The notes under the pieces: model-generated
Seen by the model: only the letters and a program-made list of their open reading frames with translations
Databases searched by the model: none
What the model was told of the DNA's origin: nothing
Translations under genes and position numbers: made by a program
Source of the DNA: a phage
Reading direction: 5' to 3' (one strand)
Assembly: GCA_021469345.1 (NCBI GenBank)
Contig: GCA_021469345.1_3049.1
DNA: 64,000 bases
In this document: positions 1 to 64,000 of the stretch, piece after piece
How positions within the stretch are numbered: position 1 is the stretch's first letter
Layout of the letters: each line of letters begins with the position of its first letter

Positions 1-1528
<1,528 letters not shown>

Positions 1529-1531
1529 GCT

Positions 1532-1561
1532 GTTTACAAGTCCCTCGTGTTGTGTTATAGT
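1532..1561 (+). promoter_or_regulatory. T4-type early promoter (GTTTAC -35-like, TATAGT -10-like)
   Basis: gtttacaag...tgttatagt upstream of alc; same 54 bp recurs at 14741. Confidence 0.5.
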
Positions 1562-1585
1562 AGTCTTACTGACATAACATGAGGA
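1532..1585. repeat. 54-bp perfect direct repeat, copy 1 (promoter + leader + SD)
   Basis: Identical to 14741-14794. Confidence 0.85.
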
Positions 1586-1592
1586 CTTTATG

Positions 1593-2096
1593 ATGGATTT
1601 ACAACTTATTACTACTGAAATGGTCGTTGAAGCATACGGTGATACTACAGATGGGATTTCTGTATTCAAAGGAAATCGTCGAGTTGGATATATCACCGAT
1701 CTTAAGAAAGATTTAGCTAAGCAAGTCAAGCGGAAAACGACCATTAAAGAATATCGAAATCGTCGTCTTGAGCAAGCCCGTGATATGCTTCCTGATGCGG
1801 TTGAAGAGATGAAAGTCTTTTTAGAAAATCAGCTTGCGAAATATGATTGTGAAGTATTCATTAATCAGACTCAACCTAATGTTCATATCAATAACTGTAA
1901 ATGCTATATCATCGTTAATCCTTTGACGGGAAAACACCGCCTTGGGATTAGTAATCCAAATCGTAGTGCATCGGATATGGCAGAAGATGTTGAGGCGTGC
2001 TTTAAAATTTCTAAATCTCCGGCTGAACATCATATTTTAATTAACGGTCTTTCTCAAGACGATATTGTAGAGGTTATTAAAACTTTATGCATGTAA
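1593..2096 (+). CDS. alc: Alc-like host transcription inhibitor (by position and length)
   Basis: 167 aa from second ATG (GAGGA 7 nt upstream); sits between rnlA and the pseT cluster as in T4. Confidence 0.6.
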   Translation: MDLQLITTEMVVEAYGDTTDGISVFKGNRRVGYITDLKKDLAKQVKRKTTIKEYRNRRLEQARDMLPDAVEEMKVFLENQLAKYDCEVFINQTQPNVHINNCKCYIIVNPLTGKHRLGISNPNRSASDMAEDVEACFKISKSPAEHHILINGLSQDDIVEVIKTLCM

Positions 2097-2440
2097 GTAA
2101 TTTTACAGCTGGATTGCTATTACTTGTAATAGCATTTGGCGGAACATCTATTATTTTAAAAAATAAGGTAGAAAGATTAGAAACATCGGTTACTGAAATT
2201 ACAAAAACGGCCAATGAAAACGCTTTAGCATTAGATAATTTGCGAATTCAATATAATTATATTGATGCGATGAATAATAAAAATCGTGAGGCAATTGCTG
2301 CTATTGAGCGTGAAAATGAAAAACTGCGCAAAGACGCAAAGAAGGCGGATGTGGTGGCTCATAAGCCAGGATTGGTTGAAAAACAAATCAACAACTCCTT
2401 CAACAAGTTCGCAGAAGACATCCAGGACCTTTCTAAATGA
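2087..2440 (+). CDS. pseT.3: i-spanin (inner-membrane spanin subunit)
   Basis: N-terminal TM helix (FTAGLLLLVIAFGGTSIIL) followed by coiled-coil-like charged region; 3' end overlaps the next gene; T4 spanins occupy this position. Confidence 0.6.
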   Translation: MHVSNFTAGLLLLVIAFGGTSIILKNKVERLETSVTEITKTANENALALDNLRIQYNYIDAMNNKNREAIAAIERENEKLRKDAKKADVVAHKPGLVEKQINNSFNKFAEDIQDLSK

Positions 2441-2736
2441 TTAAACTATCAGCAGTAATATTATCTATTGGACTTCTAGTTGGTTGTTCTACAAAGCCTC
2501 TAGAAGTAAAGAAAGAAACAGTTCATCCTAATTGGCCTGTACAAATAAAGTCATATGACGAAGCTAAACTATCTTGGCAAGTTAAAGTTATCGATGGTAA
2601 AGCTTGGGTCGGTATGCCATTTGAAGATTCCCAGGAATTTCGTATTTGGCTTAATGATGTAAAACGATATGTACATGACCAGAAAACTATGATATGTTAT
2701 TATCGTCAAGAGTTAAAAGAGGATAAATGTAAATGA
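2437..2736 (+). CDS. pseT.2: o-spanin (outer-membrane lipoprotein spanin subunit)
   Basis: Signal peptide with lipobox LLVG-C (MIKLSAVILSIGLLVGCS); ATGA overlap with upstream gene. Confidence 0.6.
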   Translation: MIKLSAVILSIGLLVGCSTKPLEVKKETVHPNWPVQIKSYDEAKLSWQVKVIDGKAWVGMPFEDSQEFRIWLNDVKRYVHDQKTMICYYRQELKEDKCK

Positions 2737-2957
2737 TTTCATGGCATCAATTTGAACATCTCAAAGGATTGATTTATGAATCCGAGATGGCTGCAATGAT
2801 TTATGGACGCCAGATTCAGCGATTAGAATCTTTACCTCCAACTAATGATGTTTTATTAGCTCAATCACGTGCTAATCTCAAAAATGAATATCAAAATAAG
2901 TGGGGTAAAGCATCTAAAGACCTACATGATTATATTCAATCATTGGTTGAGAAATAA
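2733..2957 (+). CDS. hypothetical protein (pseT.1-region ORF)
   Basis: ATG start overlapping upstream stop; 74 aa; compact same-strand packing. Confidence 0.5.
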   Translation: MISWHQFEHLKGLIYESEMAAMIYGRQIQRLESLPPTNDVLLAQSRANLKNEYQNKWGKASKDLHDYIQSLVEK

Positions 2958-2960
2958 TAA

Positions 2961-4168
<1,208 letters not shown>

Positions 4169-4232
4169 TGGCGTGGCATCATGAAACTTGGGATATTATT
4201 AATTGGCTTGAAGAAAATTATGTGAGGTAAAT

Positions 4233-4508
4233 ATGTTTCCGACTTATTCTAAAATCGTAGAAGTAGTGTTTAGTCAAATTATCGCTAATAATATGTTTGA
4301 AAAGCTTGATAACGCAGCCGAACTTCGAATCCACGCTCAAGTGACTCATGTATTGAACACTTTGCTTCCAGACCAGGTGGATTCTGTTGCCATTACGCTG
4401 TATCCAGGTTCCGCGCATATCATTGTCGTATTCGATCTTGATGCTGAGTTAGTTATCAAAGGCGATATTCGTTTTGAATCACAGACATCAGAATTCAAGG
4501 CAATTTAA
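4233..4508 (+). CDS. hypothetical protein (cd.x region)
   Basis: 91-aa ORF with ATG and upstream GAGG. Confidence 0.5.
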   Translation: MFPTYSKIVEVVFSQIIANNMFEKLDNAAELRIHAQVTHVLNTLLPDQVDSVAITLYPGSAHIIVVFDLDAELVIKGDIRFESQTSEFKAI

Positions 4509-4510
4509 CA

Positions 4511-4541
4511 GTTTACTTTACGGTAGAGTTGTGATATTATA
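4511..4541 (+). promoter_or_regulatory. T4-type early promoter
   Basis: GTTTAC 4511-4516, 18-nt spacer, TGATATTAT; -10 lies in the loop of inverted repeat ggtagag/ctctacc. Confidence 0.5.
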
Positions 4542-4569
4542 GCTCTACCAAACAAATGAGGAAAACAAA

Positions 4570-4806
4570 ATGCTAAGTGAAAAACCAATTACTGTTAAAG
4601 AATTCCAAGAAAAAGTTAAACTATTTGCTCAGGAATTGGTAAATAAGGTTTCTGAACGATTTCCAGAAACATCGGTTCGTGTTATTACCGAAACTCCTCG
4701 TTCAGTATTAGTAATTGTGAATCCAGGTGATGGCGATCAAATATCGCATCTTAAATTGGATTTTGATGGATTAGTTGAAGCACAAAGGGTGTATGGCGTA
4801 CTATGA
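4570..4806 (+). CDS. hypothetical protein (cd.x region)
   Basis: 78-aa ORF; SD GAGGAAAA upstream. Confidence 0.5.
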   Translation: MLSEKPITVKEFQEKVKLFAQELVNKVSERFPETSVRVITETPRSVLVIVNPGDGDQISHLKLDFDGLVEAQRVYGVL

Positions 4807-5141
4807 TGAATTTAACTGATATAATTGATAATTGTCTTGAAAACGATACTGGTGATCATAGAGCGCTTGACTCTGAAACAGCAAAGTTCATTAGAATAAC
4901 TTTAATGAATGATACTCTGGTGAATAGTATTCATCCTTCTGTGTATGATGCTATTATTGTGACGAAGTATCCAGTTGAGCTTCACAAAAAGATGACTGGC
5001 GCAGTTTTTATTGATAAGAAAAACCGCTTTAAAGATGGGCAGAATATAATTAGTTCTGTTATTAAAAGTATAACTAAACTTCGTCACGAAATTTATCGTG
5101 TTGAAACTACTAAATCTGCTTATCTGGTGGTTATGAAATGA
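4803..5141 (+). CDS. hypothetical protein (cd.x region)
   Basis: 112-aa ORF; ATGA overlaps on both sides. Confidence 0.5.
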   Translation: MMNLTDIIDNCLENDTGDHRALDSETAKFIRITLMNDTLVNSIHPSVYDAIIVTKYPVELHKKMTGAVFIDKKNRFKDGQNIISSVIKSITKLRHEIYRVETTKSAYLVVMK

Positions 5142-5719
5142 AAGCGAGTACAGTACTTCAAATTGCATATTTAGTATCACAGGAATCAAAATGTTGCTCC
5201 TGGAAGGTAGGAGCAGTAATTGAAAAGAATGGACGTATTATTTCTACTGGGTATAATGGTTCACCCGCAGGGGGTGTGAACTGTTGTGATTATGCTGCTG
5301 AGCAAGGATGGTTGTTGAATAAGCCTAAACATACTATCATTCAAGGCCATAAGCCTGAATGCGTATCATTTGGTTCAACTGATCGTTTTGTCTTGGCGAA
5401 AGAACATCGTAGTGCTCACTCGGAATGGTCATCTAAAAATGAAATTCATGCTGAACTAAATGCAATTTTGTTTGCTGCACGAAATGGTTCTTCTATTGAA
5501 GGTGCTACTATGTATGTAACACTTTCTCCTTGTCCAGATTGCGCAAAAGCGATAGCTCAATCTGGTATTAAAAAGCTAGTTTATTGTGAAACATATGATA
5601 AAAATAAACCTGGCTGGGATGATATTCTGCGAAATGCAGGTATTGAAGTGTTTAATGTTCCTAAGAAAAACTTGAATAAGTTAAACTGGGAAAATATCAA
5701 CGAATTCTGCGGTGAATAA
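5138..5719 (+). CDS. cd: dCMP deaminase
   Basis: 193 aa; zinc-binding cytidine/dCMP deaminase signature HAELNA...PCPDCA. Confidence 0.9.
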   Translation: MKASTVLQIAYLVSQESKCCSWKVGAVIEKNGRIISTGYNGSPAGGVNCCDYAAEQGWLLNKPKHTIIQGHKPECVSFGSTDRFVLAKEHRSAHSEWSSKNEIHAELNAILFAARNGSSIEGATMYVTLSPCPDCAKAIAQSGIKKLVYCETYDKNKPGWDDILRNAGIEVFNVPKKNLNKLNWENINEFCGE

Positions 5720-5955
5720 TGAAATTTCGTTTGGTAAAGCTCACAGCAATTAGTTCTTATTCTAATGAGAACATCTCGTTTGCTGTAGAGTATAAGAAAT
5801 ATTTTTTCTCTAAATGGAAACAGTATTATAAGACAAATTGGGTTTGTATTGATAAACCATATAGTTGGAAATCTGATTTAGAAAAATGCCAAAAATTGCT
5901 TTCCACTCTTAAAGAACGCGGAACAACTCATATTAAAACTGTGATAGGTAAATAA
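5719..5955 (+). CDS. hypothetical protein (31.2 position)
   Basis: 78-aa ORF; start overlaps cd stop. Confidence 0.5.
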   Translation: MKFRLVKLTAISSYSNENISFAVEYKKYFFSKWKQYYKTNWVCIDKPYSWKSDLEKCQKLLSTLKERGTTHIKTVIGK

Positions 5956-6264
5956 ATGAAACTGACAACTGAGCAGAAAGTAGCAATTCGTGAAATTTTG
6001 AAAACTAAATTGTCCATGGGTATTTCAAACGTAGTTTTTGAAAAGTCTGACGGTACTATTCGTACTATGAAAGGTACTCGTGATGCAGACTTTATGCCAA
6101 CCATGCAAACTGGTAAATTGACTGAATCTACTCGGAAAGAATCTACTGACATGATTCCAGTATTTGATGTTGAGCTTGGTGCATGGCGAGGTTTTTCTAT
6201 TGACAAATTGATTTCCGTTAATGGTATGAAAGTTGAGCATTTGCTTCAATTTATTGGTAAATAA
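5956..6264 (+). CDS. hypothetical protein (31.1 position)
   Basis: 102-aa ORF. Confidence 0.5.
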   Translation: MKLTTEQKVAIREILKTKLSMGISNVVFEKSDGTIRTMKGTRDADFMPTMQTGKLTESTRKESTDMIPVFDVELGAWRGFSIDKLISVNGMKVEHLLQFIGK

Positions 6265-6298
6265 ATGCTTTAAGAATTATTTGTTATTATTAATTCAT
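6254..6298. repeat. ~45-bp near-identical repeat, copy 1 (contains MotA-box promoter)
   Basis: ggtaaataaatgctttaagaattatttgttattattaa closely matches 63301-63344. Confidence 0.8.
6265..6296 (+). promoter_or_regulatory. T4 middle-mode promoter (MotA box + -10)
   Basis: aTGCTTtA at 6267-6273, then 12 nt, then tattat; upstream of gene 31. Confidence 0.55.
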
Positions 6299-6320
6299 CT
6301 GTTAACAAAAAGGAAAAACG

Positions 6321-6656
6321 ATGTCTGAAGTACAACAGCTACCAATTCGTGCTGTAGGTGAATATGTTATTTTAGTTTCTGAACCTGCACAAGCCGGTGA
6401 TGAAGAAGTTACAGAATCAGGACTTATTATCGGTAAACGTGTTCAAGGTGAAGTTCCTGAACTGTGTGTAATTCACTCTGTTGGTCCTGATGTTCCTGAA
6501 GGTTTTTGTGAAGTTGGTGATTTGACTTCTCTTCCAGTTGGTCAAATTCGAAACGTTCCGCATCCTTTTGTAGCTCTGGGTCTTAAGCAGCCAAAAGAAA
6601 TTAAACAAAAATTCGTTACCTGTCACTATAAAGCTATTCCGTGTCTTTATAAGTGA
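6321..6656 (+). CDS. 31: co-chaperonin gp31 (GroES analogue for capsid folding)
   Basis: 111 aa; matches remembered T4 gp31 length and position; SD AAAGGAAAAA. Confidence 0.85.
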
Positions 6657-6664
6657 TATAAATA
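6657..6664 (+). promoter_or_regulatory. candidate late promoter (TATAAATA)
   Basis: Exact TATAAATA immediately after gene 31 stop, about 140 bp upstream of rIII. Confidence 0.4.
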
Positions 6665-6803
6665 ATAATATGAATTGGGTGTCGGAATAATAAGTTAACC
6701 GAACAATTCTACGTGGTAGTCTACAACTGAGAGATCTGTCGAAAGAAGATGAAATTCAGAAGAACGTGACTACCGAGTTTTAATCTCTAACGAGAATTTT
6801 TAA

Positions 6804-7052
6804 ATGATTAAACAATTACAACACGCTCTTGAACTGCAACGAAACGCATGGAATAATGGTCACGAAAACTATGGCGCATCTATTGATGTTGAAGCCGAAG
6901 CTCTTGAAATCCTGCGTTATTTCAAACATCTGAATCCTGCTCAAACTGCATTAGCTGCTGAGCTCCAGGAAAAAGATGAACTTAAGTATGCTAAGCCTCT
7001 GGCTTCTGCTGCACGAAAAGCAGTTCGTCACTTTGTGGTAACACTGAAGTAA
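6804..7052 (+). CDS. rIII: rIII-like lysis-inhibition accessory protein (by position and length)
   Basis: 82 aa, same length and position as T4 rIII. Confidence 0.6.
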   Translation: MIKQLQHALELQRNAWNNGHENYGASIDVEAEALEILRYFKHLNPAQTALAAELQEKDELKYAKPLASAARKAVRHFVVTLK

Positions 7053-7255
7053 TTTATTGGAGATTCACTGCCTTAGTGTGAGCTAAAATCGAGGAGCCGT
7101 CGAACTGTCTGATTAATGATTTGCGAATCATTATAGTTTTAAGACCCCGGCAGTTTTACGGTGTACCTCTTGAATGTGAATGATGACGGGTTTATGGTTA
7201 TCCTGGTCGTTAAATATCCAAAAACCTATGTTCCCCTTGAGGGCTTGCGCAGGCA

Positions 7256-7474
7256 ATGCCAATAAGTCCTGCATTTTCATTTAAAAGAGAATTTATAATG
7301 GCAAAACAAGCTAAAGCAAAGAAAGCAGTTGAAAAGAAAGTTGGTGATTCTAAACGCGCTGGCTACAAGCGTGGGTCGAACTCTCGTATCAATCAAACTG
7401 TTGAGAAGATCATGCGCCGAGCACGTGCGGTTCTTCGAGATGATGCTTCTCGTTTTGGTAAGCAGAAAGCATAA
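7256..7474 (+). CDS. hypothetical small basic (Lys/Arg-rich) protein
   Basis: 72-aa ORF, or 58 aa from internal ATG 7298; strongly basic; followed by a terminator. Confidence 0.45.
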   Translation: MPISPAFSFKREFIMAKQAKAKKAVEKKVGDSKRAGYKRGSNSRINQTVEKIMRRARAVLRDDASRFGKQKA

Positions 7475-7478
7475 GTTG

Positions 7479-7505
7479 AGGACTCCTTCGGGAGTCCTTT
7501 TTTAT
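7479..7505 (+). terminator. rho-independent terminator
   Basis: aggactcc-ttcg-ggagtcct hairpin followed by a T-run. Confidence 0.7.
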
Positions 7506-7527
7506 TTTCCAAAGATTGCATAAAGTT

Positions 7528-7560
7528 GTTTACAGTATGGTTCCTTTGTGATAGTATTAT
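7528..7560 (+). promoter_or_regulatory. T4-type early promoter
   Basis: GTTTAC 7528-7533 ... tgtgatagtattat. Confidence 0.5.
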
Positions 7561-7584
7561 TTTACACAAACAAAGGAGAATAAA

Positions 7585-7917
7585 ATGAAAACGATTAATC
7601 TGAACGCTGCAGTTAAAACTAAATGCTTCAATGGTAAATATGATGAAACTATGTGGTTCTTAATGGCAGTTGAAGGTGATATTATTGAAGTAGAAACAAC
7701 AGAAGGTATGGGAACAGATTTCACCTTTACAATTCAAGTTCATAATTTCTTTACTGGTTGGATTTATGAATTGAATACAGTAATCGTTGGAAAAATTGAA
7801 CAAAATGAATTAGGTGAATGGTATTATGTTACAGCTCGCCAACGTGCCGAACGCTTAATTGAGAAGATGAAAAAAGTTGGTAAACTTGACATGAAGCACT
7901 GGAAAGTAGTAAAATAA
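7585..7917 (+). CDS. hypothetical protein (30.x cluster)
   Basis: 110-aa ORF; SD AAGGAG. Confidence 0.55.
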   Translation: MKTINLNAAVKTKCFNGKYDETMWFLMAVEGDIIEVETTEGMGTDFTFTIQVHNFFTGWIYELNTVIVGKIEQNELGEWYYVTARQRAERLIEKMKKVGKLDMKHWKVVK

Positions 7918-7919
7918 TT

Positions 7920-7950
7920 GTTTACTTTGGTACAGGATATGATATTATAT
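7920..7950 (+). promoter_or_regulatory. T4-type early promoter
   Basis: GTTTAC 7920-7925 ... TGATATTAT; -10 within inverted repeat ggtacagg/cctgtacc. Confidence 0.5.
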
Positions 7951-7984
7951 ACCTGTACCGCAATTAAACATCTTGGAGAATAAA

Positions 7985-8350
7985 ATGAACTACATTAACT
8001 TTGAACGTAAATATGTTTCTAATGGTATTGCAGGTTCTATTGATACTATTTGCCTTTGGAAACATCAAAATGGATCAGTATGCGAAATCGATCAGTATAT
8101 GACTCCTAATTACGTTTATATGCGATTTGAAAATGGCATCACGGTTTCAATCACAATGGAAGGTTCCAACTTTAAAATCGCTCTGGATGATGATTTTCGT
8201 CAACGCGATTTAGGGACTCATCCTTGCTGGAATGGTGCTAATCGCAAGCTTTTGGTTAAAACTTGGATTCGTCATATTCTGAGTAACAGAGCTAAACCTA
8301 AGCATCTTGAAGCAATCTTTGATGTAGTTCTTAACGAATTTGATATTTAA
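7985..8350 (+). CDS. hypothetical protein (30.x cluster)
   Basis: ORF-track start 7973 is TTG; ATG 7985 has GGAGAA SD; 121 aa. Confidence 0.55.
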   Translation: MNYINFERKYVSNGIAGSIDTICLWKHQNGSVCEIDQYMTPNYVYMRFENGITVSITMEGSNFKIALDDDFRQRDLGTHPCWNGANRKLLVKTWIRHILSNRAKPKHLEAIFDVVLNEFDI

Positions 8351-8358
8351 AATAAATG

Positions 8359-8376
8359 AGGGGCTTCGGCCCCTTA
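8359..8376 (+). terminator. intergenic stem-loop (possible terminator/attenuator)
   Basis: aggggc-ttcg-gcccct hairpin between two same-strand ORFs. Confidence 0.4.
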
Positions 8377-8390
8377 CTGAGGAAAATACT

Positions 8391-8678
8391 ATGTTTATGA
8401 CTACTTATTTTGATACCCGTAAAAATTTCTGTGAAGTGGTTTTCTCAAAGGCACCCAAAGACCTTCCTGCTCATTTGCAACCTACCAGTGAATCGATTAA
8501 AAATTATGTTAATGTAGTCTGCCCTTTAGAGTTCCGTACTGTAAATGGGCGCGATACTTTAGCTATCACTAAACTTAATCGTGAAATTGACATTGATCCT
8601 TCAATTGCGCGTGAAATTAACATTTCTGATATTGGCGGCGGTAATGTTAAATCGCACGGTTTTCAGATGAGGTTCTAA
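8391..8678 (+). CDS. hypothetical protein (30.x cluster)
   Basis: ORF-track start 8340 is TTG and spans the hairpin; ATG 8391 preceded by GAGGAAAA. Confidence 0.5.
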   Translation: MFMTTYFDTRKNFCEVVFSKAPKDLPAHLQPTSESIKNYVNVVCPLEFRTVNGRDTLAITKLNREIDIDPSIAREINISDIGGGNVKSHGFQMRF

Positions 8679-8875
8679 TGAAATTCTTTTTAGGTCAAAC
8701 TGTTGAATTAAAGGGAGTTGGTATACCTGGATTAATTTCTAAGGTTCTACCTCCATTTAAATGGAGCGATGTTCAAATAAAAGAGGCTTATATTGTTTCC
8801 TGGGTAGATGGAAATGAAGACCTTCGTATGGGTGATGAATTATCTCCTATTTACGGATTAAAGGAATTAGTATGA
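8678..8875 (+). CDS. hypothetical protein (30.x cluster)
   Basis: 65-aa ORF, ATGA-type overlap. Confidence 0.5.
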   Translation: MKFFLGQTVELKGVGIPGLISKVLPPFKWSDVQIKEAYIVSWVDGNEDLRMGDELSPIYGLKELV

Positions 8876-9078
8876 ATATAATTAATAAGATTTTTGGAAT
8901 TCAGTACATTAAGGTCACATATAAAGTAACAGATAAAAATCCGTATACTGATGAACATGAAGAACCACAAGTTAAGTCTATTATATTAGAAAAGGACCCT
9001 AACTGGCCAGTTGAATTTCGTCTTCCTTGCTATGGTCATTGGGCTGATGTTGAAATTATAAGTATTGAAAATGCCTGA
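8872..9078 (+). CDS. hypothetical protein (30.x cluster)
   Basis: 68-aa ORF; SD AAGGAA. Confidence 0.5.
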   Translation: MNIINKIFGIQYIKVTYKVTDKNPYTDEHEEPQVKSIILEKDPNWPVEFRLPCYGHWADVEIISIENA

Positions 9079-9529
9079 GTTAGAGATTAGAAGCAATTTT
9101 AGATGGCCATCATGCGCATTAAGCAATTTCGCCCAATGGCCTTTCGTTATGGATGGTATCCAATTTGGAGGTCTCGAAGGATTCCTCCAAGGATGTAAGG
9201 TGAAAAATGTTGAACAACAAAGACGTATATTTGGGTTGTCTGGATTGGCTGCACAGCAAGCTGGAAGGTCTTATGCAAGAGCTCAGGACCGTGGAACTCT
9301 CTTCTGGTTAGGAGTTCCGTTTTCAAGATACTCCGAAGCGTGGAAAGAATTATACACAAATGCATATTTTGAAGCCGCGATCCAAAATAAGGGGTTTCGT
9401 GATGCCTTACAAGCCTCTAAAGGAAAAATTTTGAAGCACAGCATGGCCAGCCACCTAACAAAAGATGATACAATACTAACTGAAGCTGAATTTATTGATG
9501 TGTTAAACCTATTAAGAGACTCTTTATGA
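9071..9529 (+). CDS. NADAR/YbiA-like (DUF1768) domain protein, candidate ADP-ribosyl hydrolase
   Basis: Motif LSNFAQWPFVMDGIQF..LEGFLQGCK resembles the YbiA/NADAR core (SNFA.WP..DG....E.yFQ..K); ORF-track start 9065 is TTG, ATG at 9071. Confidence 0.6.
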   Translation: MPELEIRSNFRWPSCALSNFAQWPFVMDGIQFGGLEGFLQGCKVKNVEQQRRIFGLSGLAAQQAGRSYARAQDRGTLFWLGVPFSRYSEAWKELYTNAYFEAAIQNKGFRDALQASKGKILKHSMASHLTKDDTILTEAEFIDVLNLLRDSL

Positions 9530-10365
9530 AGCCTACTATTTTAACTGATATTGATGGAGTATGTTTAAGCTGGCAATCAGGCCTTCCTTATTTTGCTCAG
9601 AAATATAATCTTCCGTTGGAACATATTTTAAAAATGATCCAAGATGAAAAATTTATTTCTCCTGGTAAACTTTTTAATTGTGATGAAGAACTTGGCGTCA
9701 AGTTAATTGAAAAATACAATCGTTCGGATTTTATTCGTTACTTGTCTCCATATAAAGATGCTCTGTGTGTAATTAACAAATTAAAAGAAGATTATAATTT
9801 TGTAGCTGTTACAGCATTGGGTGATTCTATTGACGCTCTGTTGAATCGTCAATTTAATTTGAATGCTCTTTTTCCTGGTGCCTTCTCAGAAGTAATGATG
9901 TGTGGTCATGATTCTTCAAAAGAAGAGTTGTTCAAAAAGGCAAAAGAGAAATATAACGTAATTTGTTATATTGACGATCTCGCTCACCACTGCGATCATG
10001 CGAGTGAAATATTAAATGTTCCTGTTTATTGGATGGCTCGAGGGGAGCGTGACAGTATTCCAAAAACTGCTCAGCGAGTTTATACATGGAACGATGTAGA
10101 GAATAAGCTTTTTTCACCAAAGGAAAATAAAGAAAGTTTTGATCGTGAAAAAGCTATAAAAGATGCAATCGAGAAGATGATTAAAAACGATTCTTTTCGT
10201 TGGAACACTACTTGGAGAACTCCTGGATTTAATCCTTATAATCATCTATATCATCCATATCAGACGCATCCGTTTCAGACATGGAACTATATTAAACCCG
10301 GCGGTATAGAGTATTTGTATAATAGACCTACTTGTGGTGATAATATTTTCCAAGGAGCATTCTAA
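9526..10365 (+). CDS. HAD-superfamily hydrolase-like protein (possible nucleotidase/phosphatase)
   Basis: N-terminal ILTDIDGV (HAD motif I DxDG[TV]) and later YIDD acidic motif; 279 aa. Confidence 0.5.
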   Translation: MKPTILTDIDGVCLSWQSGLPYFAQKYNLPLEHILKMIQDEKFISPGKLFNCDEELGVKLIEKYNRSDFIRYLSPYKDALCVINKLKEDYNFVAVTALGDSIDALLNRQFNLNALFPGAFSEVMMCGHDSSKEELFKKAKEKYNVICYIDDLAHHCDHASEILNVPVYWMARGERDSIPKTAQRVYTWNDVENKLFSPKENKESFDREKAIKDAIEKMIKNDSFRWNTTWRTPGFNPYNHLYHPYQTHPFQTWNYIKPGGIEYLYNRPTCGDNIFQGAF

Positions 10366-10634
10366 TGTTTGTTGTTCACACTATTTATGAAAATGAAGGT
10401 AATACTACACGTGATTACGGTCACGTAAATCAATTTTTTAGATGCAATCCAGAATTCCGATCTCAAAAAGACGAACGAATTTTTAAAAAATGCGTAGAGC
10501 AAGGTTTCATTTATATCAAGCACTGGATGCAAGGAAATAAAGTTAGAACTACATATCATAAGTCTTTGCCTGAGCTTAATGATGAATTGATTTATAATAG
10601 AGCTGTAAACCAAACTCTAAAGGATGAACAATGA
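10365..10634 (+). CDS. hypothetical protein (30.1 position)
   Basis: 89-aa ORF, ATG overlapping upstream stop. Confidence 0.5.
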   Translation: MFVVHTIYENEGNTTRDYGHVNQFFRCNPEFRSQKDERIFKKCVEQGFIYIKHWMQGNKVRTTYHKSLPELNDELIYNRAVNQTLKDEQ

Positions 10635-12094
10635 TTCTTAAAATTCTGAACGAAATAGCATCTATTGGTTCAACTAAGCAGAAGCAAGCAATTCTTGAAA
10701 AGAATAAAGATAATGAATTGCTTAAACGAGTATATCGTCTGACTTATTCTCGTGGGTTGCAGTATTATATTAAGAAATGGCCTAAACCTGGTATTGCTAC
10801 CCAGAGTTTTGGAATGTTGACTCTTACCGATATGCTTGACTTCATTGAATTCACATTAGCTACTCGGAAATTGACTGGAAATGCAGCAATTGAGGAATTA
10901 ACTGGATATATCACTGATGGTAAAAAAGATGATGTTGAAGTTTTGCGTCGGGTGATGATGCGAGACCTTGAATGTGGTGCTTCAGTATCTATTGCAAACA
11001 AAGTTTGGCCAGGTTTAATTCCTGAACAACCTCAAATGCTTGCAAGTTCTTATGATGAAAAAGGCATTAATAAGAATATCAAATTTCCAGCTTTTGCCCA
11101 GTTAAAAGCTGATGGAGCTCGGTGCTTTGCCGAAGTCAGAGGTGATGAATTAGATGATGTTCGTCTTTTATCACGAGCCGGTAATGAATATCTAGGATTA
11201 GATCTTCTTAAGGAAGAATTAATCAAAATGACCGCTGAAGCCCGCCAGATTCATCCAGAAGGCGTGTTAATTGATGGCGAATTGGTATACCATGAGCAAG
11301 TTAAAAAGGAACCAGAAGGCCTAGATTTTCTTTTTGATGCTCATCCTGAAAACAGTAAAGTTAAAGACTTCACAGAAGTAGCTGAATCACGTACTGCATC
11401 TAATGGCATCGCCAATAAATCTTTAAAGGGAACCATTTCTGAAAAAGAAGCTCAATGCATGAAGTTTCAGGTCTGGGATTATGTTCCGTTGGTAGAAATA
11501 TACGGTCTTCCTGCATTTCGTTTGAAATATGATGTACGTTTTTCTAAACTAGAACAAATGACATCAGGCTATGATAAAGTAATTTTAATTGAAAACCAGG
11601 TAGTAAATAACCTAGATGAAGCTAAGGTAATTTATAAAAAGTATATTGACCAAGGTCTTGAAGGTATTATTCTCAAAAATATCGATGGATTATGGGAAAA
11701 TGCTCGTTCAAAAAATCTCTATAAATTTAAAGAAGTAATTGATGTTGATTTAAAAATTGTAGGAATTTATCCTCACCGTAAAGACCCTACTAAAGCAGGT
11801 GGATTTATTCTTGAATCAGAGTGTGGAAAAATTAAGGTAAATGCTGGTTCAGGCTTAAAAGATAAAGCCGGTGTAAAATCGCATGAACTTGACCGTACTC
11901 GCATTATGGAAAACCAAAATTATTATATTGGAAAAATTCTAGAGTGCGAATGCAACGGTTGGTTAAAATCTGATGGCCGCACTGATTACGTTAAATTATT
12001 TCTTCCGATTGCGATTCGTTTACGCGAAGATAAAACTAAAGCTAATACATTTGAGGATGTATTTGGTGATTTTCATGAGGTAACTGGTCTATGA
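10631..12094 (+). CDS. 30: ATP-dependent DNA ligase
   Basis: 487 aa; adenylation motif KADGAR; same length as T4 gp30. Confidence 0.92.
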   Translation: MILKILNEIASIGSTKQKQAILEKNKDNELLKRVYRLTYSRGLQYYIKKWPKPGIATQSFGMLTLTDMLDFIEFTLATRKLTGNAAIEELTGYITDGKKDDVEVLRRVMMRDLECGASVSIANKVWPGLIPEQPQMLASSYDEKGINKNIKFPAFAQLKADGARCFAEVRGDELDDVRLLSRAGNEYLGLDLLKEELIKMTAEARQIHPEGVLIDGELVYHEQVKKEPEGLDFLFDAHPENSKVKDFTEVAESRTASNGIANKSLKGTISEKEAQCMKFQVWDYVPLVEIYGLPAFRLKYDVRFSKLEQMTSGYDKVILIENQVVNNLDEAKVIYKKYIDQGLEGIILKNIDGLWENARSKNLYKFKEVIDVDLKIVGIYPHRKDPTKAGGFILESECGKIKVNAGSGLKDKAGVKSHELDRTRIMENQNYYIGKILECECNGWLKSDGRTDYVKLFLPIAIRLREDKTKANTFEDVFGDFHEVTGL

Positions 12095-12279
12095 AAGCTT
12101 ACTTAGAAACAATTGTCATTGCTCAAAAAGAAGGTGGAGATGTTTCTACTTCTGTATCACAAGTCATTCTCGAATTTGTAGATGCATATGCTTATAATAA
12201 ATTCACAGAAACATTTGATGCCTATGAAAAAGGTCCAAAGTTTGAAATATACCGTACTCTCTTACCACTAGATTATTAA
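12091..12279 (+). CDS. hypothetical protein
   Basis: 62-aa ORF overlapping ligase stop, followed by a terminator. Confidence 0.45.
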   Translation: MKAYLETIVIAQKEGGDVSTSVSQVILEFVDAYAYNKFTETFDAYEKGPKFEIYRTLLPLDY

Positions 12280-12300
12280 AGGCCTTCGGGCCTTTAATTT
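12278..12300 (+). terminator. rho-independent terminator
   Basis: aaaggcc-ttcg-ggccttt hairpin then aatttt. Confidence 0.65.
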
Positions 12301-12308
12301 TATAAATA
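12301..12308 (+). promoter_or_regulatory. late promoter (TATAAATA) for alt
   Basis: Exact TATAAATA about 24 bp upstream of the alt start. Confidence 0.6.
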
Positions 12309-12331
12309 GAATAAACACTAGAGAGGTTATG

Positions 12332-14380
12332 ATGGAACTTATTACAGAATTATTTGATGAAGATACTACTCTTCCGATTACAAACTTAAATCCAAAGAAG
12401 AAAATACCACAAATTTTTTCAGTTCATGTTGATGACGCAATTGAACAACCAGGCTTTCGTTTATGTACCTATACATCTGGAGGTGATACTAATCGTGATT
12501 TAAAGATGGGCGATAAAATGATGCATATTGTTCCTTTTACATTAACCGCTAAAGGTTCAATTGCTAAATTGAAAGGTCTTGGTCCAAGCCCAATTAATTA
12601 TATCAATTCGGTTTTTACTGTTGCAATGCAAACAATGCGTCAGTATAAAATTGATGCCTGCATGCTTCGTATTCTTAAGTCTAAAACCGCCGGTCAAGCT
12701 CGACAAATTCAAGTTATTGCTGATAGACTTATCCGTAGTCGTTCAGGTGGCAGATACGTCCTTCTTAAGGAACTCTGGGATTATGATAAAAAGTATGCAT
12801 ATATTCTTATACATCGCAAAAATGTATCACTAGAAGACATTCCAGGGGTTCCGGAAATTAGTACCGAGCTCTTTACTAAAGTTGAATCGAAGGTCGGTGA
12901 TGTTTATATCAATAAAGATACTGGAGCTCAAGTAACTAAAAATGAGGCAATTGCAGCATCTATTGCACAAGAAAATGATAAACGTTCTGACCAAGCTGTA
13001 ATCGTTAAAGTTAAAATTTCCCGTAGAGCAATTGCACAAAGTCAGTCATTGGAATCTTCTAGATTTGAAACACCGATGTTTCAAAAATTTGAGGCTTCAG
13101 CGGCAGAATTAAATAAACCAGCGGACGCGCCTTTAATTTCTGATTCTAATGAATTAACGGTAATTTCTACTTCAGGATTTGCACTAGAGAATGCTCTTAG
13201 CAGTGTTACAGCTGGGATGGCATTCAGAGAAGCTTCTATAATTCCTGAAGATAAAGAATCCATTATTAATGCAGAAATAAAAAATAAAGCTTTAGAAAAA
13301 TTACGAAAAGAATCTATTACTTCAATAAAAACTTTAGAAACTATTGCTTCTATCGTCGATGATACTTTAGAAAAATATAAAGGTGCTTGGTTTGAAAGAA
13401 ATATTAACAAACATTCGCATTTAAATCAAGATGCTGCAAATGAGTTAGTACAAAATTCTTGGAATGCAATAAAAACAAAGATTATTCGAAGAGAATTACG
13501 TGGATATGCTCTTACCGCTGGATGGTCATTACATCCTATAGTCGAAAATAAAGATTCATCTAAATACACACCAGCGCAAAAACGCGGAATTCGTGAATAT
13601 GTAGGTTCAGGATATGTAGACATGAATAATGCTCTTTTGGGATTATATAATCCAGATGAGCGTACAAGTATTTTAACAGCATCTGAAATAGAACAAGCCA
13701 TTGATAATTTAGATTCAGCCTTTAAAAATGGTGAACGATTACCAAAAGGTATTACTTTGTATCGTTCACAACGAATGTTACCTTCAATATATGAAGCAAT
13801 GGTAAAAAATCGAGTTTTTTATTTTAGAAACTTTGTGTCAACATCATTATATCCAAATATTTTTGGTACTTGGATGACTGATTCATCTATAGGTGTTTTA
13901 CCAGACGAAAAGCGTCTAAGTGTTTCTATTGATAAAACTGATGAAGGACTAGTAAATTCTAGCGATAATTTAGTTGGAATTGGATGGGTTATTACTGGGG
14001 CTGATAAGGTCAATGTTGTTTTACCCGGTGGAAGTTTAGCGCCTTCAAATGAAATGGAAGTCATTTTGCCACGTGGATTAATGGTCAAAGTTAATAAAAT
14101 AACCGATGCATCTTACAACGATGGAACAGTTAGAACTAACAACAAGCTTATTCAAGCTGAAGTTATGACCACAGAAGAACTCACCGAATCGGTAATCTAT
14201 GACGGAGACCATTTAATGGAAACTGGTGAATTGGTTACAATGACAGGTGATATAGAAGACAGAGTTGACTTTGCATCATTTGTTTCATCAAATGTTAAAC
14301 AGAAAGTAGAATCATCTCTTGGAATTATTGCGTCTTGCATAGATATTGCAAACATGCCTTACAAGTTCGTTCAAGGATAA
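12332..14380 (+). CDS. alt: Alt ADP-ribosyltransferase (packaged, modifies host RNA polymerase)
   Basis: 682 aa from second ATG; ART-like R / S-T-S / E-x-E elements in the C-terminal half (LYRSQ..., FVSTSLY..., MEVILPRG); same length and position as T4 Alt. Confidence 0.88.
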   Translation: MELITELFDEDTTLPITNLNPKKKIPQIFSVHVDDAIEQPGFRLCTYTSGGDTNRDLKMGDKMMHIVPFTLTAKGSIAKLKGLGPSPINYINSVFTVAMQTMRQYKIDACMLRILKSKTAGQARQIQVIADRLIRSRSGGRYVLLKELWDYDKKYAYILIHRKNVSLEDIPGVPEISTELFTKVESKVGDVYINKDTGAQVTKNEAIAASIAQENDKRSDQAVIVKVKISRRAIAQSQSLESSRFETPMFQKFEASAAELNKPADAPLISDSNELTVISTSGFALENALSSVTAGMAFREASIIPEDKESIINAEIKNKALEKLRKESITSIKTLETIASIVDDTLEKYKGAWFERNINKHSHLNQDAANELVQNSWNAIKTKIIRRELRGYALTAGWSLHPIVENKDSSKYTPAQKRGIREYVGSGYVDMNNALLGLYNPDERTSILTASEIEQAIDNLDSAFKNGERLPKGITLYRSQRMLPSIYEAMVKNRVFYFRNFVSTSLYPNIFGTWMTDSSIGVLPDEKRLSVSIDKTDEGLVNSSDNLVGIGWVITGADKVNVVLPGGSLAPSNEMEVILPRGLMVKVNKITDASYNDGTVRTNNKLIQAEVMTTEELTESVIYDGDHLMETGELVTMTGDIEDRVDFASFVSSNVKQKVESSLGIIASCIDIANMPYKFVQG

Positions 14381-14383
14381 ATC

Positions 14384-14735
14384 ATGGAACTTATTACATA
14401 ATTATTTGACGGCGCTTCGGCGCCGGTTGTTAACTTAAATCCTAAGCATAAAATACCACAAATTTTTGCTATTCAAGCCGGCGAAGAAAGCGTGCTTCCT
14501 GGATTTAGATTTTGTACATACACCTCTGGCGGTGATACAGATAAAACGTTAAACCAGGCGACAAAATGATGCATATCGTAATGATAGGTGTTAATGAGAA
14601 ACTATCATTAGTTAAGCTTAAAAACTTGGGTGGAAATCCAATTGGTGTCATTAATGCTGTTTTGATACTGCTCTTCAAACAATGAAACAGTATAAAATCG
14701 ACGCATGCCTATTACGCGTACTAAAAAGTTCAAAA
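14384..14735 (+). pseudogene. degraded 5' fragment of an alt paralogue
   Basis: Nucleotide similarity to alt 12332-12720 (atggaacttattaca..., ...aaaataccacaaatttt..., ...ggtgatac...aaaatgatgcatat..., ...aaaatcgacgcatgcct...) with a stop after codon 5, frameshifts and deletions. Confidence 0.7.
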
Positions 14736-14740
14736 TGTGG

Positions 14741-14770
14741 TTTACAAGTCCCTCGTGTTGTGTTATAGTA
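14741..14770 (+). promoter_or_regulatory. T4-type early promoter (repeat copy)
   Basis: Same sequence as the promoter at 1532; upstream of ORF 14801. Confidence 0.5.
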
Positions 14771-14794
14771 GTCTTACTGACATAACATGAGGAA
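14741..14794. repeat. 54-bp perfect direct repeat, copy 2
   Basis: Identical to 1532-1585. Confidence 0.85.
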
Positions 14795-14800
14795 CACAAA

Positions 14801-15091
14801 ATGAAATCTTCTTTACGCTTTTTAGGTCAAGAACTTGTAGTTGAAGGCGTTATTCCTGCTGATAACGCTTTTAATGAAGCAGTTTATGATGAATTTATCA
14901 AAATTTTCGGAACAGATAAAAAGTTTGGAATTTTTCCTTCTGAAAATTTTTCAAAGCCAGAACAGACTGAAAGTATTTTTCAGGGTGTAGTAACAGGTAA
15001 ATTTGAGTCAGAAGCTCCGGTAAAAATTGAAGTTTATATTGAAGACAGTTTAGTTGCTTCAGTTGCTGCTTTTATTTCATTCCGTAAATAA
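14801..15091 (+). CDS. hypothetical protein (alt.-x region)
   Basis: 96-aa ORF with ATG and SD GAGGAA supplied by the repeated leader. Confidence 0.55.
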   Translation: MKSSLRFLGQELVVEGVIPADNAFNEAVYDEFIKIFGTDKKFGIFPSENFSKPEQTESIFQGVVTGKFESEAPVKIEVYIEDSLVASVAAFISFRK

Positions 15092-15095
15092 AAAC

Positions 15096-15117
15096 ATGGG
15101 GACCGAAAGGTCCCCAT
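15096..15117. terminator. bidirectional hairpin terminator
   Basis: atggggacc-gaaa-ggtccccat between convergent ORF 14801 (+) and gene 54 (-). Confidence 0.65.
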
Positions 15118-15119
15118 TG

Positions 15120-16085
15120 TTATATTGCTCCTAATATTTTACTTTGCGAATTGACAATTCCTGTCATAGTATTAATGTTTGAAATGCTTCCTGCAGTTCC
15201 CCCTAATCTACTGAGTCGTGAAAGCGAATTAGATAGTCCAGTAACACCTCCACTATTTCCGAGAACGCTTTGAATACCATTTATAGCAGCAGATTCAAGC
15301 CATTCAAGCGCAGCTTGCCTATCAACTGCTCCAGCCTGCATCACTCTATATGCAAAAGTAACATCAAATGTAGTTATTTGGTTATCTCCATCATATGATA
15401 GCTCAGGAGCGCTCACTGATATTGGAATGCATCCGGTGAACATCACCGCAGTATGAGGCAATCCATTGCGAGAATGAAGATTAACCTGAATATCTGCCTC
15501 GACATCTTGCGGCAAAGCACGCAGTCCAGTTACTGGGTCTTGAACAGAGTTAACCCAGTCTTGCATTGCACGATAGTTACAAGCTTCTGAATCCATTCTA
15601 AATGAAATAACCAAAGGGTCTAATTCTCTCCCAGTTATACGAATATTAGGAGAATTATAGTTCCAGTCAGTTTCATAGGATAATCTATTCTCTGGCATTT
15701 TTACAGAGTATATCATCAATCCAGATGAGTTATATGCCATGTTAAAGAAGTCAATTAAATATGTACCAACTGTAAATGAGCCTAATAAACTTTGAACTGT
15801 ACGTTGACTCATGGCACCAATAAGATATTTACTAACCCCTGATTTTCTTATCAGTTTTTGTGTGCCAGCTGTAATTAGCGTGGTAATTCCCTGATTAATA
15901 TCACCTTGAGTTAATCCTAACCAATTTGAATTTAGGCCCAAGTTATTATAAGAAAAGTTGCTAATTGAACTTATCAACGAAGAGCTTTTAGTTGATGGAG
16001 TTGTTGCAAAAACGCAGCTAAACATATTATTACGTTGGAAATCTGCGTTTATTGCTTGATTATTAAATTCCTCTAAAGAATACAT
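15120..16085 (-). CDS. 54: baseplate-tail tube initiator gp54
   Basis: 321 aa; matches remembered T4 gp54; operon order 51-27-28-29-48-54. Confidence 0.88.
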   Translation of the reverse strand: MYSLEEFNNQAINADFQRNNMFSCVFATTPSTKSSSLISSISNFSYNNLGLNSNWLGLTQGDINQGITTLITAGTQKLIRKSGVSKYLIGAMSQRTVQSLLGSFTVGTYLIDFFNMAYNSSGLMIYSVKMPENRLSYETDWNYNSPNIRITGRELDPLVISFRMDSEACNYRAMQDWVNSVQDPVTGLRALPQDVEADIQVNLHSRNGLPHTAVMFTGCIPISVSAPELSYDGDNQITTFDVTFAYRVMQAGAVDRQAALEWLESAAINGIQSVLGNSGGVTGLSNSLSRLSRLGGTAGSISNINTMTGIVNSQSKILGAI

Positions 16086-17179
16086 TAAAAAGTCCCCGCA
16101 TATAAAGAAGCACGGTTTAACGTGATAATTTCTCTCATAGTAATCTCGAGAGTAAATGTACTAGGGAGGTTTGGAGCAATAGCTAATCCGTTAAAGTTAC
16201 CATTAGGTGTTTTATCAAATCTGATGCTCTGTATTTGGCATGGACCAAATATTTCCGTTTTTCCATCAAACTTAGATGTTGCACCAAAGTTTTTCACCAT
16301 CCAAACTGTCGGGTTTGAAACTACAAGAACGTTCGTTAAACTTGCTGTCATTTTCTCAAATAGTGTTTTATTTTTAGCTGCGTCTTCCGGAGATAAAGGT
16401 TCAATTAACGTAGAACGATACCAATCATCTAAATACCCCTTTATTTCAGCAGCGTATTGAGATTTACCTGTTTCACCATAAGAAAGATAGTTAAAATATT
16501 GATAGATATTAATAATAGCCATTAAATCTTCTGTTGAACGTGGAGTCAAATCCCATGTAAACACTTTAGTTCTATTTTCAGCACCACCATACATACTTCT
16601 GGCTGTCGTATAAATCTGTTCATTATTATCAGCCATTATACCTTGTGTTATACTTTCCAGTGCCCCAAATACTGCGGTTGAAGCAATATTACTTAGCACA
16701 CCGGTAGCAGTACCTCCGCCTCTACTGATAAGGCTTTCTTGAACATCATTAAATCTATGTGATGATGTGTCAACATCAGATTTAGATCTCGGTAAAAGAA
16801 TGTTTGCGACAGGAGCTTTACTTATTGTTCCTGAATTATTATTTGATATTAATCCATTTGATAGTTTTGATACTGTACTACTAATAGTGTTTCTAGCTGT
16901 ACTTAAAATACTCGAAGATGAAGAAGAGTAGTTAGATCTCATCGATCTAAGACTTCCAGAATCCCTAGATGACATATTGTATGCAGTAAATAATAATCCA
17001 TTCTTATATAGATCTGTTACCTGGAAGTCCCCTGTAGTGTCATTACCACTAGCACGCCCAGTTGGAAACTGGGCAGTGTATGTTTTAGTTACTACTTCTG
17101 ATTTAGTGCTCTGTCCGGCTGAAATTTTCTCACCGGACTTTTTAATTAAATCGGTAGTCATTTCTTTAACAATTGCCAT
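16085..17179 (-). CDS. 48: baseplate tail-tube cap gp48
   Basis: 364 aa, same length as T4 gp48; synteny. Confidence 0.88.
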   Translation of the reverse strand: MAIVKEMTTDLIKKSGEKISAGQSTKSEVVTKTYTAQFPTGRASGNDTTGDFQVTDLYKNGLLFTAYNMSSRDSGSLRSMRSNYSSSSSSILSTARNTISSTVSKLSNGLISNNNSGTISKAPVANILLPRSKSDVDTSSHRFNDVQESLISRGGGTATGVLSNIASTAVFGALESITQGIMADNNEQIYTTARSMYGGAENRTKVFTWDLTPRSTEDLMAIINIYQYFNYLSYGETGKSQYAAEIKGYLDDWYRSTLIEPLSPEDAAKNKTLFEKMTASLTNVLVVSNPTVWMVKNFGATSKFDGKTEIFGPCQIQSIRFDKTPNGNFNGLAIAPNLPSTFTLEITMREIITLNRASLYAGTF

Positions 17180-17187
17180 ATTATTCC

Positions 17188-18960
17188 TTAATTAACTCCA
17201 GTCGCATCAAATACACCAGGAGCAGTTGTGCTTGTGACAGGTGTCATATTATGAACGACAGTATTTTTCTTAATAACATTATTAGTATTATTGATTGAAG
17301 GAGATGCTTGCTGAACAGGAGCTTGCTGTGCTTTGTTCTTTTCAATAACCTGGACCTGTTTCGCTTCTGGCGATTTAGCAGAAGTTTCAGGTTTGGCATT
17401 AGGCTGATTTTTCTTGAGCTCTTGATAAGTAGCATCAATTTTAGAAAATCTAGCAGCAAGTTCTTTTTTAACTGCCGGTGAATTGTTTAAATCCGGGTCA
17501 TCCATCCGTTTTTTAAGGTCTTCATAGGCAGATTCAACAGATTTAACCGTTGAGTCTTTACTCATATCAGCTGAATCAGCATATTTTTCAAAACGAATCA
17601 TCGCGGCACGTGCTTCATTAGCCTTCATTAAAGCATTTTTTCTTTCTTCAGGTGAAAGCTGCTTTAATTTTTCTTCTTCTGCTGCACGTTCTTCGTCGGT
17701 AGTTAGTGCTTCTTTATTATCAACACCGCGAATCCAATTAGATGCACGAGTTTTCCAATTAGCAATTTTATCTAATCCTTTTGCTATCGGACCAAGGTCT
17801 CCGTTCATTCGTTTATCTTGATAATTTGCAGCTTTTTCCTGGTCTTCTTTATTGAGAGATGCTCCAGTAGAATTTTGGAAATTTTCTAGTGCTCTTCCTT
17901 CTACTTCATCAGCAGTATCTTTCATACCAGGAATAACTCGAAGAATTGCCGCAGATAATTTAGCCATACCTAATTGAATAAGCTCTCCTAAATTAAAAAG
18001 AACCTTTCCAAGCCCTTCAACAATAGCTACTGTTAATCCACCCCAATCTCCCGCTTCCCAGAACTTTTTAATTTCATCAATAGAACTAAAGATGCTCTGT
18101 AATAAAGGACCCCATGTTCCGGTTTCGCTAGAGAATTTAGTAAAGTCTGTATTAAACAAATCCCAAGCCTGTGAAAATTTATCTGACCAATATTTAAAAT
18201 GAACCATCAACAGGTCTATTCCAACAACAACAGCCAATATCATTGCAGTCATTTTAGCAGCTTCAATAGCAGCACTGACGGTATACTTAAATAGCATGCT
18301 TGATATTTTATCAGTAATTGAAATGGATTTCTTAAATCCAAAATCAACAGTCTTTGTTAATTTATCTAAAGCTTGTGATAATTTTAAGTTAAATGCTTCT
18401 TTTTTCTGTTTTTCTTCTGGTGATTCTTGCTTTGGCTCAACTGGCTGAGGGGTCGGGAAAAAATCAGCGTCAGGATCATTATTAACTGCTTCAGGAGCTG
18501 GTAATAAAGGACCCACAGATTCGGCAGTATCATCCTCAACGACTTTAACAGGAATAGCGCTTTCAACTGTAGCTAAACTAGTTCCTGTTTGTTGAATTCC
18601 AGCTGTCTGGATTTTTTGCTCTAGTAAACTTGTTAATTTATCTAATTTGCTTCCGAGTGATTCACCGATTTCTTTATTAATATTGTTGCCAATTTCGACA
18701 GTTTCAGCAATTAACTCAGAACCGGCAGTAGTATCACTCACTGCGCTTTCTACGTTATCAATTGCTTCAATTATTTCATTCGATTTTTCTTCGACAGTTT
18801 GAGCTATTAATTCAGAGGCAGCTTGAGCATCATCCAATTTCGTAGATATATCATTAAGTCCAGATAAAGTATTAGAAGCGGATTTAGCCGCTTCCTGTGT
18901 TGGTTTATTATCTGAAATAACTTTTCTACGCATCGTTTGCATTTCTTGTGGCTTTTTCAT
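17188..18960 (-). CDS. 29: tail length tape-measure protein gp29
   Basis: 590 aa, same length as T4 gp29; synteny. Confidence 0.88.
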   Translation of the reverse strand: MKKPQEMQTMRRKVISDNKPTQEAAKSASNTLSGLNDISTKLDDAQAASELIAQTVEEKSNEIIEAIDNVESAVSDTTAGSELIAETVEIGNNINKEIGESLGSKLDKLTSLLEQKIQTAGIQQTGTSLATVESAIPVKVVEDDTAESVGPLLPAPEAVNNDPDADFFPTPQPVEPKQESPEEKQKKEAFNLKLSQALDKLTKTVDFGFKKSISITDKISSMLFKYTVSAAIEAAKMTAMILAVVVGIDLLMVHFKYWSDKFSQAWDLFNTDFTKFSSETGTWGPLLQSIFSSIDEIKKFWEAGDWGGLTVAIVEGLGKVLFNLGELIQLGMAKLSAAILRVIPGMKDTADEVEGRALENFQNSTGASLNKEDQEKAANYQDKRMNGDLGPIAKGLDKIANWKTRASNWIRGVDNKEALTTDEERAAEEEKLKQLSPEERKNALMKANEARAAMIRFEKYADSADMSKDSTVKSVESAYEDLKKRMDDPDLNNSPAVKKELAARFSKIDATYQELKKNQPNAKPETSAKSPEAKQVQVIEKNKAQQAPVQQASPSINNTNNVIKKNTVVHNMTPVTSTTAPGVFDATGVN

Positions 18961-19490
18961 TCAAATAATCCAATAATATTGCCAATTCCAGTTATTGGAC
19001 CATTAGGGCCAGGAATTGCTAAAGTTGTAAAAATATCATTTGCCCATTTTAAAACGAATGCTGGCATCTCAAGAAAATTAATTTCTTTAACTTCATCGTT
19101 GACCTTAAGCAAGCATTTAGATAACATATCGCTCACCGTTAAAAATTGTTCAAATTTTCCAGGAGGTCTAAAATAAAATGTATTTCCTTGGTATTGAAAT
19201 TCTAATCTTTGGCATACATAGACATCATTAATGTCATAAGTATAGCCATCTATTTCTTTACGAGATTTAATCTTTCCATTAAATTCCAATAAATGAATAG
19301 AAACGAAATCAACTTCTGCCGGTGATAAATTCGGACAAATAGAATCAATAAGAAGTTTTAAATTTTCATCAGGACCTTTAACATCCTTTAAAATGTTATA
19401 ATGTTTAAGACCCATTTTAGGAATAGAAACTTCTTTATTGCTTATTGGAAGAACTACTTTCTTCAGTGGTAGTATCAGATTTAAATTCAT
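18957..19490 (-). CDS. 28: baseplate hub distal subunit gp28
   Basis: 177 aa; synteny. Confidence 0.85.
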
Positions 19491-20610
19491 TTTTAACCTT
19501 AACTGGGTCTATTGTTTCCAGTTTCGTTGCATTAGTGAACATATATAGATGAGTTACTGAATTATTATTGGATAATTCATGGATAACTTCATCAACGTAA
19601 AATTCTGTTTTAAATTGGTTTTTACTATCATTAAAAATAATTTTAACACCAGGAGTCAAGTTAAAATTACCGACAGTAGAACATTTAGCATAACCGTCAT
19701 ATTGTGCCATAGTTTGAAGACGAATAGCTTCTTCATATCCATTCCTATAAGTCATTTCAGAATAAGCACCTGACCTTGACACTACAATAGAGTTTTCGCC
19801 CTTTCCTGTAGTAATCATTGGCAGTGAAGAATCTAAAAATGAATGAGCATAGATAGTAGCATTTTTCATTGGGTCACGTTTGTGAGGATTCGATTTAGTC
19901 AACCAAACAAAATCATATGCTAATGGATATTTTAATTCTTGGATGAATTGACCTATTAAAGATGGCTCACCGACAATCATTGGATATGGTTCTTGATTTA
20001 TCATCATATCATAGTCCATCATGTTAACTCCCATGATGTCTTGCCACACAAATACAAATTTGTCGCTTTCTACAGCTAGAGCAACTTCTCTTACATATGA
20101 CAAATAGTTTTCAAATGTGCTAGTCCATGGAATATCAGGAACATAAGCATTTATAGCATTTATTGCTGGAGTTAATAATGTGCGATCCTGATAAATGACG
20201 CCAAGCATTTCCTTTATAGATTCACCTGCATCAGGGAAAAATGGTCTACCAAATTTAAGATTTTCTATAGAATGAATAGTTCCCAATTCAATAGCAATGA
20301 TGTTATCACCTTTTGAATCTACTGACACGGAAAAATGCTTACATCCATAAATTCGTGTTTTAACATTATTAATATCATTTGCATTAGCTACAGAAATCTG
20401 AATTATTTCATTTCCATCCATTTTTGTATGGATGTTTTTAGAATCATAAAACTGCAGCATTCCTTCATTTCGGCCATAAAGAGAATCCCGCATAGTTAAT
20501 GTAGTAATAGTAGCAGCTAATTCAACAAATCTATTATTACTCCAAGCGTCGTAGCTATCAAATAATTTAACGCTGAGATTTGGATATCCGGGGCGTTGCA
20601 ACATACTCAT
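19435..20610 (-). CDS. 27: baseplate hub subunit gp27
   Basis: 391 aa; synteny with T4. Confidence 0.88.
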
Positions 20611-21359
20611 TATTGTTTATCCTTCTCAATCAGTTTTAATACGAATCCGCGCTCAGCAGGAATCATTTTCATTATTGAATTTAAGCTATAATTACTTTTT
20701 ACGAGTGTGTGATTAATTTGATAAAAAGTAAATATCTCATCTGGGTTAACTAATAGCTTAAACACGTCTACTATATCAGTGTATTTTTTAATGTACTTAT
20801 TACAGCATGACATATGTAGAGTTAAATTAATAGGATTCATTGCATCGAGAATTTTTTCTAATGTTTCTATTTCGATGGCGTCAACGAGTTCTATTTGACT
20901 GGACTCGCTAATTTCCTTCCAATCATACCAAGCTTCATCTACTTGAACAGAATGAATATTTTCAGTAATCATCTTTGCTTTATTTTCATAAAACTCAGAA
21001 GGAAACTTTAATTTAATTTTAACATTAGCTACATCAAAAACAGGTTCCTTTAATTCTTTTTGATATATTTCAAATGGAACTGTCTTTTCTTTTTTACATT
21101 TTGGACATACAAATGTGACTGGTACTTTAGTTTTACCTATTGACCCTACAAATACCTGCAAAAATATAAATGGTTGCCAAGTCTTTGGATAGTCTCCAAA
21201 ATAATCAGCAATTAAATCAGCAATTACTTCTTTTTGTTCTTGTGGTGACCGATGTTCTATATCGTTTCGAACTAACAAAAAATCTCGATAATCTTCTACC
21301 GTAAATGGTTTAAAACGATGAACACCATCTGGTAATTTACAACGAATAATGTTTGCCAT
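20610..21359 (-). CDS. 51: baseplate hub assembly catalyst gp51
   Basis: 249 aa; Cys-rich (CPKCKK...); synteny. Confidence 0.85.
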
Positions 21360-21376
21360 AGATGCTCCTTTTATTC

Positions 21377-21388
21377 TATTTATAAATA
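21377..21388. promoter_or_regulatory. overlapping divergent late promoters (gene 51 leftward, gene 26 rightward)
   Basis: ctatttataaata: TATTTATA (21377-21384, minus-sense TATAAATA) overlaps TATAAATA (21381-21388). Confidence 0.6.
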
Positions 21389-21409
21389 TGATAAATAAAG
21401 GAGCTAAAT

Positions 21410-22036
21410 ATGTATGAATACAAATTTGATGTGAGAGTTGGTTCTAAAATAATCAATTGTCGCGCATTCACGCTTAAAGAATATCTAGAACTTATTACTG
21501 CCAAAAATAATGGTTCTGTAGAAGTAATTGTTAAAAAGCTAATCAAAGACTGCACAAATGCAAAAGATTTAAACCGCCAAGAATCAGAACTATTGTTGAT
21601 TCATTTATGGGCGCATTCTCTTGGAGAAGTTAATCACGAAAACTCCTGGAAGTGCACCTGTGGAACTGAAATACCAACCCATATAAATCTATTACATACA
21701 CAAATAGATGCACCAGAAGACCTCTGGTATACACTGAGTGACATTAAAATTAAATTCCGATACCCTAAAATTTTTGATGATAAAAATATAGCCCACATGA
21801 TAGTATCATGCATAGAAACGATTCATGCTAACGGGGAAAGCATTCCAGTTGAAGACTTAAATGAAAAGGAACTAGAAGATTTATATTCTATCATCACAGA
21901 GTCAGATATTGTAGCTATAAAAGATATGCTTTTAAAACCTACCGTTTATTTGGCTGTTCCAATTAAGTGTCCAGAGTGTGGAAAAACCCATGCTCACGTA
22001 ATAAGAGGCCTCAAAGAGTTCTTTGAGTTACTATAA
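21410..22036 (+). CDS. 26: baseplate hub subunit gp26
   Basis: 208 aa; SD AAGGAG; synteny. Confidence 0.85.
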
Positions 22037-22434
22037 TGGCAAATATTAATAAGCTTTATTCTGATATTGACCCGGAAATGAAAATGGATTGGAACAAAGA
22101 TGTTTCCAGATCACTTGGATTAAGGTCAATTAAAAACAGTCTTTTGGGAATTATTACAACAAGAAAAGGTTCAAGACCGTTTGACCCTGAATTTGGATGT
22201 GATTTATCAGACCAGCTTTTTGAAAATATGACTCCTCTTACTGCTGACACAGTTGAGCGCAATATTGAAAGCGCAGTAAGAAACTATGAACCACGTATTG
22301 ATAAATTATCAGTTAATGTGATACCAGTTTATGATGATTATACTCTGATAGTAGAAATACGCTTTTCGGTCATCGATAACCCTGATGATATTGAGCAGAT
22401 AAAACTGCAGCTGGCTTCCAGTAATAGAGTATAA
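22036..22434 (+). CDS. 25: baseplate wedge subunit gp25 (lysozyme-like fold)
   Basis: 132 aa; matches remembered T4 gp25 length and position. Confidence 0.88.
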   Translation: MANINKLYSDIDPEMKMDWNKDVSRSLGLRSIKNSLLGIITTRKGSRPFDPEFGCDLSDQLFENMTPLTADTVERNIESAVRNYEPRIDKLSVNVIPVYDDYTLIVEIRFSVIDNPDDIEQIKLQLASSNRV

Positions 22435-22460
22435 TGCTTCACGTTAAAACGTGGTATAAT
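22433..22460 (+). promoter_or_regulatory. middle-mode promoter (MotA box + -10) for uvsY
   Basis: TGCTTCA at 22435-22441, 13-nt spacer, TATAAT at 22455-22460. Confidence 0.55.
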
Positions 22461-22500
22461 GAATCTAAGTCCATCCAATAACAATTGAATAGAGAACAAT

Positions 22501-22914
22501 ATGAAATTAGAAGATCTTCAAGAAGAATTGAAGAAAGATGTGTTTATAGATTCGACTAAATTACAGTATGAAGCAGCTAATAATGTGATGTTATATAGTA
22601 AATGGCTTAATAAGCATTCAAGTATTAAAAAGGAAATGCTTAGAATTGACGCACAGAAAAAAGTTGCTCTTAAAGCTAGATTAGACTACTACTCGGGACG
22701 AGGAGATGGTGATGAATTTAGTATGGATCGTTACGAGAAATCAGAAATGAAGACAGTTCTATCAGCTGATAAGGATGTTTTAAAGGTTGATACCTCGTTA
22801 CAGTATTGGGGGATTTTATTAGATTTCTGTAGCGGAGCTCTTGATGCTATCAAATCACGAGGATTTGCTATTAAGCATATTCAAGACATGCGAGCATTTG
22901 AGGCTGGAAAATAA
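22501..22914 (+). CDS. uvsY: recombination mediator UvsY
   Basis: 137 aa, same length and position as T4 UvsY. Confidence 0.85.
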   Translation: MKLEDLQEELKKDVFIDSTKLQYEAANNVMLYSKWLNKHSSIKKEMLRIDAQKKVALKARLDYYSGRGDGDEFSMDRYEKSEMKTVLSADKDVLKVDTSLQYWGILLDFCSGALDAIKSRGFAIKHIQDMRAFEAGK

Positions 22915-23138
22915 TGAGATACAGCATTGATGATGCTTTTAATTATGAAGAAGAATTTGAAACGGAAATTCAATTCTTAATTAAAAAGCATAATCTTAAG
23001 CGTCAGGATATTCGTATCCTGGCCGACCACCCGTGTGGTGAAGATGTCCTTTATATTAAAGGAAAATTTGCCGGATATCTTGATGAATATTTTTATTCTA
23101 AAGATATGGGCATTGATATGCATATGAGAGTTGTATAA
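22914..23138 (+). CDS. hypothetical protein (uvsY.-1 position)
   Basis: 74-aa ORF overlapping uvsY stop. Confidence 0.5.
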   Translation: MRYSIDDAFNYEEEFETEIQFLIKKHNLKRQDIRILADHPCGEDVLYIKGKFAGYLDEYFYSKDMGIDMHMRVV

Positions 23139-23170
23139 ATAAGATATATATAATTCAGAGGAGACAATCA

Positions 23171-23338
23171 TGTCAGATAAGATTTGTGTTGTCTGTAAAA
23201 CTCCAATCGATTCTGCATTGGTTGTTGAAACAGACAAAGGTCCTGTACATCCTGGGCCTTGTTATAATTACATTAAAGAACTACCAGTTTCAGAAAGTTC
23301 GGAAGAACAATTAAATGAAACACAACTTTTGCTATAGT
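23171..23338 (+). CDS. hypothetical small protein (uvsY.-2 position), not in ORF track
   Basis: ATG 23171 preceded by GAGGAG; 55 aa MSDKICVVCKTPIDSALV...; stop TAG at 23336-23338. Confidence 0.4.
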
Positions 23339-23392
23339 GTGACCTTTAGTCTATAGTTTTGGCCCTTCCTTTTTGGTTGGGCCTTTTTTAAT

Positions 23393-23623
23393 TTAAAAGC
23401 TTTCTTCTACTTCATCGTCTGAATCTTCTAATTCAGCTCTTTTTCCTGCCAAAGCATCTCTGACTGAGATGTCATCAGTATCTTTTAATTCAGTTTCTTT
23501 GACTCTTTTCTTATAATAAGCTTCAAGTTCTTCTAAACCTTCTAATGTTTGACAAGAGGCAATTTTACCCATAAATTCATCAATAGAAGCTTCATAAAGA
23601 AATTGTTTAAATTTTAGTAACAT
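23393..23623 (-). CDS. uvsW.1: UvsW.1-like small protein
   Basis: ORF-track start 23635 is TTG; ATG at 23623 with GGAGAAAAAG SD gives 76 aa; immediately downstream of uvsW. Confidence 0.7.
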   Translation of the reverse strand: MLLKFKQFLYEASIDEFMGKIASCQTLEGLEELEAYYKKRVKETELKDTDDISVRDALAGKRAELEDSDDEVEESF

Positions 23624-23648
23624 CTTTTTCTCCAAAGGGCCGAAGCCC

Positions 23649-25160
23649 TTATAAATTAACTGTTTTCATTACGTAATTAAATTTTTCATCTGCGTAGCGC
23701 TGAATACGATCAATGCCGTGTTTTAAAAGATAGTTCAAATGAACATATTTCTTTTTCGTATTAGCAGATTTTGGTTTAACGCCACAATCATCTATGAGGT
23801 CCCAGACTGTTGCGATTGTTTTAGAACCATGCTTACGTAATACACGACCGATTGTTTGTAATACAATGATTTTTGATTTAACGCCGTGCGCTAAAACAAC
23901 ATGATGCAGATTTTTAACTGAAATACCAGTAGAAAATACACCATAACTCGCTACTATAATTATTCCTTTACCATTTTCAGCTAAGGTTTTCATTACGTTG
24001 CGTGTTTCAGTATCAACTTCCCCTGATACGTAATAAACTTTATCGTATTCATTTTTAATTAAATCGAAAATAGCTTTACCATGCGATACATGTTTAAACA
24101 TGACAAAAGCGTTTTCATCTTTTTGCGCAAGCTTAATAGCTAATTTAGCGATCCATTTATTTCTTTTACTAAGCCCAGTAATAATTTTTATTTCTTCTTG
24201 ATAAGTTTTTCCCTTTAATTTAGTAGTGAACTCATCGGGATAGCGAAGAAAAATACTATTAATTTTTAGCTCAGTTACTTGTCCATCTTCCATTAATTTA
24301 GAAGTCGTTACTGGCTTAAATATTTCACCAAACATTCCAACATACTGCATGATATTGGCTTTGCCATCACGTAATGAACCAGACAAACCGAATTTGAACA
24401 TGCAGTTATTTAAACCTGATATGATAGATGAAATACTTTTTCCTGTAGCAAGATGGCATTCATCATTCATCATCATTCCAAATTGGGAGAACCATTCTTT
24501 CGGTTGTTTTACTACAGTTTGCCATGTACCAACAACGACTGGTGCATCATTTTTATATTTATCATCTTTTGATGCTCCGCCACCAATTTTCTTTATCATT
24601 GCATGGCTGAATAAACGATAGTCGACGAAGTCATCAGCCATCTGAGTTGTCAGAGCAGTTGTTGGAACAATGATAAGAATTTTACCTTCATAATTTTCCA
24701 AATAATATCGCGCAAGCAAAGCTTGGATTAACGATTTACCAGCGGATGTTGGAAGATTAAGAATTCTACGACGATTAACTAATCCTTCGAACACTGCATC
24801 TTTTTGATACCAGTGCGGTTCAATTCTTTTATTTCCTGAATAGATTTCTAATTTAGAAAGCCATTCATCAAAATCTTTTCTTGATAATTCTTCTTTTTCG
24901 TTAATTTGTGGGTCAATCCAGGCTTTATAGCCAAAGTTATCACAGAACTTTTTAATTTGCCCGACTAAGCCGAATGGAAGAAGACGATTATAATCTAAAA
25001 GACGGATTCGTCCATCCCAGTGGCCATATCTGTATTTCGGATTAAAACGATACCCATCAGCTTCAAAGCTAAAGAAATCACGGAGTTCATGAAATGTACT
25101 TTCTTCACAGTCAATTCTCACGTGACTAAAATCATAAAAATGTACTTTAATGTCAGTCAT
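23649..25160 (-). CDS. uvsW: UvsW SF2 DNA/RNA helicase
   Basis: 503 aa; Walker A LPTSAGKS, DECH box; matches remembered T4 UvsW. Confidence 0.9.
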   Translation of the reverse strand: MTDIKVHFYDFSHVRIDCEESTFHELRDFFSFEADGYRFNPKYRYGHWDGRIRLLDYNRLLPFGLVGQIKKFCDNFGYKAWIDPQINEKEELSRKDFDEWLSKLEIYSGNKRIEPHWYQKDAVFEGLVNRRRILNLPTSAGKSLIQALLARYYLENYEGKILIIVPTTALTTQMADDFVDYRLFSHAMIKKIGGGASKDDKYKNDAPVVVGTWQTVVKQPKEWFSQFGMMMNDECHLATGKSISSIISGLNNCMFKFGLSGSLRDGKANIMQYVGMFGEIFKPVTTSKLMEDGQVTELKINSIFLRYPDEFTTKLKGKTYQEEIKIITGLSKRNKWIAKLAIKLAQKDENAFVMFKHVSHGKAIFDLIKNEYDKVYYVSGEVDTETRNVMKTLAENGKGIIIVASYGVFSTGISVKNLHHVVLAHGVKSKIIVLQTIGRVLRKHGSKTIATVWDLIDDCGVKPKSANTKKKYVHLNYLLKHGIDRIQRYADEKFNYVMKTVNL

Positions 25161-25189
25161 GTCTAAATACCATGTAATAAATATATCTA

Positions 25190-25197
25190 TATTTATA
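25190..25197 (-). promoter_or_regulatory. late promoter for uvsW
   Basis: TATTTATA on plus strand (= TATAAATA on minus) about 30 bp upstream of the uvsW start. Confidence 0.55.
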
Positions 25198-25210
25198 CTG
25201 AGGAAATATT

Positions 25211-25891
25211 ATGATAGATAAAGATTATATTGCAGAGCTGAAGGCTCTTGATGATAACAAAGAAGCTAAAGCTAAATTAGCTGAATACGCTGAACAGTTT
25301 GGTATAAAGGTCAAAAAGAATAAATCTTTTGATAATATCGTTGCTGATATTGAAGAAGCCCTCCAGAAGCTCGCTAGTGAACCTATGCCAGAGACTGATG
25401 GGTTATCTATTAAAGACTTAATTAATGCTGCTGATGCTGCAGAGGGGTTAAAATATGACGATGAAGAAGTCAATCCAGAAGCAGCACTTCTGATTGATTC
25501 TCCGGTTAAATCTGACATTAAAATTGAAGTAGTAGAAACGGATAAAATTCCTGAAAATACCGATGTTTTGATTGAAGATACTCCTTTTGTTGAAGAAAAA
25601 TTTGAACAGGCTGTAGCTGAGATTATCGAATCTGAAAAGCCGTCTGTATTTACTCTTCCGGAAAACTTTAGCCCAAATCTTCAGCTGATTGGAAAAAATC
25701 CAGGATTCTGCACTGTTCCTTGGTGGATTTATCAATGGATAGCTGAAACTCCGGATTGGAAATCTCACCCAACTAGTTTTGAACACGCATCGGCACACCA
25801 AACTTTATTTAGCTTAATTTATTACATTAACCGCGACGGATCAGTTTTAATTCGTGAAACACGCAATTCTTCTTTCGTAACATTAAAATAA
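25211..25891 (+). CDS. inh: Inh, inhibitor of prohead protease
   Basis: 226 aa, same length and position as T4 Inh. Confidence 0.8.
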   Translation: MIDKDYIAELKALDDNKEAKAKLAEYAEQFGIKVKKNKSFDNIVADIEEALQKLASEPMPETDGLSIKDLINAADAAEGLKYDDEEVNPEAALLIDSPVKSDIKIEVVETDKIPENTDVLIEDTPFVEEKFEQAVAEIIESEKPSVFTLPENFSPNLQLIGKNPGFCTVPWWIYQWIAETPDWKSHPTSFEHASAHQTLFSLIYYINRDGSVLIRETRNSSFVTLK

Positions 25892-25900
25892 GGATAACTT

Positions 25901-27021
25901 ATGGCTTTTACAGTTGATATAACTCCTAAAACACCAACAGGGGTTATTGATGAAACCAAGCAGTTTACTGCTACACCCAGTGGTGAAACTGGAGGTGGAA
26001 CTATTACCTATGCTTGGAGCGTAGATAATGCTCCCCAAGAAGGATCAGCAGCAACTTTTGATTATGTATTAAAAGGACCTGCCGGTCAAAAGACCATTAA
26101 AGTAGTTGCAACAAATACACTTTCTGAAGGAGGTCCGGAAACGGCTGAAGCGACAACAACTATCACAGTTCAAAACAAGACACAAACGACTACCTTAGCC
26201 GTAACTCCTGATAGTCCTGCGGCTGGAGTGATTGGAACAGCTGTTGAATTTACTGCTGCTTTAGCTTCGCAGCCATCAGGTGCATCTGCTACGTATCAGT
26301 GGTATGTAGATGATTCACAAGTTGGTGGAGAAACTAACTCTACATTTAGCTATACTCCAACTACAAGTGGAGTAAAAAGAATTAAATGCGTAGCCCAAGT
26401 AACCGCGGCTGATTATGATGCAAAGGAAGTTACTTCTAATGAAGTATCATTAACGGTTAATAAGAAGACAATGAATCCACAGGTTACATTGACTCCTCCT
26501 TCTATTAACGTTCAGCAAGATGCTTCGGCTACATTTACCGCTAATGTTACTGATGCTCGCAAATTACTTATTCATGGAAGAAAGATTCTTCTCCTGTAGA
26601 AGGGTCAACTAACGTATATACTGTCGATACCTCATCTGTTGGAAGTCAAACTATTGAAGTGACTGCCGTCGTTACTGCAGATGACTATGATAGCAAAACT
26701 ATTACAGCAGAAGGTCAAGTTCAAGTAACCGATAAAGTTGCTCCGGAACCAGAAGGTGAACTACCTTATGTTCATCCTCTTCCACATCGTACTTCAGCTT
26801 ACATCTGGTGCGGTTGGTGGGTTATGGATGAAATCCAAAAAATGACCGAAGAAGGTAAAGATTGGAAAACTGACGATCCAGATAGTAAGTACTACTTGCA
26901 TCGTTACACTCTCCAGAAGATGATGAAAGAATATCCAGAAGTTGATGTTCAAGAATCGCGTAATGGATACATCATTCATAAAACTGCTTTAGAAACTGGT
27001 ATCATCTATACCTATCCATAA
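25901..27021 (+). pseudogene. hoc: hoc (highly immunogenic outer capsid protein) interrupted by a frameshift
   Basis: Ig-like Hoc homology runs through ORF 25901-26599 then continues in another frame (...QITYSWKKDSSPVEG... from ~26554) into ORF 26659-27021; total 1121 bp is not a multiple of 3. Confidence 0.75.
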
Positions 27022-27025
27022 TCAT

Positions 27026-27050
27026 AAGGGGCTTCGGCCCCTTTCTTCAT
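27026..27050 (+). terminator. rho-independent terminator after hoc
   Basis: aaggggc-ttcg-gcccctt then T-rich tract. Confidence 0.65.
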
Positions 27051-27110
27051 TTTGAAAGCACACAAAACACAATCAGAAAATGATGTATATAATGGCACCA
27101 ACTCGATAAC

Positions 27111-27326
27111 ATGAGATTGATTATGAGAACTGAGGTTGTGGTGTTTACTCTTCATGAGTCTGGAAAGTCATTCATTGAAATTGCTCGTGAATTAAACTTA
27201 CAGGCGAAAGAAGTGGCTGTATTATGGGCTCGAGCTATGACTGCTAAGAATAAATTTGAGACTCGAGAAAAAGTTGTCTATAGAAAAAGACATATTAATA
27301 AAAAGGTGAAAAATGGAACAGTATGA
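27111..27326 (+). CDS. hypothetical small protein with helix-turn-helix-like segment
   Basis: 71 aa; GKSFIEIARELNLQAKEV resembles an HTH; 24.3 position. Confidence 0.45.
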   Translation: MRLIMRTEVVVFTLHESGKSFIEIARELNLQAKEVAVLWARAMTAKNKFETREKVVYRKRHINKKVKNGTV

Positions 27327-27591
27327 TCTTTATGAAAATGAATCTTTTGCTAATCAATTACGCGAAAAAGCACTTAAAAGCAAACAGTTCAAGCTAGAGT
27401 GTTTTATTAAAGATTTTTCGGAACTTGCTAATAAAGCAGCTGAACAAGGTAAAACATATTTTAGTTATTATTGCACTGCTCGCGATAAATTGATTACTGA
27501 AGAAATTGGTGATTGGCTGAGAAAAGAAGGATTTAGCTTTAAAGTCAATAGTGATCAGCGTGATGGTGATTGGTTAGAAATTACATTTTGA
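27313..27591 (+). CDS. hypothetical protein (24.2 position)
   Basis: 92-aa ORF; SD AAAGGTGA. Confidence 0.5.
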   Translation: MEQYDLYENESFANQLREKALKSKQFKLECFIKDFSELANKAAEQGKTYFSYYCTARDKLITEEIGDWLRKEGFSFKVNSDQRDGDWLEITF

Positions 27592-27600
27592 GGATTAATT

Positions 27601-28605
27601 ATGTTTAAAAAGTATAGCAGTCTTGAAAATCATTACAACTCTAAATTTATTGAAAAACTTTATAGCCTGGGATTGACTGGCGGCGAATGGGTAGCTCGTG
27701 AAAAAATTCATGGAACAAACTTTTCTTTGATTATTGAGCGTGATAAAGTAACTTGCGCTAAACGTACTGGACCGATTCTTCCTGCTGAAGATTTCTTTGG
27801 GTATGAAATTATTCTAAAGAATTACGCTGATTCCATTAAAGCAGTACAAGATATTATGGAAACTTCAGCGGTTGTATCTTATCAAGTTTTTGGCGAATTC
27901 GCTGGACCTGGCATTCAGAAGAATGTTGATTATGGTGATAAAGATTTTTATGTATTTGACATTATTGTCACTACAGAAAGTGGTGATGTAACTTATGTTG
28001 ATGATTACATGATGGAATCGTTTTGTAATTCATTTGGGTTTAAAATCGCTCCACTTTTGGGTCGTGGTAAATTTGAAGATCTTATTAAACTTCCAAATGA
28101 TTTGGATTCTGTTGTTCCGTCTTATAATTTTACCGTAGATAATGCAGGTTTAATTGACGCTAACAAATGTGTTTGGAAAGCTGAAGCAAAAGGCGAAGTA
28201 TTTACCGCTGAAGGATATGTATTGAAACCTTGTTATCCTTCTTGGATGCCTAATGGCAATCGTGTAGCAATTAAATGCAAGAACTCTAAATTTAGCGAAA
28301 AGAAAAAGTCTGATAAGCCTATTAAAGCTAAAGTTGAGCTATCAGAAGCTGATAATAAATTGCTGGGAATTTTAGCTTGTTACGTTACACTGAACCGGGT
28401 AAATAACGTTATTTCTAAAATTGGCGAAATTGGTCCTAAAGATTTTGGAAAGGTGATGGGACTAACTGTTCAAGATATTTTGGAAGAAACTTCTCGTGAA
28501 GGTATTACTCTAACTCAAGCGGATAATCCTTCTTTGATTAAAAAGGAATTAGTTAAAATGGTACAAGATGTACTTCGTCCGGCTTGGATTGAATTGGTAA
28601 GTTAA
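27601..28605 (+). CDS. rnlB: RNA ligase 2
   Basis: 334 aa; nucleotidyltransferase lysine motif KIHGTN; same length as T4 Rnl2. Confidence 0.9.
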
Positions 28606-28610
28606 ATAAA

Positions 28611-28635
28611 AAGGGACCGAAAGGTCCCTTTGTTT
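28611..28635. terminator. bidirectional hairpin terminator
   Basis: aagggacc-gaaa-ggtccctt + T-run between convergent rnlB (+) and gene 24 (-). Confidence 0.7.
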
Positions 28636-29918
28636 TATTTATCAACAATAATTTTTGGTAGCTTAACACCTAATAAAACAGACAAATCTGAACGACCCGC
28701 CATTTTATCCATGTCTCCACCATCAATTACTCTTGCTTCTTTTTCATCTTTTGCTACGGTATAAGGATTTGCCGATAAAGCATATCTAACTAATAAACTG
28801 ATAGACGGTTGTAAGCTTTCTGGGTCAACAACAACTTTAAATGCACCTACATGTTCAGGGTCATCTAAGTCGAGACCTTCTGTATACGGAGCATAGAAAA
28901 TTGATCCAACAATTTCTTTTTCACCGATATTTTCTACTACGCCAACGATTACATAATCTAATGGGCTGTTAGTATCGCAATAAAGCGGTAAACCATTAGC
29001 TAATAACCCGTAGGCATTTTGTGAAAGATATTTGTCATCTTCTGGTTTATGTTTTAACCAACCTGATGCAGCAAGAATCGCAGCAGCACGAGCTGAAGCT
29101 ACACAAAATGTTGCTGTATAAGTTGATTCTTTTTGGATATGCGAAACCATTTCACACACCATTCGGTATAATGAACGACCAGCTTCAGGTGCAGATGCAT
29201 AACTCAAATCAATGAATCCAGTATCAGTAATTCCTGTAACTTTATAACGTTTTGATACTGTAATCAAAGACTGCAGAATATCTTTATTGATTTCATCTGC
29301 CATTTCAGTTGCAAGCAAATCTTCTAGGAAATTAGGAGCGTCGAATCCGTTTGCTTCTAAATCTTGAGCCAATTCAACTGTGATGCCAGTTTTAAGTTTA
29401 CGAGATTTAACGGCGGTTTGCCATTTATTAATCTGGAATCTAGCATCTGCAATTTCGCTATCAGAGCTTTCAAATTTGCTTGTTGATGCTGCATCAGAAA
29501 ATAGACGAACCTTTAAAAGAACAATTGCAATCTGAAGAGCTAATTCTAGATCGCTTTCTTCAATATCAGCAAACGGTGTATCTTCTAATACTTTATAAAC
29601 GATATTATTATATTTGAATAAATCGCCTTTATTGAGAGTTAATTTAGACTCTTCTGTTAATTCTGTGATTTGTTCTCGGTCTACATATCCGGCTTCGCCA
29701 GCGTAAGTAGCACCAGTTTTAAATGTAAATTCATTGTCTGGGTTAAGGTATTTGATACCATAAAAAGCAGCAACAGGTTGATTAGTTCTTTGCGTTGCTA
29801 CAATGTCAGAATATATTAATTTAGTGGTAGCGCGAGTCAAAGCAACGAGATTTGGGCGACCGATTGAGTTGCTGTTCGTTGTGGTTGATTCGCGCAGAAG
29901 TTCGTTGATTTTAGCCAT
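28635..29918 (-). CDS. 24: head vertex protein gp24
   Basis: 427 aa; gp23-like fold; same length and position as T4 gp24. Confidence 0.9.
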   Translation of the reverse strand: MAKINELLRESTTTNSNSIGRPNLVALTRATTKLIYSDIVATQRTNQPVAAFYGIKYLNPDNEFTFKTGATYAGEAGYVDREQITELTEESKLTLNKGDLFKYNNIVYKVLEDTPFADIEESDLELALQIAIVLLKVRLFSDAASTSKFESSDSEIADARFQINKWQTAVKSRKLKTGITVELAQDLEANGFDAPNFLEDLLATEMADEINKDILQSLITVSKRYKVTGITDTGFIDLSYASAPEAGRSLYRMVCEMVSHIQKESTYTATFCVASARAAAILAASGWLKHKPEDDKYLSQNAYGLLANGLPLYCDTNSPLDYVIVGVVENIGEKEIVGSIFYAPYTEGLDLDDPEHVGAFKVVVDPESLQPSISLLVRYALSANPYTVAKDEKEARVIDGGDMDKMAGRSDLSVLLGVKLPKIIVDK

Positions 29919-29945
29919 TGCGCTTTCCTTTTGGTTTATATGATT

Positions 29946-29953
29946 TATTTATA
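29946..29953 (-). promoter_or_regulatory. late promoter for gene 24
   Basis: TATTTATA on plus strand about 28 bp upstream of the gene 24 start. Confidence 0.6.
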
Positions 29954-29967
29954 CCATAAAAACAACT

Positions 29968-29988
29968 AAAGGGACCCGAAGGTCCCTT
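29968..29988 (-). terminator. rho-independent terminator after gene 23
   Basis: aagggacc-cgaa-ggtccctt hairpin; U-rich on the minus strand after the stem. Confidence 0.7.
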
Positions 29989-30001
29989 AAATCGTCAAAG
30001 A

Positions 30002-31567
30002 TTAGATACCTTTAACATATACACGGCGGAAGTAAGCGTTTTTACCAAGGCTATTCAGAATAGAAGGCATACCGCTCTGGATGCGAGAAGCCGGAGCCTG
30101 AGCAGCGGATTCTGCAAATGGGTTGATACCGATACCGTAACGAGTTTTGAATCCCATTACCGGTTGGAAGTTCTTCGGATCGGAACCACGCAGCGGAGTC
30201 AGAGCTACATATGGAGCGTAGTAAATACCAGCATCCATTTCGTTCGGACCTTTATAACCTACAGTGAAATAATCCTGTTTAGCATACTGGTCGATATATA
30301 CACGGTATTTACCACCCAGAACACCAGCAAATACTGACTTGGTAGTATCAGTGTTAAAGCCGGTAGCCAGACCCTGTGCAGCATAAGAAATGCCGGTATC
30401 AACTGAAGCCAGAACGTTAACTACGTTACGGGAAGCGATAATGAAGTTACCTTCACCACGACCGGTCTGACGAGCAATTTCAACTGCTTCTTTGTCAATC
30501 TGGAACAACAGAGCTTTAAAGGATTCACCTGCCCAGCGAGCACCACGAATATCGATTGGGTCCTGGAAGTCAAATACACCAGCTTTAGAACCCGGAGTCA
30601 GGGTCATACCAGATTTACCAACCTGGGCTGAGTAGTTAATCCAATCAACAACTTCACGGTTGATTTCCAGCATAATTTCTGTAGCCAGAATACCAGACAG
30701 TTCAGCGTCAGCATCCATACCGTGAACAGCGCGGAGGTCTTGTGCTAATTCGATAGAGTAAGCAGCTTTCAGCTGGCGAGATTTAGCTTCGATAACTTGT
30801 TTATCGATACGGAAGCCCATTTCATTCCATGGGTTATCGGTAGAACCATTGAAACCTTCCTGAAGTTCAGCGATAGAAGTAGCCATACCTTCAGCGATTT
30901 CTACCAGTGCACCAGCTTCCATTTGTTTCTTAATTTCAGCATCTAATTTAGCTGCATCATCGGCACTTGAACTAATTGTTACTACAGCGGAAGCTTGCAG
31001 ATACACAGTACCAGTGTCCTGGAAGAAGTGAGTATAGATATCACCTACAACGGTTTGTGTGCTAGCAGCCAGAGCTGTGAATTTCTTAGCAGCACCCTGA
31101 CCAGAGAACATTGCATCTGGACCATACATTGGGTGGAATGCTTCTTTAGCACCGGAAGCGACCGGGTCTTTACCGTATACTGCGCGCAGTGCGAATACCT
31201 GGCCAGTCGGGCTGTTCATCGGCTGAACACCGCAAATATCGAAAGCAATCAGGTTAGGAATAGCACGACGTACCATACCCATAACAGCTGGGCCAATCTG
31301 AGTTACTGCGCCAGAAGTCTGACCTGCAGCGATGTTAGTAGCATTGTAACCGTGGTCACCACCGATTTCAGCTTCTGTTAAGAAAGAACCGAATGCCTGA
31401 GCAATTTTTTCGTCTTTATATTCCGGAGCTGTCTGGAAATCTTTTTCCTGGTTTTCAAAGATTTTAGCGATAATCGCTTGTTTGCTATTAGCAATTTCCG
31501 GTAAACCTTCACCTTCCAGTAATGGCTTCCATTTGTTCAAAAGTTCAGCTTTAGTTTTGATAGTCAT
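30002..31567 (-). CDS. 23: major capsid protein gp23
   Basis: 521 aa; near-identical to remembered T4 gp23 (MTIKTKAELLNKWKPLLEGEGLPEIANSKQ...). Confidence 0.95.
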   Translation of the reverse strand: MTIKTKAELLNKWKPLLEGEGLPEIANSKQAIIAKIFENQEKDFQTAPEYKDEKIAQAFGSFLTEAEIGGDHGYNATNIAAGQTSGAVTQIGPAVMGMVRRAIPNLIAFDICGVQPMNSPTGQVFALRAVYGKDPVASGAKEAFHPMYGPDAMFSGQGAAKKFTALAASTQTVVGDIYTHFFQDTGTVYLQASAVVTISSSADDAAKLDAEIKKQMEAGALVEIAEGMATSIAELQEGFNGSTDNPWNEMGFRIDKQVIEAKSRQLKAAYSIELAQDLRAVHGMDADAELSGILATEIMLEINREVVDWINYSAQVGKSGMTLTPGSKAGVFDFQDPIDIRGARWAGESFKALLFQIDKEAVEIARQTGRGEGNFIIASRNVVNVLASVDTGISYAAQGLATGFNTDTTKSVFAGVLGGKYRVYIDQYAKQDYFTVGYKGPNEMDAGIYYAPYVALTPLRGSDPKNFQPVMGFKTRYGIGINPFAESAAQAPASRIQSGMPSILNSLGKNAYFRRVYVKGI

Positions 31568-31585
31568 TTGTGTTAACCTTTAAAA

Positions 31586-32395
31586 TTAGAAACGAGATGC
31601 GACTTTCGCATATACACTTACAATATCTTCTGCACCCTGTGCAGCTTTATCTTCTACAGCTTCAGTGACGAAATTCAGTCCGGCTGCTTCAGTATCAGGA
31701 GTATTTATACTCTCAGTAATAGTGCTTTCATCTTTATTAGACTTCTTCACCATTTCTACGATGGCACTCAATTTACTTGAGAATGCATCTGAATAATCCA
31801 TACCTTCGACCAGAGCAGAGACTTTTTCTTTTTGAGACTCAGTCAGATCTTTAGTACTTTCGCTCAATGCCACTTCACGCTGCACATAATTGATATATGC
31901 GTCGCGCATGCTGAGTTCTTCGAACAGACGAGCTGATTCTTCTTTATGTTCTTGCAGCTCTTCTTCCATTTCAGCTACAATATCAACTGATTCTTCTGGA
32001 ACAACAACGTTGTGTTCAACAAAGAGCTCTTTTAATCCACCAAGCATGGATTCAAACAGTTCGGCTTTGATGCCTTTATCAACTGCTAATTTATTTTCAG
32101 CGAGCCATTCTTTCGCAAGATGGTCAATGAATTTAGAAGCTTGCTCAGCGATTTTCTTCTCAGCTTTTTCTTCGGCTTCTTCTTTATTTTTTTCTACTTC
32201 TTCTTCTGCTTTTTCAGCAATTTTAGCGATATGAGATTCAGCTAATTTAACGGCGTGCTGCTTGACGGTAGCTTCGAATACAGTGCCGAAAGTTTCTTTT
32301 GCTTCCGGAGAAATATTAACTGATTCGAAAATACTATCAAGAGCAACGGAAGCATCAATTTTCTGCGCTTCGGCAATCAGTTGTTCTTTAAGCAT
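31586..32395 (-). CDS. 22: prohead core scaffold protein gp22
   Basis: 269 aa; acidic, coiled-coil-rich; synteny. Confidence 0.9.
   Translation of the reverse strand: MLKEQLIAEAQKIDASVALDSIFESVNISPEAKETFGTVFEATVKQHAVKLAESHIAKIAEKAEEEVEKNKEEAEEKAEKKIAEQASKFIDHLAKEWLAENKLAVDKGIKAELFESMLGGLKELFVEHNVVVPEESVDIVAEMEEELQEHKEESARLFEELSMRDAYINYVQREVALSESTKDLTESQKEKVSALVEGMDYSDAFSSKLSAIVEMVKKSNKDESTITESINTPDTEAAGLNFVTEAVEDKAAQGAEDIVSVYAKVASRF
31702..31709 (-). promoter_or_regulatory. candidate late promoter for gene 23 (inside gene 22 3' region)
   Basis: TATTTATA on plus strand about 135 bp upstream of the gene 23 start. Confidence 0.45.
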
Positions 32396-32422
32396 TTTGT
32401 AGTCCTGTTGTTTAGATAATAA

Positions 32423-32430
32423 TATTTATA
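32423..32430 (-). promoter_or_regulatory. late promoter for gene 22
   Basis: TATTTATA on plus strand about 28 bp upstream of the gene 22 start. Confidence 0.6.
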
Positions 32431-33064
32431 ACGCTTTTTTCATGGCCTCTGCGAGAGCCATATAGGCGTCATCGGCACTTGTATCGGCTTCCGCCGTCTG
32501 TGATTCGGTAATTTCCTTAGGAGTTACCCATGCATCTGGAGCACTTGGACCCCATACTGCATCAACACCTACAGTTAATTTGAATCCTTCGTTTACGATA
32601 CGATAACCTTTATTTGTGTCAGTCAATGAACCTAATCCACGAGAAGAAACTCCTGGAATCCATCCGGCACGAATATTAGCTGCTAATTTATCTCCAGGAC
32701 CATGGTCACCTTCAATAACACGAGCTCGTCCGTATACGTCATTTCCTTTCCACCACATATCTTCTATAATGATAGCGGCTTGCATCGGGTCAACATTAGC
32801 GCGTGGAGGATGATTTAATTCTCCGAGAGCTTGTTTAGTTAAAACTTGCTCATTAATATAGTCTTTTACCGCTTTTTCTAATATACGTTTTGGATAAAGA
32901 CGTTTATTTCTATTGACGACTTCCGCTTGCATGAATATTCCTTCGATGTATAAACCCGGTTTTAAACCTAAGTCTTTTCCATCATGGGATTCAAGCATTG
33001 GTACGCCATCAATAATTTCGCCAGGTTGACCCCAAGTTTCAATTAGTAATTGGGGTTCATTCAT
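32426..33064 (-). CDS. 21: prohead protease gp21
   Basis: 212 aa; same length and position as T4 gp21. Confidence 0.9.
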   Translation of the reverse strand: MNEPQLLIETWGQPGEIIDGVPMLESHDGKDLGLKPGLYIEGIFMQAEVVNRNKRLYPKRILEKAVKDYINEQVLTKQALGELNHPPRANVDPMQAAIIIEDMWWKGNDVYGRARVIEGDHGPGDKLAANIRAGWIPGVSSRGLGSLTDTNKGYRIVNEGFKLTVGVDAVWGPSAPDAWVTPKEITESQTAEADTSADDAYMALAEAMKKAL

Positions 33065-33489
33065 TAGCTTAATCCTAATGCTTTACGGCGTTTAAGAGCT
33101 TTTTTACGCTTACGCTGAGCACGAGATTGACCCGCTGGATTGGCAATCTTCGTTTTGGTAGCTTTACGAGCAATTTGTCTACGTTTTGCTTTAGACAGCC
33201 CAGTGGTTTGAAATGCATTTCGTTCGCGGGTTTTGCGATCTTTAGTGCGAGTAATTTCACCACGGGCGGAAACATGTTTAACGATAAATTCATTTAACGG
33301 CATATTTTCATTAATAGAAGATAATGCAACCGCTAAATCAGTTTCATCATCAAGCATATTCTCGACAATTGTATTTATATCGTCTTTATTTAAAGCAGAA
33401 GACAATTCGTCAAAGCGACCCTGTGCTTCAGGAATAAGTGCTTCGACATTCTCGAGAACTAATTCATGAGTTTCAGGGATCAGAAGCAT
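33064..33489 (-). CDS. 68: prohead core protein gp68
   Basis: 141 aa; synteny. Confidence 0.85.
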
Positions 33490-33733
33490 TATTCATCATC
33501 CTCGTCTTCGTCAGAGTCTTTGTCTTTTTTGTCGTCTTTATCATCGCTATCTTCGTCATCATCTTCATCTTCATCCTCGTCTTCAGGTTCTTCACCTTCG
33601 ATTAAGAAATTACGAGCGATAGCGATTTTTTCTTCTTTAATTAAATCAATCGTTCTTGCAGCCATGGCTTCAGCAAATAATTTACGAGCGGCTACGAGGT
33701 CGTTTGATTTAATAGCTTCAATTAAACCTTCCA

Positions 33734-33734
<1 letters not shown>
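33489..33734 (-). CDS. 67: prohead core protein gp67 (acidic tail)
   Basis: 81 aa with C-terminal D/E-rich tract; synteny. Confidence 0.85.
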
Positions 33735-35359
<1,625 letters not shown>

Positions 35360-35391
35360 TTAAGCAGGATGGGGATTTCTCCCCATTCATT

Positions 35392-35883
35392 TTATTCCCA
35401 ATAATCGAGAGCAAGAGTTACTTCAAATGTTTGGATTTCATTGTTTGAATCCCAATCTAATTGAAGTTCACCCACGTTAGTAGGCCACAGACCTTTAATT
35501 TCAATTTCTTTTGTTACTGTTTTAGCGTCACGAGCATATTGACGAACGATAGCGCTCTTTTTATACTCTGCAGGTTTTCCACCAGTAATTTCGTTTCCTT
35601 GTCCCGCAGCAATGCTTTGCCAATCAACAAACTTCTGGCGAGCATCATGTGCCTCATCGTTCATTACTGTAACAGTCCAGTCATCAAATGTACGATCGCC
35701 TGCTACGTTAATTTTACGGTTCATAAATCCGACTGGAATTTTTTCTACAATACCAGCTGGTAAAGCAGTGGCTTTACATTGAAACGTAAAATTTTGTCCA
35801 AGATAAGAAATTTCTACTTGGAATAAGTTAGGTCGCGCAAAATCACCAGATTCAAACGCTCGTGTTACATCATCTACAAACAT
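35392..35883 (-). CDS. 19: tail tube protein gp19
   Basis: 163 aa; same length and position as T4 gp19. Confidence 0.9.
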   Translation of the reverse strand: MFVDDVTRAFESGDFARPNLFQVEISYLGQNFTFQCKATALPAGIVEKIPVGFMNRKINVAGDRTFDDWTVTVMNDEAHDARQKFVDWQSIAAGQGNEITGGKPAEYKKSAIVRQYARDAKTVTKEIEIKGLWPTNVGELQLDWDSNNEIQTFEVTLALDYWE

Positions 35884-35897
35884 ATTAGCCTCTGTAG

Positions 35898-35905
35898 TAT
35901 TTATA
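35898..35905 (-). promoter_or_regulatory. late promoter for gene 19
   Basis: TATTTATA on plus strand about 15 bp upstream of the gene 19 start. Confidence 0.55.
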
Positions 35906-35999
35906 TCCCTATGTTTAACCTAGGGCATATAGAATTAAAGAATTAAGGATATAGTGTATTTATATGGCCTGCCGAAACAGGCCTTTAGAATGCACCGTA

Positions 36000-37979
36000 T
36001 TAACCTGCAAGACCAGTTAACTCATCGAAATCTGCACCAGTAGCAGTTGCGACGAAATTAAGTTGGATATAATTTATACTGCGCGCCGGTTGGATGTAGA
36101 ATGTTGCAACAAACTCATTTCTATCAATTACTGACGGAGTGTTATTTGTTGTATCGCAAACTACACGATATTCATAAATTCCACCGAGAGCTTTAATTCC
36201 CTGTAAGTACTGGGCAGTTTCTGTGCGGAATGATGAACGAGTAAACGCGTTGTTTAATTCGAACAAACGATATTTTGAACTACGTCCGATATTCGTTTTC
36301 AACATATTAAACAGACGACGAACGTTAATACGATCAAATGGAGAAGGAACAGAAGTAGCTGTTTTATCACCGTATAATACGTAACCATCACCACCTGTAC
36401 CAGTTACTGGGTTGATAGCTTCTTGGTATAAACGGTCGCGCTGAGCCTGGCGAGTTTCAATAGCCAGTTTAATAACGTTCAAAATTTGGCCACGATTATA
36501 ACCAGCTGGAGACATCCAAGTCTGAGATACGTTATCAGTTCTTGCGCATAAACCCGCAATATCAGCTGCTAATGGAACCCAGCGATTGACATCATTGTAT
36601 TTGTCATACTGATATTTGTAGTTACCATCAATTGCTGCATAAGTTGAACTAATATTAAAGTTATTATCAGTATATGAACCTGTGGCAGTTCTCCAGTTAA
36701 CTAAATTATCTACTGCGCGGGTTACAGGAATTCCAACTACAGTTTCACGCGGAGGTGAGCACAATACTAAGCAATCTTGACGAGCATCCCCAATTGAAAC
36801 GACGTGTTTTTGGACAGTAGATGCTGTTTCAAGAGATTCACCGGCACAAGAACCCGCAATAAACAGCTGAACGTCAACAGATTCACGGTCAGCAAAGAAG
36901 TCCCAAGCTTCCATCAAATCTCCTGCTGTTACTTCAGCATTTGATGATAACCCACCAGACAGAGTTAAAATTCCAGAGAATCCTTCTGGCCAGTTTTGTG
37001 CAGTTGCAAAAATATATTCTGAACCACCTTTTGCGAAAAAGTCATCGATATAGATGTTACTATCGTAAATATCTTTTTCACCACGCTTAGTTGAAAGAAC
37101 AATGCTTTGAACAATAGCATCATTACGACGAACTATAATAGCATACTGTGAATCAGTTTGTGGTCCATATCCAAACACAGCTTTAGCAGTAGATGCACGA
37201 GTACCACCGCCTGGATAAATTGGCAGTAATGCAGAAGCCCCTTTTGCGTAGTCAGCTTTAGATACGATTTCAACTTCAATTTTATCGCCTAATTCGCCTG
37301 GATAAAGAGCTACTACTCCTGGAATTCCGTATTTTTCGAGATTTGCTTGAAAGCCAGCCTCTGTCATAGCAGCTTCAGCATTTTCAATTTCAGCTAATAA
37401 AATACCAGAATCAGTAATAATTTTTCCAAGAGTTATTACTGCAGCTAAACCAGAGGAAGATGAAGAAATTTCCGCAGTCCAGTTAGAACCTAGTGCTGGA
37501 TATTCACCGACTTCTTTAGCTTTAGCGATAATTTTTGCAGTAGGAATATTAATTTTCTTAATTTTTCCATCTACGTCTACTTCAGTAATTTTACCTTCAG
37601 TTTCAATAGCATCTGAAACATATTTGACCGTGATTTTATCTCCAACTGCGTAGTTACTACCTGGGGTAGAAATTGTGTATTCAATATTACCGGCAATCGG
37701 AGATGAGTTTTTAGCGGTATCTCTATCAACAGCACGAACTACTCGTAAGTCATTTCCGTACTGCAAGAAATTCATCGCAGACATAAAATAGTCAGCAGTT
37801 TCAGCGGTTGGTTGACCAAAAGTATTAACTAAATCTACTTCATTTGTAACCTGTTTAATCTGAAAAGCAGGACCCCACTGGAATTTACCGGCCAAAGCTG
37901 CTGTACCAGTAGAGTTATTAACCACGGTGCTTTGAACCGTAGTTTCTTTGAGCTCAATGCCCGGAGATAATAAAGTCAT
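36000..37979 (-). CDS. 18: contractile tail sheath protein gp18
   Basis: 659 aa; same length and position as T4 gp18. Confidence 0.92.
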   Translation of the reverse strand: MTLLSPGIELKETTVQSTVVNNSTGTAALAGKFQWGPAFQIKQVTNEVDLVNTFGQPTAETADYFMSAMNFLQYGNDLRVVRAVDRDTAKNSSPIAGNIEYTISTPGSNYAVGDKITVKYVSDAIETEGKITEVDVDGKIKKINIPTAKIIAKAKEVGEYPALGSNWTAEISSSSSGLAAVITLGKIITDSGILLAEIENAEAAMTEAGFQANLEKYGIPGVVALYPGELGDKIEVEIVSKADYAKGASALLPIYPGGGTRASTAKAVFGYGPQTDSQYAIIVRRNDAIVQSIVLSTKRGEKDIYDSNIYIDDFFAKGGSEYIFATAQNWPEGFSGILTLSGGLSSNAEVTAGDLMEAWDFFADRESVDVQLFIAGSCAGESLETASTVQKHVVSIGDARQDCLVLCSPPRETVVGIPVTRAVDNLVNWRTATGSYTDNNFNISSTYAAIDGNYKYQYDKYNDVNRWVPLAADIAGLCARTDNVSQTWMSPAGYNRGQILNVIKLAIETRQAQRDRLYQEAINPVTGTGGDGYVLYGDKTATSVPSPFDRINVRRLFNMLKTNIGRSSKYRLFELNNAFTRSSFRTETAQYLQGIKALGGIYEYRVVCDTTNNTPSVIDRNEFVATFYIQPARSINYIQLNFVATATGADFDELTGLAG

Positions 37980-38007
37980 TTTTAATCCTCTTTAATATGC
38001 TTTAATA

Positions 38008-41148
<3,141 letters not shown>

Positions 41149-41189
41149 GACTTCTCCTAATCTGGGCTTTAATTAATTTATAATATTTA

Positions 41190-42891
<1,702 letters not shown>

Positions 42892-42904
42892 TTAAAAATC
42901 CTTT

Positions 42905-42920
42905 GGGGCCTTGCGGCCCC
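42905..42920 (-). terminator. hairpin after wac (possible terminator)
   Basis: ggggcc-ttgc-ggcccc between the wac stop and gene 13 start. Confidence 0.45.
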
Positions 42921-42924
42921 CATG

Positions 42925-44388
42925 TTATGCTGGTGATAAAAAGGTAGAAAGTAATACCCATTCGCCGTCTTTACGAACGTAAGCTTGGCCATCTTTTGGA
43001 GCTTCAGGAATATAACCTGCTTCTTGGAGAGCTTGAACATCACCTTGCAGAGAAGATATACTACCTTTAGCGGTATTCACTTCTTGTGTAACTGATGCAA
43101 TGTTGGTTTCGTTAGCTTTTATTGAATTGGTTAATCCTCGTTCTTCGACAGTTGAACCATTTGGGTTAGTTCCATTTACTAAAGTATTTAACGCTACAAC
43201 TTGCCCTTTAATTCTTGTGCTGTTATTACCAATTTCTACCTGTAGGTTTTGAACATCGTTATTCAAGCCTGAAACAGAAGTTTCAATTGTAGAAACTCGG
43301 TTTAAAAGAGACCCAGGAGGAGACGGTTGTCCACCGCTAGAATCAGTTCCAACAATTTGGTTTAACCATGAAACATTCGCTCTTAAACCAGATGAAGTGT
43401 TTTCACCTACAATTCCGTTTAGAGCTTCGATTGAAGTTGTATTATCTTTAATTTGTCCTTTAATACTCGAAGGAATATCATCTGAACCAATGGAAGTTTC
43501 AATAACTGTTAAACGCTGTTTAATACCTCCACTTTGATTTAGCTCTAAATTAATAGATGCAATATTATCAGTGTTTGTATTAATACTCGTGATAATCGAA
43601 TTATTTCCTGGATATCCTATTGAGGTCTTAATAGCACTAATGTCAGATTCAAATGTTGTCTGTTTAGTGTCAATTTCATTTAAACGACTATAAACGTTTT
43701 GTGAAAATGATGGTGGTTTCGGTCCAAGCTCTTCACGAAGATTACCAACTTCAATAGTCAAAGAACCTACATCAGATTCAATAAATTTTGTTTCTAATTC
43801 GCTTAAACGTATTCCCTGCGAAGTAATGGCATCAGTATTATTAATAATGCGATGCTTCATTCCACTACTAGGATTTCCTACAACAGGAAGACCATTAATA
43901 TCTTGACCTGCGTATTGTCCAAGTTCACGCTTTATCCACAGTAAATCATTTCTGATTGTTCTGTATACAGAGTTGGCCTCAGAGTTAAATGGACCAATAT
44001 CAGCAAGAATACTGTCAACCGTACTATTAGTTCCATTTAATATTTCTGTATGTTCACTGGTTAGCGTTTTGAGGTCAGAAATATCCTTTTTATTGATACC
44101 TATTTGGGCCAAAGCTTCAATATCACCAGATACATCTAAGATGCCCTGAATTGTTTTAATATCACTATTTGCGGTTTCTAAAGATGTTTTAAGTATTCCA
44201 ATGTTTTTATCAAGAACTTCAACATTTCTTAGTACGGAAACTGTAGGTCTATTCATTGAACCTTCACTTCCATACTGTGTATCAGCTCCTAAAATTTCTT
44301 CGCCGTTTTTAATCCAGGAAATGCGGCTCTGGCCCTCTGCAGGAGGGCCGTCAACGAATGGTAAGTCATTCAGTACAATATCTGTCAT
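42925..44388 (-). CDS. wac: fibritin (whisker antigen control, neck whiskers)
   Basis: 487 aa; long Ser/Thr/Asn-rich coiled-coil segments; ends ...[27 protein letters not shown] (foldon-like C-terminus). Confidence 0.9.
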
Positions 44389-45968
44389 TCTTTTACCTTA
44401 ATTATGTAGTTTAAAGAAATGTTCCATGGACGTGTTTCATTTCCAATTAATTCAGGACGATTTAATGTATATTTGGAATTACGCTGCGATTCTGGGTCAA
44501 TTTCATATCCGTCATTGGTGAAGTATGAACGGTTATCCCAGTCAAGTCCTTTACGTGTACCAACAAAATTTGATCTACGGGTATTACCGAATGCCCCAGA
44601 ATCATCATGCTCACCAAATCCACCAGCATGTTTATGATAAGACATCTGCTGTTTCTGTACTTCACCAACATATCCACCAGTACAACCTACACCTAATCTA
44701 GGCTTACCAAATTGGTCATTGCCATTAACATTTGGATTCGTTAAGTGAGAGCCACGACCAGAGCCACGAACAAAAAGACCGCGCATGTCAGGCAATCCGG
44801 GATTTGATGAACTTCCGCCATATCTTGTTCCAATTCTAGAAGCATATAATGGACAATCTGAAGCTGAAACAGTTCCGCCATGACAGAATCGCCAAGCATC
44901 ACTAGGAAGGCTATCAGCCGCCCACATCATAATAGCTCCGACAGGAATAGTTCTATCAATTTCATTTTGCGTTACAACACGCTTACCTTGAATATAACCA
45001 CCGGTCATGTTAACTGTTCCGGTAATATTTGCTCCGCCTGAAGCTATTGTAAGTGTGTTATTAATGCGGAGTGTTCCATTAATCGTTTGACCACCTCTTT
45101 GGTGGATAACGTCAGCATTCCAAGCTAAGGCTGATGAAGCATCTCCTCCGCTTTGTGAACCAGCGGTTGTAGTTAATTTAACTACGCCTCTCATTGACGT
45201 TGTAGAACCACGGCCATTAAGAGTTGCGCCAGTAACTGCGACTGAAGCATTATTCGAGTTAACTTCTGACTGTGTTCCTAATTTAATTACACCTTTATAC
45301 TCTTCAGTAGCAGTAGAATTCATAAACGTATAAGGAGAAATCGCATAGCCTTCTCTTAAAGTTCCTTGACGAACTTGCGCTACTGTTGCTAATTGAACAA
45401 CGCCTTGGTCCGATTCGGTAGCTGTGGTTTCAGAAGGAGCAATTTGCGCAATTAATTTAATAGCTAACTGCTGTGTTTTTAATGGAGTCATTGCAGTAGT
45501 ATCATCTGCACCAGCTAATGCTTGCGGTAGAGATGAAATTTTAATAACACCATTCGAGGATTCAGTTGAAACTCGTGTTTCAAACGCATTATTAAGAGCA
45601 ACAGTAAATTTAGCTGGAGTTATAGAAGATTCGTTATTAACTCCGGCAATGGCTTCATCATTGGTTGAATACCTTGTTAATCCGTAAACAGTTTCAGTTG
45701 CGTTTGGATATGATAATCTTGTTGCCAGCGTTGCTGGTGTAACTGCTTTGGTATTATTAGTTCCATCTATAACTTCCTGTTCAGTGGCAAGAAATAAAAT
45801 TCCCTTTGTTGTTGACGATGCATCAGGAACTCCATTTACGCCAGCAGGAGAAATGGCTGCTATAGCAGCCTGAACATCAGTAATCTCTGGTGGAAAATTC
45901 GTATCGGTAGGATCAAATTTTACATAACGAGATTCATTAGAAACGTGTTGATATGTATTATTACTCAT
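44385..45968 (-). CDS. 12: short tail fibre protein gp12
   Basis: 527 aa; same length and position as T4 gp12. Confidence 0.9.
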
Positions 45969-46624
45969 GCTGTTCTCTCAAAATGATAAAATACTGTAGG
46001 AGTCTGCTGATTATCTAAAGTTACCGTTTGTGCGCCTAATAAATTCCATGTACCGTAGCCAGGTTTAGACTCAGAAATAATTTCCTGCGAAATAGTTATT
46101 CCATATGTAGAATATGTGCTTAATACATGTTTTTGATTATCTAAATAAGTAACTTCTAATTTACTACCATCTGTTGGATGGTCTTTATATGAGTTGATAG
46201 CAGTAAATGACGCAATAGCTTCTTGAAGGGCAACACGAACTTTTGCAACAAACTCAATTGCCGTCATTCCAGTTGTTGCTGAAACTGGAAGACCAAATAC
46301 TAATACCGTAACAGGAGAACCCGGAGGAAGAGAATCGTCTGTTACAGTTCCAGAAAATGCCCAATAATCAGTTTGAGAAACACCCTCAGGAGAAACACCA
46401 GTTTTATTAGTAATAATTGTACCAACGTCTTTTATAGAAAAATTATGAACGTCATTAATAGCTGATTCTACGTTTGGTTCATAAAATCCTTTCGCTAATT
46501 GAGAAATTGTCACTGACCCAACTGATTGACGATTCATTACATCTATATTACCAGCTTTAGGTCTAAAACCAAGAAAATCGGCTAAGCGGGAAATAACTCC
46601 CGCTTTATTATTAAGTAAACTCAT
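45965..46624 (-). CDS. 11: baseplate wedge / short-fibre attachment protein gp11
   Basis: 219 aa from ATG at 46624 (TAATG overlap with the gene 10 stop); ORF track extends 6 codons upstream. Confidence 0.85.
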
Positions 46625-48432
46625 TATGCAATCCTTATCCAACGATAAACTGTAATATATGGTTGAATGTTAGTTATTGATGTTGGCGGAGTGTGAGTAG
46701 AGTTAGTAGATGCTTTAGCTTCACGGTATTTAGTGTAAATTGGACCGGATTCATCTGGATCGTATTGACACCCACCAACAATGACTGATCCATTTTCATC
46801 AACTATTAGAACTTCTTCATCTGTTTCAGTTGCAGGAAGATTAGCATTTTCCAATGTAACCGAAGTAGAACCACCTGTTCCACCTGCAGTATGTGAAGGA
46901 TTTCCACCGGAATCTAAATCGTTGTTATTTAGAGCGAAATTCGGATCCGAAATATCTTCATTCCATCCAACTAAAACTTTTCCTTGCCCAAATAATTTCC
47001 ATGAGCCGAATCCCATATATGTAACAGGGTTGTTTGGATTAACAGCGTTTTCATATATAGTTCCAATAGGATAAATCGTATCAAAGATATTTGAAACAGC
47101 ATTAAATTCGCGTTGATAAGATTGAACTGCTTCTACATTTGGCCAACCAATTTTATCGAAGTCTGTTAAATTTACATCACCAGAAATATCTACTCCCGGT
47201 CCTTGCGATACATAGAGATTATCAGTTTCATCAATAATCTCATCTTTTGTCAATAATGTACCCAAATCATTATTAAACCAGGTGATATTGATAATGTCAC
47301 CATGCTCAAATACTCTATCGAAATGTAAAATTTCCGGTATGCCGTTTTCATCAGTTTCAATTGAATAATCGGTATGAGATTGTTCCCAAGTTCCACCTAA
47401 AACAGAGCATTCTACTTCATCGTCTGAATCGGCACCAATACAATGAAATAATGGCATTCCAACTGTGCCAGCCAATTCCTGCAAAATTCCGTTAAAACGA
47501 ACCTCAAGAGAGTTAGGATTAATAGGTTCTCCTGGAATTAATCCAAAAGCAGAAAATGGAATTGATTTCATTGTTGATAAATCAGTAACGTAAATGCTTC
47601 CTTCTAAAGAAGTTTTTGATGTTAATTTTGAATCTAACAATCTAATTTGACGTCTTGTATATGAACTTCTCCACTGCGATACACCATCCATAAATGTTTC
47701 AATTTGAACAGTGTCACCAATATTACAAGGCTGTCTTAATCGAATATTAAATCCATCAAGAGGAACCAGTTCTCCTTCATTTTCGCCCGGAGAGCCAAAA
47801 TCACTGTTTTCGCTAAACACATCGCCGTAATACAATTCGTTACCACGATGTTTTACTCTGATGTTATTTACATTATAACTGGTTCCACGGAAAACATCTA
47901 AAAAGTCCGTTTGTCCTTGGACTTCGACTAAAAATTCTTTACGAGCTACATTACTAATGTCTGAACTGGTAATTTTGTCAATTTGTTTATTTTTGACATA
48001 TTCCCAACGTCCTGGGGCACAATACACTAGTTCTAAATCGCTGAATTGAACATTAATTTCAACTGGTACTGCAGACCCTTTAATCGTATCACCGGAAGCA
48101 GCTACTAGTGTAACTGGGTTGACGTTCCATGTAGCAAATACGTCTCTAGCTCTAATTACCTTGTTGTAATCATTAACTGTTCCTTTTGGAAGATTTATAG
48201 TCACTCTTCCAGAAGAGGTATTAATAGCGTATGATTTTCCCCATTCAGCTTTTAGTGTTTGCCCAGATGAAGCATCATAAGTTTTCCAGGCACCAGCTGA
48301 ATATGGAACGTCTCCATCACCGAGCTCGTAATAAAGCTCATCAAAGTTTTCATTTATTTTTATACCACCTTTACGCAGGTAGTCACCGGTACCATCATCT
48401 ACAACATTACCGATATTAATATTTTGTTTCAT
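46624..48432 (-). CDS. 10: baseplate wedge protein gp10
   Basis: 602 aa; synteny. Confidence 0.9.
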
Positions 48433-49298
48433 TATTGAGCCACCCCGATTTTCTGCGTAGCGATAACTTTAACTGCTGCTCTCATACCGACAGTTGAAGA
48501 ACTTATAGTCGCCGTTACATAATTTTCTTTAATACTAAATGCAATATTAGCGATTTCGTCTTCTTCGGTTTCATTCCCAACTCGCATGACAGCATATTCA
48601 GAAGAAATTACCTCTGAATTGACAGTATCCACAAGAATATTTATTTCTGCTGTTTTAATTTTTCTTCCATCTACCGATTGGCACGTAACTAGCAATTTAG
48701 CCATATTGTATTCAGTGCGATGAAATAATGGAATGTCAACTGATCCAGATGTAGAAATATTCCATGTACCTTCAGCTGGTGATTCCTTTTGTCCAAACAT
48801 ACTTTCAATAGAATAATTCCAAACCGAAGTAGAATTATCAGATGAAATACAACGTAAAGTAACTTTACTATATGGGCTAGTTACTACTAAATTACCTGAA
48901 ACACCTTTAATTGAATCAATAGCTTGAATTGTCAAAGGATTAGTAACTGATATTGATCCATTAGAGTTAATGAATTCAACACAATCGCCGAGTTCGCCTC
49001 TTTCAATGATAACTTTAACACCTACAGTAGAGGTATCAATATCATGCCTAGTGCCAACTTTTACTGGAGTTGCATACTCTGCGATAGTGTGTTTTTGATA
49101 ATATCCAGTAGCATGGATAATTTGACCATCTGCTCCAGTGCCATTTGCTACTGCCATTTTACGCTGATCGCCAAACGCATTATAAATTGCGTTAAAATCA
49201 CTATTAATTTTATTACCACCGTCGAATAAGATATCACCAGTAGAAGCGTTACCAATTTCGCCGGTATCAATCAATTTCTTTGGTTCTTGAATGAACAT
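48432..49298 (-). CDS. 9: baseplate wedge protein gp9 (long tail fibre socket)
   Basis: 288 aa; synteny. Confidence 0.9.
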   Translation of the reverse strand: MFIQEPKKLIDTGEIGNASTGDILFDGGNKINSDFNAIYNAFGDQRKMAVANGTGADGQIIHATGYYQKHTIAEYATPVKVGTRHDIDTSTVGVKVIIERGELGDCVEFINSNGSISVTNPLTIQAIDSIKGVSGNLVVTSPYSKVTLRCISSDNSTSVWNYSIESMFGQKESPAEGTWNISTSGSVDIPLFHRTEYNMAKLLVTCQSVDGRKIKTAEINILVDTVNSEVISSEYAVMRVGNETEEDEIANIAFSIKENYVTATISSSTVGMRAAVKVIATQKIGVAQ

Positions 49299-49322
49299 AG
49301 CGGTTTCCTTATGAGTTTATAG

Positions 49323-49330
49323 TATTTATA
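49323..49330 (-). promoter_or_regulatory. late promoter for gene 9
   Basis: TATTTATA on plus strand about 25 bp upstream of the gene 9 start. Confidence 0.6.
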
Positions 49331-49336
49331 AAGAAA

Positions 49337-49358
49337 AAGGGAGCCCGTGGGCTCCCTT
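49337..49358 (-). terminator. rho-independent terminator after gene 8
   Basis: aagggagccc-gtg-ggctccctt hairpin followed by a U-run on the minus strand. Confidence 0.7.
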
Positions 49359-49361
49359 AAT

Positions 49362-50366
49362 TTAAAATGTAAACAGAATATTGATTTCTTCTGTTTGATC
49401 CATTGCCATAATAATAGGTGGCCTATTTTCCATATAAATCATTTCGCCCGAATGCCTCATTAAATCTTCCGGATCATAATAATCCTTTTCAGCTTTAACG
49501 TTTGGGTCATTTGGATGAGCTTTAGCTTCAAGAGGATTCGTGATTATTGATATTTGTCTAAATCCTTTATTTCCTGGCAATGCAGCTTCAGGAAAATAAA
49601 CTGAATCTAAATATGCTTTAAAACGAATAGTATTTGCCTTAACACGGTAAATTAATCCAAAATCATCTTGTTGCCAAGTGAGATTATCTTCATATCCCCA
49701 TCTAGTCGGGTCTTCTTTTAATTCCTCAGGCCAAGGAACCACGATATATTCATTTGTGCATCTATTTATAGATACATCAGGCGGAATCTCAAATAGATAT
49801 TCCCACACATACCCGTCTCCTGGTTCAATTGTTCCTTCAGCATCTCCTCGGCCTTCAGGCGGAGTCATTGACCTAGCAGAAGGAGTCCATTTTCCACCTA
49901 ACTTAAGGCATTCATCTTTATCAGTTAAAGATGCTATTGAACACATTCCGGTATCAGGAACATCTAAACAACGATATACTAACCAGCCTGCGCCTGATTC
50001 AGTAGCGTTGTAAGGAGCTGAGTTACACACTACAATGTCATTAATTCTAAATGTGTATGGATCAGGATATCGAGTATCTCCCCAATCTCTACGAGGAATA
50101 ACTGCATCAAGCATTGATGGAAGAACTTTTACTGTTCCCATCATATGCGTCCACATGTCAGTTACACCTAATACAGAATCAGTGGGATAAGGCGGGGCAA
50201 AGCCCGCCTCATTTTCATTTGATGACCACGGTTCTGATCTTCCAAATGTGATAAAGATAGTGTTTTTATCCGGACCACTTCCAATTGAATTATAAAAATT
50301 CAACATTTTTTCTGTTCTAAATTTTGAAGTAACTATCGCACGATAGATAACACTTGAATCATTCAT
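49362..50366 (-). CDS. 8: baseplate wedge protein gp8
   Basis: 334 aa; synteny. Confidence 0.9.
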   Translation of the reverse strand: MNDSSVIYRAIVTSKFRTEKMLNFYNSIGSGPDKNTIFITFGRSEPWSSNENEAGFAPPYPTDSVLGVTDMWTHMMGTVKVLPSMLDAVIPRRDWGDTRYPDPYTFRINDIVVCNSAPYNATESGAGWLVYRCLDVPDTGMCSIASLTDKDECLKLGGKWTPSARSMTPPEGRGDAEGTIEPGDGYVWEYLFEIPPDVSINRCTNEYIVVPWPEELKEDPTRWGYEDNLTWQQDDFGLIYRVKANTIRFKAYLDSVYFPEAALPGNKGFRQISIITNPLEAKAHPNDPNVKAEKDYYDPEDLMRHSGEMIYMENRPPIIMAMDQTEEINILFTF

Positions 50367-53300
50367 CTATTTTAACCTGTGTTGGATTTTCAGGGTCTCT
50401 TGGATTTCCTATATTATCTTTTAGACGTTTATTAACTAAATCTCTAAATTGCGCAAATGTTGTTCCAGATGCATCAAATAAAGGACTCATTAATTTACGT
50501 CGTTCAGACGGCAATTGACCTTGAAATATTGAATTGTTATTTTCAGCATTATAGTCATCAGGAAGAGGATATTTTACACCAGCCATTGGGCCAGGCTCAT
50601 AAATTGCTTCGCCTGTTACTGAATCATGCTCAATTTCACCAGTTGGAGTCAATTTAGCTACTCTATCAGCATATTCAGTAGGCAATCCAGAATCCCATTT
50701 ATAGTTTTTGTATTTATTAATTATAGTCTCTGTATGTTTAAGAGTTAAACCAACATTAATAAACATTGTTAAAAGGGTAATTGCTATAAATCCAAATCCT
50801 ACTGGATGAACAAAACGAATAACGTCAGATTTCCAGCGGGAAGAAGGTAAATTGGATTTAATTTTCATTACATAATATGATCGACTTCTATTAATATAGT
50901 CTATATTGTTTTGAAGCAAATCCTTTCCTTTAACGCCACGAATAATTTCGCCTTCAAAACTAGGGAGTCTTTCTGCTTTAACTTCTTGACCAGCAATTAA
51001 TCGTCCCAAAAGATTATGAATAGTTACGGTCCATTGCAATTTACCATTAGAATAGCTTCTTTCTATATAAGTAACATTACATCTTCCTGTTGCCGTATAA
51101 ATCGTTTGTCCTACTAAATCTTCAGTCAAAGAATCAGATTGAACGATTATGTCATATTCAGTACCAGCCCCAGATTCAATTTCAATTTCAACTTCTTCAT
51201 TATAAAGAACTTTAAAAAGAAATTTGTATGATGCTTCAATTCCTTTAGTAGAATAAAAATCATAGCTGCGTGATTCGAAAAATCTTGCAACAGCATCACG
51301 TTTGTCAGCATTTAAATAAATGTTTCTTTTATATATCTCTGACCACAAATATTCCCACGCATGCTCTTCTCGTGGATATTTGTTACGAATTAAATTTCGT
51401 AAATTGTTATACTGAGTTCCATATCCATCAGAAAGATATTGAATATATGCTTCGCAAAATGCCTCAAAATTCGAATCCTGTAACAAATAAGAATCAGGCA
51501 TCATTGTGCCAATCAATGGTCTTAAATCAGGGTCAGCCAATCCACGCTCTTCTTCTGGTGACCAAGGGGTTTCATGCTCTTGGTTTTGTAAAAACGCTTT
51601 TAAAAATACTTCAGTTGGCTTCCAAATAATTTCGACAGCGTCTCTAACACGATAGTTAAAATCATAGTAAGAAATTATTTCACCAGAGGCTTTATAGAAA
51701 AGCATCCCAGATGCATATTTTTTAAATCCAGTGAATTTAACATTTGGCATTACTATAGTGCAATCACCATCATCCCAGTATTCATGAACTAATCTATCTG
51801 GTGATGTTTCCGGAATATTTTCTATAACTTTGGTGTATTTTAAATCCGCATAAACTACTACAGCTCTATCAGAGTTGTTTATCCAACAGCGTGTGTTAGA
51901 TTTTTTAGACCAGTTAAAGAACGGTTCTGCGTAGTATTTCATTGGTTGAGGAGTAAAAGTCTCCCAATCAGATTTTTCATCCGCTATAAATGCCATCATA
52001 TGATAATGCTTATCAGCTAACCATTCACGAGGAAATTCATATTTAACAGCGCCAATTAACTGATATTTTGCCGCAGTTTCAGGGTCATTAACAACATTAT
52101 CACTTAAAAATTTAAAATTACTCGAAGACAGAGAAACTAATTTACCGTCAGTTGACATATTCGCATATCCGGGTTGAATACGTCTTCTTTCTTCTTCGGT
52201 ATTACCAAAAACTCTTTTCCACGTTTTTGTGTCATGATTTAAAACATATATTCCTTTATCAGCAGAATCAATTATTTTTGATGTTCTAGGATTAGCATTT
52301 AATGTTTCAACTTCACCAATAATAAGAGCAAAAACTTTATCACCAACAGAATCCATTTTATAGCATACTGCTTTAGGATTTCCGGTTATAGTCATAGTGT
52401 CAGGTTCAAAAAGTCTTTCCGAATATGTTGGGGATAATGGATCAGAATCTATAGGTGCATTACTCGTTTTTATGTATCTAACTTTATCTCTGGCAACAAC
52501 ATAGATATAATCATCCGTGCAAGTAATAGCTTCTGCAATGCGGTATACATTAGCTGGCAAAGTCGCGTAAGTGGCAAAAATTTCTACATCAAATCCTAGA
52601 TGTAATTGGTCGCCAAGTTTAGCAAATGTTATATCCTGTGAACTGAATCTGACATCATCTGCTGACCATCTAACGCCAGTCGATTTACGGCCATAGAAGA
52701 CCTTGTCGTATCCTAGAACGTATGTTGTGTTCGCAGATTGGTAATATACTGTCTTAGATAAAGGATATCCTACACGGTCATTGAAGAGCTTTACAGCTTT
52801 CCAAGTTTGTCCTTTATCATTGGATACTTTAACTACAGGTTGATAGCGCTCAAAAAGATATAGAATTCCTTCTGATTCCATCAAATAAACTCGGTTAATA
52901 TCCTTACATACTTGCTGAATAGAACCTTGTATTTCATGATACTCATTTTCACCAATAATAAAATTACTTATTGATGAGACATCAACATACGATGGGCTGA
53001 ACTGGAATGATTCATTCATCAATGCAGCCATTATAGTGTCATTATTAAAATTAACATAATCAGAATTATTAAGAGTAAATTTTTCCTGAATGAATTTATT
53101 AGCTAATTGCATTTCAATCATGTTTTGAAATGTATAAGCATTTGTAGCAAAAGTTTCAAACTCTTCGGTATAGATCCAATCAGACTGCTCAAAATCTTGC
53201 GCAGCTGTGGCTACTCTAATAACGTATGATGTCAATGGGTCGGCATCATCAAAAAAGAAGCTGTTATTTGCAGTATATCCTAAATTAATCCATTTGTATT

Positions 53301-53457
53301 GATTACTCGGGAGATTTTCCCCCGAGTCTGTTTTTGTCTCAGCGATTTCTACAAAATAGTAGAAATTAGCACCAACGTCATCCCAGCGTACTTGCACCTG
53401 ATTTGCGGATAACTTGGAAATTCTGAGACTAGTGACTGAAGGTGCTTTTACTGTCAT
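50359..53457 (-). CDS. 7: baseplate wedge initiator gp7
   Basis: 1032 aa; same length and position as T4 gp7. Confidence 0.92.
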   Translation of the reverse strand: MTVKAPSVTSLRISKLSANQVQVRWDDVGANFYYFVEIAETKTDSGENLPSNQYKWINLGYTANNSFFFDDADPLTSYVIRVATAAQDFEQSDWIYTEEFETFATNAYTFQNMIEMQLANKFIQEKFTLNNSDYVNFNNDTIMAALMNESFQFSPSYVDVSSISNFIIGENEYHEIQGSIQQVCKDINRVYLMESEGILYLFERYQPVVKVSNDKGQTWKAVKLFNDRVGYPLSKTVYYQSANTTYVLGYDKVFYGRKSTGVRWSADDVRFSSQDITFAKLGDQLHLGFDVEIFATYATLPANVYRIAEAITCTDDYIYVVARDKVRYIKTSNAPIDSDPLSPTYSERLFEPDTMTITGNPKAVCYKMDSVGDKVFALIIGEVETLNANPRTSKIIDSADKGIYVLNHDTKTWKRVFGNTEEERRRIQPGYANMSTDGKLVSLSSSNFKFLSDNVVNDPETAAKYQLIGAVKYEFPREWLADKHYHMMAFIADEKSDWETFTPQPMKYYAEPFFNWSKKSNTRCWINNSDRAVVVYADLKYTKVIENIPETSPDRLVHEYWDDGDCTIVMPNVKFTGFKKYASGMLFYKASGEIISYYDFNYRVRDAVEIIWKPTEVFLKAFLQNQEHETPWSPEEERGLADPDLRPLIGTMMPDSYLLQDSNFEAFCEAYIQYLSDGYGTQYNNLRNLIRNKYPREEHAWEYLWSEIYKRNIYLNADKRDAVARFFESRSYDFYSTKGIEASYKFLFKVLYNEEVEIEIESGAGTEYDIIVQSDSLTEDLVGQTIYTATGRCNVTYIERSYSNGKLQWTVTIHNLLGRLIAGQEVKAERLPSFEGEIIRGVKGKDLLQNNIDYINRSRSYYVMKIKSNLPSSRWKSDVIRFVHPVGFGFIAITLLTMFINVGLTLKHTETIINKYKNYKWDSGLPTEYADRVAKLTPTGEIEHDSVTGEAIYEPGPMAGVKYPLPDDYNAENNNSIFQGQLPSERRKLMSPLFDASGTTFAQFRDLVNKRLKDNIGNPRDPENPTQVKIDE

Positions 53458-55436
53458 TGTGATATAGGCTCCAAATCGATAGTTAAGTATTGTGGACGTA
53501 AGTCATTTTCAAATACAATCAGTGAACCATCGCGAGTAAAGATAACATCATCGGTTGGGTCAGAATATAATTCAATAGTCTGAACTTCAAATTTTTCAGA
53601 TGTTAAATTAATTTTAGCGATATTCCAATAAATCATGTCAGCTGGATAATTTATTTCACCGATAACATAGTATTTGTCGCGTCCATCAGAATTTGCTAAT
53701 TTGTTAAAATCGTTGCCTGTATATGGCTGAATGTTTTCATTTTCTGTAACATCGCCAGAAGCAAATGGACCAATAATAACTTTACCAGTTCCTTTAGAAT
53801 CTCGGTCTGTTGATACTATACGAACGTCATATAATACATCTTCTTCTAAACCGGTATCAGGATTTACAACCTTTCGTCCAGAATTAAATGAAAACGTATT
53901 AGATTCCATAGAACGATCTTTTATTTGATTATTGTATTTAATACCTGCTTCAGGCGTTTTATAGAAGTTTTGTACTTCACGAACAATTTGAATTGTCGCT
54001 GATGAACCAATGATAGAATGATCTGCATCATCTACATATGTCAACATCTTAGATTTAGCGAAAGACGAGTTAAAAATTTCTACATCTTCGGTATAATAAC
54101 GATCAATTTTATCAATTATTTGACCTTCGAGCCACTGTTCGGATTCTTGCAGCTTATTTAAAGCATATGTGACTTTTAAATTAGTCTTAATAAAAAGATA
54201 ATTAGGAGAAATAATTGATGGCGTAATAGGAGCTAAATTATAGTCTTTGAGATAATTTTTAATATCTTCGCGCTGTACGGTAGTTAAATACAATCCTGAT
54301 TTAGGTTTAGCAGCAATAAATGCATAACCAGGTTTAGTAGAATCAGTGAAAGTCTGAACTGCTTGAATAATAGAACCAAATCTTTCTGAAACGAATGTAT
54401 CATAGTCAGTCGCAGTTACGCATCGTTGCTGAGTTTCACGTTTAATAGTACCCAATTCGCGAATACGCTCAATATCTTCTGGGTCACCGCCGCCATCTGC
54501 TCCGACAAAATCTGGGTCATCGTTTGGGTTTTCATTAATATTGATGACAGTTATATTTGTTAATGTATCTGCGTATGAAAATCCGACTGCGCCGTTCGCA
54601 TCTGCACCATTAGTACTGATGTACTCAATAACAATCGTAGAGTTCTGGGTAGGTTTAAGACCTCCGATATAATTAGCGGTCAAAGCTCCTTCAGAAGCAT
54701 TAACAGAAATTTCACCTTCACCAAAATAGAATTCAGTGTTTCCATCAATAGTTTCACGCATATAGTAAATCGTTGATGTTGAACCAGCATGAACCATTGA
54801 CTTTCTCGTCCAGTTAATCCATTCCGCTCCATCAACATATAATTTAACCTGGTTTCTATCAATATTTTTATCATAAATGATAATAGGTGTTAATTTATCA
54901 TAAATGATTTCAGTTCTTACTATACGTCCCTGGGCCAATTTTAAACGCGGAAAATATTGGTTATTTTTATCACGAATGGCAATAACGTCTTCGGTAGAAA
55001 CGAAGTTATATGGATTAACAGAAGTATCTTTTGCATATGCTAAAAAGCGAGTTCCGCGAGGAATAGTAATGTAATTCCTATTCAATGCGTCGGTGCATGT
55101 TAACATAATTTCGGTCTGCGCAGCGGATTTTGAAGTAGGTAAATATCCGTTATCTTGTGCAGCTTGAACAACTGAACTTCGTAAGTTAGCAGTACGCATA
55201 AAGCTTTCATACACAGCAGCATTACCAAACTGCTGAATGTACAGCGTATTATAAGCCAAAAGGTCACACAGAACGTTTAATCTTGAGCCTTCAAAATCAT
55301 AATCCAAAAATTCATTTTGGCCATTAAGCCATTCAATGAGGTTTTGTTTTATTTCAGCAAACGTACCCCCGACGAATATCTCGGGAATAGCATTTGCTGT
55401 TCTTGTTAATTGATAATTTACAGGGGTATTTGCCAT
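53454..55436 (-). CDS. 6: baseplate wedge protein gp6
   Basis: 660 aa; synteny. Confidence 0.92.
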   Translation of the reverse strand: MANTPVNYQLTRTANAIPEIFVGGTFAEIKQNLIEWLNGQNEFLDYDFEGSRLNVLCDLLAYNTLYIQQFGNAAVYESFMRTANLRSSVVQAAQDNGYLPTSKSAAQTEIMLTCTDALNRNYITIPRGTRFLAYAKDTSVNPYNFVSTEDVIAIRDKNNQYFPRLKLAQGRIVRTEIIYDKLTPIIIYDKNIDRNQVKLYVDGAEWINWTRKSMVHAGSTSTIYYMRETIDGNTEFYFGEGEISVNASEGALTANYIGGLKPTQNSTIVIEYISTNGADANGAVGFSYADTLTNITVININENPNDDPDFVGADGGGDPEDIERIRELGTIKRETQQRCVTATDYDTFVSERFGSIIQAVQTFTDSTKPGYAFIAAKPKSGLYLTTVQREDIKNYLKDYNLAPITPSIISPNYLFIKTNLKVTYALNKLQESEQWLEGQIIDKIDRYYTEDVEIFNSSFAKSKMLTYVDDADHSIIGSSATIQIVREVQNFYKTPEAGIKYNNQIKDRSMESNTFSFNSGRKVVNPDTGLEEDVLYDVRIVSTDRDSKGTGKVIIGPFASGDVTENENIQPYTGNDFNKLANSDGRDKYYVIGEINYPADMIYWNIAKINLTSEKFEVQTIELYSDPTDDVIFTRDGSLIVFENDLRPQYLTIDLEPISQ

Positions 55437-55444
55437 TTTAAATC

Positions 55445-55738
55445 CTATTTAATGAATACTTTAGATGATGCCTGAGCCACAGTATCACCGCATGATATTG
55501 GATCAGCCATTTGAACAGCTTTCTTTCCGGTGACGTATACCTTAGAAGTTCTAGGTTGTGTCACTCCGCCATGTGTTTCATATGGCTTTTTAATTTCTGT
55601 ATGTTCTGTAATTGGATCACCTGCTACGAGAACAGCAATTCCTCCAGTGAATACTTTACTTTGTGTAGCATTTACAACTGTTGGAGGCCATGCTTCATGG
55701 CCAGCAGTAACACACTTATCGTAACTTAATCCTGACAT
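55445..55738 (-). CDS. 5.4: PAAR-repeat spike tip protein gp5.4
   Basis: 97 aa; small beta-rich protein with conserved Gly/Pro/His pattern; immediately downstream of 5.1. Confidence 0.8.
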
Positions 55739-56293
55739 TTATGGCCTCTCATACACATAGCTTCTCAGTTTATTAGCCCAACGGCTCCAATTTCCAACTA
55801 TAGTTTTAGTATAATTTTTAACGAGAGTTTTTCTTACTGGAGCAGGAGGATCTGTCGGTTCAGTAGTATCAGAAGATGACCTAGAATTACTGCTAGAACC
55901 TCCAGATTCACTCTGTTCTTGATAGTCATATATTAATGTTACTTCGTAAGTGAATGTCTTCTGGAGATTCTGAGGAGCTTTCCACAAATACAACTGAGTA
56001 TCAGAATCAGTAGGAAGTTCTTCCCATGAAGCAGCAGTTTTAAATTCATCGCCTAAACGATATTTCAACGCGTCATTTCCGAAACCAAATACAGATTCAT
56101 ATGTTCCATATAAGCGATTTTCTTCTACTAAAACCCCAGGAGTTTCTTCGTAACTAGTTATATTTATAGATACTAACGTTTCACCTGTTTCTAATTGAGC
56201 GGTAAAGGTGACGTCGATAGAAGAACCTTCCATGGATTCTCCTAAATCAGTGCTCATTGGAAGTATATTAGCCAATGTCAATCCTCGATCCAT
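55739..56293 (-). CDS. 5.1: gp5.1-like protein
   Basis: ORF-track start 56296 is TTG; ATG at 56293; 184 aa; overlaps the gene 5 3' end. Confidence 0.7.
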
Positions 56294-57995
56294 CAATTGT
56301 GTATTGACCAGATGAAATAGAACTCATAGATGCCATTTTTTCTGTCCAATCACCACCAACGTCCCAATCAACTGTCCCAGCAACTTTCCAAGAAAGATTT
56401 CCATTTACTGTGTTAGTTTGATTACCTTCAACTAAAGTGGTAGCATCTCCTTTAACTGTAATGTCAGCATTGCCTTCAACTACAATAGTAACATTACCTT
56501 TAACTAGAATAGTTCCATTACCTTCAACCGTCTTAGTTTCATCGCCACGTACAAATATTGTATTGCTTCCATCTATTTGGTGAAGACGATTATCCATGTT
56601 GTAATAAATTTCTGATCCACCGACGTTAGTCTTTTTATCACCGGCTACCAAAAAATTACCATCAGCATTTGTTATATCATACAAATTATCAACAGTTTTT
56701 CTTGTTCTTCTCCCTGACGGTGATACTTCTTCATAAGTTCCAGTTGGATGAACTAATCTATATCGTTCTTGCCCAGGGGTATCATCAAATTCCTGAATAT
56801 GTCCACTTTCAGTTTCCATTGTATGCACATAAGGATATTCACCTTTATATGAAGAAACTGGTTCTTTGAATAAAATTCTCGAGTCATTTGGAATAGGAGG
56901 GTCAGCAGGGTCAGAAGATTTAGCTACAGTAGCAGCCATTGCTGATAAAGACCTAGCTGGGGTTTTCACTTCAACACCGTATGATTCCAAATTCCCCGTA
57001 AGAATAATCATGGTAACACGGGATGCACGGCCTTTTGTTTGTTGATACCACAATGAATCACGACCGGCTTTATATGCTTTTTCCCAATCTCCTGCTAACA
57101 TAGCAGTTAACATTGTGTTAAATTTAGCTACACCGCCAACACCCATCTGAAATGCCATATTTTCTAACGCCATTTGACGAGAACGGTTGACAGCTTGCCA
57201 GACTGGTCCTACTTTAGAATGTGATTTAATGTCACGTTGCATATCAGCCAAATCACGCTCAAATAAAGTCGTCGCTTCTTCCATTGTAATAGAACCTGGA
57301 TTTCCTGTAATTTCACGACCAACTTGTTTCGATAAAACTTTATTAATTTGAGCCATATCACGAACTGGCTGCTTCATGATAAGATGACCAATACCAATTG
57401 TCGGATATCCTTCGGTATCCCAATAAACTTTTAGTCTTAATCCTTCATCACGGCGAAGCATTTCAGCCATTGACATATTTGGATTATCATCGGTTGGAAT
57501 CTCTGATAGTGGTCTATCATCGGGATTTATTGCGGTGTCTAAGTTACTATCTTGAATAACGTTAGAAGAGGAATCATATCCTACTTCTCCGCCTTGGTTT
57601 AATACGTTAGTATCATTTCCTAGACGTCTAGGATACTGTCCAGTCGGGTCAGAAAATCCTTCAAGTCTATTAGGCTTTTCGCGAACTATTCCGCCATAAG
57701 TACCAAGGACAATTCCGTTAGTTTTCCATTTGTCTAAAAAATGACCATAAACTCTAGTTCCTTCTACTGGCCCTGTAACAGAACCTCCAATTCCAGACAT
57801 TGCTGCAGAAGTTATAGGTTGAATAACTGACATCCATGGCAATTTATCGGTTGGAATACCCATTACGTCGCCTTGCGCTCTTTGGGGTGGATGCAGACCA
57901 ACCACACGAACACGAACACGACCTAATTTTAATGGGTCCATTCTATCTTCAACAACACCAACAAACCAATTAAGGTTATTACTTATCATTTCCAT
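56268..57995 (-). CDS. 5: baseplate central spike gp5 with lysozyme domain
   Basis: 575 aa; C-terminal VxGxxxxx beta-helix repeats (VEGNGTILVKGNVTIVVEGNADITVKGDATTLVEGN); central lysozyme-like segment. Confidence 0.93.
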   Translation of the reverse strand: MEMISNNLNWFVGVVEDRMDPLKLGRVRVRVVGLHPPQRAQGDVMGIPTDKLPWMSVIQPITSAAMSGIGGSVTGPVEGTRVYGHFLDKWKTNGIVLGTYGGIVREKPNRLEGFSDPTGQYPRRLGNDTNVLNQGGEVGYDSSSNVIQDSNLDTAINPDDRPLSEIPTDDNPNMSMAEMLRRDEGLRLKVYWDTEGYPTIGIGHLIMKQPVRDMAQINKVLSKQVGREITGNPGSITMEEATTLFERDLADMQRDIKSHSKVGPVWQAVNRSRQMALENMAFQMGVGGVAKFNTMLTAMLAGDWEKAYKAGRDSLWYQQTKGRASRVTMIILTGNLESYGVEVKTPARSLSAMAATVAKSSDPADPPIPNDSRILFKEPVSSYKGEYPYVHTMETESGHIQEFDDTPGQERYRLVHPTGTYEEVSPSGRRTRKTVDNLYDITNADGNFLVAGDKKTNVGGSEIYYNMDNRLHQIDGSNTIFVRGDETKTVEGNGTILVKGNVTIVVEGNADITVKGDATTLVEGNQTNTVNGNLSWKVAGTVDWDVGGDWTEKMASMSSISSGQYTIDGSRIDIG

Positions 57996-58569
57996 AAGAT
58001 TTCTCCATTATACGTATAAGGTCGTTCATAAATGAATTGATGTCTGATTTTGCTATTATTTTTATTTGACGAAGTTTTTCATTTTCAAGAACAGCAGCTT
58101 CATACGTATCTACCGCAGCAAGTGCTCCTTCATATTGAGGATATTTTCTAGCTTTATCACCTTTGTCATACCAAACATATGGATTATCATCGTATGATAT
58201 TAAATTATAAAATTTTTCACCATTCTCATTCACATGATATACTATTTGGTCTCCACCTACGTTTTTGTATTTTTGTATAGATGCTTGATAAGCAGCTTCT
58301 TGCGAAGTAATCCATCCATAATACGGATCATAATTATCATTACACATCAATAAAACCCAATACAGCTGTGGATTTCCATATATAGCATTTGCTAATTCTT
58401 CCGGGCGTGGTGAACCTTTAATATAATAAGTACGTAAGCGGTATCCCGCAAGAGCACGTTTGAAATAGTCTTTATAGTTTCTAAAAATATCTGTCATAGG
58501 AATAGTCGGCGCGTTTTTATTCACCGTTTTGGCCGCATATTCAATCGGATCAAAAAATGTAAAGAGCAT
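57979..58569 (-). CDS. 53: baseplate wedge protein gp53
   Basis: 196 aa; same length and position as T4 gp53. Confidence 0.88.
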   Translation of the reverse strand: MLFTFFDPIEYAAKTVNKNAPTIPMTDIFRNYKDYFKRALAGYRLRTYYIKGSPRPEELANAIYGNPQLYWVLLMCNDNYDPYYGWITSQEAAYQASIQKYKNVGGDQIVYHVNENGEKFYNLISYDDNPYVWYDKGDKARKYPQYEGALAAVDTYEAAVLENEKLRQIKIIAKSDINSFMNDLIRIMEKSYGNDK

Positions 58570-58582
58570 GGGCCCTCCTGTT

Positions 58583-58606
58583 TATAAATATATTATCTAT
58601 TTATAA
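58583..58606. promoter_or_regulatory. divergent late promoters (gene 4 rightward, gene 53 leftward)
   Basis: TATAAATA at 58583-58590 (plus) and TATTTATA at 58599-58606 (minus-sense TATAAATA) in the 47-bp divergent intergenic region. Confidence 0.6.
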
Positions 58607-58616
58607 GGAGAATCCA

Positions 58617-59069
58617 ATGGCATATTCTGGAAAATGGGTTCCTAAAAATATATCAAAGTATAGAGGTGACCCTAAAAAAATTACGTATAGATCAAATTGG
58701 GAAAAATTCTTTTTTGAATGGTTAGATAAAAATCCAGAAATTATTGCATGGGGTAGTGAAACAGCAGTAATTCCTTATTTTTGTAATGCAGAAGGGAAAA
58801 AACGTAGATACTTCATGGATATTTGGATGAAAGATTCTTCTGGACAAGAATTTTTTATTGAAATAAAGCCTAAAAAAGAAACACAACCACCAGTTAAACC
58901 AGCACATCTAACAACTGCAGCGAAGAAAAGATTTATGAATGAAATTTATACATATTCTGTTAATACTGACAAATGGAAAGCAGCGCAATCTTTAGCTGAA
59001 AAGCGTGGAATAAAATTTAGAATTCTAACAGAAGATGGATTACGAGCTCTTGGCTTTAAGGGGGCATAA
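58617..59069 (+). CDS. 4: head completion protein gp4
   Basis: 150 aa; SD AAGGAG; synteny. Confidence 0.88.
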
Positions 59070-59893
59070 TGGCTATTTTTCAAATAATTAATGAAAGCAC
59101 TCCCCAAGTTCCAAAGGTTAAGCAATCATTAAATGAAAAGAAATGGATTCAGATAGGTCTTGAATATAAAAAGGCTAAAGCAAAAGGAATGACAGGAAAG
59201 CAATTTGCTGAAGAAAGAGGAATCAAATACTCTACGTTTACTTCGGCAATGTCAAAATATGCTTCAGGAATTAAAACGGCTGAAAAGATTCAAAAGCTTG
59301 AATCAAAACCAATGAATAAACTCAATAAGCAAGAAAGACAACTGCTTATGATAAATTCATTCAGACAAACATTGCGCGATAAAATTCGTAATGAAGGTGC
59401 AGCAATTAATAATAAAACCAGAAAGTGGTTTGCTGAAACTATTAAGCAAGTAAAAGGACATAAAGTTGTTCGCCCGCAGCCGGGACGAATATATGCTTTT
59501 GCTTATGATGCTAAACACAAGGAAACTCTTCCTTATTGGGATAAATTTCCTTTGATAATTTACCTTGGTTTAGGTAAGCATAACTTAATGTACGGATTGA
59601 ACTTGCACTATATTCCACCTAAAGCTCGTCAGCAATTCCTAGAAGAGCTTTTAAAGCAATATTCAAATACACCTACTATTACTAATAAAACGAAATTAAA
59701 AATTGATTGGAGTCAAGTGAAAGGATTTAGGGGTGCAGACCAAATGATTAAGGCATATATACCTGGTAATATTATGGGTAGCCTTGTTGAAATCGCCCCG
59801 AAAGACTGGGCGAACGTTGTGTTGATGCCACTCCAAAGCTTCTACTCCAAAGGAAAACGTTTCTCTGCAAACAAAGTCTGGTCAAATATCTAA
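59069..59893 (+). CDS. 2: DNA end-protector protein gp2 (protects genome ends from RecBCD)
   Basis: 274 aa; same length and position as T4 gp2. Confidence 0.88.
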
Positions 59894-59999
59894 TTCTATT
59901 ATCTTCCATTCTTTTCTGTTGTTTGTTCTAAATGGAATTGAATGGAAGGGACTTAGACCCATTATACCACCAACAGTTATAAAGCATTATGAGGAATAT

Positions 60000-60530
60000 A
60001 TGTCGCAAGCTCTGCAACAAATTTTTAACCAAGCAAATACAACTAACTTTGTAGTATCAATACCACACAGTAATACTACATCTGCTTTTACTTTAAATGC
60101 TCAGTCAGTTCCTATTCCAGGAATTAGAATACCTGTTACTGATACCGTGACTGGGCCGTTTGGACTGGGCCGAGCACAACGTCCAGGTGTTACATTTGAG
60201 TACGATCCACTCATCGTGAGATTTATAGTTGATGAAGAACTTAAGTCGTGGATAGGAATGTATGAATGGATGCTAGGAACTAGCAACTATCTTACAGGTG
60301 AAAATACTGCCCAAAAAACAGGTCCTGAGTACATTACGCTTTACATCTTAGATAATAGCAAAACTGAAATCGTGATGTCAATAAATTTTTATAAGCCTTG
60401 GGTTTCTGACCTATCTGAAGTAGAATTTAGCTACACAGAAGATTCAGACCCGGCTTTAGTATGTACTGCAACGATTCCTTACACCTATTTTCAAGTAGAA
60501 AAAGATGGAAAAATTATAGCAGAAGTTTAA
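60000..60530 (+). CDS. 3: tail tube terminator / sheath stabiliser gp3
   Basis: 176 aa from ATG 60000 (GAGGAA SD); ORF track extends 27 codons upstream. Confidence 0.85.
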   Translation: MSQALQQIFNQANTTNFVVSIPHSNTTSAFTLNAQSVPIPGIRIPVTDTVTGPFGLGRAQRPGVTFEYDPLIVRFIVDEELKSWIGMYEWMLGTSNYLTGENTAQKTGPEYITLYILDNSKTEIVMSINFYKPWVSDLSEVEFSYTEDSDPALVCTATIPYTYFQVEKDGKIIAEV

Positions 60531-60554
60531 TGCTTCAGTTTCATGTGTTATAAT
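60529..60554 (+). promoter_or_regulatory. middle-mode promoter (MotA box + -10) for gene 1
   Basis: TGCTTCA at 60531-60537, 11-nt spacer, TATAAT at 60549-60554. Confidence 0.55.
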
Positions 60555-60579
60555 CTTAACTAAATTTGAGGAGAAACAT

Positions 60580-61292
60580 ATGAAACTAATCTTTTTAAGT
60601 GGTGTAAAGCGTAGCGGAAAAGATACTACTGCAGATTTTATCATGAATAATTATTCTGCAGTTAAATACCAACTTGCTGGTCCTATTAAGGATGCACTGG
60701 CTTATGCATGGGGAGTATTTGCAGCAAACACTGACTATCCTTGCTTAACTCGTAAAGAGTTTGAAGGAATTGACTATGATCGTGAAACTAATTTAAATCT
60801 GACTAAATTAGAAGTAATTACGATTATGGAACAAGCATTTTGCTATCTTAATAGTAAAAGCCCAATTAAAGGTGTGTTTGTTTTTGATGACGCAGTTAAT
60901 TTCGTAGCATTTAACAAGATTGCTGACGTTATAAATAATATTGAAGATCAATGGTCAGTCCGTCGTCTGATGCAAGCCCTAGGTACGGATTTGATTGTTA
61001 ATAACTTCGATCGCATGTACTGGGTAAAATTATTTGCTTTAGATTATCTTGATAAATTTAACTCAGGTTATGATTATTATATCGTTCCTGATACTCGTCA
61101 AGATCATGAAATGGATGCGGCTAGGGCGATGGGTGCTACAGTAATTCATGTAGTTCGTCCTGGTCAAAAATCCAATGATACACATATTACAGAAGCTGGA
61201 TTGCCAATTCGTGATGGTGATTTAGTAATTACAAACGATGGTTCTCTTGAAGAACTTTTTTCTAAAATTAAAAATACACTAAAGGTACTATA

Positions 61293-61293
<1 letters not shown>
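60580..61293 (+). CDS. 1: deoxynucleoside monophosphate kinase
   Basis: 237 aa; P-loop GVKRSGKDT; SD GAGGAG; matches remembered T4 gp1. Confidence 0.9.
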
Positions 61294-61990
<697 letters not shown>

Positions 61991-62002
61991 TTTCACAAAG
62001 TT

Positions 62003-62035
62003 GTTTACACGTTGATGAGGTAGTGATACTATTAT
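62003..62035 (+). promoter_or_regulatory. T4-type early promoter
   Basis: GTTTAC 62003-62008 ... TGATACTATTAT; -10 inside inverted repeat tgatgag/ctcatca. Confidence 0.5.
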
Positions 62036-62062
62036 CTCATCAAAATTAATTAGGAAAATAAA

Positions 62063-62350
62063 ATGAAAACTTTCAAAGAATTTACTTCTACAACTACCCC
62101 GGTTTCTACTATTACTGAAGCTACTCTTACTTCTGAAGTTATTAAAGCAAATAAAGGACGAGAAGGTAAACCAATGATTAGTTTGGTTGATGGCGAAGAA
62201 ATCAAAGGTACTGTTTACCTAGGTGATGGGTGGTCTGCTAAAAAGGATGGTGCTACAATCATTATCTCTCCTGCTGAAGAAACTGCGTTGTTTAAAGCTA
62301 AACACATTTCTGCGGCACATCTCAAGATTATTGCTAAAAATCTTTTGTAA
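62063..62350 (+). CDS. internal protein (IPI-locus) with capsid-targeting-like N-terminus
   Basis: 95 aa; N-terminus MKTFKEFTST...ITE resembles the T4 internal-protein capsid targeting sequence cleaved by gp21; sits between 57B and the tRNA cluster. Confidence 0.6.
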   Translation: MKTFKEFTSTTTPVSTITEATLTSEVIKANKGREGKPMISLVDGEEIKGTVYLGDGWSAKKDGATIIISPAEETALFKAKHISAAHLKIIAKNLL

Positions 62351-62367
62351 TAAATATTTCACAAAGT

Positions 62368-62400
62368 TGTTTACATAGGGTTTTAGTTGTGATACTATTA
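62368..62400 (+). promoter_or_regulatory. T4-type early promoter
   Basis: Shares tttcacaaagttgtttaca with the 62003 promoter; -10 tgatactatta inside inverted repeat ataggg/ccctat. Confidence 0.5.
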
Positions 62401-62426
62401 CCCTATCAACTACCGAGGAGAATAAA

Positions 62427-62612
62427 ATGAAACGTTGTGAATTAATTCGAAATGTTGCTATTGCAATTTCTGCTTCCGCTTTTAGTTTTTCAATGTTTGT
62501 TGGATTTATATGCGGATTATTGACTACAGCAGAAAATGTTTTTTCACTTGTAGTAGCATTTTTAATTGGTTTAATCGCTATTGTTATGGATAAAATTTCT
62601 AAAGGTGAATAA
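62427..62612 (+). CDS. hypothetical small membrane protein
   Basis: 61 aa, two hydrophobic segments; SD GAGGAG. Confidence 0.5.
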   Translation: MKRCELIRNVAIAISASAFSFSMFVGFICGLLTTAENVFSLVVAFLIGLIAIVMDKISKGE

Positions 62613-63017
62613 ATGAATATTAACGAATATTATGTTTATGCTGGGGATTATGCAAATCCTTCTCATTTTGAAGGTAATTTAATACCTGATAGAGTTTTTA
62701 ATACTCCTTTTGAAGCGTGGAGTTGGGTTGAAAGTAAAAATGGATTTTCTTATCGTTATGTTGAAGTAACTGATTGGAAAGGAACTAAATATCCTAAAGA
62801 GCATTATTATGTAGACCCATCTAAAGTAAATTTTCTTTTGTTCGCAGGCGATAATTACTATCCTTGCGGTGGATATGATGATTTGATTGCGTATGCTGAA
62901 ACAGAAGATGAATTACGCCAAATTATTGAAGACAATAAATCAAAACGATTTGGCGATAGTTTTGACTGGTGGCAAATCGTAAATGCCCATACACATACTA
63001 TTGTTGATAAAGGTTAA
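62613..63017 (+). CDS. hypothetical protein
   Basis: 134-aa ORF, ATG overlapping upstream stop. Confidence 0.5.
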   Translation: MNINEYYVYAGDYANPSHFEGNLIPDRVFNTPFEAWSWVESKNGFSYRYVEVTDWKGTKYPKEHYYVDPSKVNFLLFAGDNYYPCGGYDDLIAYAETEDELRQIIEDNKSKRFGDSFDWWQIVNAHTHTIVDKG

Positions 63018-63019
63018 TA

Positions 63020-63307
63020 ATGATTCTTTATGCGAAAGTATCATCCATTGAAAATGGATATAAATATGATCAAGAAGCAGCTAAAGCCTTGATTGATGAT
63101 TATGGCATTTTAACATGTTTTGAAGTTGAAAAGGTTTACATTGATCGTTCATCTTCTCAAGTTAAATTAGTGAAGGAAGACCGTAAATTTAACACAGTTA
63201 ACTTTGATTTCTTTATTGAAACGGAAAAAGGTCCTCTTGAATATGATATTTTCAAGAATCCTTTGGGTCTTGAATGCATCGTAAATATGTATCAGCATAA
63301 ATGGTAA
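63020..63307 (+). CDS. hypothetical protein
   Basis: 95-aa ORF; SD AAGG. Confidence 0.5.
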   Translation: MILYAKVSSIENGYKYDQEAAKALIDDYGILTCFEVEKVYIDRSSSQVKLVKEDRKFNTVNFDFFIETEKGPLEYDIFKNPLGLECIVNMYQHKW

Positions 63308-63344
63308 ATATGCTTTAAGAATTATTTGTTATTATTAACTCATA
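63301..63344. repeat. ~45-bp near-identical repeat, copy 2
   Basis: Matches 6254-6298. Confidence 0.8.
63311..63340 (+). promoter_or_regulatory. middle-mode promoter (MotA box + -10) upstream of the tRNA cluster
   Basis: TGCTTTA at 63311-63317 then tattat about 12 nt downstream. Confidence 0.5.
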
Positions 63345-63404
63345 CCGCACTGATTAATACCCTCTATCATCAAGGGTTCTTGTTTGAGAGCCTTTGTTAA
63401 TAAT

Positions 63405-63477
63405 TGGGAATTAGCCAAGTTGGTAAGGCATAGCACTTTGACTGCTAGATGCAAAGGTTCGAGTCCTTTATTCCCAG
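63405..63477 (+). tRNA. tRNA-Gln (anticodon UUG)
   Basis: Cloverleaf by eye: acceptor tgggaat/attccca, anticodon stem tagca/tgcta, loop cuUUGac, T-loop GGTTCGAGTCC. Confidence 0.85.
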
Positions 63478-63478
63478 C

Positions 63479-63565
63479 GCGAGAATGGTCAAATTGGTAA
63501 AGGCACAGCACTTAAAATGCTGCGGAATAATTTCCTTGTGGGTTCGAGTCCCACTTCTCGCACCA
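63479..63565 (+). tRNA. tRNA-Leu (anticodon UAA), long variable arm, CCA encoded
   Basis: Acceptor gcgagaa/ttctcgc, anticodon stem cagca/tgctg, loop cuUAAaa, GGTTCGAGTCC. Confidence 0.85.
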
Positions 63566-63570
63566 AATTT

Positions 63571-63644
<74 letters not shown>

Positions 63645-63654
63645 ATTTAATTTA

Positions 63655-63728
63655 CTCCGTGTAGCTCAGTTTGGTAGAGCGTCTGCTTTGGGAGCAGAAT
63701 GTCGTAGGTTCAAATCCTGCCACGGAGA
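63655..63728 (+). tRNA. tRNA-Pro (anticodon UGG)
   Basis: Acceptor ctccgtg/cacggag, anticodon stem tctgc/gcaga, loop uuUGGga, GGTTCAAATCC. Confidence 0.85.
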
Positions 63729-63730
63729 CT

Positions 63731-63817
63731 GGAGGCGTGGCAGAGTGGTTTAATGCACCGGTCTTGAAAACCGGCAGTCGCTCCGGCGACTCATAGGTTC
63801 AAATCCTATCGCCTCCG
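63731..63817 (+). tRNA. tRNA-Ser (anticodon UGA), long variable arm
   Basis: Acceptor ggaggcg/cgcctcc, anticodon stem ccggt/accgg, loop cuUGAaa, GGTTCAAATCC. Confidence 0.85.
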
Positions 63818-63819
63818 TT

Positions 63820-63895
63820 GCTGATTTAGCTCAGTAGGTAGAGCACCTCACTTGTAATGAGGATGTCGGCGGTTCGATCCCGTCAATCAGCACCA
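63820..63895 (+). tRNA. tRNA-Thr (anticodon UGU), CCA encoded
   Basis: Acceptor gctgatt/aatcagc, anticodon stem cctca/tgagg, loop cuUGUaa, GGTTCGATCC. Confidence 0.85.
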
Positions 63896-63896
63896 A

Positions 63897-63968
63897 GGCC
63901 CTGTAGCTGGAAGGTTCAAGCAAGCGACTCATAATCGCCAGATGGTGGTTCAATTCCACCCAGGGCCA
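63897..63968 (+). tRNA. tRNA with CAU anticodon (Ile-type, as T4 tRNA-Ile, or Met)
   Basis: Acceptor ggccctg/cagggcc, loop cuCAUaa, GGTTCAATTCC; order Gln-Leu-Gly-Pro-Ser-Thr-Ile matches T4 tRNA subcluster 1. Confidence 0.7.
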
Positions 63969-64000
63969 TATTTTGGGAACATAAATACTCTTAGAAATAG

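Follow-up and report, generated by a model that had tools for sequence, protein, structure and literature searches.

Why does a T4-like phage carry the same 54 bases at two places 13.2 kb apart, and what could these bases do there? An exact search of the window, by which we mean the whole 64,000-nucleotide stretch of phage DNA analysed, found two + strand occurrences of the 54-mer GTTTACAAGTCCCTCGTGTTGTGTTATAGTAGTCTTACTGACATAACATGAGGA, one at 1532-1585 and one at 14740-14793, with a start-to-start distance of 13,208 bp. The initial annotation had described a 54-bp perfect direct repeat, and the recount indeed gave 54/54 at both loci without a mismatch; the second interval had been placed at 14741-14794, which is one base too high. 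The identity breaks off at both ends (the upstream base is t versus g, the downstream base c versus a), and the flanks of the two copies are unrelated sequence. Dinucleotide-preserving shuffles of the window contained no match to the 54-mer, even with up to three mismatches permitted.

There are eight GTTTAC...TAnnnT sites on the + strand of the window. When these early-promoter sites were compared in register, the mean identity over all 28 pairs was 25/54, and the best of the 27 pairs other than the repeat itself reached 34/54. Since the next-best pair reaches only this value, the identity of the two 54-mers goes well beyond the early-promoter consensus. Neither the search of the window nor blastn (at least 500 records) revealed a member beyond the two copies at such a level of identity. 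The window also has a shorter, 34-bp pair that resembles middle promoters, at 6265 and 63310.

The two cassettes and the genes they precede

The window belongs to Tequatrovirus and is ~97% identical to T4, and its + strand runs in the direction of early transcription in T4. The copies are embedded as follows.

368-1528, + strand: rnlA (RNA ligase 1), upstream of copy 1 (ORF; T4 annotation)
1532-1585, + strand: cassette copy 1 (alc copy), exact repeat, taking up 54 nt of the 61-nt gap from rnlA stop to alc start
1590-2096, + strand: alc, host transcription inhibitor, served by copy 1 (Pfam PF17527 (ALC), E = 2.6e-92)
12329-14380, + strand: alt (ADP-ribosyltransferase, late gene), source of read-through towards copy 2 (ORF, annotation)
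14381-14739, + strand: remnant of a second alt paralog (T4 alt.-1/alt.-2), 359 bp (blastn versus phage G4498; T4T annotation)
14740-14793, + strand: cassette copy 2 (alt.-3 copy), exact repeat, between the second-alt remnant and alt.-3
14801-15091, + strand: alt.-3 (96 amino acids, DUF5498), served by copy 2 (PF17602, E = 1.4e-64; T4T annotation)
15096-15117, + strand: terminator-like hairpin, on both strands (terminator scan), closing the alt.-3 unit, with gene 54 (- strand) beyond

The downstream genes had been named correctly at the outset: copy 1 leads into alc, and copy 2, after the remnant of the second alt, into the ORF at 14801. The alc start codon lies 4 nt and the alt.-3 start codon 7 nt past the end of the repeat. 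The structure of the alc locus is conserved throughout the genomes examined, and relatives have annotated terminators where the window has the hairpin at 15096-15117. In genomes with an intact alt2, the cassette shares its first base with the alt2 stop codon. This phage and T4 have in common an internal alt2 deletion of 1.69 kb, as seen by blastn against G4498 with its intact alt2. The deletion junction, at ~14721-14729, is 11-19 nt upstream of copy 2 and outside the cassette. For this reason, the 54-mer was rejected as the recombination site that mediated this deletion.

The 54-mer was proposed to carry a promoter, a leader and a Shine-Dalgarno (SD) sequence, and its sequence is indeed laid out as a T4 early promoter with these parts: the -35 element TTTACA at positions 2-7, a 17-nt spacer, the extended -10 element TGT-TATAGT at 22-30, a predicted +1 at A37 that follows from the -10 spacing, a 13-nt leader and the SD GAGGA at 50-54.

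1533-1561, + strand: copy 1 promoter core; -35 at 1533-1538, TG at 1553-1554, -10 TATAGT at 1556-1561
14741-14769, + strand: copy 2 promoter core; -35 at 14741-14746, TG at 14761-14762, -10 at 14764-14769

The predicted +1 thus falls at 1568 in copy 1 and at 14776 in copy 2, equivalent to ~136,300 and ~123,057 in T4 (AF158101), as calculated from the locus offsets; a literature search for a genome-wide map of T4 transcription start sites gave nothing usable. In a consensus scan both cores matched the sigma-70 consensus at 10 of 12 positions, with the extended -10 TG present, and a promoter is annotated at the spot of copy 2 in the record of phage Lutter. T4 early promoters are of the UP/-35/TGn/-10 type (Hinton 2010, PMC2988021). 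Both copies contain the GTTTAC(A/T), the TAnnnT at a distance of 17 ± 1 nt and the TGn that mark this class, and they resemble the T4 early promoters described there in GTTTACA, the 17-nt spacer, TGn, TAnnnT, A-rich upstream DNA and the position before early genes. They deviate in the -10 hexamer, which is TATAGT rather than TATAAT. Moreover, ordinary T4 early promoters share the consensus positions only, whereas the two 54-mers also agree in spacer, start region and leader. By its core features, each copy therefore reads as an ordinary T4 early promoter cassette. A change of G29 to A turns the hexamer into TATAAT and could recur under selection. The A-rich runs upstream, aaaaattataaaaaattt at 1494-1511 and ctaaaaagttcaaaatg at 14721-14737, are different sequences in coding and remnant DNA, respectively. 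A UP element, expected at -40 to -60, would fall beyond the 54-mer, in sequence that is not the same at the two loci; the two promoters may therefore be unequal in strength.

Expression in T4 is in line with this anatomy. Both alc and alt.-3 give early RNA and early protein (PMC9697503). In the same source, RNA of alt.-1 and alt.-2 is middle, alt is late, and rnlA has early RNA and late protein. With early expression of alc and alt.-3 but middle or late expression of the genes immediately before alt.-3, an own early promoter is plausible. Co-regulation of the two genes, as had been suggested, is plausible as well, with early RNA and early protein for both in T4.

Distribution among T-even phages and probable exchange between the loci

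With the 54-mer as the query, blastn returned at least 500 records with at least 999 places. Every record listed is from Tequatrovirus or an unclassified T4-like phage and has two places; both copies are present in nearly all of the at least 500 Tequatrovirus records, and their positions were identical in every genome examined. Among the records listed by blastn (at least 500), there was no third copy and no chimeric junction. In T4, the copies are 53/54 identical, with G40A in the alt.-3 copy. A scan of IMG/VR for the 3' half of the cassette gave 9 loci, too few for statistics, and annotated GenBank phage records were used instead.

Outside the genus, the two cassette positions are likewise occupied by early promoters in JS98 (Dhakavirus), phiC120 (Mosigvirus) and VR20 (Gaprivervirus). 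The two cassettes of JS98 and those of phiC120 align with many mismatches and gaps, at about the level of unrelated early promoters, and those of VR20 barely align. The near-identity of the cassettes is thus specific to Tequatrovirus, and since the outgroups have promoters at both positions, the promoters there are old. The outgroups conflict on the donor locus: in JS98 it is the alc cassette that resembles the 54-mer more (score of 24 versus 20), in phiC120 the alt.-3 cassette (21 versus 13).

The perfect identity had first been attributed to recent duplication or gene conversion. If the cassette had been duplicated shortly before this phage arose, the copies would be perfect for want of time to diverge, and their 54/54 identity between sharply unrelated flanks fits this idea. 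However, the pair, at these two loci, is present in nearly all of the Tequatrovirus records, the copies differ at 1-5 positions in many genomes, including T4, T6 and Shfl2, and early promoters were already at both positions in the outgroup genera. A recent duplication is refuted by the genus-wide distribution, and we regard it as extremely improbable. The comparison of both loci in T-even relatives thus extended the pair to the whole genus and took away its recency.

We extracted both copies from 22 genomes and metagenomic contigs, a non-random sample that was partly chosen for variant copies. The copies differed by 0-5 bases across the 22 genome pairs. They were identical in six (this window, RB33, Sf22, one IMG/VR contig, PP01 and UFV10), had one difference in another six, T4 among them, and had two to five in the remaining ten, including T6, Shfl2 and wV7. 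A locus-specific fixed difference between the copies was not found in the 22 genomes. The mean distance between paralogs was 1.95 within genomes and 2.23 across genomes, and the mean distance between orthologs was 1.77 for the alc copy and 2.48 for the alt.-3 copy (22 genomes). The copies within a genome were marginally more alike than those of different genomes (permutation p = 0.06), so that homogenisation within a lineage is either weak or masked by recombination between phages.

Five alleles, A16, C27, A29, A32 and T34, were common to both loci in the 22 genomes, and all five are transitions. The hypergeometric test for allele sharing, which ignores phylogeny, gave p = 0.0025 over 54 sites and p = 0.043 with 30 variable sites. 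Combinations of alleles were shared as well. PP01 and UFV10 have the haplotype A29+A32 in both copies, whereas P8, HY01 and HZ_ZJUN4 have it in the alt.-3 copy only; A32+T34 is carried by the alt.-3 copy of Shfl2 and by the alc copy of SA20RB. At the alt.-3 locus, a comparison of UFV10 with KIT03 gave 0 differences over 150 flanking positions and 4 over the 54 positions of the cassette; haplotypes are thus uncoupled from their flanks. The flanks of PP01 and UFV10 are too similar and too mosaic to show which locus was converted. One pool of alleles at two loci supports recurrent short-tract ectopic gene conversion, and of the two origins first put forward it is conversion that the alleles and haplotypes common to both loci in these 22 genomes speak for.

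Could selection alone have produced this picture? An old duplication might have been held by purifying selection on a dense element, with recurrent mutations and without any exchange between the loci. Most positions of the 54-mer carry two functions, the shared alleles are transitions in five of five cases, three of them are in or near the hairpin loop described below or the -10 box, where a change may be tolerated or favoured, and the p value for allele sharing rises to 0.043 when ~30 sites are free to vary. Recurrent mutation should, however, not bring the two-site haplotypes A29+A32 and A32+T34 intact to both loci; no difference is fixed by locus, though the pair spans the whole genus; and a cassette that differs at 4/54 positions beside an identical 150-nt coding flank, as between UFV10 and KIT03, is unlike strong constraint. 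Selection without exchange is in our view an unlikely explanation.

Genes 30 and 31, which are essential, are included in the 13.2 kb between the copies. A crossover between the copies would delete or duplicate this segment together with both genes, so only non-crossover exchange is expected. The suggestion that the repeat is a substrate for recombination therefore holds for non-crossover exchange and not for crossover, in keeping with the lack of a third copy or chimeric junction in the records listed. T4 recombination needs just small (<50 bp) patches of homology, according to Singer 1982 as cited in PMC2839356. Given this requirement, 54 bp is near the limit, which is consistent with conversion confined to the cassette. 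A literature search on ectopic conversion between T4 promoters retrieved nothing specific.

A predicted RNA hairpin over the Shine-Dalgarno sequence

The initial annotation had missed a feature of the 54-mer that we add here as a prediction only: its RNA can fold into a hairpin that pairs the SD. In this fold, positions 12-25 pair with 40-53 and positions 28-31 with 36-39. The MFE is -22 kcal/mol (z = -5.39), and none of 200 shuffles was as stable. The same hairpin was dominant when either copy was folded in its 111-nt genomic context (z = -4.5 and -4.4).

1543-1584, + strand: copy 1 hairpin; 5' arm 1543-1562, 3' arm 1567-1584, SD GAGG at 1581-1584
14751-14792, + strand: copy 2 hairpin; 5' arm 14751-14770, 3' arm 14775-14792, SD GAGG at 14789-14792

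The stem is formed by CCUCGUGUUGUGUU/GACAUAACAUGAGG plus an inner AGUA/UACU, and both the -10 box and the start site fall within its reach; the 5' arm of copy 1 lies in the promoter spacer and the -10 region. In both genomic contexts, the in silico fold pairs the SD GAGG with CCUC. The predicted +1 at position 37 is 3' of the entire 5' arm (12-31), and a transcript from the cassette's own promoter would thus be without this arm. Indeed, RNA from the predicted +1 was essentially unstructured (-1.8 and -2.2 kcal/mol, z ~ -0.3), and the calculated cost of opening the SD in read-through RNA versus the own transcript was 9.7 versus 1.3 kcal/mol in copy 1 and 10.5 versus 2.9 kcal/mol in copy 2.

All 18 distinct natural variants retained the hairpin, with energies from -15.8 to -25.6 kcal/mol. 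A covariation analysis, for which diversity is low, did not corroborate the fold: there is one compensatory pair, C15-G50 to U15-A50, and 97.5% of the cells are paired, but 88 of 500 shuffles scored equally high. Several substitutions in the stem exchange G-U for Watson-Crick pairs or the reverse, and about half break a pair. The alc cassette of JS98 has an SD-occluding helix of its own, CUCCUCAU/AUGAGGAG, with 8.6 kcal/mol. Five other early-promoter cassettes in the window gave no SD occlusion in three cases, weak occlusion in one and strong occlusion in one. Since three of the five lack it, occlusion is not a general requirement of such cassettes. The strong occlusion in the one other cassette may be an artefact of a neighbouring terminator. 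A search of Rfam found no known RNA family over the repeats at E <= 1.

Taken with the comparative data, the fold leads us to a proposal that we consider probable, with some reservation: the two 54-mers are paralogous copies of one T-even early cassette that hides the SD in a hairpin in read-through RNA, and they are an old pair subject to gene conversion. Each cassette would start an immediate-early RNA specific to alc or alt.-3, in which the ribosome-binding site is free. Read-through RNA from rnlA or the late alt transcript would fold and bury the SD, whereas RNA from the cassette's own promoter would begin inside the 3' arm, so that the SD stays free. In this way the cassette may limit the translation of alc and alt.-3 to the period in which the early promoter fires. 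The pair would be at least as old as the genus Tequatrovirus, its near-identity kept by the recombination machinery of the phage itself. Because homology ends at the cassette edges, conversion tracts would be limited to the 54 bp. The perfect identity in this phage would then mean that the commonest haplotype happens to occupy both loci.

The stem-loop could also act on transcription. As an attenuator or insulator against transcription from rnlA or alt, it would affect the ribosome-binding site only incidentally. This is the main rival to the proposal above, although we think it rather improbable. It can draw on the stem-loops of PeSL (promoter-early stem-loop) elements, which were roughly as effective as a strong terminator in reducing lacZ expression (PMC2839356), and on the G+C-rich base of the stem (CCUC/GAGG) and the ACUUUAU that follows the alc copy. 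The alt.-3 copy, however, has no U tract behind it (GAGGAACACAAAAUG), and the scan of the window for intrinsic terminators called neither copy. T4 genes that follow alc in the same orientation are transcribed, a point that counts against attenuation and yet does not separate the two models.

Alternatively, the inverted repeat might act as DNA, as a cruciform or protein site that tunes promoter opening or recombination, with the RNA fold as a by-product. The early promoters at 4511, 7920, 62003 and 62369 of the window do have inverted repeats around the -10 box that are clear of the SD, and Arbiol et al. speculate on a DNA-binding protein that recognises PeSL stems (PMC2839356). But a DNA function would not require complementarity of 18 bp that reaches exactly into the SD, and the stem contains G-U pairs, which are stable only in RNA. 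We consider a role at the DNA level very unlikely.

Relation to known elements of T4-like phages

The closest architecture to the cassette with its predicted SD-hiding hairpin is that of the PeSL cassettes of T4-type phages (Arbiol 2010, PMC2839356; Comeau 2014, PMC4122927), in which an upstream stop codon is followed by a promoter and stem-loop, an SD and a start codon. Like them, the 54-mer is repeated in its genome, is a patch of homology for phage recombination and fills the gap from a stop codon to the SD and start codon with a promoter plus stem-loop; it almost fits the PeSL promoter consensus of PST/T4, TTTACW-N17-TAYWAT. The differences are in number, in outcome and in the stem. PeSLs form large, loose families in hyperplastic regions, with insertion and deletion of ORFs and mini-circles, whereas the 54-mer pair consists of just two near-identical copies 13 kb apart that flank essential genes, and its visible recombination outcome is homogenisation rather than gene shuffling. 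PeSL stems are of the type Gn-loop-Cn (RB49/phi1) or AGNA-loop-TCNT just upstream of the promoter (PST). The predicted stem of the 54-mer is unlike either: it is a long stem, rich in A/U and G-U, that extends into the SD.

A parallel to the predicted hairpin is found in T4 e, soc, 49 and I-TevI, where the SD is in a helix in long transcripts and an internal promoter gives translatable RNA (PMC3014915). In silico, the 54-mer likewise has an SD that is sequestered in upstream transcripts and a promoter inside the structure. The internal promoter of e, soc, 49 and I-TevI is, however, of the late type (TATAAATA), and that of the 54-mer is of the early sigma-70 type. With an early instead of a late promoter, the timing would be the opposite, namely active early and silent in later read-through RNA. 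The review that describes these genes (Uzan and Miller 2010, PMC3014915) does not mention alc. If the prediction holds, the cassette would be an early-promoter example of the T4 mechanism that sets a promoter in an SD hairpin, with the timing reversed.

With interlocus gene conversion in general, the pair has in common that paralogs are as similar as orthologs, that polymorphisms are shared and that the tract is bounded by homology. It differs from the usual case in being merely 54 bp long, near the T4 homology minimum, and a regulatory cassette rather than a gene. The element thus belongs to known kinds, the T4 early promoter and the PeSL-like cassette; the SD-occluding hairpin with an internal early promoter is a predicted extra property, and comparative evidence argues for concerted evolution of the pair.

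One may go a step further. The cassette could be a portable "early-only" module, in which a strong early promoter is combined with translational silencing of upstream transcripts and which has been at two loci since the Tequatrovirus ancestor, kept alike by ectopic conversion. We put this forward tentatively, as a possibility that we doubt more than we believe. If so, the PeSL-like stem-loops found with many T4-type early promoters may owe part of their function to insulation of translation, beyond a role as terminators or recombination sites, and the early genes alc and alt.-3 would be coupled deliberately as a pair. Silencing of read-through RNA would, if true, explain how Alc and Alt.-3 could be confined to the first minutes of infection despite later transcripts through their genes. 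Conversion as proposed would make this 54-bp regulatory element a clean example of concerted evolution in nature, usable for determining rates of ectopic conversion in a lytic phage.

The arrangement is real and neat and not very surprising, and nothing known about T4 is overturned by it. When T4-like phages are edited near alc or alt.-3, sequence exchange between the two cassettes should be expected.

Early-promoter-like cassettes elsewhere in the window

At four of the early-promoter-like cassettes on the + strand, the -10 box was found to be flanked by inverted repeats, an architecture like that of the promoter-early stem-loop (PeSL) cassettes of T4-type phages.

Inverted-repeat arms around the -10 box
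Site 4511, + strand: GGTAGAG/CTCTACC
Site 7920, + strand: GGTACAGG/CCTGTACC
Site 62003, + strand: GATGAG/CTCATC
Site 62369, + strand: TAGGGT/ACCCTA

Among the window's other early-promoter-like cassettes, occlusion of the Shine-Dalgarno (SD) sequence in the read-through context was observed only at site 4511, where it was weak, and at site 7528, where it was strong, although the nearby terminator (7478-7499) may have produced the latter signal artefactually. Furthermore, the window contains an early-promoter family at 7515-7568, 61990-62043 and 62356-62409, with a common extended upstream block, ATTTCACAAAGTTGTTTACA, plus GTGATACTATTA. The identity of 69-78% within this family shows the usual similarity level of T4 early promoters.

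Other dispersed repeats

A second near-identical pair was found 57 kb apart, at 6265-6298 and 63310-63343 (aaATGCTTTAagaattatttgtTATTATtaa; 33/34 bases match). Its sequence resembles that of a T4 middle promoter, with a MotA-box-like TGCTTTA, a 12-nt gap and the -10 sequence TATTAT, and gene 31 (start at 6321) lies directly downstream of the copy at 6265-6298. This may be a further promoter pair whose similarity is maintained by conversion.

Three copies, at 15068-15114, 28582-28628 and 29940-29986, belong to one family of terminator-like hairpins, whose core is GGGACC(G/C)(A/G)AAGGTCCC. The copy at 15068-15114 is located at the end of the alt.-3 unit and is readable on both strands.

The alt2 remnant and the alc start

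The region 14381-14739 is a remnant of a second alt paralog (alt2), with an internal deletion of 1.69 kb compared to phages with an intact alt2. This deletion maps to 1292-2981 of the locus of phage G4498 (alt2 intact), and its junction lies at ~14721-14729, where the alignments overlap by 9 nt. The deletion is also present in T4, and alt2 is intact in most Tequatrovirus genomes sampled.

The alc start at 1590-1595 comprises two adjoining ATG codons (ATGATGG), and alc of relatives is annotated from either one (504 or 507 nt), which puts 4 or 7 nt between the SD and the start codon. In phage VR20 (Gaprivervirus; locus 14609-14928), an additional small ORF annotated as "similar to T4 Alc" is located between rnlA and alc; the -35 element of its promoter lies within the loop of a GGGG...CCCC hairpin, the same stem type as in the RB49-type PeSL.

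Follow-up and report, generated by a model that had tools for sequence, protein, structure and literature searches.

Why should the -10 element of an early promoter lie inside an inverted repeat? The question is raised by the early promoter of gene 30.7, at position 7920 of the window (the whole 64,000-nucleotide stretch of phage DNA analyzed here), and by several other promoters of the same kind, for which the first-pass annotation suggested a conserved architecture. About half of the early promoters carry such a -10-spanning inverted repeat, and the feature is real, conserved, and selected, with an RNA hairpin that would form only in transcripts reading through from upstream. We interpret the flagged sites as composite early-promoter/stem-loop cassettes of the PeSL type, foldable in read-through RNA and present in two classes (A and B), and we give this reading a probability of roughly 0.6.

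Inverted repeats around the -10 element of early promoters

Judged by its sequence, the window comes from a T4-like phage (Tequatrovirus). The region 7000-9000 is ~98% identical to many Tequatrovirus (T4-like) genomes, and comparison with the T4 record identified positions 1-15000 (+) as the T4 early region rnlA-alc-pseT-cd-31-rIII-30.9-30.8-30.7...30-alt, in reverse orientation. As the T4 GenBank and RefSeq records contain no annotated promoters, we defined promoters by a pattern scan (GTTTAC-like -35, spacer of 16-19 nt, and TAnnnT, with the TG extension counted as a bonus), and 8 intragenic matches were taken out of the resulting set by hand. The scan gave eight strong early promoters in the window, all on the (+) strand (1532, 4511, 7528, 7920, 14740, 60525, 62003, and 62369), and identical or near-identical to T4 counterparts located upstream of annotated genes. 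The arrangement GTTTAC-N17/18-TAnnnT with a TG extension is found at 8/8 sites, with a Shine-Dalgarno sequence and an ATG within 20-37 nt. An antisense promoter was considered as the cause of the symmetry and rejected, the only promoter-like match being at 4566(-).

At the flagged site, the -35 element GTTTAC (7920-7925, + strand) starts 2 nt past the TAA stop codon of gene 30.8 (gene end 7917), and the promoter is identical to the one at 129918 in T4, upstream of 30.7. The 5' arm of the repeat, GGTACAGG (7929-7936), lies within the -35/-10 spacer, and the 3' arm, CCTGTACC (7952-7959), covers the discriminator and the initial transcribed region. Between them stands the extended -10, TGaTATTAT (7940-7948, hexamer TATTAT 7943-7948), which in sense RNA is predicted to form the top of the hairpin through A-U and G.U pairs and a 4-nt loop. 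From sigma-70 geometry, transcription would be expected to start at ~7955, about 7 nt after the -10 and inside the 3' arm, leaving the 5' arm upstream of the start site. The full predicted read-through RNA hairpin extends from 7919 to 7970 (-20.1 kcal/mol, z = -4.55), with the -35 hexamer, as UGUUUA, paired at its base with UAAACA (7965-7970), and the ribosome-binding site of gene 30.7, GGAGAATAAAA (7975-7985, with the AUG at 7985), remains unpaired in it.

All six inverted repeats listed by the first-pass annotation are present at the positions it gave, and the recurrence that it noted is well beyond chance. We searched for perfect repeats between a 5' zone (the spacer) and a 3' zone (the first 20 nt past the -10 hexamer) and found one of 7 bp or more around the -10 at 5/8 window promoters, compared with 2.1% of 18,266 arbitrary window positions searched with the same geometry (binomial P = 2e-7). 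When the 5' and 3' zones were swapped between promoters, which keeps both consensus and composition, repeats of this length appeared in 3.6% of the pairings in the window and 1.7% in T4. The repeats are thus in clear excess over AT-rich controls. An exact permutation of seven independent window promoters, based on duplex energies over 44 nt downstream, ranked the true pairing best of 5040 (p = 1/5040).

The complete T4 genome, assembled and scanned in the same way, yielded 37 early promoters. Repeats of at least 6 bp occur at 16 of these, of at least 7 bp at 11, and of at least 8 bp at 7, with permuted nulls of 7.8%, 1.7%, and 0.3%, respectively. The mean energy of the duplex between spacer and downstream sequence is -11.4 kcal/mol in T4 versus -7.0 for permuted partners (p < 5e-5), and a value of -14 kcal/mol or lower is seen at 13/37 promoters, compared with 2.3% under permutation. 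Around the 37 T4 promoters, the repeat centers peak on the -10 hexamer; a second population, at -76 to -55, consists of G+C-rich tetraloop hairpins with T-runs, that is, canonical terminators.

Two classes of helix and their conservation

The 5' arm falls in the spacer at 8/8 window promoters, from -18 to -3 relative to the -10, and it is the position of the 3' arm that separates two classes, starting 1-4 nt past the -10 hexamer in class A versus 11-22 nt in class B. Since the arms fill only those promoter segments that are free of consensus (the spacer, and the discriminator with the first bases), the -10 itself becomes the loop. In sense RNA, the folding predicts that the stem runs on through the extended -10, UGUG pairing with UAUA (G.U and A-U), to give a hairpin of 12-14 bp with a 4-nt loop.

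Class A comprises 4511, 7920, 62003, and 62369, at which the distance from the end of the hairpin to the AUG is 21, 26, 20, and 21 nt, respectively, and the GGAG ribosome-binding site is unpaired in the predicted fold. The cassette upstream of the cd.2 homologue (4511-4549, +) has GTTTAC at 4511-4516, GGTAGAG at 4522-4528, the -10 TATTAT at 4535-4540, and CTCTACC at 4543-4549, and its sense RNA is predicted to form a 12-bp stem with a 4-nt loop. Upstream of ipI (62003-62043, +), the arms are TTGATGAG (62012-62019), which corresponds to (T)TGATGAG, and CTCATCAA (62036-62043), which corresponds to CTCATCA(A); this helix extends to 14 pairs, one of them G.U, and its T4 counterpart is a perfect 10-bp repeat, TGATGAGGTA/TACCTCATCA. 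In the fourth cassette (62369-62406, +), ATAGGGT (62375-62381) and ACCCTAT (62400-62406) are arranged around TACTAT (62393-62398).

In class B (1532, 14740, 7528, and 60525), the 3' arm is the Shine-Dalgarno sequence or the AUG. At the alc promoter (1532-1588, +), the spacer segment 1538-1558 pairs with 1574-1588, a strand that includes the Shine-Dalgarno GAGGA and reaches to the alc AUG at 1590, with G.U pairs and one bulge (read-through RNA fold z = -5.1); the short repeat TGTTAT/ATAACA near 1553-1579 is part of this much longer imperfect helix. The alt.-3 promoter (14740-14795, +; arms 14748-14766 and 14782-14795) contains in 14740-14793 a 54-nt identical copy of the alc cassette at 1532-1585. 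The gene 30.8 promoter (7528-7577, +), upstream of which lies a canonical terminator (7478-7499), pairs its spacer arm TCCTTTGT (7542-7549) with ACAAAGGA (7570-7577), a segment that shares bases with the Shine-Dalgarno GGAG (7575-7578), the core arms being CCTTTGT (7543-7549) and ACAAAGG (7570-7576). At the gene 1 promoter (GTTTAA; 60525-60587, +), the helix has one G.U pair and joins the spacer arm AGTTTCATGTGT (60537-60548) to ACATATGAAACT (60576-60587), in which the gene 1 start codon lies. The spacer-to-downstream helices at 14740 and 60525 are absent from the list of the first-pass annotation. Across the two classes, the paralogous cassettes at 62003, 62369, and 7528 have a common -35 region, extended -10, and ribosome-binding site and differ mainly in both arms.

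Taking start sites at ~7 nt past the -10, the standard sigma-70 geometry, places the 5' arm upstream of the start site, so the helix would be foldable only in read-through transcripts. Transcripts from the promoter itself would lack the 5' arm and, in class A, most of the 3' arm as well. In T4's tandem early units, reading in from an upstream promoter is the normal situation, and the stable hairpin into which the read-through RNA would then fold is located past the upstream stop codon and ahead of the downstream ribosome-binding site.

To follow the repeats beyond T4, we took 26 loci around gp31 homologues with protein identities from 100% to 62%. In the non-T4 lineages, 10/20 independent promoter families have helices at -16 kcal/mol or better, compared with 1.3% for permuted partners. 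A scan of early promoters in this and related genomes for flanking repeats, as the first-pass annotation had advised, thus finds an enrichment at every level (repeats of at least 7 bp at 5/8 promoters in the window and 11/37 in T4, and the helices of 10/20 divergent families). At orthologous promoters the arm sequences have been replaced and the helix kept. The cd.2 promoter has the arms GGTAGAG/CTCTACC in T4 and in the window, CGGTAGGACT/AGTCCTACCG in lineage L013, CCGGAAGTA/TACTTCCGG in L020, CTGGAAGT/ACTTCCGG with one U.G pair in L031, and CTGGAAG/CTTCCAG in L032, and the last three form a compensatory path in one lineage series, in which the U.G pair is the intermediate. An ungapped MAFFT alignment of 11 cd.2 promoters was scored with the 12-pair helix of the window: standard pairs are formed in 87.5% of the cells, a share that falls to 33-67% if the partner is displaced by 1-3 columns, both-sided changes are seen in 7/12 pairs, and the covariation score was reached by 0/500 shuffles. 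The conserved architecture claimed from the window alone can therefore be followed across the whole T4 genome and into divergent T4-like lineages, where compensatory changes accompany it, and is better founded than when it was proposed.

The promoter of 30.7 behaves similarly, with the arms TTTGGTACAGGT/ACCTGTACCAAA, TTTGTAGGAGAC/GTCTCCTACAAA, GCTGATTGAGTGT/ACACTCAATCAGC, GGTGAGGGTCT/AGACTCTCACC, and TTGGTGTAGGAGT/ACTCTTACACCAA in other lineages, whereas in some of them the spacer pairs with the Shine-Dalgarno sequence instead (e.g., CTCCGTTGTATGT/ACATACAACGGAG). Helix register and spacer length vary here across lineages, which is why the column-wise covariation was based on the cd.2 promoter. 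In lineage L011, unrelated sequence follows the 30.8 promoter.

This replacement of arms bears directly on the proposal of a protein-binding palindrome, in which a dimeric host or phage regulator would recognize the repeat and control early promoters. The dyad symmetry is indeed centered on the -10, and the T4 ipII and ipIII promoters have the same arms, GAATTGTGA/TCACAATTC. However, the arms are unrelated between promoters (GGTACAGG, GGTAGAG, TGATGAG, ATAGGGT), orthologous promoters elsewhere carry different complementary arms, and arm length, loop length, and register are all variable. As the arms differ while their complementarity is kept, a protein-binding site is not supported, and we think that this explanation can hardly be right.

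The same lineages also allow us to weigh whether the repeats have any selected function at all or arise incidentally, through cassette recombination or through template-switch (quasi-palindrome) mutation in the repeated cassettes. The cassettes are certainly duplicated and shuffled, as seen in the identity of 1532-1585 and 14740-14793, and arms can recur at another promoter in another lineage: in L029/L030 the alc promoter bears those that L013-L018 have at cd.2. PeSLs have moreover been reported as recombination sites in the texts that describe them (PMC2839356, PMC4122927). Against this, complementarity has been maintained with wholly different arms in many lineages and through G.U intermediates, and the repeats are specifically placed, with the 5' arm upstream of the expected start site and the 3' arm coinciding with the ribosome-binding site in half of the cases. 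We consider an origin as mere by-products to be very unlikely.

RNA helix, DNA structure, or terminator

If the arms are selected to pair, they could do so in RNA or in DNA, and the mismatches that they tolerate help to tell the two apart. The helix search penalized every mismatch type equally, and the unique helices contain 14 G.T internal mismatches (read on the sense strand), 2 A.C, and 2 others. On the assumption of equal chances for the two transition types, which applies to a DNA palindrome, this split has a p of ~0.002, although p is only ~0.1 against a composition-based chance null (G.T:A.C of ~2.5:1). In the alignment of cd.2 promoters there are 83 Watson-Crick, 22 G.T, and 3 A.C cells, so pairing reaches 87.5% in the sense direction versus 71.7% in antisense. 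Folding of the read-through sequence agrees in direction, with the sense RNA more stable than the antisense at 6/6 window sites compared: -20.1 versus -18.3 kcal/mol at 7920, -18.1 versus -9.6 at 4511, -15.5 versus -8.6 at 62003, -26.0 versus -15.4 at 1532, -12.5 versus -10.8 at 7528, and -14.2 versus -12.1 at 62369. In T4, sense is better than antisense at 27/37 promoters and worse at 9. We conclude that selection has most probably acted on an RNA helix of the sense strand, the statistical support for this direction being moderate.

A DNA structure was one of the three mechanisms suggested by the first-pass annotation, as a cruciform or hairpin affecting promoter melting; in this reading the repeat would extrude as a cruciform, or as a hairpin on one strand, and alter how readily the early promoter melts or how strong it is. 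In its favor, the repeat centers fall on the -10 hexamer, and a few T4 promoters outside the window (57990 and 65799) have perfect 13-14 bp repeats with 8-nt loops. The rnh promoter, which faces away from gene 34 so that little read-through is expected, likewise has a repeat around the -10, though a weak one of 6 bp, in 2/4 lineages (T4 and one that is divergent), and this also speaks against the read-through reading, although rnh is not a clean no-read-through control, since gene 34 of T4 contains the start of an antisense origin transcript. The window hairpins are, however, weak when folded with DNA parameters (only -5 to -8 kcal/mol), and at 4511 the DNA fold has a loop of about 12-16 nt, G.T pairs not counting, which falls short of a DNA hairpin. 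The helices also accept G.T far more than A.C, an asymmetry that is meaningless for a cruciform because both strands have to fold in it, and the class B 3' arm, 11-22 nt past the -10 on the Shine-Dalgarno sequence or AUG, fits an RNA structure and not promoter melting. The DNA-level proposal is thus poorly supported, and in our estimate it has little chance of being right.

For an RNA helix, one role would be the termination of upstream transcription at the promoter, as proposed for PeSL stem-loops, and this composite of intrinsic terminator and promoter was the third mechanism put forward at the outset. It is the closest of the three to the published PeSL concept: according to the text of Arbiol et al. 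(2010) (PMC2839356), one RB49 stem-loop had terminator-like activity in a lacZ reporter, cutting downstream expression about as much as rrnB T1. As in intrinsic terminators, the hairpins are stable RNA stem-loops directly after upstream stop codons, with 12-14 bp and a 4-nt loop. There is also a trend for the two kinds of hairpin to replace each other, since a helix at -12 kcal/mol or better is present in 1/6 promoters with an upstream canonical terminator versus 14/31 of the others (p = 0.086).

What the window hairpins do not have is the terminator tail. None is followed by a T-run after the 3' arm, the downstream sequence being A-rich, and the stems, unlike those of intrinsic terminators, contain many A-U and G.U pairs. 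A terminator scan of the window did not call the embedded hairpins and called only 7478-7499 and 15096-15117, and in the public annotation of a related genome only the counterpart of the upstream canonical hairpin at 7478-7499 is marked as an early terminator. With no U-tract, the hairpins are not canonical intrinsic terminators, and we regard it as unlikely that they end transcription in this way.

Relation to PeSLs and possible roles

PeSLs were defined in phages RB49 and phi1 as a strong early promoter combined with a stem-loop, which in the text of the original report lies most commonly between the -35 and -10 or overlaps the -10 (Arbiol 2010, PMC2839356). In the RB49 PeSLs that we examined, stems within the spacer and stems spanning the -10 are both present. 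The text of Comeau et al. (2014) (PMC4122927) extended the concept to PST and T4, with AGNA-loop-TCNT stem-loops just upstream of the promoter; these upstream stem-loops are the canonical terminators found here at -76 to -55, such as 7478-7499. The cassettes resemble PeSLs in combining a strong sigma-70-type early promoter and an AT-rich upstream region (for example, gtagtaaaataatt upstream of 7920 and atttcacaaagtt upstream of 62003 and 62369), in having a stem-loop within the promoter, then a Shine-Dalgarno sequence and ATG, as in the PeSL subclass overlapping the -10, and in being repeated between small early genes (the 54-nt copy at 1532/14740 and the common backbone of 62003/62369/7528). 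They differ in that the arms are of mixed sequence instead of poly-G/poly-C and lack a T-run, that about half of them pair with the Shine-Dalgarno sequence or AUG, which is outside the PeSL description, and that the text of PMC4122927 places the T4/PST stem-loops upstream of the promoter and describes no -10-spanning helices. Figures aside, the texts of PMC2839356 and PMC4122927 contain neither -10-spanning helices in T4 proper nor covariation, a G.U bias, or a class pairing with the Shine-Dalgarno sequence. Within the literature searched, no relevant report was found on T4 start sites, Term-seq, or dyad symmetry, and in Rfam no family matches at the hairpin sites, tRNAs being the only hits. 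We classify the feature as one more member of the PeSL elements, or a positional subclass of them, here in Tequatrovirus.

A second known system resembles class B. In the T4 genes e, soc, 49, and I-TevI, a late promoter lies inside the sequence for the 5' strand of a helix that sequesters the ribosome-binding site (PMC3014915), so that the helix forms in long upstream transcripts and not in those from the internal promoter. The cassettes are similar in that the 5' strand is upstream of the expected internal start site at 8/8 promoters and in that the 3' strand in class B (1532, 14740, 7528, and 60525) is the Shine-Dalgarno sequence or AUG. Unlike the known cases, which use late promoters and delay late functions, the promoter here is a sigma-70 early one, and only class B sequesters the ribosome-binding site, as the class A hairpins leave it uncovered.

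By the same logic, the ribosome-binding site in class B would be masked in read-through RNA and free in locally initiated RNA. We modeled its accessibility over the T4 promoters and obtained 0.62 for the promoter's own transcripts, 0.43 for read-through, and 0.44 for read-through with the spacer reversed. As the reversed-spacer control is practically equal to the native value, masking cannot be ascribed to the spacer sequence in general and would concern a subset only. As a general function, masking of the ribosome-binding site was therefore rejected, and it is retained for class B alone. A broader version, in which spacer and discriminator together would act as a general isoform switch, every early leader folding according to whether it starts at its own promoter or upstream, seems to us doubtful. 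If it were true, translation, RegB sensitivity, and decay would be set separately for the immediate-early and delayed-early copies of a message, which would provide a sequence-level handle on why delayed-early RNA behaves differently.

For class A, the most likely role appears to be that of an intercistronic barrier or insulator in polycistronic early RNA. The hairpin could attenuate read-through, in the manner suggested for PeSLs, although we know of no established mechanism in E. coli for attenuation without a U-tract. Alternatively, once the downstream GGAG has been cleaved, the hairpin could shield the 3' end of the cistron that precedes it. Intercistronic hairpins that stabilize polycistronic bacterial mRNAs are familiar as REP-type 3' barriers, to which the class A hairpins may be compared as inter-cistron hairpins without a terminator tail, just upstream of a putative target of the RegB endonuclease (GGAG); the overlap with a promoter is phage specific. 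RNA secondary structure blocks RegB, whose consensus with S1 is GGAGRAYARAA (PMC3014915). Matches to it are found at the ribosome-binding sites 7575-7585, 7975-7985, and 62417-62427, and at the flagged promoter it is GGAGAATAAAA that fits the RegB/S1 cleavage consensus (GG*AGRAYARAA, from PMC3014915).

If the hairpins act as proposed here, about half of T4-type early promoters would be dual purpose, encoding in the same stretch a DNA signal for RNA polymerase and an RNA structure for transcripts that come from upstream, which would explain the constraint on the spacer and discriminator, segments usually treated as free. They would be an early-promoter counterpart to the translational controls of e, soc, 49, and I-TevI, and in T4 itself, for which the upstream terminators alone had been described, they would make the PeSL model more precise. 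In practical terms, anyone engineering T4 early promoters, or reusing them as parts, would have to preserve the complementarity of the arms, and annotation pipelines could mark such promoter/hairpin sites.

Terminators and the tRNA cluster

Two canonical tetraloop terminators occur in the window. The first, GAGGACTCC-TTCG-GGAGTCCTT followed by a T-run (7478-7499), lies upstream of the 30.8 promoter, and the second, ATGGGGACC-GAAA-GGTCCCCAT (15096-15117), is located where alt.-3 and gene 54 converge, in the gap separating the two genes. As the tails of the latter are T-rich on both strands, this terminator may be bidirectional. The seven tRNA genes clustered on the plus strand at 63405-63968 are the T4 tRNA region.

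Repeats and pairing around early promoters

In the predicted read-through RNA, i.e., the transcript arriving from an upstream promoter, the -35 hexamer UGUUUA of the 30.7 promoter (7919-7924) forms base pairs with a UAAACA stretch of the 30.7 leader (7965-7970), which lengthens the predicted hairpin at the 7920 promoter to ca. 24 pairs. The -35 region of the promoter at 4511 (cd.2) is likewise predicted to pair near the Shine-Dalgarno sequence. We also found that GGAGAATAAAA(TG) serves as the ribosome-binding site at three positions (7575-7585, 7975-7985, and 62417-62427), all of which match the published consensus for strong RegB/S1 cleavage, GG*AGRAYARAA (PMC3014915).

The cd.2 promoter region has an almost palindromic -10 element and GAAAAC in its leader, and its reverse complement gives a promoter-like match on the minus strand at 4566 (GTTTTC, 19 nt, TATAAT), seen at only one of the eight early promoters of the window. 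In T4 itself (L004), two promoters not covered by the window, those of ipII and ipIII (positions 65799 and 66498), share unusually long perfect repeats across the -10 element, TCCTAGAATTGTGA/TCACAATTCTAGGA and AATTGTGA/TCACAATT, with 8-nt loops. If repeats of this type act at the DNA level or bind a protein, these two promoters are the strongest candidates. The rnh promoter points away from gene 34, yet 6-bp repeats span its -10 element in two rnh loci (1420-1500 in L035 and L043); the arms are AGATTT/AAATCT in the T4-like phages, and a divergent lineage has ACTCAG/CTGAGT.

Possible duplication and exchange of promoter cassettes

The alc and alt.-3 promoters, 13 kb apart, share an identical stretch of 54 nt (1532-1585 and 14740-14793) spanning from the -35 element GTTTAC to the Shine-Dalgarno sequence GAGGA; the sequences flanking both copies are unrelated. 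The repeat has the appearance of a promoter cassette that was duplicated or is mobile. Among other T4-like phages, the alc promoter of one lineage (L029:4364 and L030:4250, ATGGTAGGACT/AGTCCTACCAT) and the cd.2 promoter of another lineage (L013:8015 and L018:7679, CGGTAGGACT/AGTCCTACCG) have arms in common, which suggests that promoter cassettes have been transferred between these loci. In a close relative (L011:11209-11290), the 30.8 promoter is whole as far as the leader, past which the sequence is unrelated and contains a GGGCTTCGGCCC hairpin. The breakpoint falls within the promoter cassette, an arrangement consistent with cassette-mediated gene replacement.

Follow-up and report, generated by a model that had tools for sequence, protein, structure and literature searches.

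What does the small open reading frame (ORF) between genes 30.4 and 30.2 of a T4-type phage encode, and is the allele carried here functional? A preliminary description, made from the letters of the DNA alone, had assigned its product to the NADAR (YbiA-like) family, as a possible counter-defence factor against DarT-type toxins or an enzyme of NAD/ADP-ribose metabolism. The window, the whole stretch of 64,000 nucleotides that was analysed, is a Tequatrovirus (T4-type) segment given in the direction of early transcription. The analysis revealed that the ORF is an intact copy of T4 gene 30.3, now named adfN, whose product is a published enzyme, and the finding itself is already known. For the window allele, orthology and fold are observed, together with an uninterrupted frame and the residues needed for catalysis, and the ORF very probably represents a functional adfN ortholog, encoding an early-expressed, single-domain DNA ADP-ribosylglycohydrolase of the NADAR fold that acts against DarTG1.

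The adfN gene and its surroundings

The adfN frame ends with a TGA codon at 9527-9529. The program-made ORF list opens this frame at TTG 9065, two codons before ATG 9071, and the latter is the start that agrees with the T4 RefSeq record and yields a product of 152 residues. The product matches Pfam family PF08010 'Phage_30_3' with E=1.2e-69 (232.9 bits, cutoff 36), its sole Pfam match at E<=1, and is identical to T4 gp30.3 (NP_049816; NC_000866 128307..128765) at 147 of 152 positions (97%) in a gap-free alignment. A search of the phage collection found gp30.3 homologs in 1,511 phage records, and the nearest GenBank phage is 97.1% identical to the window across 8600..10700. The match is far above chance, and the ORF and product length proposed in the preliminary description are confirmed by the reading frame, the Pfam and T4 matches and the number of records with homologs.

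The order of genes around adfN is that of the T4 map, namely 30.8, 30.7, 30.6, 30.5, 30.4, 30.3, 30.2, 30.1, gene 30 (DNA ligase), alt.1 and alt, and the ORF sizes also agree with the T4 record. Together with the Pfam matches obtained for 30.8, 30.7, 30.1 and the ligase, this bears out the earlier placement of the ORF in the gene 30.x early cluster. The start codon of adfN overlaps the stop of the upstream 30.4 ortholog (8872..9078), indicating tight packing and probable translational coupling of the two genes, and the ATGA overlap at the other end would likewise couple adfN to gene 30.2 (Table 1). Expression of adfN is predicted to be early. A scan for promoters and terminators across 6500..12500 returned sites no more common than in shuffled sequence (23 vs 21.5 and 4 vs 3.8) and is uninformative on expression of the gene.

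Inside 30.3 the T4 RefSeq record also lists a gene 30.3', 75 codons long and read in another frame. In the window this frame (9207..9311, + strand) runs into a stop after 34 codons, and the idea that the locus has a second product was rejected; therefore 30.3' seems not to be a conserved coding gene. The phage's own ADP-ribosyltransferase gene, alt, lies about 2.8 kb downstream of this de-ADP-ribosylase gene in the same early direction, and the same pattern was described by Iyer et al. 2022.

Table 1. Features of the adfN locus in window coordinates.
Feature	Coordinates	Strand	Observation or source
adfN (T4 gene 30.3 ortholog), single-domain NADAR ADP-ribosylglycohydrolase, 152 aa	9071..9529	+	
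ATGCCTGA, adfN start codon overlapping the stop of the upstream 30.4 ortholog	9071..9078	+	sequence, ORF list, T4 gene map
NADAR core motif ALSNFAQWPFVMDGIQFGGLEGFLQGCK, residues 16-43	9116..9199	+	peptide quoted in the preliminary description; aligns to YbiA 28-55 FSNFAAWPIKVDGKTWPTSEHYFQAQK (BLASTP, HMM, hhalign)
Codon GAA, E36, catalytic glutamate	9176..9178	+	invariant in 63 homologs; aligns to YbiA E48
Codon AAG, K43, catalytic lysine	9197..9199	+	conservation of at least 90% across 63 homologs; aligns to YbiA K55
Codon CAC, H123, histidine of the phage (gp30.3) NADAR branch	9437..9439	+	invariant in 63 homologs
C-terminal alpha-helix, residues 138-151, intact	9482..9523	+	structure model
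ATGA, gene 30.2 start codon overlapping the adfN stop	9526..9529	+	sequence, ORF list
Gene 30.2	9526..10365	+	'hypothetical' in T4 RefSeq
alt ortholog, 683 aa	12329..14380	+	PF03496 (ADP-ribosyltransferase exoenzyme, E=3e-34)

NADAR family membership and integrity of the allele

The gp30.3 proteins were placed in the NADAR superfamily by De Souza and Aravind (as cited in PMC11543638 and PMC11125620). For the window product this relationship had to be traced by profile and fold methods, since direct single-sequence and library searches came back empty: phmmer with the single sequence gave no match in PDB, NCBIfam and PADLOC (including its DarG models) gave none either, and PHROGs assigned the product to PHROG 652, of 'unknown function'. 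The absence of a match to PF08719 (NADAR/DUF1768) had been put forward as grounds for rejecting the assignment. No such match was detected in Pfam at E<=1, and the gathering threshold was not reached, but this is a poor yardstick, because the phage branch forms a separate Pfam family, PF08010. The missing match is a consequence of where Pfam sets the boundaries of its models and does not argue against homology. The two families are bridged by sub-threshold cross-matches only: a homolog of the adfN product (P0079) scores 32.3 bits against PF08719 (cutoff 35.1), and YbiA matches PF08010 with E=0.004. Several homologs carry the JGI label 'YbiA (DUF1768 family)'.

Two family alignments were used, one of 63 sequences and one of 64 that adds the T4 protein. 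When the former was compared with YbiA by hhalign, the match had a probability of 93.9% and E=1.6e-7 over 91 columns, while the latter, turned into an HMM and run on the full set of PDB sequences, gave a single meaningful match, YbiA (2b3w, E=0.0038). Pairwise BLASTP of E. coli YbiA and the adfN product showed 33% identity over 57 residues of the motif region (E=9e-6 for this single comparison). In the structure model the product adopts the NADAR alpha+beta fold, with a helical core and small flanking beta-hairpins; the nearest solved structures include YbiA, and the top three Foldseek matches in PDB are the same as those of the structure comparison. At E<=0.001 the named matches in a viral structure library consist almost entirely of phage proteins without characterisation and of proteins annotated as NADAR domains, and those ranked highest are gp30.3-like. 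The NADAR assignment made in the preliminary description is thus upheld by profile and fold comparisons, including the test of the fold that it had proposed.

The product contains both the Glu and the Lys of the E-x2-FQ-x2-K motif, E36 and K43, and residues A16, L17, S18, N19, F20, F25, E36, G37, F38 and Q40 are invariant in the 63 homologs. Each of the substitutions E36A and K43A abolishes the function of T4 AdfN (PMC11257639). The third catalytic position is occupied by His in the phage branch, Glu in YbiA-type and Asp in DarG1-type proteins (PMC11543638, PMC11125620); the hhalign match to YbiA stops at residue 122 (YbiA 124), and H123 is the next residue.

The adfN allele of phage RB69 is a natural, non-functional null (PMC11257639). 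According to the DNA alignment, it carries an additional T at gene position 411 (about 9481 in the window), resulting in ACT-TGA in place of the ACN GAA GCT of the window and T4; this frameshift leaves a CDS of 414 nt and deletes the last 15 residues, which correspond to the C-terminal helix in the model. The window allele has no additional T at this position and reads through to its full 152 residues as T4 does, and is therefore intact. It differs from the T4 protein by five substitutions, S2P, P89E, V120I, I125M and G128H, all of them outside the conserved positions, and RB69 likewise has E89, I120 and M125. At the DNA level the gene looks mosaic: gene positions of about 150-270 and 355-377 agree with RB69 at most of the sites where T4 diverges, while codons 127-128 (AGC CAC) are found in the window alone in the comparison of window, T4 and RB69. 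This pattern suggests that the allele is recombinant among T-even phages.

Published activity and alternative explanations

The function of the T4 protein has been established by genetics and biochemistry. DarTG1 resistance was mapped to gene 30.3 by phage crosses, and gp30.3 was renamed AdfN (Johannesman et al., bioRxiv 2024; Nat Commun 2025;16:1598). In the same work, deletion of adfN from T4 and T2 reduced plaquing on DarTG1 by about four logs, ectopic AdfN rescued RB69, DNA modified by DarT1 lost its ADP-ribose to AdfN, and DarTG2 was not countered. In a T4 transposon screen (HIDEN-SEQ), insertions in 30.3/adfN were lost only on DarTG1 hosts, and the same screen revealed tk.4/AdfM as the anti-DarTG2 factor (bioRxiv 10.1101/2025.11.20.689424). 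On E. coli K-12 the phage can do without the gene, which becomes essential on DarTG1 hosts alone (PMC11257639; bioRxiv 10.1101/2025.11.20.689424), and no interaction of AdfN with DarT1 was found by two-hybrid analysis, i.e. the toxin is not bound (PMC11257639).

In vitro data point to the same activity. NADARs reverse the guanine ADP-ribosylation catalysed by DarT1 (Schuller et al.), T4 gp30.3, when purified, strips DNA of guanosine-ADPr and leaves thymidine-ADPr in place (Toxins 2024), and guanosine-ADPr is hydrolysed by all NADARs tested, that of T4 included (Toxins 2026, PMC12945103). In the summary table of the latter work, activity on cytidine-ADPr is given for the general NADAR and YbiA-type families only, and the phage branch is absent. 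In PMC11125620 (Methods 4.2) the T4 NADAR construct is given as 'gp30.3; residues 1-208', vs the 152 residues encoded, which may be a matter of a tag or of numbering. RNA is likewise freed of guanosine-ADPr in vitro by NADARs of every family, that of phages included (PMC12945103), and given this activity it is curious that gp30.3 homologs of two distant phages, Aeromonas phage 44RR2.8t (3001..3450 of its locus) and Ralstonia phage RSP15 (2995..3513) are encoded within phage tRNA gene clusters, away from the ligase gene.

The anti-DarT idea of the preliminary description is therefore borne out by the genetics and biochemistry of the T4 ortholog (PMC11825919, PMC11125620, bioRxiv 10.1101/2025.11.20.689424). 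Of the experiments it suggested, sensitisation by deletion has been published, with a positive outcome for DarTG1 and a negative one for DarTG2, and expression to relieve DarT toxicity has been published twice for the T4 protein, each time with a negative result in uninfected E. coli: gp30.3 did not rescue E. coli from DarT1 (Toxins 2024), and AdfN protected neither uninfected E. coli nor phages other than T-even ones (PMC11825919).

From the 97% identity to the T4 protein, the guanine-ADP-ribose glycohydrolase activity and the DarTG1-specific counter-defence are expected to carry over to the window allele. In a host with DarTG1, the DarT1 toxin would ADP-ribosylate guanines of the phage DNA and thereby block replication; AdfN would hydrolyse the guanine-N2-ADP-ribose bond by means of E36, K43 and H123, releasing ADP-ribose and returning the guanine to its normal state, so that replication could proceed. 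The target would be the damaged DNA, with the toxin left unbound, and since it would work on DNA and not on the toxin, AdfN would be similar to the antitoxin DarG1 but standing alone (an 'orphan antitoxin').

Other explanations are far less probable. The closeness to YbiA in solved structures, the RefSeq annotation of YbiA as an N-glycosidase and the metabolic option named in the preliminary description could suggest a small-molecule enzyme, either an N-glycosidase that acts like YbiA on riboflavin intermediates or a protein processing soluble ADP-ribose derivatives (in NAD/ADP-ribose metabolism or immune signals), with no part in DNA repair. This is very unlikely, as position 123 holds His and not the Glu that defines the YbiA branch, ADP-ribosylated DNA is a substrate of the T4 ortholog in vitro, and the phenotype caused by loss of this ortholog is specific to DarTG1; a role in NAD/ADP-ribose metabolism is not what the published experiments show. 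It is likewise highly improbable that AdfN serves mainly to tidy up behind the ADP-ribosyltransferases of the phage itself (Alt, ModA and ModB), for instance by clearing nucleic acids of stray ADP-ribose, and that the anti-DarTG1 effect is a side benefit. The Alt and Mod enzymes target protein arginines and are not known to modify guanine. The nearby alt gene and the in vitro activity of all NADAR families on RNA (PMC12945103) fit such a role, but the gene is dispensable on K-12 and essential only on DarTG1 hosts.

It is hardly credible that AdfN binds DarT1 stoichiometrically or is an inactive remnant, although T-even phages do possess a toxin-binding factor, AdfA, and RB69 does have a dead adfN allele. 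Binding is contradicted by the negative two-hybrid result and by the loss of function in the E36A and K43A variants, and has already been refuted for T4; a remnant is at odds with a full-length window allele in which every catalytic residue is retained and the RB69 insertion is absent.

The dependence of AdfN on T-even infection has led to an additional T-even protein being suspected as a requirement (PMC11825919). A preference for hydroxymethylcytosine DNA, proposed in the preprint, was withdrawn in the peer-reviewed version after the same behaviour had been found with T4-GT7, whose DNA is unmodified (PMC11825919). Gene 30.2 was examined as a candidate partner because it starts at the adfN stop. 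Its product has no Pfam match and belongs to PHROG 420, which also takes in the genes directly downstream of the AdfN homologs in two distant T4-like phages, Acinetobacter phage AC4 (49% identity to gp30.2, with a sub-threshold HAD match) and Vibrio phage VH7D (PF06941 NT5C, E=3e-12). In the gp30.2 family alignment D8, D10, T96 and D151 are invariant, corresponding to HAD motifs I, II and IV, and the best PDB matches of the profile are 5'(3')-deoxyribonucleotidases (2jao, E=4.4e-7). On this basis gp30.2, which has a C-terminal extension of about 90 residues, is predicted to be a phosphatase of the HAD superfamily, similar to NT5C / 5'(3')-deoxyribonucleotidases.

Across 86 loci, a gp30.2-like gene is found no more than 3 kb from the AdfN homolog in 22 and adjoins it in 15, mostly in close T-even relatives. 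The two families occur in similar numbers of phage records (1,439 for gp30.2 vs 1,511 for AdfN), which may reflect no more than a common T4-like ancestry. The HIDEN-SEQ paper names only adfN among the DarTG1 hits and nowhere mentions 30.2 (bioRxiv 10.1101/2025.11.20.689424). In view of this absence and the limited adjacency, gp30.2 was largely rejected as an obligate partner, and there is very little chance that it is the T-even protein needed by AdfN in vivo.

The fold, catalytic residues, substrate and phenotype of this counter-defence enzyme are already published and the window copy is near-identical, so the copy itself is of little consequence. Annotation lags behind the literature: the name AdfN dates from 2024, and the label 'hypothetical protein' stands in T4 RefSeq and in almost every record listed among the 1,511 with a homolog. 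Since Pfam, PHROGs, NCBIfam and PADLOC offer no functional name, automated pipelines can be expected to go on flagging adfN as unknown. An intact adfN predicts resistance of the phage to hosts carrying DarTG1, which is useful in the choice of therapeutic phages.

Comparison with known systems

The closest known relative is T4 AdfN (NP_049816; PF08010), which shares with the window protein its gene neighbours, E36, K43 and H123 and the intact C-terminal helix, with 97% identity over all 152 residues. The differences are confined to the five substitutions and to the part of the window DNA that follows RB69 where T4 differs.

The DarG1 antitoxins (e.g. Geobacter lovleyi 8bat, E. coli C7 NADAR) are encoded beside darT1, whereas adfN in the window is an orphan with no adjoining darT. 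It is flanked by the 30.4 and 30.2 orthologs, and Pfam detected no DarT or any other toxin domain in the nine neighbouring ORFs, nor was there a PADLOC match. DarG1 has an N-terminal extension, while the window AdfN consists of the 152-residue core domain only, with the motif beginning at residue 16; the third catalytic residue is Asp in DarG1 and His123 in the window protein, and AdfN cannot replace DarG1 in uninfected cells. Proteins of the YbiA/PF08719 family (2b3w; P. nicotianae NADAR 8bau) are 18-19% identical to the window AdfN and have Glu in place of His123. YbiA itself is encoded on the chromosome, as a housekeeping or SOS-operon protein, and has a part in the metabolism of riboflavin.

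Like AdfN, the phage factors AdfA (gp61.2), AdfM (the Tk.4 macrodomain), NADAR-Bas32 and NADAR-Bas60 all allow phages to escape DarT toxins. AdfA differs from AdfN in being a DarT1 binder with no enzymatic domain. AdfM and the Bas NADARs are, as AdfN, orphan antitoxin-like hydrolases, but AdfM is a macrodomain directed against the thymidine-targeting DarTG2, and the Bas32 and Bas60 proteins come from different NADAR branches and do not depend on T-even infection for their effect, as AdfN does.

Follow-up and report, generated by a model that had tools for sequence, protein, structure and literature searches.

The window analyzed here, meaning the whole stretch of 64,000 nucleotides, belongs to a T4-type phage of the genus Tequatrovirus, and over the 12 kb around the feature under study, identity is 97 to 98% with several Tequatrovirus genomes and 97.0% with T4. 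The gene order in this region is DNA ligase, alt.1, alt, a short stub, alt.-3, and genes 54 and 48 on the minus strand, and it matches the order in T4 exactly (Table 1). The alt gene is intact, and its product carries the Pfam domain PF03496 (ADPrib_exo_Tox; residues 374 to 614, E value of 3e-34). By its match to the consensus, the element upstream of alt would be the T4 late promoter for this gene, and the first terminator-like site on the plus strand downstream of alt is the hairpin that separates alt.-3 from gene 54. Because the late promoter lies upstream of alt and this first terminator lies downstream of the stub, the stub is probably carried on the late alt RNA. Hairpins of the form GGGACC-GAAA/CGAA-GGTCCC recur at gene ends in the window (15068 to 15114, 28582 to 28628, and 29940 to 29986), and the copy at 15096 to 15117 scores as a terminator.

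Table 1. Features of the alt region in the window, with the basis on which each was assigned
Feature	Position	Strand	Basis or remark
DNA ligase	10631-12094		ORF map
alt.1	12091-12279		ORF map
Late-promoter consensus match, TATAAATA	12301-12308	+	Upstream of alt, after the alt.1 terminator hairpin; read from the sequence
alt, intact Alt ADP-ribosyltransferase, 682 aa from the second ATG	12332-14380	+	ORF; syntenic with T4 alt
Pseudogene stub of a second alt paralog (T4 alt.-1 plus alt.-2)	14384-14739	+	Nucleotide and amino acid identity to RB68 alt2
Nonsense codon TAA at codon 6	14399-14401	+	GAA in T4 and in intact alleles
CGGCGC-UUCG-GCGCCG hairpin (6-bp GC stem, UUCG tetraloop)	14410-14425	+	Minimum-free-energy and centroid folds
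Run of four A residues, -1 frameshift	14543-14546	+	Five A residues in intact alleles; divides T4 alt.-1 from alt.-2
Run of four T residues, second -1 frameshift	14660-14663	+	Five T residues in other alleles; shortens the alt.-2 ORF from 67 to 39 aa
CTAAAAAGT, one remaining copy of the 9-bp direct repeat at the junction	14721-14729	+	Comparison with RB68
Last 10 nucleotides of alt2, TCAAAATGTGG	14730-14739	+	Old stop TAG reads TGG here
54-bp cassette for alt.-3 (early promoter, 5' untranslated region, Shine-Dalgarno sequence)	14740-14793	+	Exact repeat of 1532-1585 upstream of alc
alt.-3, 96 aa, DUF5498	14801-15091	+	Pfam PF17602, E value of 1.4e-64; T4 annotation
Bidirectional terminator hairpin between alt.-3 and gene 54	15096-15117	.	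Terminator scan

Several other observations on this region can be reported briefly. Alt is a mosaic between Tequatroviruses: the proteins encoded by alt in the window (12332 to 14380, 682 aa) and in phage RB68 (2904 to 4997 of our sequence L005, 697 aa) are 99 to 100% identical over the first ~200 alignment columns, 29% identical around columns 300 to 400, and 96% identical at the C terminus. Two mechanically called minus-strand ORFs with TTG starts overlap the stub (14505 to 14678, 57 aa, and 14608 to 14799, 63 aa), and none of the relatives' annotation tables inspected contained a minus-strand gene inside it. An Rfam scan of 12000 to 15300 at an E value of ≤1 returned only three chance-level matches, none of them within the stub. 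The start of alt.-3 (14818 to 14851) and the start of the ORF at 8678 to 8875 (8686 to 8719) share a 34-nucleotide direct repeat with 71% identity. Paralogy of the two genes was rejected, as the protein comparison was not significant (E value of 0.047 over 15 residues), and the repeat is probably due to chance or to a very short shared N-terminal motif.

The stub begins with an ATG at 14384 to 14386, 3 nucleotides past the alt stop codon (14378 to 14380), and resembles the start of alt itself. The local nucleotide alignment of 14384 to 14735 with 12332 to 12760 scored 114, compared to 20.0 ± 2.6 (maximum of 31) in 200 shuffles, with 231 of 341 columns identical and 27 gap columns, giving ~74% identity over the aligned bases. 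This formal alignment bears out the initial annotation, made from the sequence, that the ~350 bp after alt repeat its start. A repeat finder independently returned a 116-nucleotide ungapped direct repeat with 72% identity (12374 to 12489 and 14423 to 14538). After repair of the frame, the stub peptide was 62% identical to Alt residues 1 to 117 (E value of 7e-49) and matched positions 2 to 119 of phrog_802 (E value of 1.1e-47). A Pfam search with the repaired 118-aa translation gave no match, and the ADP-ribosyltransferase domain is absent from it. The stop codon after 5 codons and the frame breaks that had been noticed at the outset were likewise recovered, as one nonsense codon and two -1 frame breaks, the latter defined against intact relatives (Table 1). 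No intact ORF was found on the plus strand within the stub, the longest entry in the ORF list being 39 aa, and the version in the window is among the most decayed that we saw.

The position of the stub is occupied by a complete gene in other phages. When the repaired stub peptide was used as a tblastn query, 414 records fell in the 90 to 95% identity band, and among the matches listed the similarity was uninterrupted and lay within genes annotated as Alt-like ADP-ribosyltransferases. In RB68 and Aplg8, a 685-aa ORF extends from 3 nucleotides after the alt stop to 60 nucleotides before alt.-3, and an intact 685-aa gene is found at this position also in two IMG/VR contigs. The gene, here called alt2, appears as RB68_196 and as Aplg8 gp189, and it is labeled "alt.-2" in RB51 and RB68. 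The intact protein contains PF03496 (residues 416 to 620, E value of 6.7e-20) and matches phrog_802, the Alt PHROG, from end to end; when its translation is read by eye, the R, S-T-S, and E-x-E motifs can be seen as TLYRGQ, FVSTSL, and EAEVILPRG. Over its full length, it is 43 to 45% identical to Alt, in agreement with the 43.29% given for the two Alt paralogs of phages 6phi13 and SHFML-11 (PMC13600099). The initial statement that T4-like phages have several alt paralogs holds, with intact alt2 in RB68, Aplg8, and others.

Compared with these genes, the stub is considerably closer to alt2 than to its own alt. It shares 95 to 97% of its nucleotides with RB68 alt2 and 95% of its amino acids with alt2 residues 1 to 116, against 62% amino acid and ~74% nucleotide identity to alt. 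Because the stub is 95 to 97% identical to an intact gene, its divergence from alt reflects an ancient divergence between paralogs and not decay. The initial annotation had ascribed this divergence to decay, but nearly all of the 26% nucleotide difference is already there in alt2, and true decay amounts to a few point lesions.

The alignment of the window with RB68 shows where the rest of the gene was lost. It consists of four collinear blocks, of which three cover the 5' 378 nucleotides with two single-base gaps between them, and after a gap of 1,699 nucleotides the fourth block, 97.8% identical, runs through the alt2 tail and the promoter into alt.-3. In RB68, the gap is flanked by two perfect copies of CTAAAAAGT (L005, positions 5340 and 7039), one at codons 113 to 115 of alt2 and the other 10 nucleotides before its stop codon. 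Since perfect repeats bound the gap and one copy is left in the window, a deletion between short direct repeats is indicated, and the stub appears to have been made by a base-exact 1,699-bp deletion between the two 9-bp CTAAAAAGT repeats. Judged from the junction, the deletion most likely came about by replication slippage or by microhomology-mediated recombination. T4 and the window have the same deletion junction, which is identical in 15 of the 16 other stub alleles, F25 having one A fewer in the run. What is left of alt2 comprises codons 1 to 115 followed by its last 10 nucleotides with the old stop, and the catalytic domain (residues 416 to 620) lies inside the deleted 1,699 bp. Because 1,699 leaves a remainder of 1 on division by three, the stub frame runs into the promoter. 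At the same place, RB68 reads ...ATGTCTAAAAAGTTCAAAATGTAG and then the promoter, and the old alt2 stop is TAG in all relatives examined. Position 14738 of the window, two bases upstream of the promoter cassette, is a G, compared to an A in all 20 other stub and intact alleles, which turns this TAG into TGG.

The distribution of the two states was assessed with 100-nucleotide probes across the deletion junction and across the intact 5' breakpoint, at a coverage of ≥80%. The intact breakpoint is spanned by 363 phage records (including T2, RB51, AR1, and RB68) and the deletion junction by 90, both counts including RefSeq/GenBank duplicates and several T4 laboratory strains. By these counts, the intact tandem alt-alt2 pair appears to be the common state and the condition of T4 that of a minority. 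The tandem pair is probably also older than the genus, since the more distant T4-like contigs L013 and L014 also have a 707-aa second alt with an alt.-3 homolog downstream of it. In another contig (L012; IMGVR_UViG_2974573174_000001, position 3001 onward), the second alt ORF ends at 392 aa, compared to 707 aa in L013 and L014, and homologous sequence, read by eye, appears to go on past the stop; the second paralog may have been disrupted independently in this contig.

Directly downstream of the stub lies the promoter cassette of alt.-3, an exact copy of the sequence at 1532 to 1585, 13.2 kb away, with zero such repeats expected by chance. Its -35 element (TTTACA, 14741 to 14746) and -10 element (TATAGT, 14764 to 14769) are separated by a spacer of 17 and together make 10 of 12 matches to the consensus, with a TG, and a promoter at this site is annotated in phage Lutter. 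In RB68, the 54-bp promoter comes directly after the intact alt2 stop codon, and alt.-3 is the downstream neighbor of intact alt2 and of the stub alike. The initial annotation had the 3' side of the remnant overwritten by this repeat, which does not agree with its place next to the intact stop in RB68 or with the 10 nucleotides of alt2 that remain before it in the window. Overwriting by the promoter and promoter-mediated recombination were both rejected as the origin of the stub, the promoter being native next to intact alt2 and the junction lying upstream of it. In T4-type phages, modular exchange of the PeSL type consists of shuffling mediated by promoter cassettes, and its breakpoint would fall on the repeated promoter; here, the CTAAAAAGT copy ends 10 nucleotides before the 54-bp repeat. 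The cassette copies of alc and alt.-3 covary: the RB68 pair carries CCCTCATG and the window pair CCCTCGTG, while the T4 copies differ at 1 nucleotide. The pattern suggests that the two genes share a regulatory cassette that undergoes concerted evolution or gene conversion.

Comparison of alleles gives a view of what happened to the stub after the deletion. The comparison covered 4 intact alleles and 17 stub alleles, with the window and T4 among the latter; the IMG/VR scan with the repaired stub peptide provided 8 loci, and 9 further stub alleles were added from a phage collection. The TAA at codon 6 is present in 10 of the 17 stub alleles, the other 7 and all 4 intact alleles having GAA. The shortening of the A run from five to four residues is found in 15 of 17, with five residues kept in fPS-2, fPS-90, and all intact alleles, while the shortening of the T run from five to four is limited among the stub alleles to the window and IME537, which annotates the same 120-nucleotide ORF. 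The F1 stub has a 9-bp deletion. Thus counted, every one of the 17 stubs carries at least one disabling lesion besides the large deletion, in differing combinations, and none of the 4 intact alleles has any. The ratio of synonymous to nonsynonymous polymorphic sites in the first 345 nucleotides was 22:0 in the intact alleles, of which there were only four, and 15:15 in the stubs (Fisher P = 3.7e-5). On the strength of these allele sequences, we take the lesions to have arisen independently after the deletion, with constraint relaxed.

The history of the stub alleles is not a simple one. No nucleotide difference in the comparison sets all stub alleles apart from all intact ones, the stub is found beside both the 682-aa and the 697-aa types of alt, and the lesion combinations (GAA with four A residues, TAA with four, and TAA with five) are not tree-like. 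Such a pattern requires either recombination, which is widespread among T-even phages, or mutations or deletions that recur. Because there are no fixed differences and the stub occurs beside two alt types, the deletion need not have had a single origin, and recombination or recurrent deletion at the CTAAAAAGT repeat is possible. The "alt.-2" ORF of 64 to 74 aa is open in 15 of the 17 stub alleles and the 61-aa "alt.-1" ORF, which overlaps it by ATGA, in 7, T4 among them. Expression of small peptides in phages with open alt.-1 and alt.-2 ORFs is possible, and the open frames weigh little either way because the alleles have diverged by only ~2 to 4%.

The hairpin in the stub begins 30 nucleotides after the alt stop codon and is identical in all 21 alleles (17 stub and 4 intact). 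In each of the 4 intact alleles, its DNA is coding sequence within D-G-A-S-A-P-V. The initial annotation had described a GC hairpin inserted into the decayed copy, which cannot be upheld for an element that is already part of the coding sequence of every intact alt2 allele examined. A role as an intrinsic terminator was rejected: there is no T tract, the tail reads GTTGTTAACTT, and the site is not listed in the terminator scan. The regional fold around it is unremarkable (z = -0.87). There are 4 polymorphic sites in the 10 nucleotides just 3' of the hairpin, but the lack of variation in its 16 nucleotides is not significant, as only 1 to 1.4 variable sites would be expected there. The UUCG hairpin may be a stabilizer or a partial terminator or attenuator of the late alt RNA.

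Taken together, positions 14384 to 14739 are very probably the pseudogene left when an internal deletion cut alt2, a second Alt-type ADP-ribosyltransferase gene in tandem with alt, and later decay set in. The initial description of a decayed tandem alt duplicate is correct in that the sequence is what remains, nonfunctional, of the 5' end of another alt-type gene in tandem, and it needs revision in that the remnant is not a copy of the adjacent alt, given the 95 to 97% identity to alt2. The ancestral order would have been alt, alt2 (685 aa), the early promoter, and alt.-3, an arrangement kept in most Tequatroviruses. In the lineage of T4 and the window, 1,699 bp would have been lost between the CTAAAAAGT repeats, removing everything past residue 115, including the catalytic domain, and shifting the frame. 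Independent lesions would then have followed: the change of GAA to TAA at codon 6, the -1 slip in the run of five A residues that gave the split into "alt.-1" and "alt.-2" seen in T4, and one more -1 slip, in the run of five T residues, in the window and IME537. The early promoter of alt.-3 would have stayed in its original place throughout. In the window, the stub would no longer code for anything and most likely persists as untranslated RNA on the late alt transcript.

Other explanations have to be weighed against this one. It is unlikely that the stub is kept for a function, either through Alt.-1 and Alt.-2 peptides (N-terminal Alt fragments, possibly capsid targeting by way of MELITE...) or through the hairpin as a 3' stabilizer or attenuator of the alt mRNA. 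The open alt.-1 and alt.-2 frames with their ATGA overlap in T4 and 6 other alleles would fit such a role, yet both ORFs are broken in the window, the TAA is present in 10 of 17 alleles, and nonsynonymous sites equal synonymous ones in the stubs. Likewise, the hairpin is invariant in 21 alleles despite the 4 polymorphic sites in the next 10 nucleotides and appears in both the minimum-free-energy and the centroid structure, but invariance over 16 nucleotides is not significant, the T tract is missing, and the z score of the fold is only -0.87. We regard as quite improbable a related scenario in which the loss of alt2 is nonneutral, with the CTAAAAAGT repeats as a hotspot of recurrent deletion (owing to sensing by host defenses or to a cost on some hosts) and the stub kept for a UUCG hairpin that sets the 3' end or stability of the late alt mRNA. 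A recurrent origin as such stays compatible with the data, because no differences are fixed between stub and intact alleles and the stub lies beside two types of alt.

It is very unlikely that the homopolymer frame breaks are assembly or sequencing errors and that the locus truly encodes an alt.-2 ORF like that of T4. The T-run lesion is indeed homopolymeric and rare (2 of 17 alleles), but the same run of four T residues is found in the independent genome IME537, and the nonsense codon, the shortened A run, and the 1,699-bp deletion recur in many independent records; even with the T run in error, the locus would still be a shortened stub. Finally, we can hardly credit a duplication of only the first ~350 bp of the adjacent alt, with decay to ~74% identity, insertion of the hairpin, and overwriting of the 3' end by a mobile 54-bp repeat, which would account for the significant similarity to the 5' end of alt, for the end of that homology just a few bases ahead of a sequence that has an exact second copy 13.2 kb away, and for the mention of a duplicated "first part of gene alt" in the T4 GenBank note, but which is contradicted by a full-length gene 95 to 97% identical to the stub at the same site in most relatives, by the presence of the hairpin and nearly all the differences from alt in intact alt2, and by a promoter that adjoins the intact alt2 stop, with 10 nucleotides of the alt2 3' end between the junction and the promoter.

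The feature that we describe, a shortened and decayed second alt gene, is already known, being annotated in T4 as alt.-1 and alt.-2, and it is real but ordinary. The present analysis adds the position of the deletion junction to the base and identifies the intact paralog as the majority state. The importance of this is slight, and its practical value is for annotation: the T4 proteins "Alt.-1" and "Alt.-2" and the families phrog_23015 and phrog_15247 ("unknown function") are pieces of a shortened gene and should be treated as a pseudogene. It also means that T4, the reference phage, lacks a second packaged-type ADP-ribosyltransferase that is encoded in about four-fifths of the sequenced Tequatrovirus records, and host-takeover biology that is extrapolated from T4 to its relatives should allow for the missing second Alt. 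The junction itself is a tidy natural example of a deletion between 9-bp direct repeats.

The closest known system is the alt.-1 and alt.-2 pair of T4 (NC_000866, T4p199 and T4p198, positions 123265 to 123450 and 123065 to 123268; phrog_23015 and phrog_15247), which has the same position, deletion junction, and A-run frameshift as the stub in the window. Comparison with the alt.-1/-2/-3 region of T4, proposed in the initial annotation, led to this same, already annotated locus, and a five-way alignment of the window stub with T4 and three close relatives gave 98% mean column identity. The T4 RefSeq record traces the two ORFs jointly to an old duplication of the first part of alt that acquired a stop codon, and Nolan et al. 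(2006, PMC1524935) list both as paralogous duplications of alt. T4 differs from the window in that both ORFs are still open (61 and 67 aa, with the ATGA overlap), whereas the window has the TAA at codon 6 and an extra -1 shift that leaves 39 aa; the old alt2 stop is TAG in T4 and TGG in the window. The profiles phrog_23015 (61 aa) and phrog_15247 (67 aa) correspond to alt2 residues 1 to 56 and 62 to 117 and are built on the Alt.-1 and Alt.-2 fragments. The full-length alt2 of Tequatroviruses (RB68, Aplg8, and 6phi13/SHFML-11) is orthologous to the stub over the first 115 codons and like it in the start, the hairpin-encoding segment, the last 10 nucleotides, and the downstream promoter, but it encodes 685 aa with PF03496, whereas the stub is without the 1,699 bp and cannot encode an enzyme.

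The Alt protein of T4 is an NAD+:arginine ADP-ribosyltransferase that is packaged and then injected, and its target is the alpha subunit of RNA polymerase. Its N-terminal 117 residues are homologous to the stub (62%), with the start MELITELFD in common, but it is related to the stub as a paralog and not as the source of a copy, and the stub is without the catalytic domain. The junction can be set beside other deletions between short direct repeats in T4, such as those with the classical rII end points. In both cases, the end points lie in a perfect direct repeat (9 bp here) of which one copy is kept. The difference is that the rII-type deletions are laboratory mutants, whereas the stub deletion is a natural one, present in about one-fifth of the Tequatrovirus records.

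Follow-up and report, generated by a model that had tools for sequence, protein, structure and literature searches.

Hoc of phage T4 is a string of three variable Ig-like domains, as described from cryo-EM and AlphaFold models, and residues 281-376 form its capsid-binding domain (PMC10385173). Roles have been reported in particle dispersion and pH-dependent aggregation (PMC10385173), and in the binding of mucin glycans (bioRxiv 10.1101/2021.05.11.443681). Null mutations in hoc leave phage production unaffected and the mutants are viable (PMC3012670). In T4 HAP1, where Hoc is truncated at 44% of the protein length, the capsid is made without Hoc (PMC10580926).

Disrupted hoc genes are also found in other phages, T2 being the best-known case. 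In T2 (AP018813.1), hoc is annotated as three fragments, EcT2_00190-00192. In our alignment, the frame of T2 hoc is shifted by three deletions, one of 11 nt at about codon 57, one of a single nucleotide within a poly-A run, and one of 2 nt close to the 3' end. Eight records with different accessions and host strains, of which seven carry the label T2 and one SV76, share this hoc sequence with 100% identity. Hence, the T2 hoc pseudogene is real. In the classical literature of the 1970s, T2 capsids are without Hoc; a statement to that effect was not found in the open-access literature. A single frameshift, leaving two ORFs, is present in hoc of vB_EcoM_FN, vB_EcoM_IME537 and IMG/VR UViG_2700989062, all otherwise complete T4-like genomes. 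For FN and IME537, the change is from A7 to A8. Among 21 T4-like hoc loci in IMG/VR, one carries an indel of 1 nt, and its reading frame stops after 146 codons.

The poly-A run at hoc codons ~158-160 varies in length between phages. It is A7 in vB_EcoM_F1 (hereafter F1), where hoc is intact, A8 in FN and IME537 and A6 in T2, where hoc is frameshifted. T4 and the DNA analysed here (positions 26374-26381) have the interrupted tract AAAAAGAA instead. An A7 tract is prone to both polymerase slippage and sequencing error. The run could be a hot spot for slippage, by which hoc is turned off, or a site of recurrent sequencing error. Patterns for the A6, A7 and A8 forms of the hoc tract were too short and AT-rich for an informative scan of viral_contigs; none of the 259 loci fetched contained hoc. 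A preprint on phage contingency loci (10.1101/2025.10.21.683753) makes no mention of the hoc gene.

We focused on a 64,000-nt stretch of DNA, referred to as the window, which is a Tequatrovirus (T4-like) segment. All gene positions are taken from the ORFs of the window. A disrupted hoc gene occupies positions 25901-27021 of the plus strand. Upstream are uvsW (23649-25160, minus strand) and inh (25211-25891). Downstream are 24.3 and 24.2 (27111-27591), followed by rnlB (27601-28605). The order inh-hoc-24.3/24.2-rnlB, with hoc on the opposite strand to uvsW, is the same in the T4 and Ozark annotations, and was recovered by tblastn with F1 proteins. The gene therefore sits where a Tequatrovirus hoc is expected, between inh and 24.3/24.2/rnlB. 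T4 segE, located between uvsW and inh, is absent from the window (25160-25211).

Signals flanking the gene were also identified. Read from the sequence, the ribosome-binding site AAGGA (25890-25894, plus strand) is 6 nt before the ATG at 25901, and this upstream context is common to T4, T2 and Ozark. Directly 3' of the hoc stop codon there is an intrinsic-terminator-like hairpin, AAGGGGCTTCGGCCCCTT, and then a T-rich run (27026-27053, plus strand). The hairpin sequence is also present 3' of T2 hoc. The T4 late-promoter motif, TATAAATA, occurs at 22 sites in the window, compared to 8.9 expected from shuffles; examples are at 6657, 12301, 23134, 29946 and 35898. No such motif was found immediately 5' of inh or hoc on the plus strand, where the nearest site is that at 23134. 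Hence, the hoc transcript probably starts further upstream, or at a variant promoter.

A preliminary description of this DNA had proposed that hoc is split by a frameshift, running through the ORF at 25901-26599 and then continuing in a different frame. Our searches agree. By tblastn, the match of F1 Hoc to the window was divided between frame 2, for residues 1-219, and frame 1, for residues 222-376. Since the two parts abut at the same junction, the split is no chance effect. As had also been described, there is no loss of similarity past the break; the match to residues 222-376 has 97.4% identity. The reported span of 1121 nt, which is not divisible by 3 (1121 mod 3 = 2), was confirmed. By comparison, all full-length matches among the best 40 of 657 matching phage records span 1131 nt. 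A 181-nt probe across the break corresponds to 191 nt in all of the 40 best records for that probe.

The lesion could be placed precisely. About 10 bp had been thought missing near position 26556. In our alignments, with T4 hoc among the references, there is a single gap, exactly 10 columns wide, between 26557 and 26558. At the site, the sequence GCT CCAGAAGAAG C(G/A) CAAATT is common to Ozark, T4, CAM-21 and T2, while a variant 10-mer occurs in F1, FN and IME537. In the window, the sequence is GCT|CGCAAATT (GCT-CG-CAAATT). Placement is ambiguous by one C; from the alignments and reconstruction, the missing sequence at the junction (26557..26558, plus strand) is CCAGAAGAAG or, given 1-nt C microhomology, CAGAAGAAGC. 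The site is not a homopolymer, and any flanking direct repeat is 1 nt at most. The lost codons are those of the P-E-E-A segment that had been expected at the break. Putting back the 10 nt results in one ORF of 376 aa, the continuous gene that had been anticipated.

The native 5' part of hoc, codons 1-219 (25901-26557, plus strand), encodes the first two Ig-like domains and ~25 residues at the beginning of the third. It could be aligned base for base to hoc of T4, T2, Ozark and F1. An intact gene would be a continuous ORF of 376 aa, or longer with extra Ig-like domains, but here there is a stop after 232 codons. The product of the ORF at 25901-26599 thus has 219 native residues, ending ...TFTANVTDA, and 13 out-of-frame residues, RKLLIHGRKILLL. 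The segment encoding this tail (26558-26599, plus strand) closes with a premature TAG at 26597-26599. What remains of hoc in the native (-1) frame (26560-27021, plus strand) encodes the rest of Ig-like domain 3 and the C-terminal domain, and includes the TAA. This frame is open from 26554 to the TAA at 27019-27021. It reads CSQITYSWKKDSSPVEGSTNVYTVDTSSVGSQTIEV..., and the translation extends from QITYSWKKDSSPVEG... to ...GIIYTYP. The -1-frame part is out of reach for ribosomes starting at 25901.

Implications for Hoc were assessed from its domains. With Pfam, a PKD match was found at residues 99-157; Ig_3 and I-set matches at 193-277 were seen in the repaired protein only. The N-terminal string of Ig-like/PKD domains typical of Hoc is therefore recognisable. 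The break falls at codon 220, the start of Ig-like domain 3 and 58% of the protein length. By reconstruction, the region corresponding to the capsid-binding domain, T4 residues 281-376, is at 26731-27018 (plus strand). Its coding sequence is present and conserved, but it lies past the TAG at 26597 and, relative to the start codon, is in the -1 frame. Because the break is upstream of residues 281-376, the 232-aa product is without the capsid anchor. Other structural genes are complete. A lesion so placed, in an otherwise complete structural gene set, is as expected for a hoc-null T-even phage.

The following sequence of events is proposed. Loss of the 10 nt, where the third Ig-like domain begins, would shift the frame. 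Translation from the start at 25901 would then yield a 232-residue fragment, in which two Ig-like domains are followed by a stub of the third, and then by 13 junk residues. Without the capsid anchor, virions would assemble, and be viable, with no Hoc fibres. In this respect they would be like T2, T4 HAP1 and hoc-deletion mutants. We infer that the virions are most likely Hoc-less but viable, with bare hexamer centres. The earlier suggestion that a hoc-null phage is viable is consistent with the literature on dispensable Hoc (PMC3012670, PMC10385173, PMC10580926). If the capsids are Hoc-less, the properties of dispersion, pH-dependent aggregation and mucin-glycan binding would be lost.

We compared the lesion with those described above. 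The T2 and window genes are alike in locus and genus; in both, hoc has a short frameshifting deletion, one of those in T2 being of similar size (11 nt), and T2 is viable. However, T2 hoc has three independent lesions, which indicates an old pseudogene, whereas the window has one lesion, at codon 220, and no further decay. T4 HAP1 is similar in that truncation is upstream of the capsid-binding domain, and the phage is viable with a capsid lacking functional Hoc (PMC10580926). Conversely, the HAP1 lesion is spontaneous, arose in laboratory T4 and is a C496T substitution creating an ochre stop at 44% of the length; that of the window is a 10-nt deletion at 58%. The frameshifts in FN, IME537 and UViG_2700989062 are 1-nt indels, and the window lesion is at another site. 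With respect to intact T4 Hoc (UniProt P18056, 376 aa), the window gene is alike in synteny, nucleotide identity (91.6%), repaired length, and its three Ig-like domains and C-terminal domain. It differs in that the ORF is broken, so translation of the Ig-like domains does not extend to the capsid-binding domain. Hence, hoc in the window is a new, independent allele of the hoc loss documented in this genus: a single lesion, of 10 nt, at a new site.

The best of the 657 matches to the hoc region is Ozark, with 94.0% nucleotide identity. For the flanks, the best identity is about 96-97%, to F1, FN, Ozark and AV122. Among 5.8 billion proteins, the closest intact Hoc is 95% identical to the repaired 376-aa protein. 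The closest proteins of 376 aa have 92-95% identity, and many are annotated as Hoc. The deleted segment, AP(E/P/D)(E/Q/A)A, is kept in 81 of 81 matches of 376 aa. Among ~100 listed Tequatrovirus records, other length variants are almost all in frame (1125, 1137 and 1116 nt, and 1419 nt with an extra Ig-like domain).

The stranded 3' part was examined for decay. Its native frame is free of stop codons. In comparisons with five relatives, dN/dS values of 0.04-0.22 were obtained over the whole 3' part, and of 0.03-0.08 in the C-terminal domain. By these measures, the out-of-frame 3' part retains the signature of strong purifying selection, and decay is not apparent. A single lesion, with no decay of the 3' part, indicates that the lesion is very recent or, alternatively, a local assembly error. 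Compared with the 81 matches of 376 aa, the sole private substitution of the repaired Hoc is D347E (codon at 26939-26941). This residue is in the capsid-binding domain, a few residues before the stretch Val353-Tyr360 that contacts gp23*. The substitution could be neutral, or could be the first sign of relaxed constraint.

Comparative sequence data make it likely that hoc carries a genuine, evolutionarily very recent loss-of-function allele, and that viable virions are made without Hoc fibres. A less probable explanation, raised in the preliminary description as an assembly error and one that we nevertheless take seriously, is that the phage has an intact 376-aa hoc. The gap would then come from assembly or polishing, or from a minority variant in the lysate that became fixed in the consensus. 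The downstream part, perfectly preserved in its native frame, fits such an artefact as well as it fits a very recent mutation. In addition, some other hoc splits in the databases, those of FN and IME537, are in a poly-A tract, as is typical of sequencing error. We therefore looked for second occurrences of the allele. Using exact and degenerate patterns, the deletion junction was not found elsewhere in viral_contigs, metagenome_contigs or genome_contigs. The 232-aa truncated product is not on record either, as judged by an exact look-up. Since neither the junction nor the product has a second occurrence, the allele is without independent confirmation. That the junction is unique in the contig collections searched is what an artefact would predict.

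The properties of the lesion, and of the assembly, point the other way. The usual errors are indels of 1-2 nt in homopolymers, and seldom clean losses of 10 nt from non-repetitive sequence. Genuine multi-nucleotide deletions in hoc do exist; an example is the 11-nt deletion of T2, seen in all eight records. We also surveyed gene integrity, using tblastn to compare all annotated F1 proteins with the window. Approximately 80 F1 genes have a counterpart. All but hoc match end to end in one frame, most with 97-100% identity. Leaving aside an alt-paralog remnant at 14384-14765, hoc alone is split between two frames. Hence, the assembly is not generally prone to indels, and an assembly error in hoc is less likely. 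We infer that the deletion is present in the phage DNA, and not just in the assembly. On balance, a real deletion is favoured over an artefact.

If the deletion is real, Hoc function might still be partly retained, either by -1 slippage in the 46-nt overlap between the frames (26554-26599) or by internal initiation of a C-terminal fragment. We consider this very unlikely. Motifs of the A_AAG type allow low-level -1 slippage in E. coli. One such tetranucleotide, at 26581-26584 (plus strand), is in the correct register, and the downstream frame is open to the native stop. This is the sole conceivable slippage site in the overlap, but it has no stimulatory element. There is no X_XXY_YYZ heptamer in 26554-26599, and the downstream 90 nt fold weakly (-14 kcal/mol). 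Nor is the two-frame arrangement shared by any relative; the listed full-length matches, and 81 of 81 matches of 376 aa, have one frame here. A slippage product would span ...TDARKLLIHGRKDSSPVEG..., and nine of its residues, where Ig-like domain 3 starts, would be wrong. Programmed -1 frameshifting was rejected, given the lack of a slippery heptamer, the weak downstream fold and the lack of conservation. Internal re-initiation was also rejected; there are six in-frame starts (26659, which is GTG, 26824, 26842, 26896, 26920 and 26923), none with a Shine-Dalgarno sequence at 4-12 nt.

A related idea is that the 232-aa product is a soluble, capsid-free fragment with two Ig-like domains, acting as a decoy for anti-Hoc antibodies or as a free glycan binder. 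Such a fragment might be accompanied, or replaced, by sub-stoichiometric Hoc arising from rare slippage at A_AAG. We attach very little weight to this idea. Were it correct, hoc would be regulated or neofunctionalised, and not dead.

Hoc-minus derivatives of T4 are in wide use for display (PMC10385173, PMC3012670), but an engineered knock-out, such as a display or vaccine platform phage, is the most improbable origin of all and was rejected, since the backbone is not that of T4 (hoc has 91.6% identity to the T4 gene, and no record exceeds ~97% identity in the flanks) and the lesion is a bare 10-nt loss with no foreign insert, scar or restriction-site features.

We return to the interpretation that the deletion is genuine. 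In that case, the window derives from a T4-like phage that is naturally Hoc-less and has just one lesion, which would be easy to repair. The phage and a repaired version of it would make a clean isogenic pair, in which to test what Hoc contributes to immunogenicity, to adherence to mucus and to the dispersion of particles. For the display of Hoc in vitro, the phage would offer a ready scaffold. It would also be one more independent case of the repeated loss of hoc in Tequatrovirus stocks. The allele raises no new biological question. For annotation, both ORFs belong under a single label, that of one disrupted hoc gene, instead of being given as two 'capsid and scaffold' proteins.

Other features of the window were noted in the comparison with F1. 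Two small F1 ORFs next to pseT are absent (~4165-4233). Between gp13 and gp14 (~41960-41965), an F1 homing endonuclease and a small ORF are absent. Directly downstream of alt (12332-14377), at 14384-14765, there are fragments resembling the first ~120 residues of Alt, in all three frames and with 50-62% identity. They overlap a match to a 64-aa F1 'hypothetical protein' and are also fragmentary in relatives. Some relatives have two alt genes, and the region resembles a second copy of alt that has decayed to a remnant. Finally, the segment at 42928-48432 is a mosaic host-range module. It contains baseplate and fibre genes. Here, amino acid identity to F1, the nearest relative, is 85% for gp10, 68% for gp11, 65% for gp12 and 84% for wac, compared to 97-100% in the rest of the window.

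Follow-up and report, generated by a model that had tools for sequence, protein, structure and literature searches.

The internal proteins of bacteriophage T4 are made as precursors with propeptides of 10–19 residues, which direct them into the prohead core and are cut off by the gp21 protease (PMC9026906, PMC9958956). Internal protein I (IPI) is a component of the virion, with about 360 copies per head, and it is injected along with the DNA (PMC9958956, PMC9026906). Its mature form of 76 residues (IPI*) shields glucosyl-hydroxymethylcytosine DNA by inhibiting the two-subunit type IV restriction enzyme GmrS/GmrD (PMC3012670; also PMC9958956 and PMC12373910). A single-chain homologue of GmrS/GmrD escapes this inhibitor (PMC3012670). 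All three of the T4 proteins IPI, IPII, and IPIII inhibit enzymes of the GmrSD family, and each blocks a different variant, without cross-protection (PMC12373910). Also, as cited in PMC3012670 and PMC12373910, Repoila et al. (1994) described the IP locus as polymorphic with a conserved leader.

We compared with T4 a locus in a 64,000-nucleotide stretch of phage DNA (contig GCA_021469345.1_3049.1; the whole of it is "the window" below). An earlier note on this DNA had proposed that an open reading frame of 95 codons begins like the precursor of a T4 internal protein and that it sits where T4 carries ipI. From the sequence and from what is known of the biology of T4, we have very little doubt that the locus is ipI and that the phage is of the T4 type, in the genus Tequatrovirus, with vB_EcoM-UFV13 as its nearest relative. 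This finding is correct but ordinary. For T4, the literature already covers the ipI gene and the structure of its product, the targeting propeptide and its processing, GmrSD as the target, the variability of the ip slot, and both promoters, in work that dates from the 1970s to the 2000s, so the value of the comparison lies in annotation rather than in discovery. The remaining biology of this interval is in the roles of Trna.4, Trna.3, and Trna.2, which are conserved across many Tevenvirinae.

The ipI gene and its product

The gene, the parts of its product, and its upstream neighbor are as follows.

61535-61990, + strand: gene 57B (Pfam PF23474 Acb1, E 2.6e-60; full-length identity to T4 gp57B, 151/151 amino acids)
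62063-62350, + strand, stop codon included: ipI, internal protein I precursor, 95 amino acids (matches in T4, Pfam, PHROG, and the PDB)
62063-62119, + strand: capsid targeting propeptide, residues 1-19, MKTFKEFTSTTTPVSTITE (from the start of 2JUB and the comparison of leaders)
62120-62347, + strand: mature IPI*, 76 amino acids, calculated pI 9.0, 8.1 kDa (75/76 against PDB 2JUB)

The 95-residue protein is identical to IpI in the T4 genome record at 94 of its 95 positions. The sole difference that we detected is a conservative one, V66I (residue 47 of IPI*), and it is common to the proteins of phages vB_EcoM-UFV13 and HY01, both of which are 100% identical to the protein in the window. Among solved structures, the search matched a single entry, 2JUB in the PDB ("Internal protein I"); the full length of its chain A, 76 residues, aligns with our residues 20-95, and 75 of the 76 are identical (E 1.5e-44). 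The Pfam family IPI_T4 (PF11634, "nuclease inhibitor from bacteriophage T4") matches at 178.7 bits, against a curated cut-off of 25 bits, and over its full length (profile positions 1-76 of 76, E 2e-53). Finally, PHROG 4363 ("internal virion protein") matches with E 3.7e-48. Given the near identity to the T4 protein and these matches to 2JUB, IPI_T4, and the PHROG, the gene is T4 ipI itself and not a lookalike, and we found no evidence against this identification. The resemblance to a T4 internal protein that the earlier note saw in the N-terminus was therefore understated.

The surroundings of the gene are those of T4 as well. The order is 1-57A-57B-ipI-trna.4-trna.3-trna.2, followed by genes for tRNA-Gln, Leu, Gly, Pro, Ser, Thr, and Ile, so ipI lies between 57B and trna.4 and 5' of the tRNA cluster, which is where the earlier note had placed it. 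The cluster has seven tRNA genes; the first is at 63405, and they are the next features after trna.2. Across positions 61990-63340 (1351 bases), the DNA is 99.6% identical to phage vB_EcoM-UFV13, which is the closest genome to this locus, and 94.8% identical to T4. Thus, the likeness to T4 IPI extends to the length of the precursor, its 19-residue propeptide, its position between 57B and trna.4, and its early promoter.

The precursor begins with MKTFKEFTSTTTPVSTITE, which is identical to the leader of T4 IPI, and continues with ATL. This N-terminal capsid targeting leader ends in I-T-E, an instance of the (I/L)-x-E motif at which gp21 cleaves, and the motif abuts residue 20 of our protein (ATLTSE), which is the first residue of the solved chain. 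The 1985 T4 record (X03016) is in conflict with this 76-residue chain, as it marks a mature peptide of 80 residues, with cleavage after residue 15. Because of the length of the solved chain and the I-x-E rule, we favor cleavage after Glu19.

The earlier note had suggested aligning the protein with all three T4 internal proteins. Besides the match to IPI, there is similarity to the leaders of IPII and IPIII: MKTFKEF and MKTYQEF agree at five of seven positions, and all three proteins share an N-terminal capsid targeting leader with a processing site of the (I/L)-x-E type. The lack of similarity to targeting sequences that would have spoken against the note's proposal was thus not observed. In contrast, the mature parts of IPII and IPIII are unrelated to IPI in sequence, and their propeptides have 10 residues instead of 19. 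Their genes are at a different locus in T4, near gene e, which is outside of this window.

If the phage behaves as T4 does, then the propeptide would steer the precursor into the prohead scaffolding core, where the gp21 protease would cleave it after Glu19 (...ITE). About 360 copies of the basic 76-residue IPI* would remain in the head and would go into the cell with the DNA. Given that the protein is 99% identical to that of T4, we expect it to be packaged, processed, and injected in this way. In the cell, IPI* would bind and inhibit the type IV restriction endonuclease GmrS/GmrD (GmrSD), which would otherwise cut glucosyl-hydroxymethylcytosine DNA. For T4, the earlier note was right that an injected anti-restriction protein is encoded at this locus: IPI* inhibits GmrSD (PMC3012670, PMC9958956, PMC12373910). 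By analogy with T4, the form of IPI* with V66I probably inhibits the two-subunit GmrS/GmrD of E. coli CT596, and we predict that the phage should resist enzymes of the CT596 type.

The gene on the upstream side of the ip slot is relevant to defense too. 57B belongs to the Acb1 family of anti-CBASS cyclic-nucleotide phosphodiesterases, and so a second counter-defense gene lies directly 5' of ipI. (Relatives of 57B in RefSeq carry the label "RNA ligase.")

We also noticed two minor features of the flanking genes. The product of gene 1 (dNMP kinase; 60580-61293, 237 amino acids) lacks four residues, EGKE, of T4 gp1, and this deletion is common to UFV13. At 63897-63968, ARAGORN assigns a tRNA-Met (CAT), while the T4 counterpart is annotated as tRNA-Ile. 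A CAU anticodon can be modified so that AUA is read.

Promoters and hairpins

The signals that we located around these genes are listed next, in order of position.

60930-60937: late-promoter motif TATAAATA in gene 1, corresponding to PL1 of X03016 (placed by coordinate offset)
61991-62009, + strand: 19-nucleotide repeat TTTCACAAAGTTGTTTACA, copy 1, with upstream element and -35 hexamer (exact repeat)
62004-62032, + strand: putative early promoter PE2, for ipI; TTTACA, 17-nucleotide spacer, TG-extended TACTAT ("put. -35/-10 region (PE2)" in X03016; conserved in the alignment of phages)
62012-62043, + strand: predicted hairpin of 14 bp over the -10 region of PE2 (-15.5 kcal/mol and z -3.3 when 61991-62062 is folded)
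62357-62375, + strand: 19-nucleotide repeat, copy 2 (exact repeat)
62370-62398, + strand: putative early promoter PE1, for trna.4-trna.3-trna.2; TTTACA, 17-nucleotide spacer, TG-extended TACTAT (PE1 features of X03016)
62375-62406, + strand: predicted hairpin over the -10 region of PE1 (fold of 62357-62426, 70 nucleotides: -17.4 kcal/mol, z -2.3)
63059-63066, + strand: late-promoter motif TATAAATA inside trna.2, corresponding to PL2 (X03016 2911-2918, via the offset of the trna.2 coding sequence)
63311-63335, + strand: putative middle promoter PM2, 5' of the tRNA cluster; TGCTTTA, which resembles a MotA box, and a TATTAT -10 element (PM2 of X03016)

That two copies of an early promoter drive the region had been proposed before, and the two sites turn out to be PE2 and PE1 of X03016. 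The 19-mer TTTCACAAAGTTGTTTACA has exactly two perfect copies in the window, at 61991-62009 and 62357-62375, and a third copy with two mismatches at 7516-7534. By chance, 0.06 matches would be expected, and three or more were present in 0 of 100 shuffled sequences. Each of the exact copies is part of a site of the sigma-70 type, with an A/T-rich upstream element, a (G)TTTACA -35 hexamer, a 17-nucleotide spacer, and a TG-extended TACTAT -10 hexamer, and both sites lie where T4 has them annotated. A generic promoter scan was not enriched over shuffled sequences (8 found, 8.9 expected), so what supports these promoters is that the 19-nucleotide repeat is exact and that it is conserved in T4 and in phage vB_EcoM-fHoEco02. 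As starts of early transcription, both sites are termed putative in X03016, and we would describe them in the same way.

X03016 also annotates potential stem-loops over both promoters, and our folds recover them; the one over PE1 is given there as a potential terminator of IpI (feature 2213-2250). The arms of the two hairpins differ in sequence, and both hairpins span the -10 region.

Together, these signals suggest how the locus might be expressed. ipI would be transcribed early from its own promoter, PE2. It would probably be transcribed late as well. Such transcription would start at PL1, the TATAAATA motif within gene 1, and would make the protein available during prohead assembly. PE1, as the second copy of the promoter module, would drive the coupled genes trna.4, trna.3, and trna.2. 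PM2 was mapped onto the window by coordinate offset, and its position is correspondingly a prediction.

The third copy of the module is far from this locus. It consists of TTGCATAAAGTTGTTTACA and then TAGTAT after 17 nucleotides, within 7516-7590, and it lies 5' of an open reading frame that begins with MKTINLN at about 7586. This is probably another early promoter of the T4 type.

The genes between ipI and the tRNA cluster

Three genes follow ipI.

62427-62612, + strand: trna.4, 61 amino acids, two predicted membrane helices (61/61 identical to T4 Trna.4; PHROG 1692)
62613-63017, + strand: trna.3, 134 amino acids, two domains (85% identical to T4 Trna.3; PHROG 1411)
63020-63307, + strand: trna.2, 95 amino acids (92/95, or 97%, identical to T4 Trna.2; PHROG 2023)

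The coordinates and lengths that the earlier note gave for these three frames and for ipI are exact (62063-62350, 95 amino acids; 62427-62612, 61; 62613-63017, 134; 63020-63307, 95). It had left the three as unassigned. It is true that they have no assigned function, but they are named T4 genes: identities to T4 of 100% (Trna.4), 85% (Trna.3), and 97% (Trna.2), in the same order, identify them as orthologs of ORF2, ORF3, and ORF4 of X03016, with the same spacing and promoter. The genes are tightly packed, as the start codon of trna.3 abuts the stop codon of trna.4 and trna.2 starts 2 nucleotides past the stop of trna.3. (The "trna.2" of the SegB paper is a different open reading frame, in phage T2L.)

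The first frame was correctly described as a membrane peptide. Trna.4 has two hydrophobic segments, at about residues 10-35 and 33-58, with Kyte-Doolittle means over 15 residues of up to 3.0. Its only match in Pfam is to DUF7554 and is below threshold (14 bits, compared to a cut-off of 25). More broadly, our local libraries of Pfam and NCBIfam gave no significant match for Trna.4, Trna.3, or Trna.2; homologs of the downstream proteins do have Pfam assignments, PF26894 and PF27001, that were precomputed.

Trna.3 is identical to T4 Trna.3 in 116 of 136 aligned columns (85%), is two residues shorter, and differs mainly in residues 100-117. In the alignment of homologs, its N-terminal half is variable and its C-terminal half (residues 73-134; FLLFAGDNYYPxGGY...FDWWQIVNAHTH) is nearly invariant, and homologs with an identical C-terminal half bear different N-terminal halves. 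Trna.3 looks like a mosaic, with the C-terminal half joined to at least two unrelated N-terminal halves across phages. In Salmonella phage Melville, two small open reading frames, of 186 and 213 nucleotides, take the place of trna.3 (2601-3001 of the compared sequence), and these are apparently the separated halves.

The AlphaFold2 model of Trna.3 is mediocre (pLDDT 72.6, pTM 0.46), and Foldseek found nothing below E 0.6 for it in the PDB. In BFVD, its matches are uncharacterized phage proteins only, among them stand-alone C-terminal domains of 60-75 residues in phages of Staphylococcus, Klebsiella, and Erwinia. These searches gave no pointer to a function. The model of Trna.2 is unusable (pLDDT 50.8).

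What might these proteins do? Their N-termini are MKRCELI (Trna.4), MNINEYY (Trna.3), and MILYAKV (Trna.2). When all six reading frames of the window were scanned for the leader MKT[YF][QK]EF, ipI was the only place where it occurred. Since they do not have the targeting leader of internal proteins, they are unlikely to be in the virion. The sequences point to a small membrane peptide with two helices (Trna.4) and to two proteins that would be soluble (Trna.3 and Trna.2). Our guess, which we hold with low confidence, is that all three are early, non-structural accessory proteins that act on the host.

A more specific idea is that trna.4-trna.3-trna.2 is an early module for anti-defense or host takeover and that Trna.2 acts on, or is sensed by, DRT1, a defense system with a reverse transcriptase. 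The genes are tightly coupled behind an early promoter, they are near two known counter-defense genes (Acb1/57B and IPI), and T4 Trna.2 is one of only two T4 proteins that were enriched in pull-downs of DRT1 (PMC13275509). That enrichment is the only functional hint for the three genes. On the other hand, the authors of the pull-down study did not follow up this hit (PMC13275509), enrichment in a pull-down does not by itself show function, and searches for families, folds, and motifs gave no evidence of an activity for any of the three proteins. On balance, this idea is possible but unlikely. We are somewhat more doubtful about its fullest form, in which the module counters or is sensed by a defense system, Trna.2 interacts with DRT1, and the C-terminal domain of Trna.3 is a new effector fold. 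If it were true, then this widespread domain of about 60 residues (FAGDxYYPxGG...WWQIV) would be a new and small phage effector fold.

It is far less plausible that the three genes encode additional injected internal proteins or anti-restriction proteins, as parts of a hypervariable array of cassettes. They do adjoin ipI, and they lie behind a copy of its promoter module. Nevertheless, we reject this explanation, as none of the proteins has the leader, Trna.4 is a membrane peptide, and the genes are not variable in their presence: the downstream genes, including trna.3 and trna.2, keep their position before the tRNA genes out to Gelderlandvirus (Melville) and Marfavirus (Klebsiella phage Kpn BM7).

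The variable ip slot

The earlier note described the locus as hypervariable among T-even phages. This holds for the ip slot: by tblastn, ipI is in 292 phage records, compared to 764 for Trna.3 and 804 for Trna.2. It does not hold for the downstream genes, which are conserved well beyond T4. The hypervariability is limited to the ip slot, and trna.4, trna.3, and trna.2 are outside of the variable part.

For an example of an alternative, consider vB_EcoM-fHoEco02, in which ip5 and ip6 replace ipI between 57B and trna.4. These cassettes occupy the same slot and each has its own promoter module, hairpin included, on its 5' side, but their coding sequences differ from ipI, and the window has a single cassette of the T4 type. 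In fHoEco02 there are three copies of the module, one before each of ip5, ip6, and trna.4 (1650-2358 of the compared sequence). The repeated modules could be points of recombination at which ip cassettes are exchanged. Both the counts for the slot and the cassettes of fHoEco02 fit the published description of a polymorphic IP locus.

Given that ip5 and ip6 occupy this slot elsewhere and that ipI is in so many fewer records than its neighbors, one might imagine that our gene encodes a new and diverged T-even internal protein, T4-like in its leader only and aimed at another host defense, but this is ruled out for practical purposes, as the 99% identity to T4 IPI spans the entire protein, leader included, and 75 of 76 residues match the solved IPI*.

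Outside of the T-even group, we noticed a weak IPI-like match in Salicola phage SCTP-2 (MF360958.1, 55917-56093), with 39% identity over 61 residues and E 2e-4. This is a halophage of 440 kb and is far from the T-even phages.
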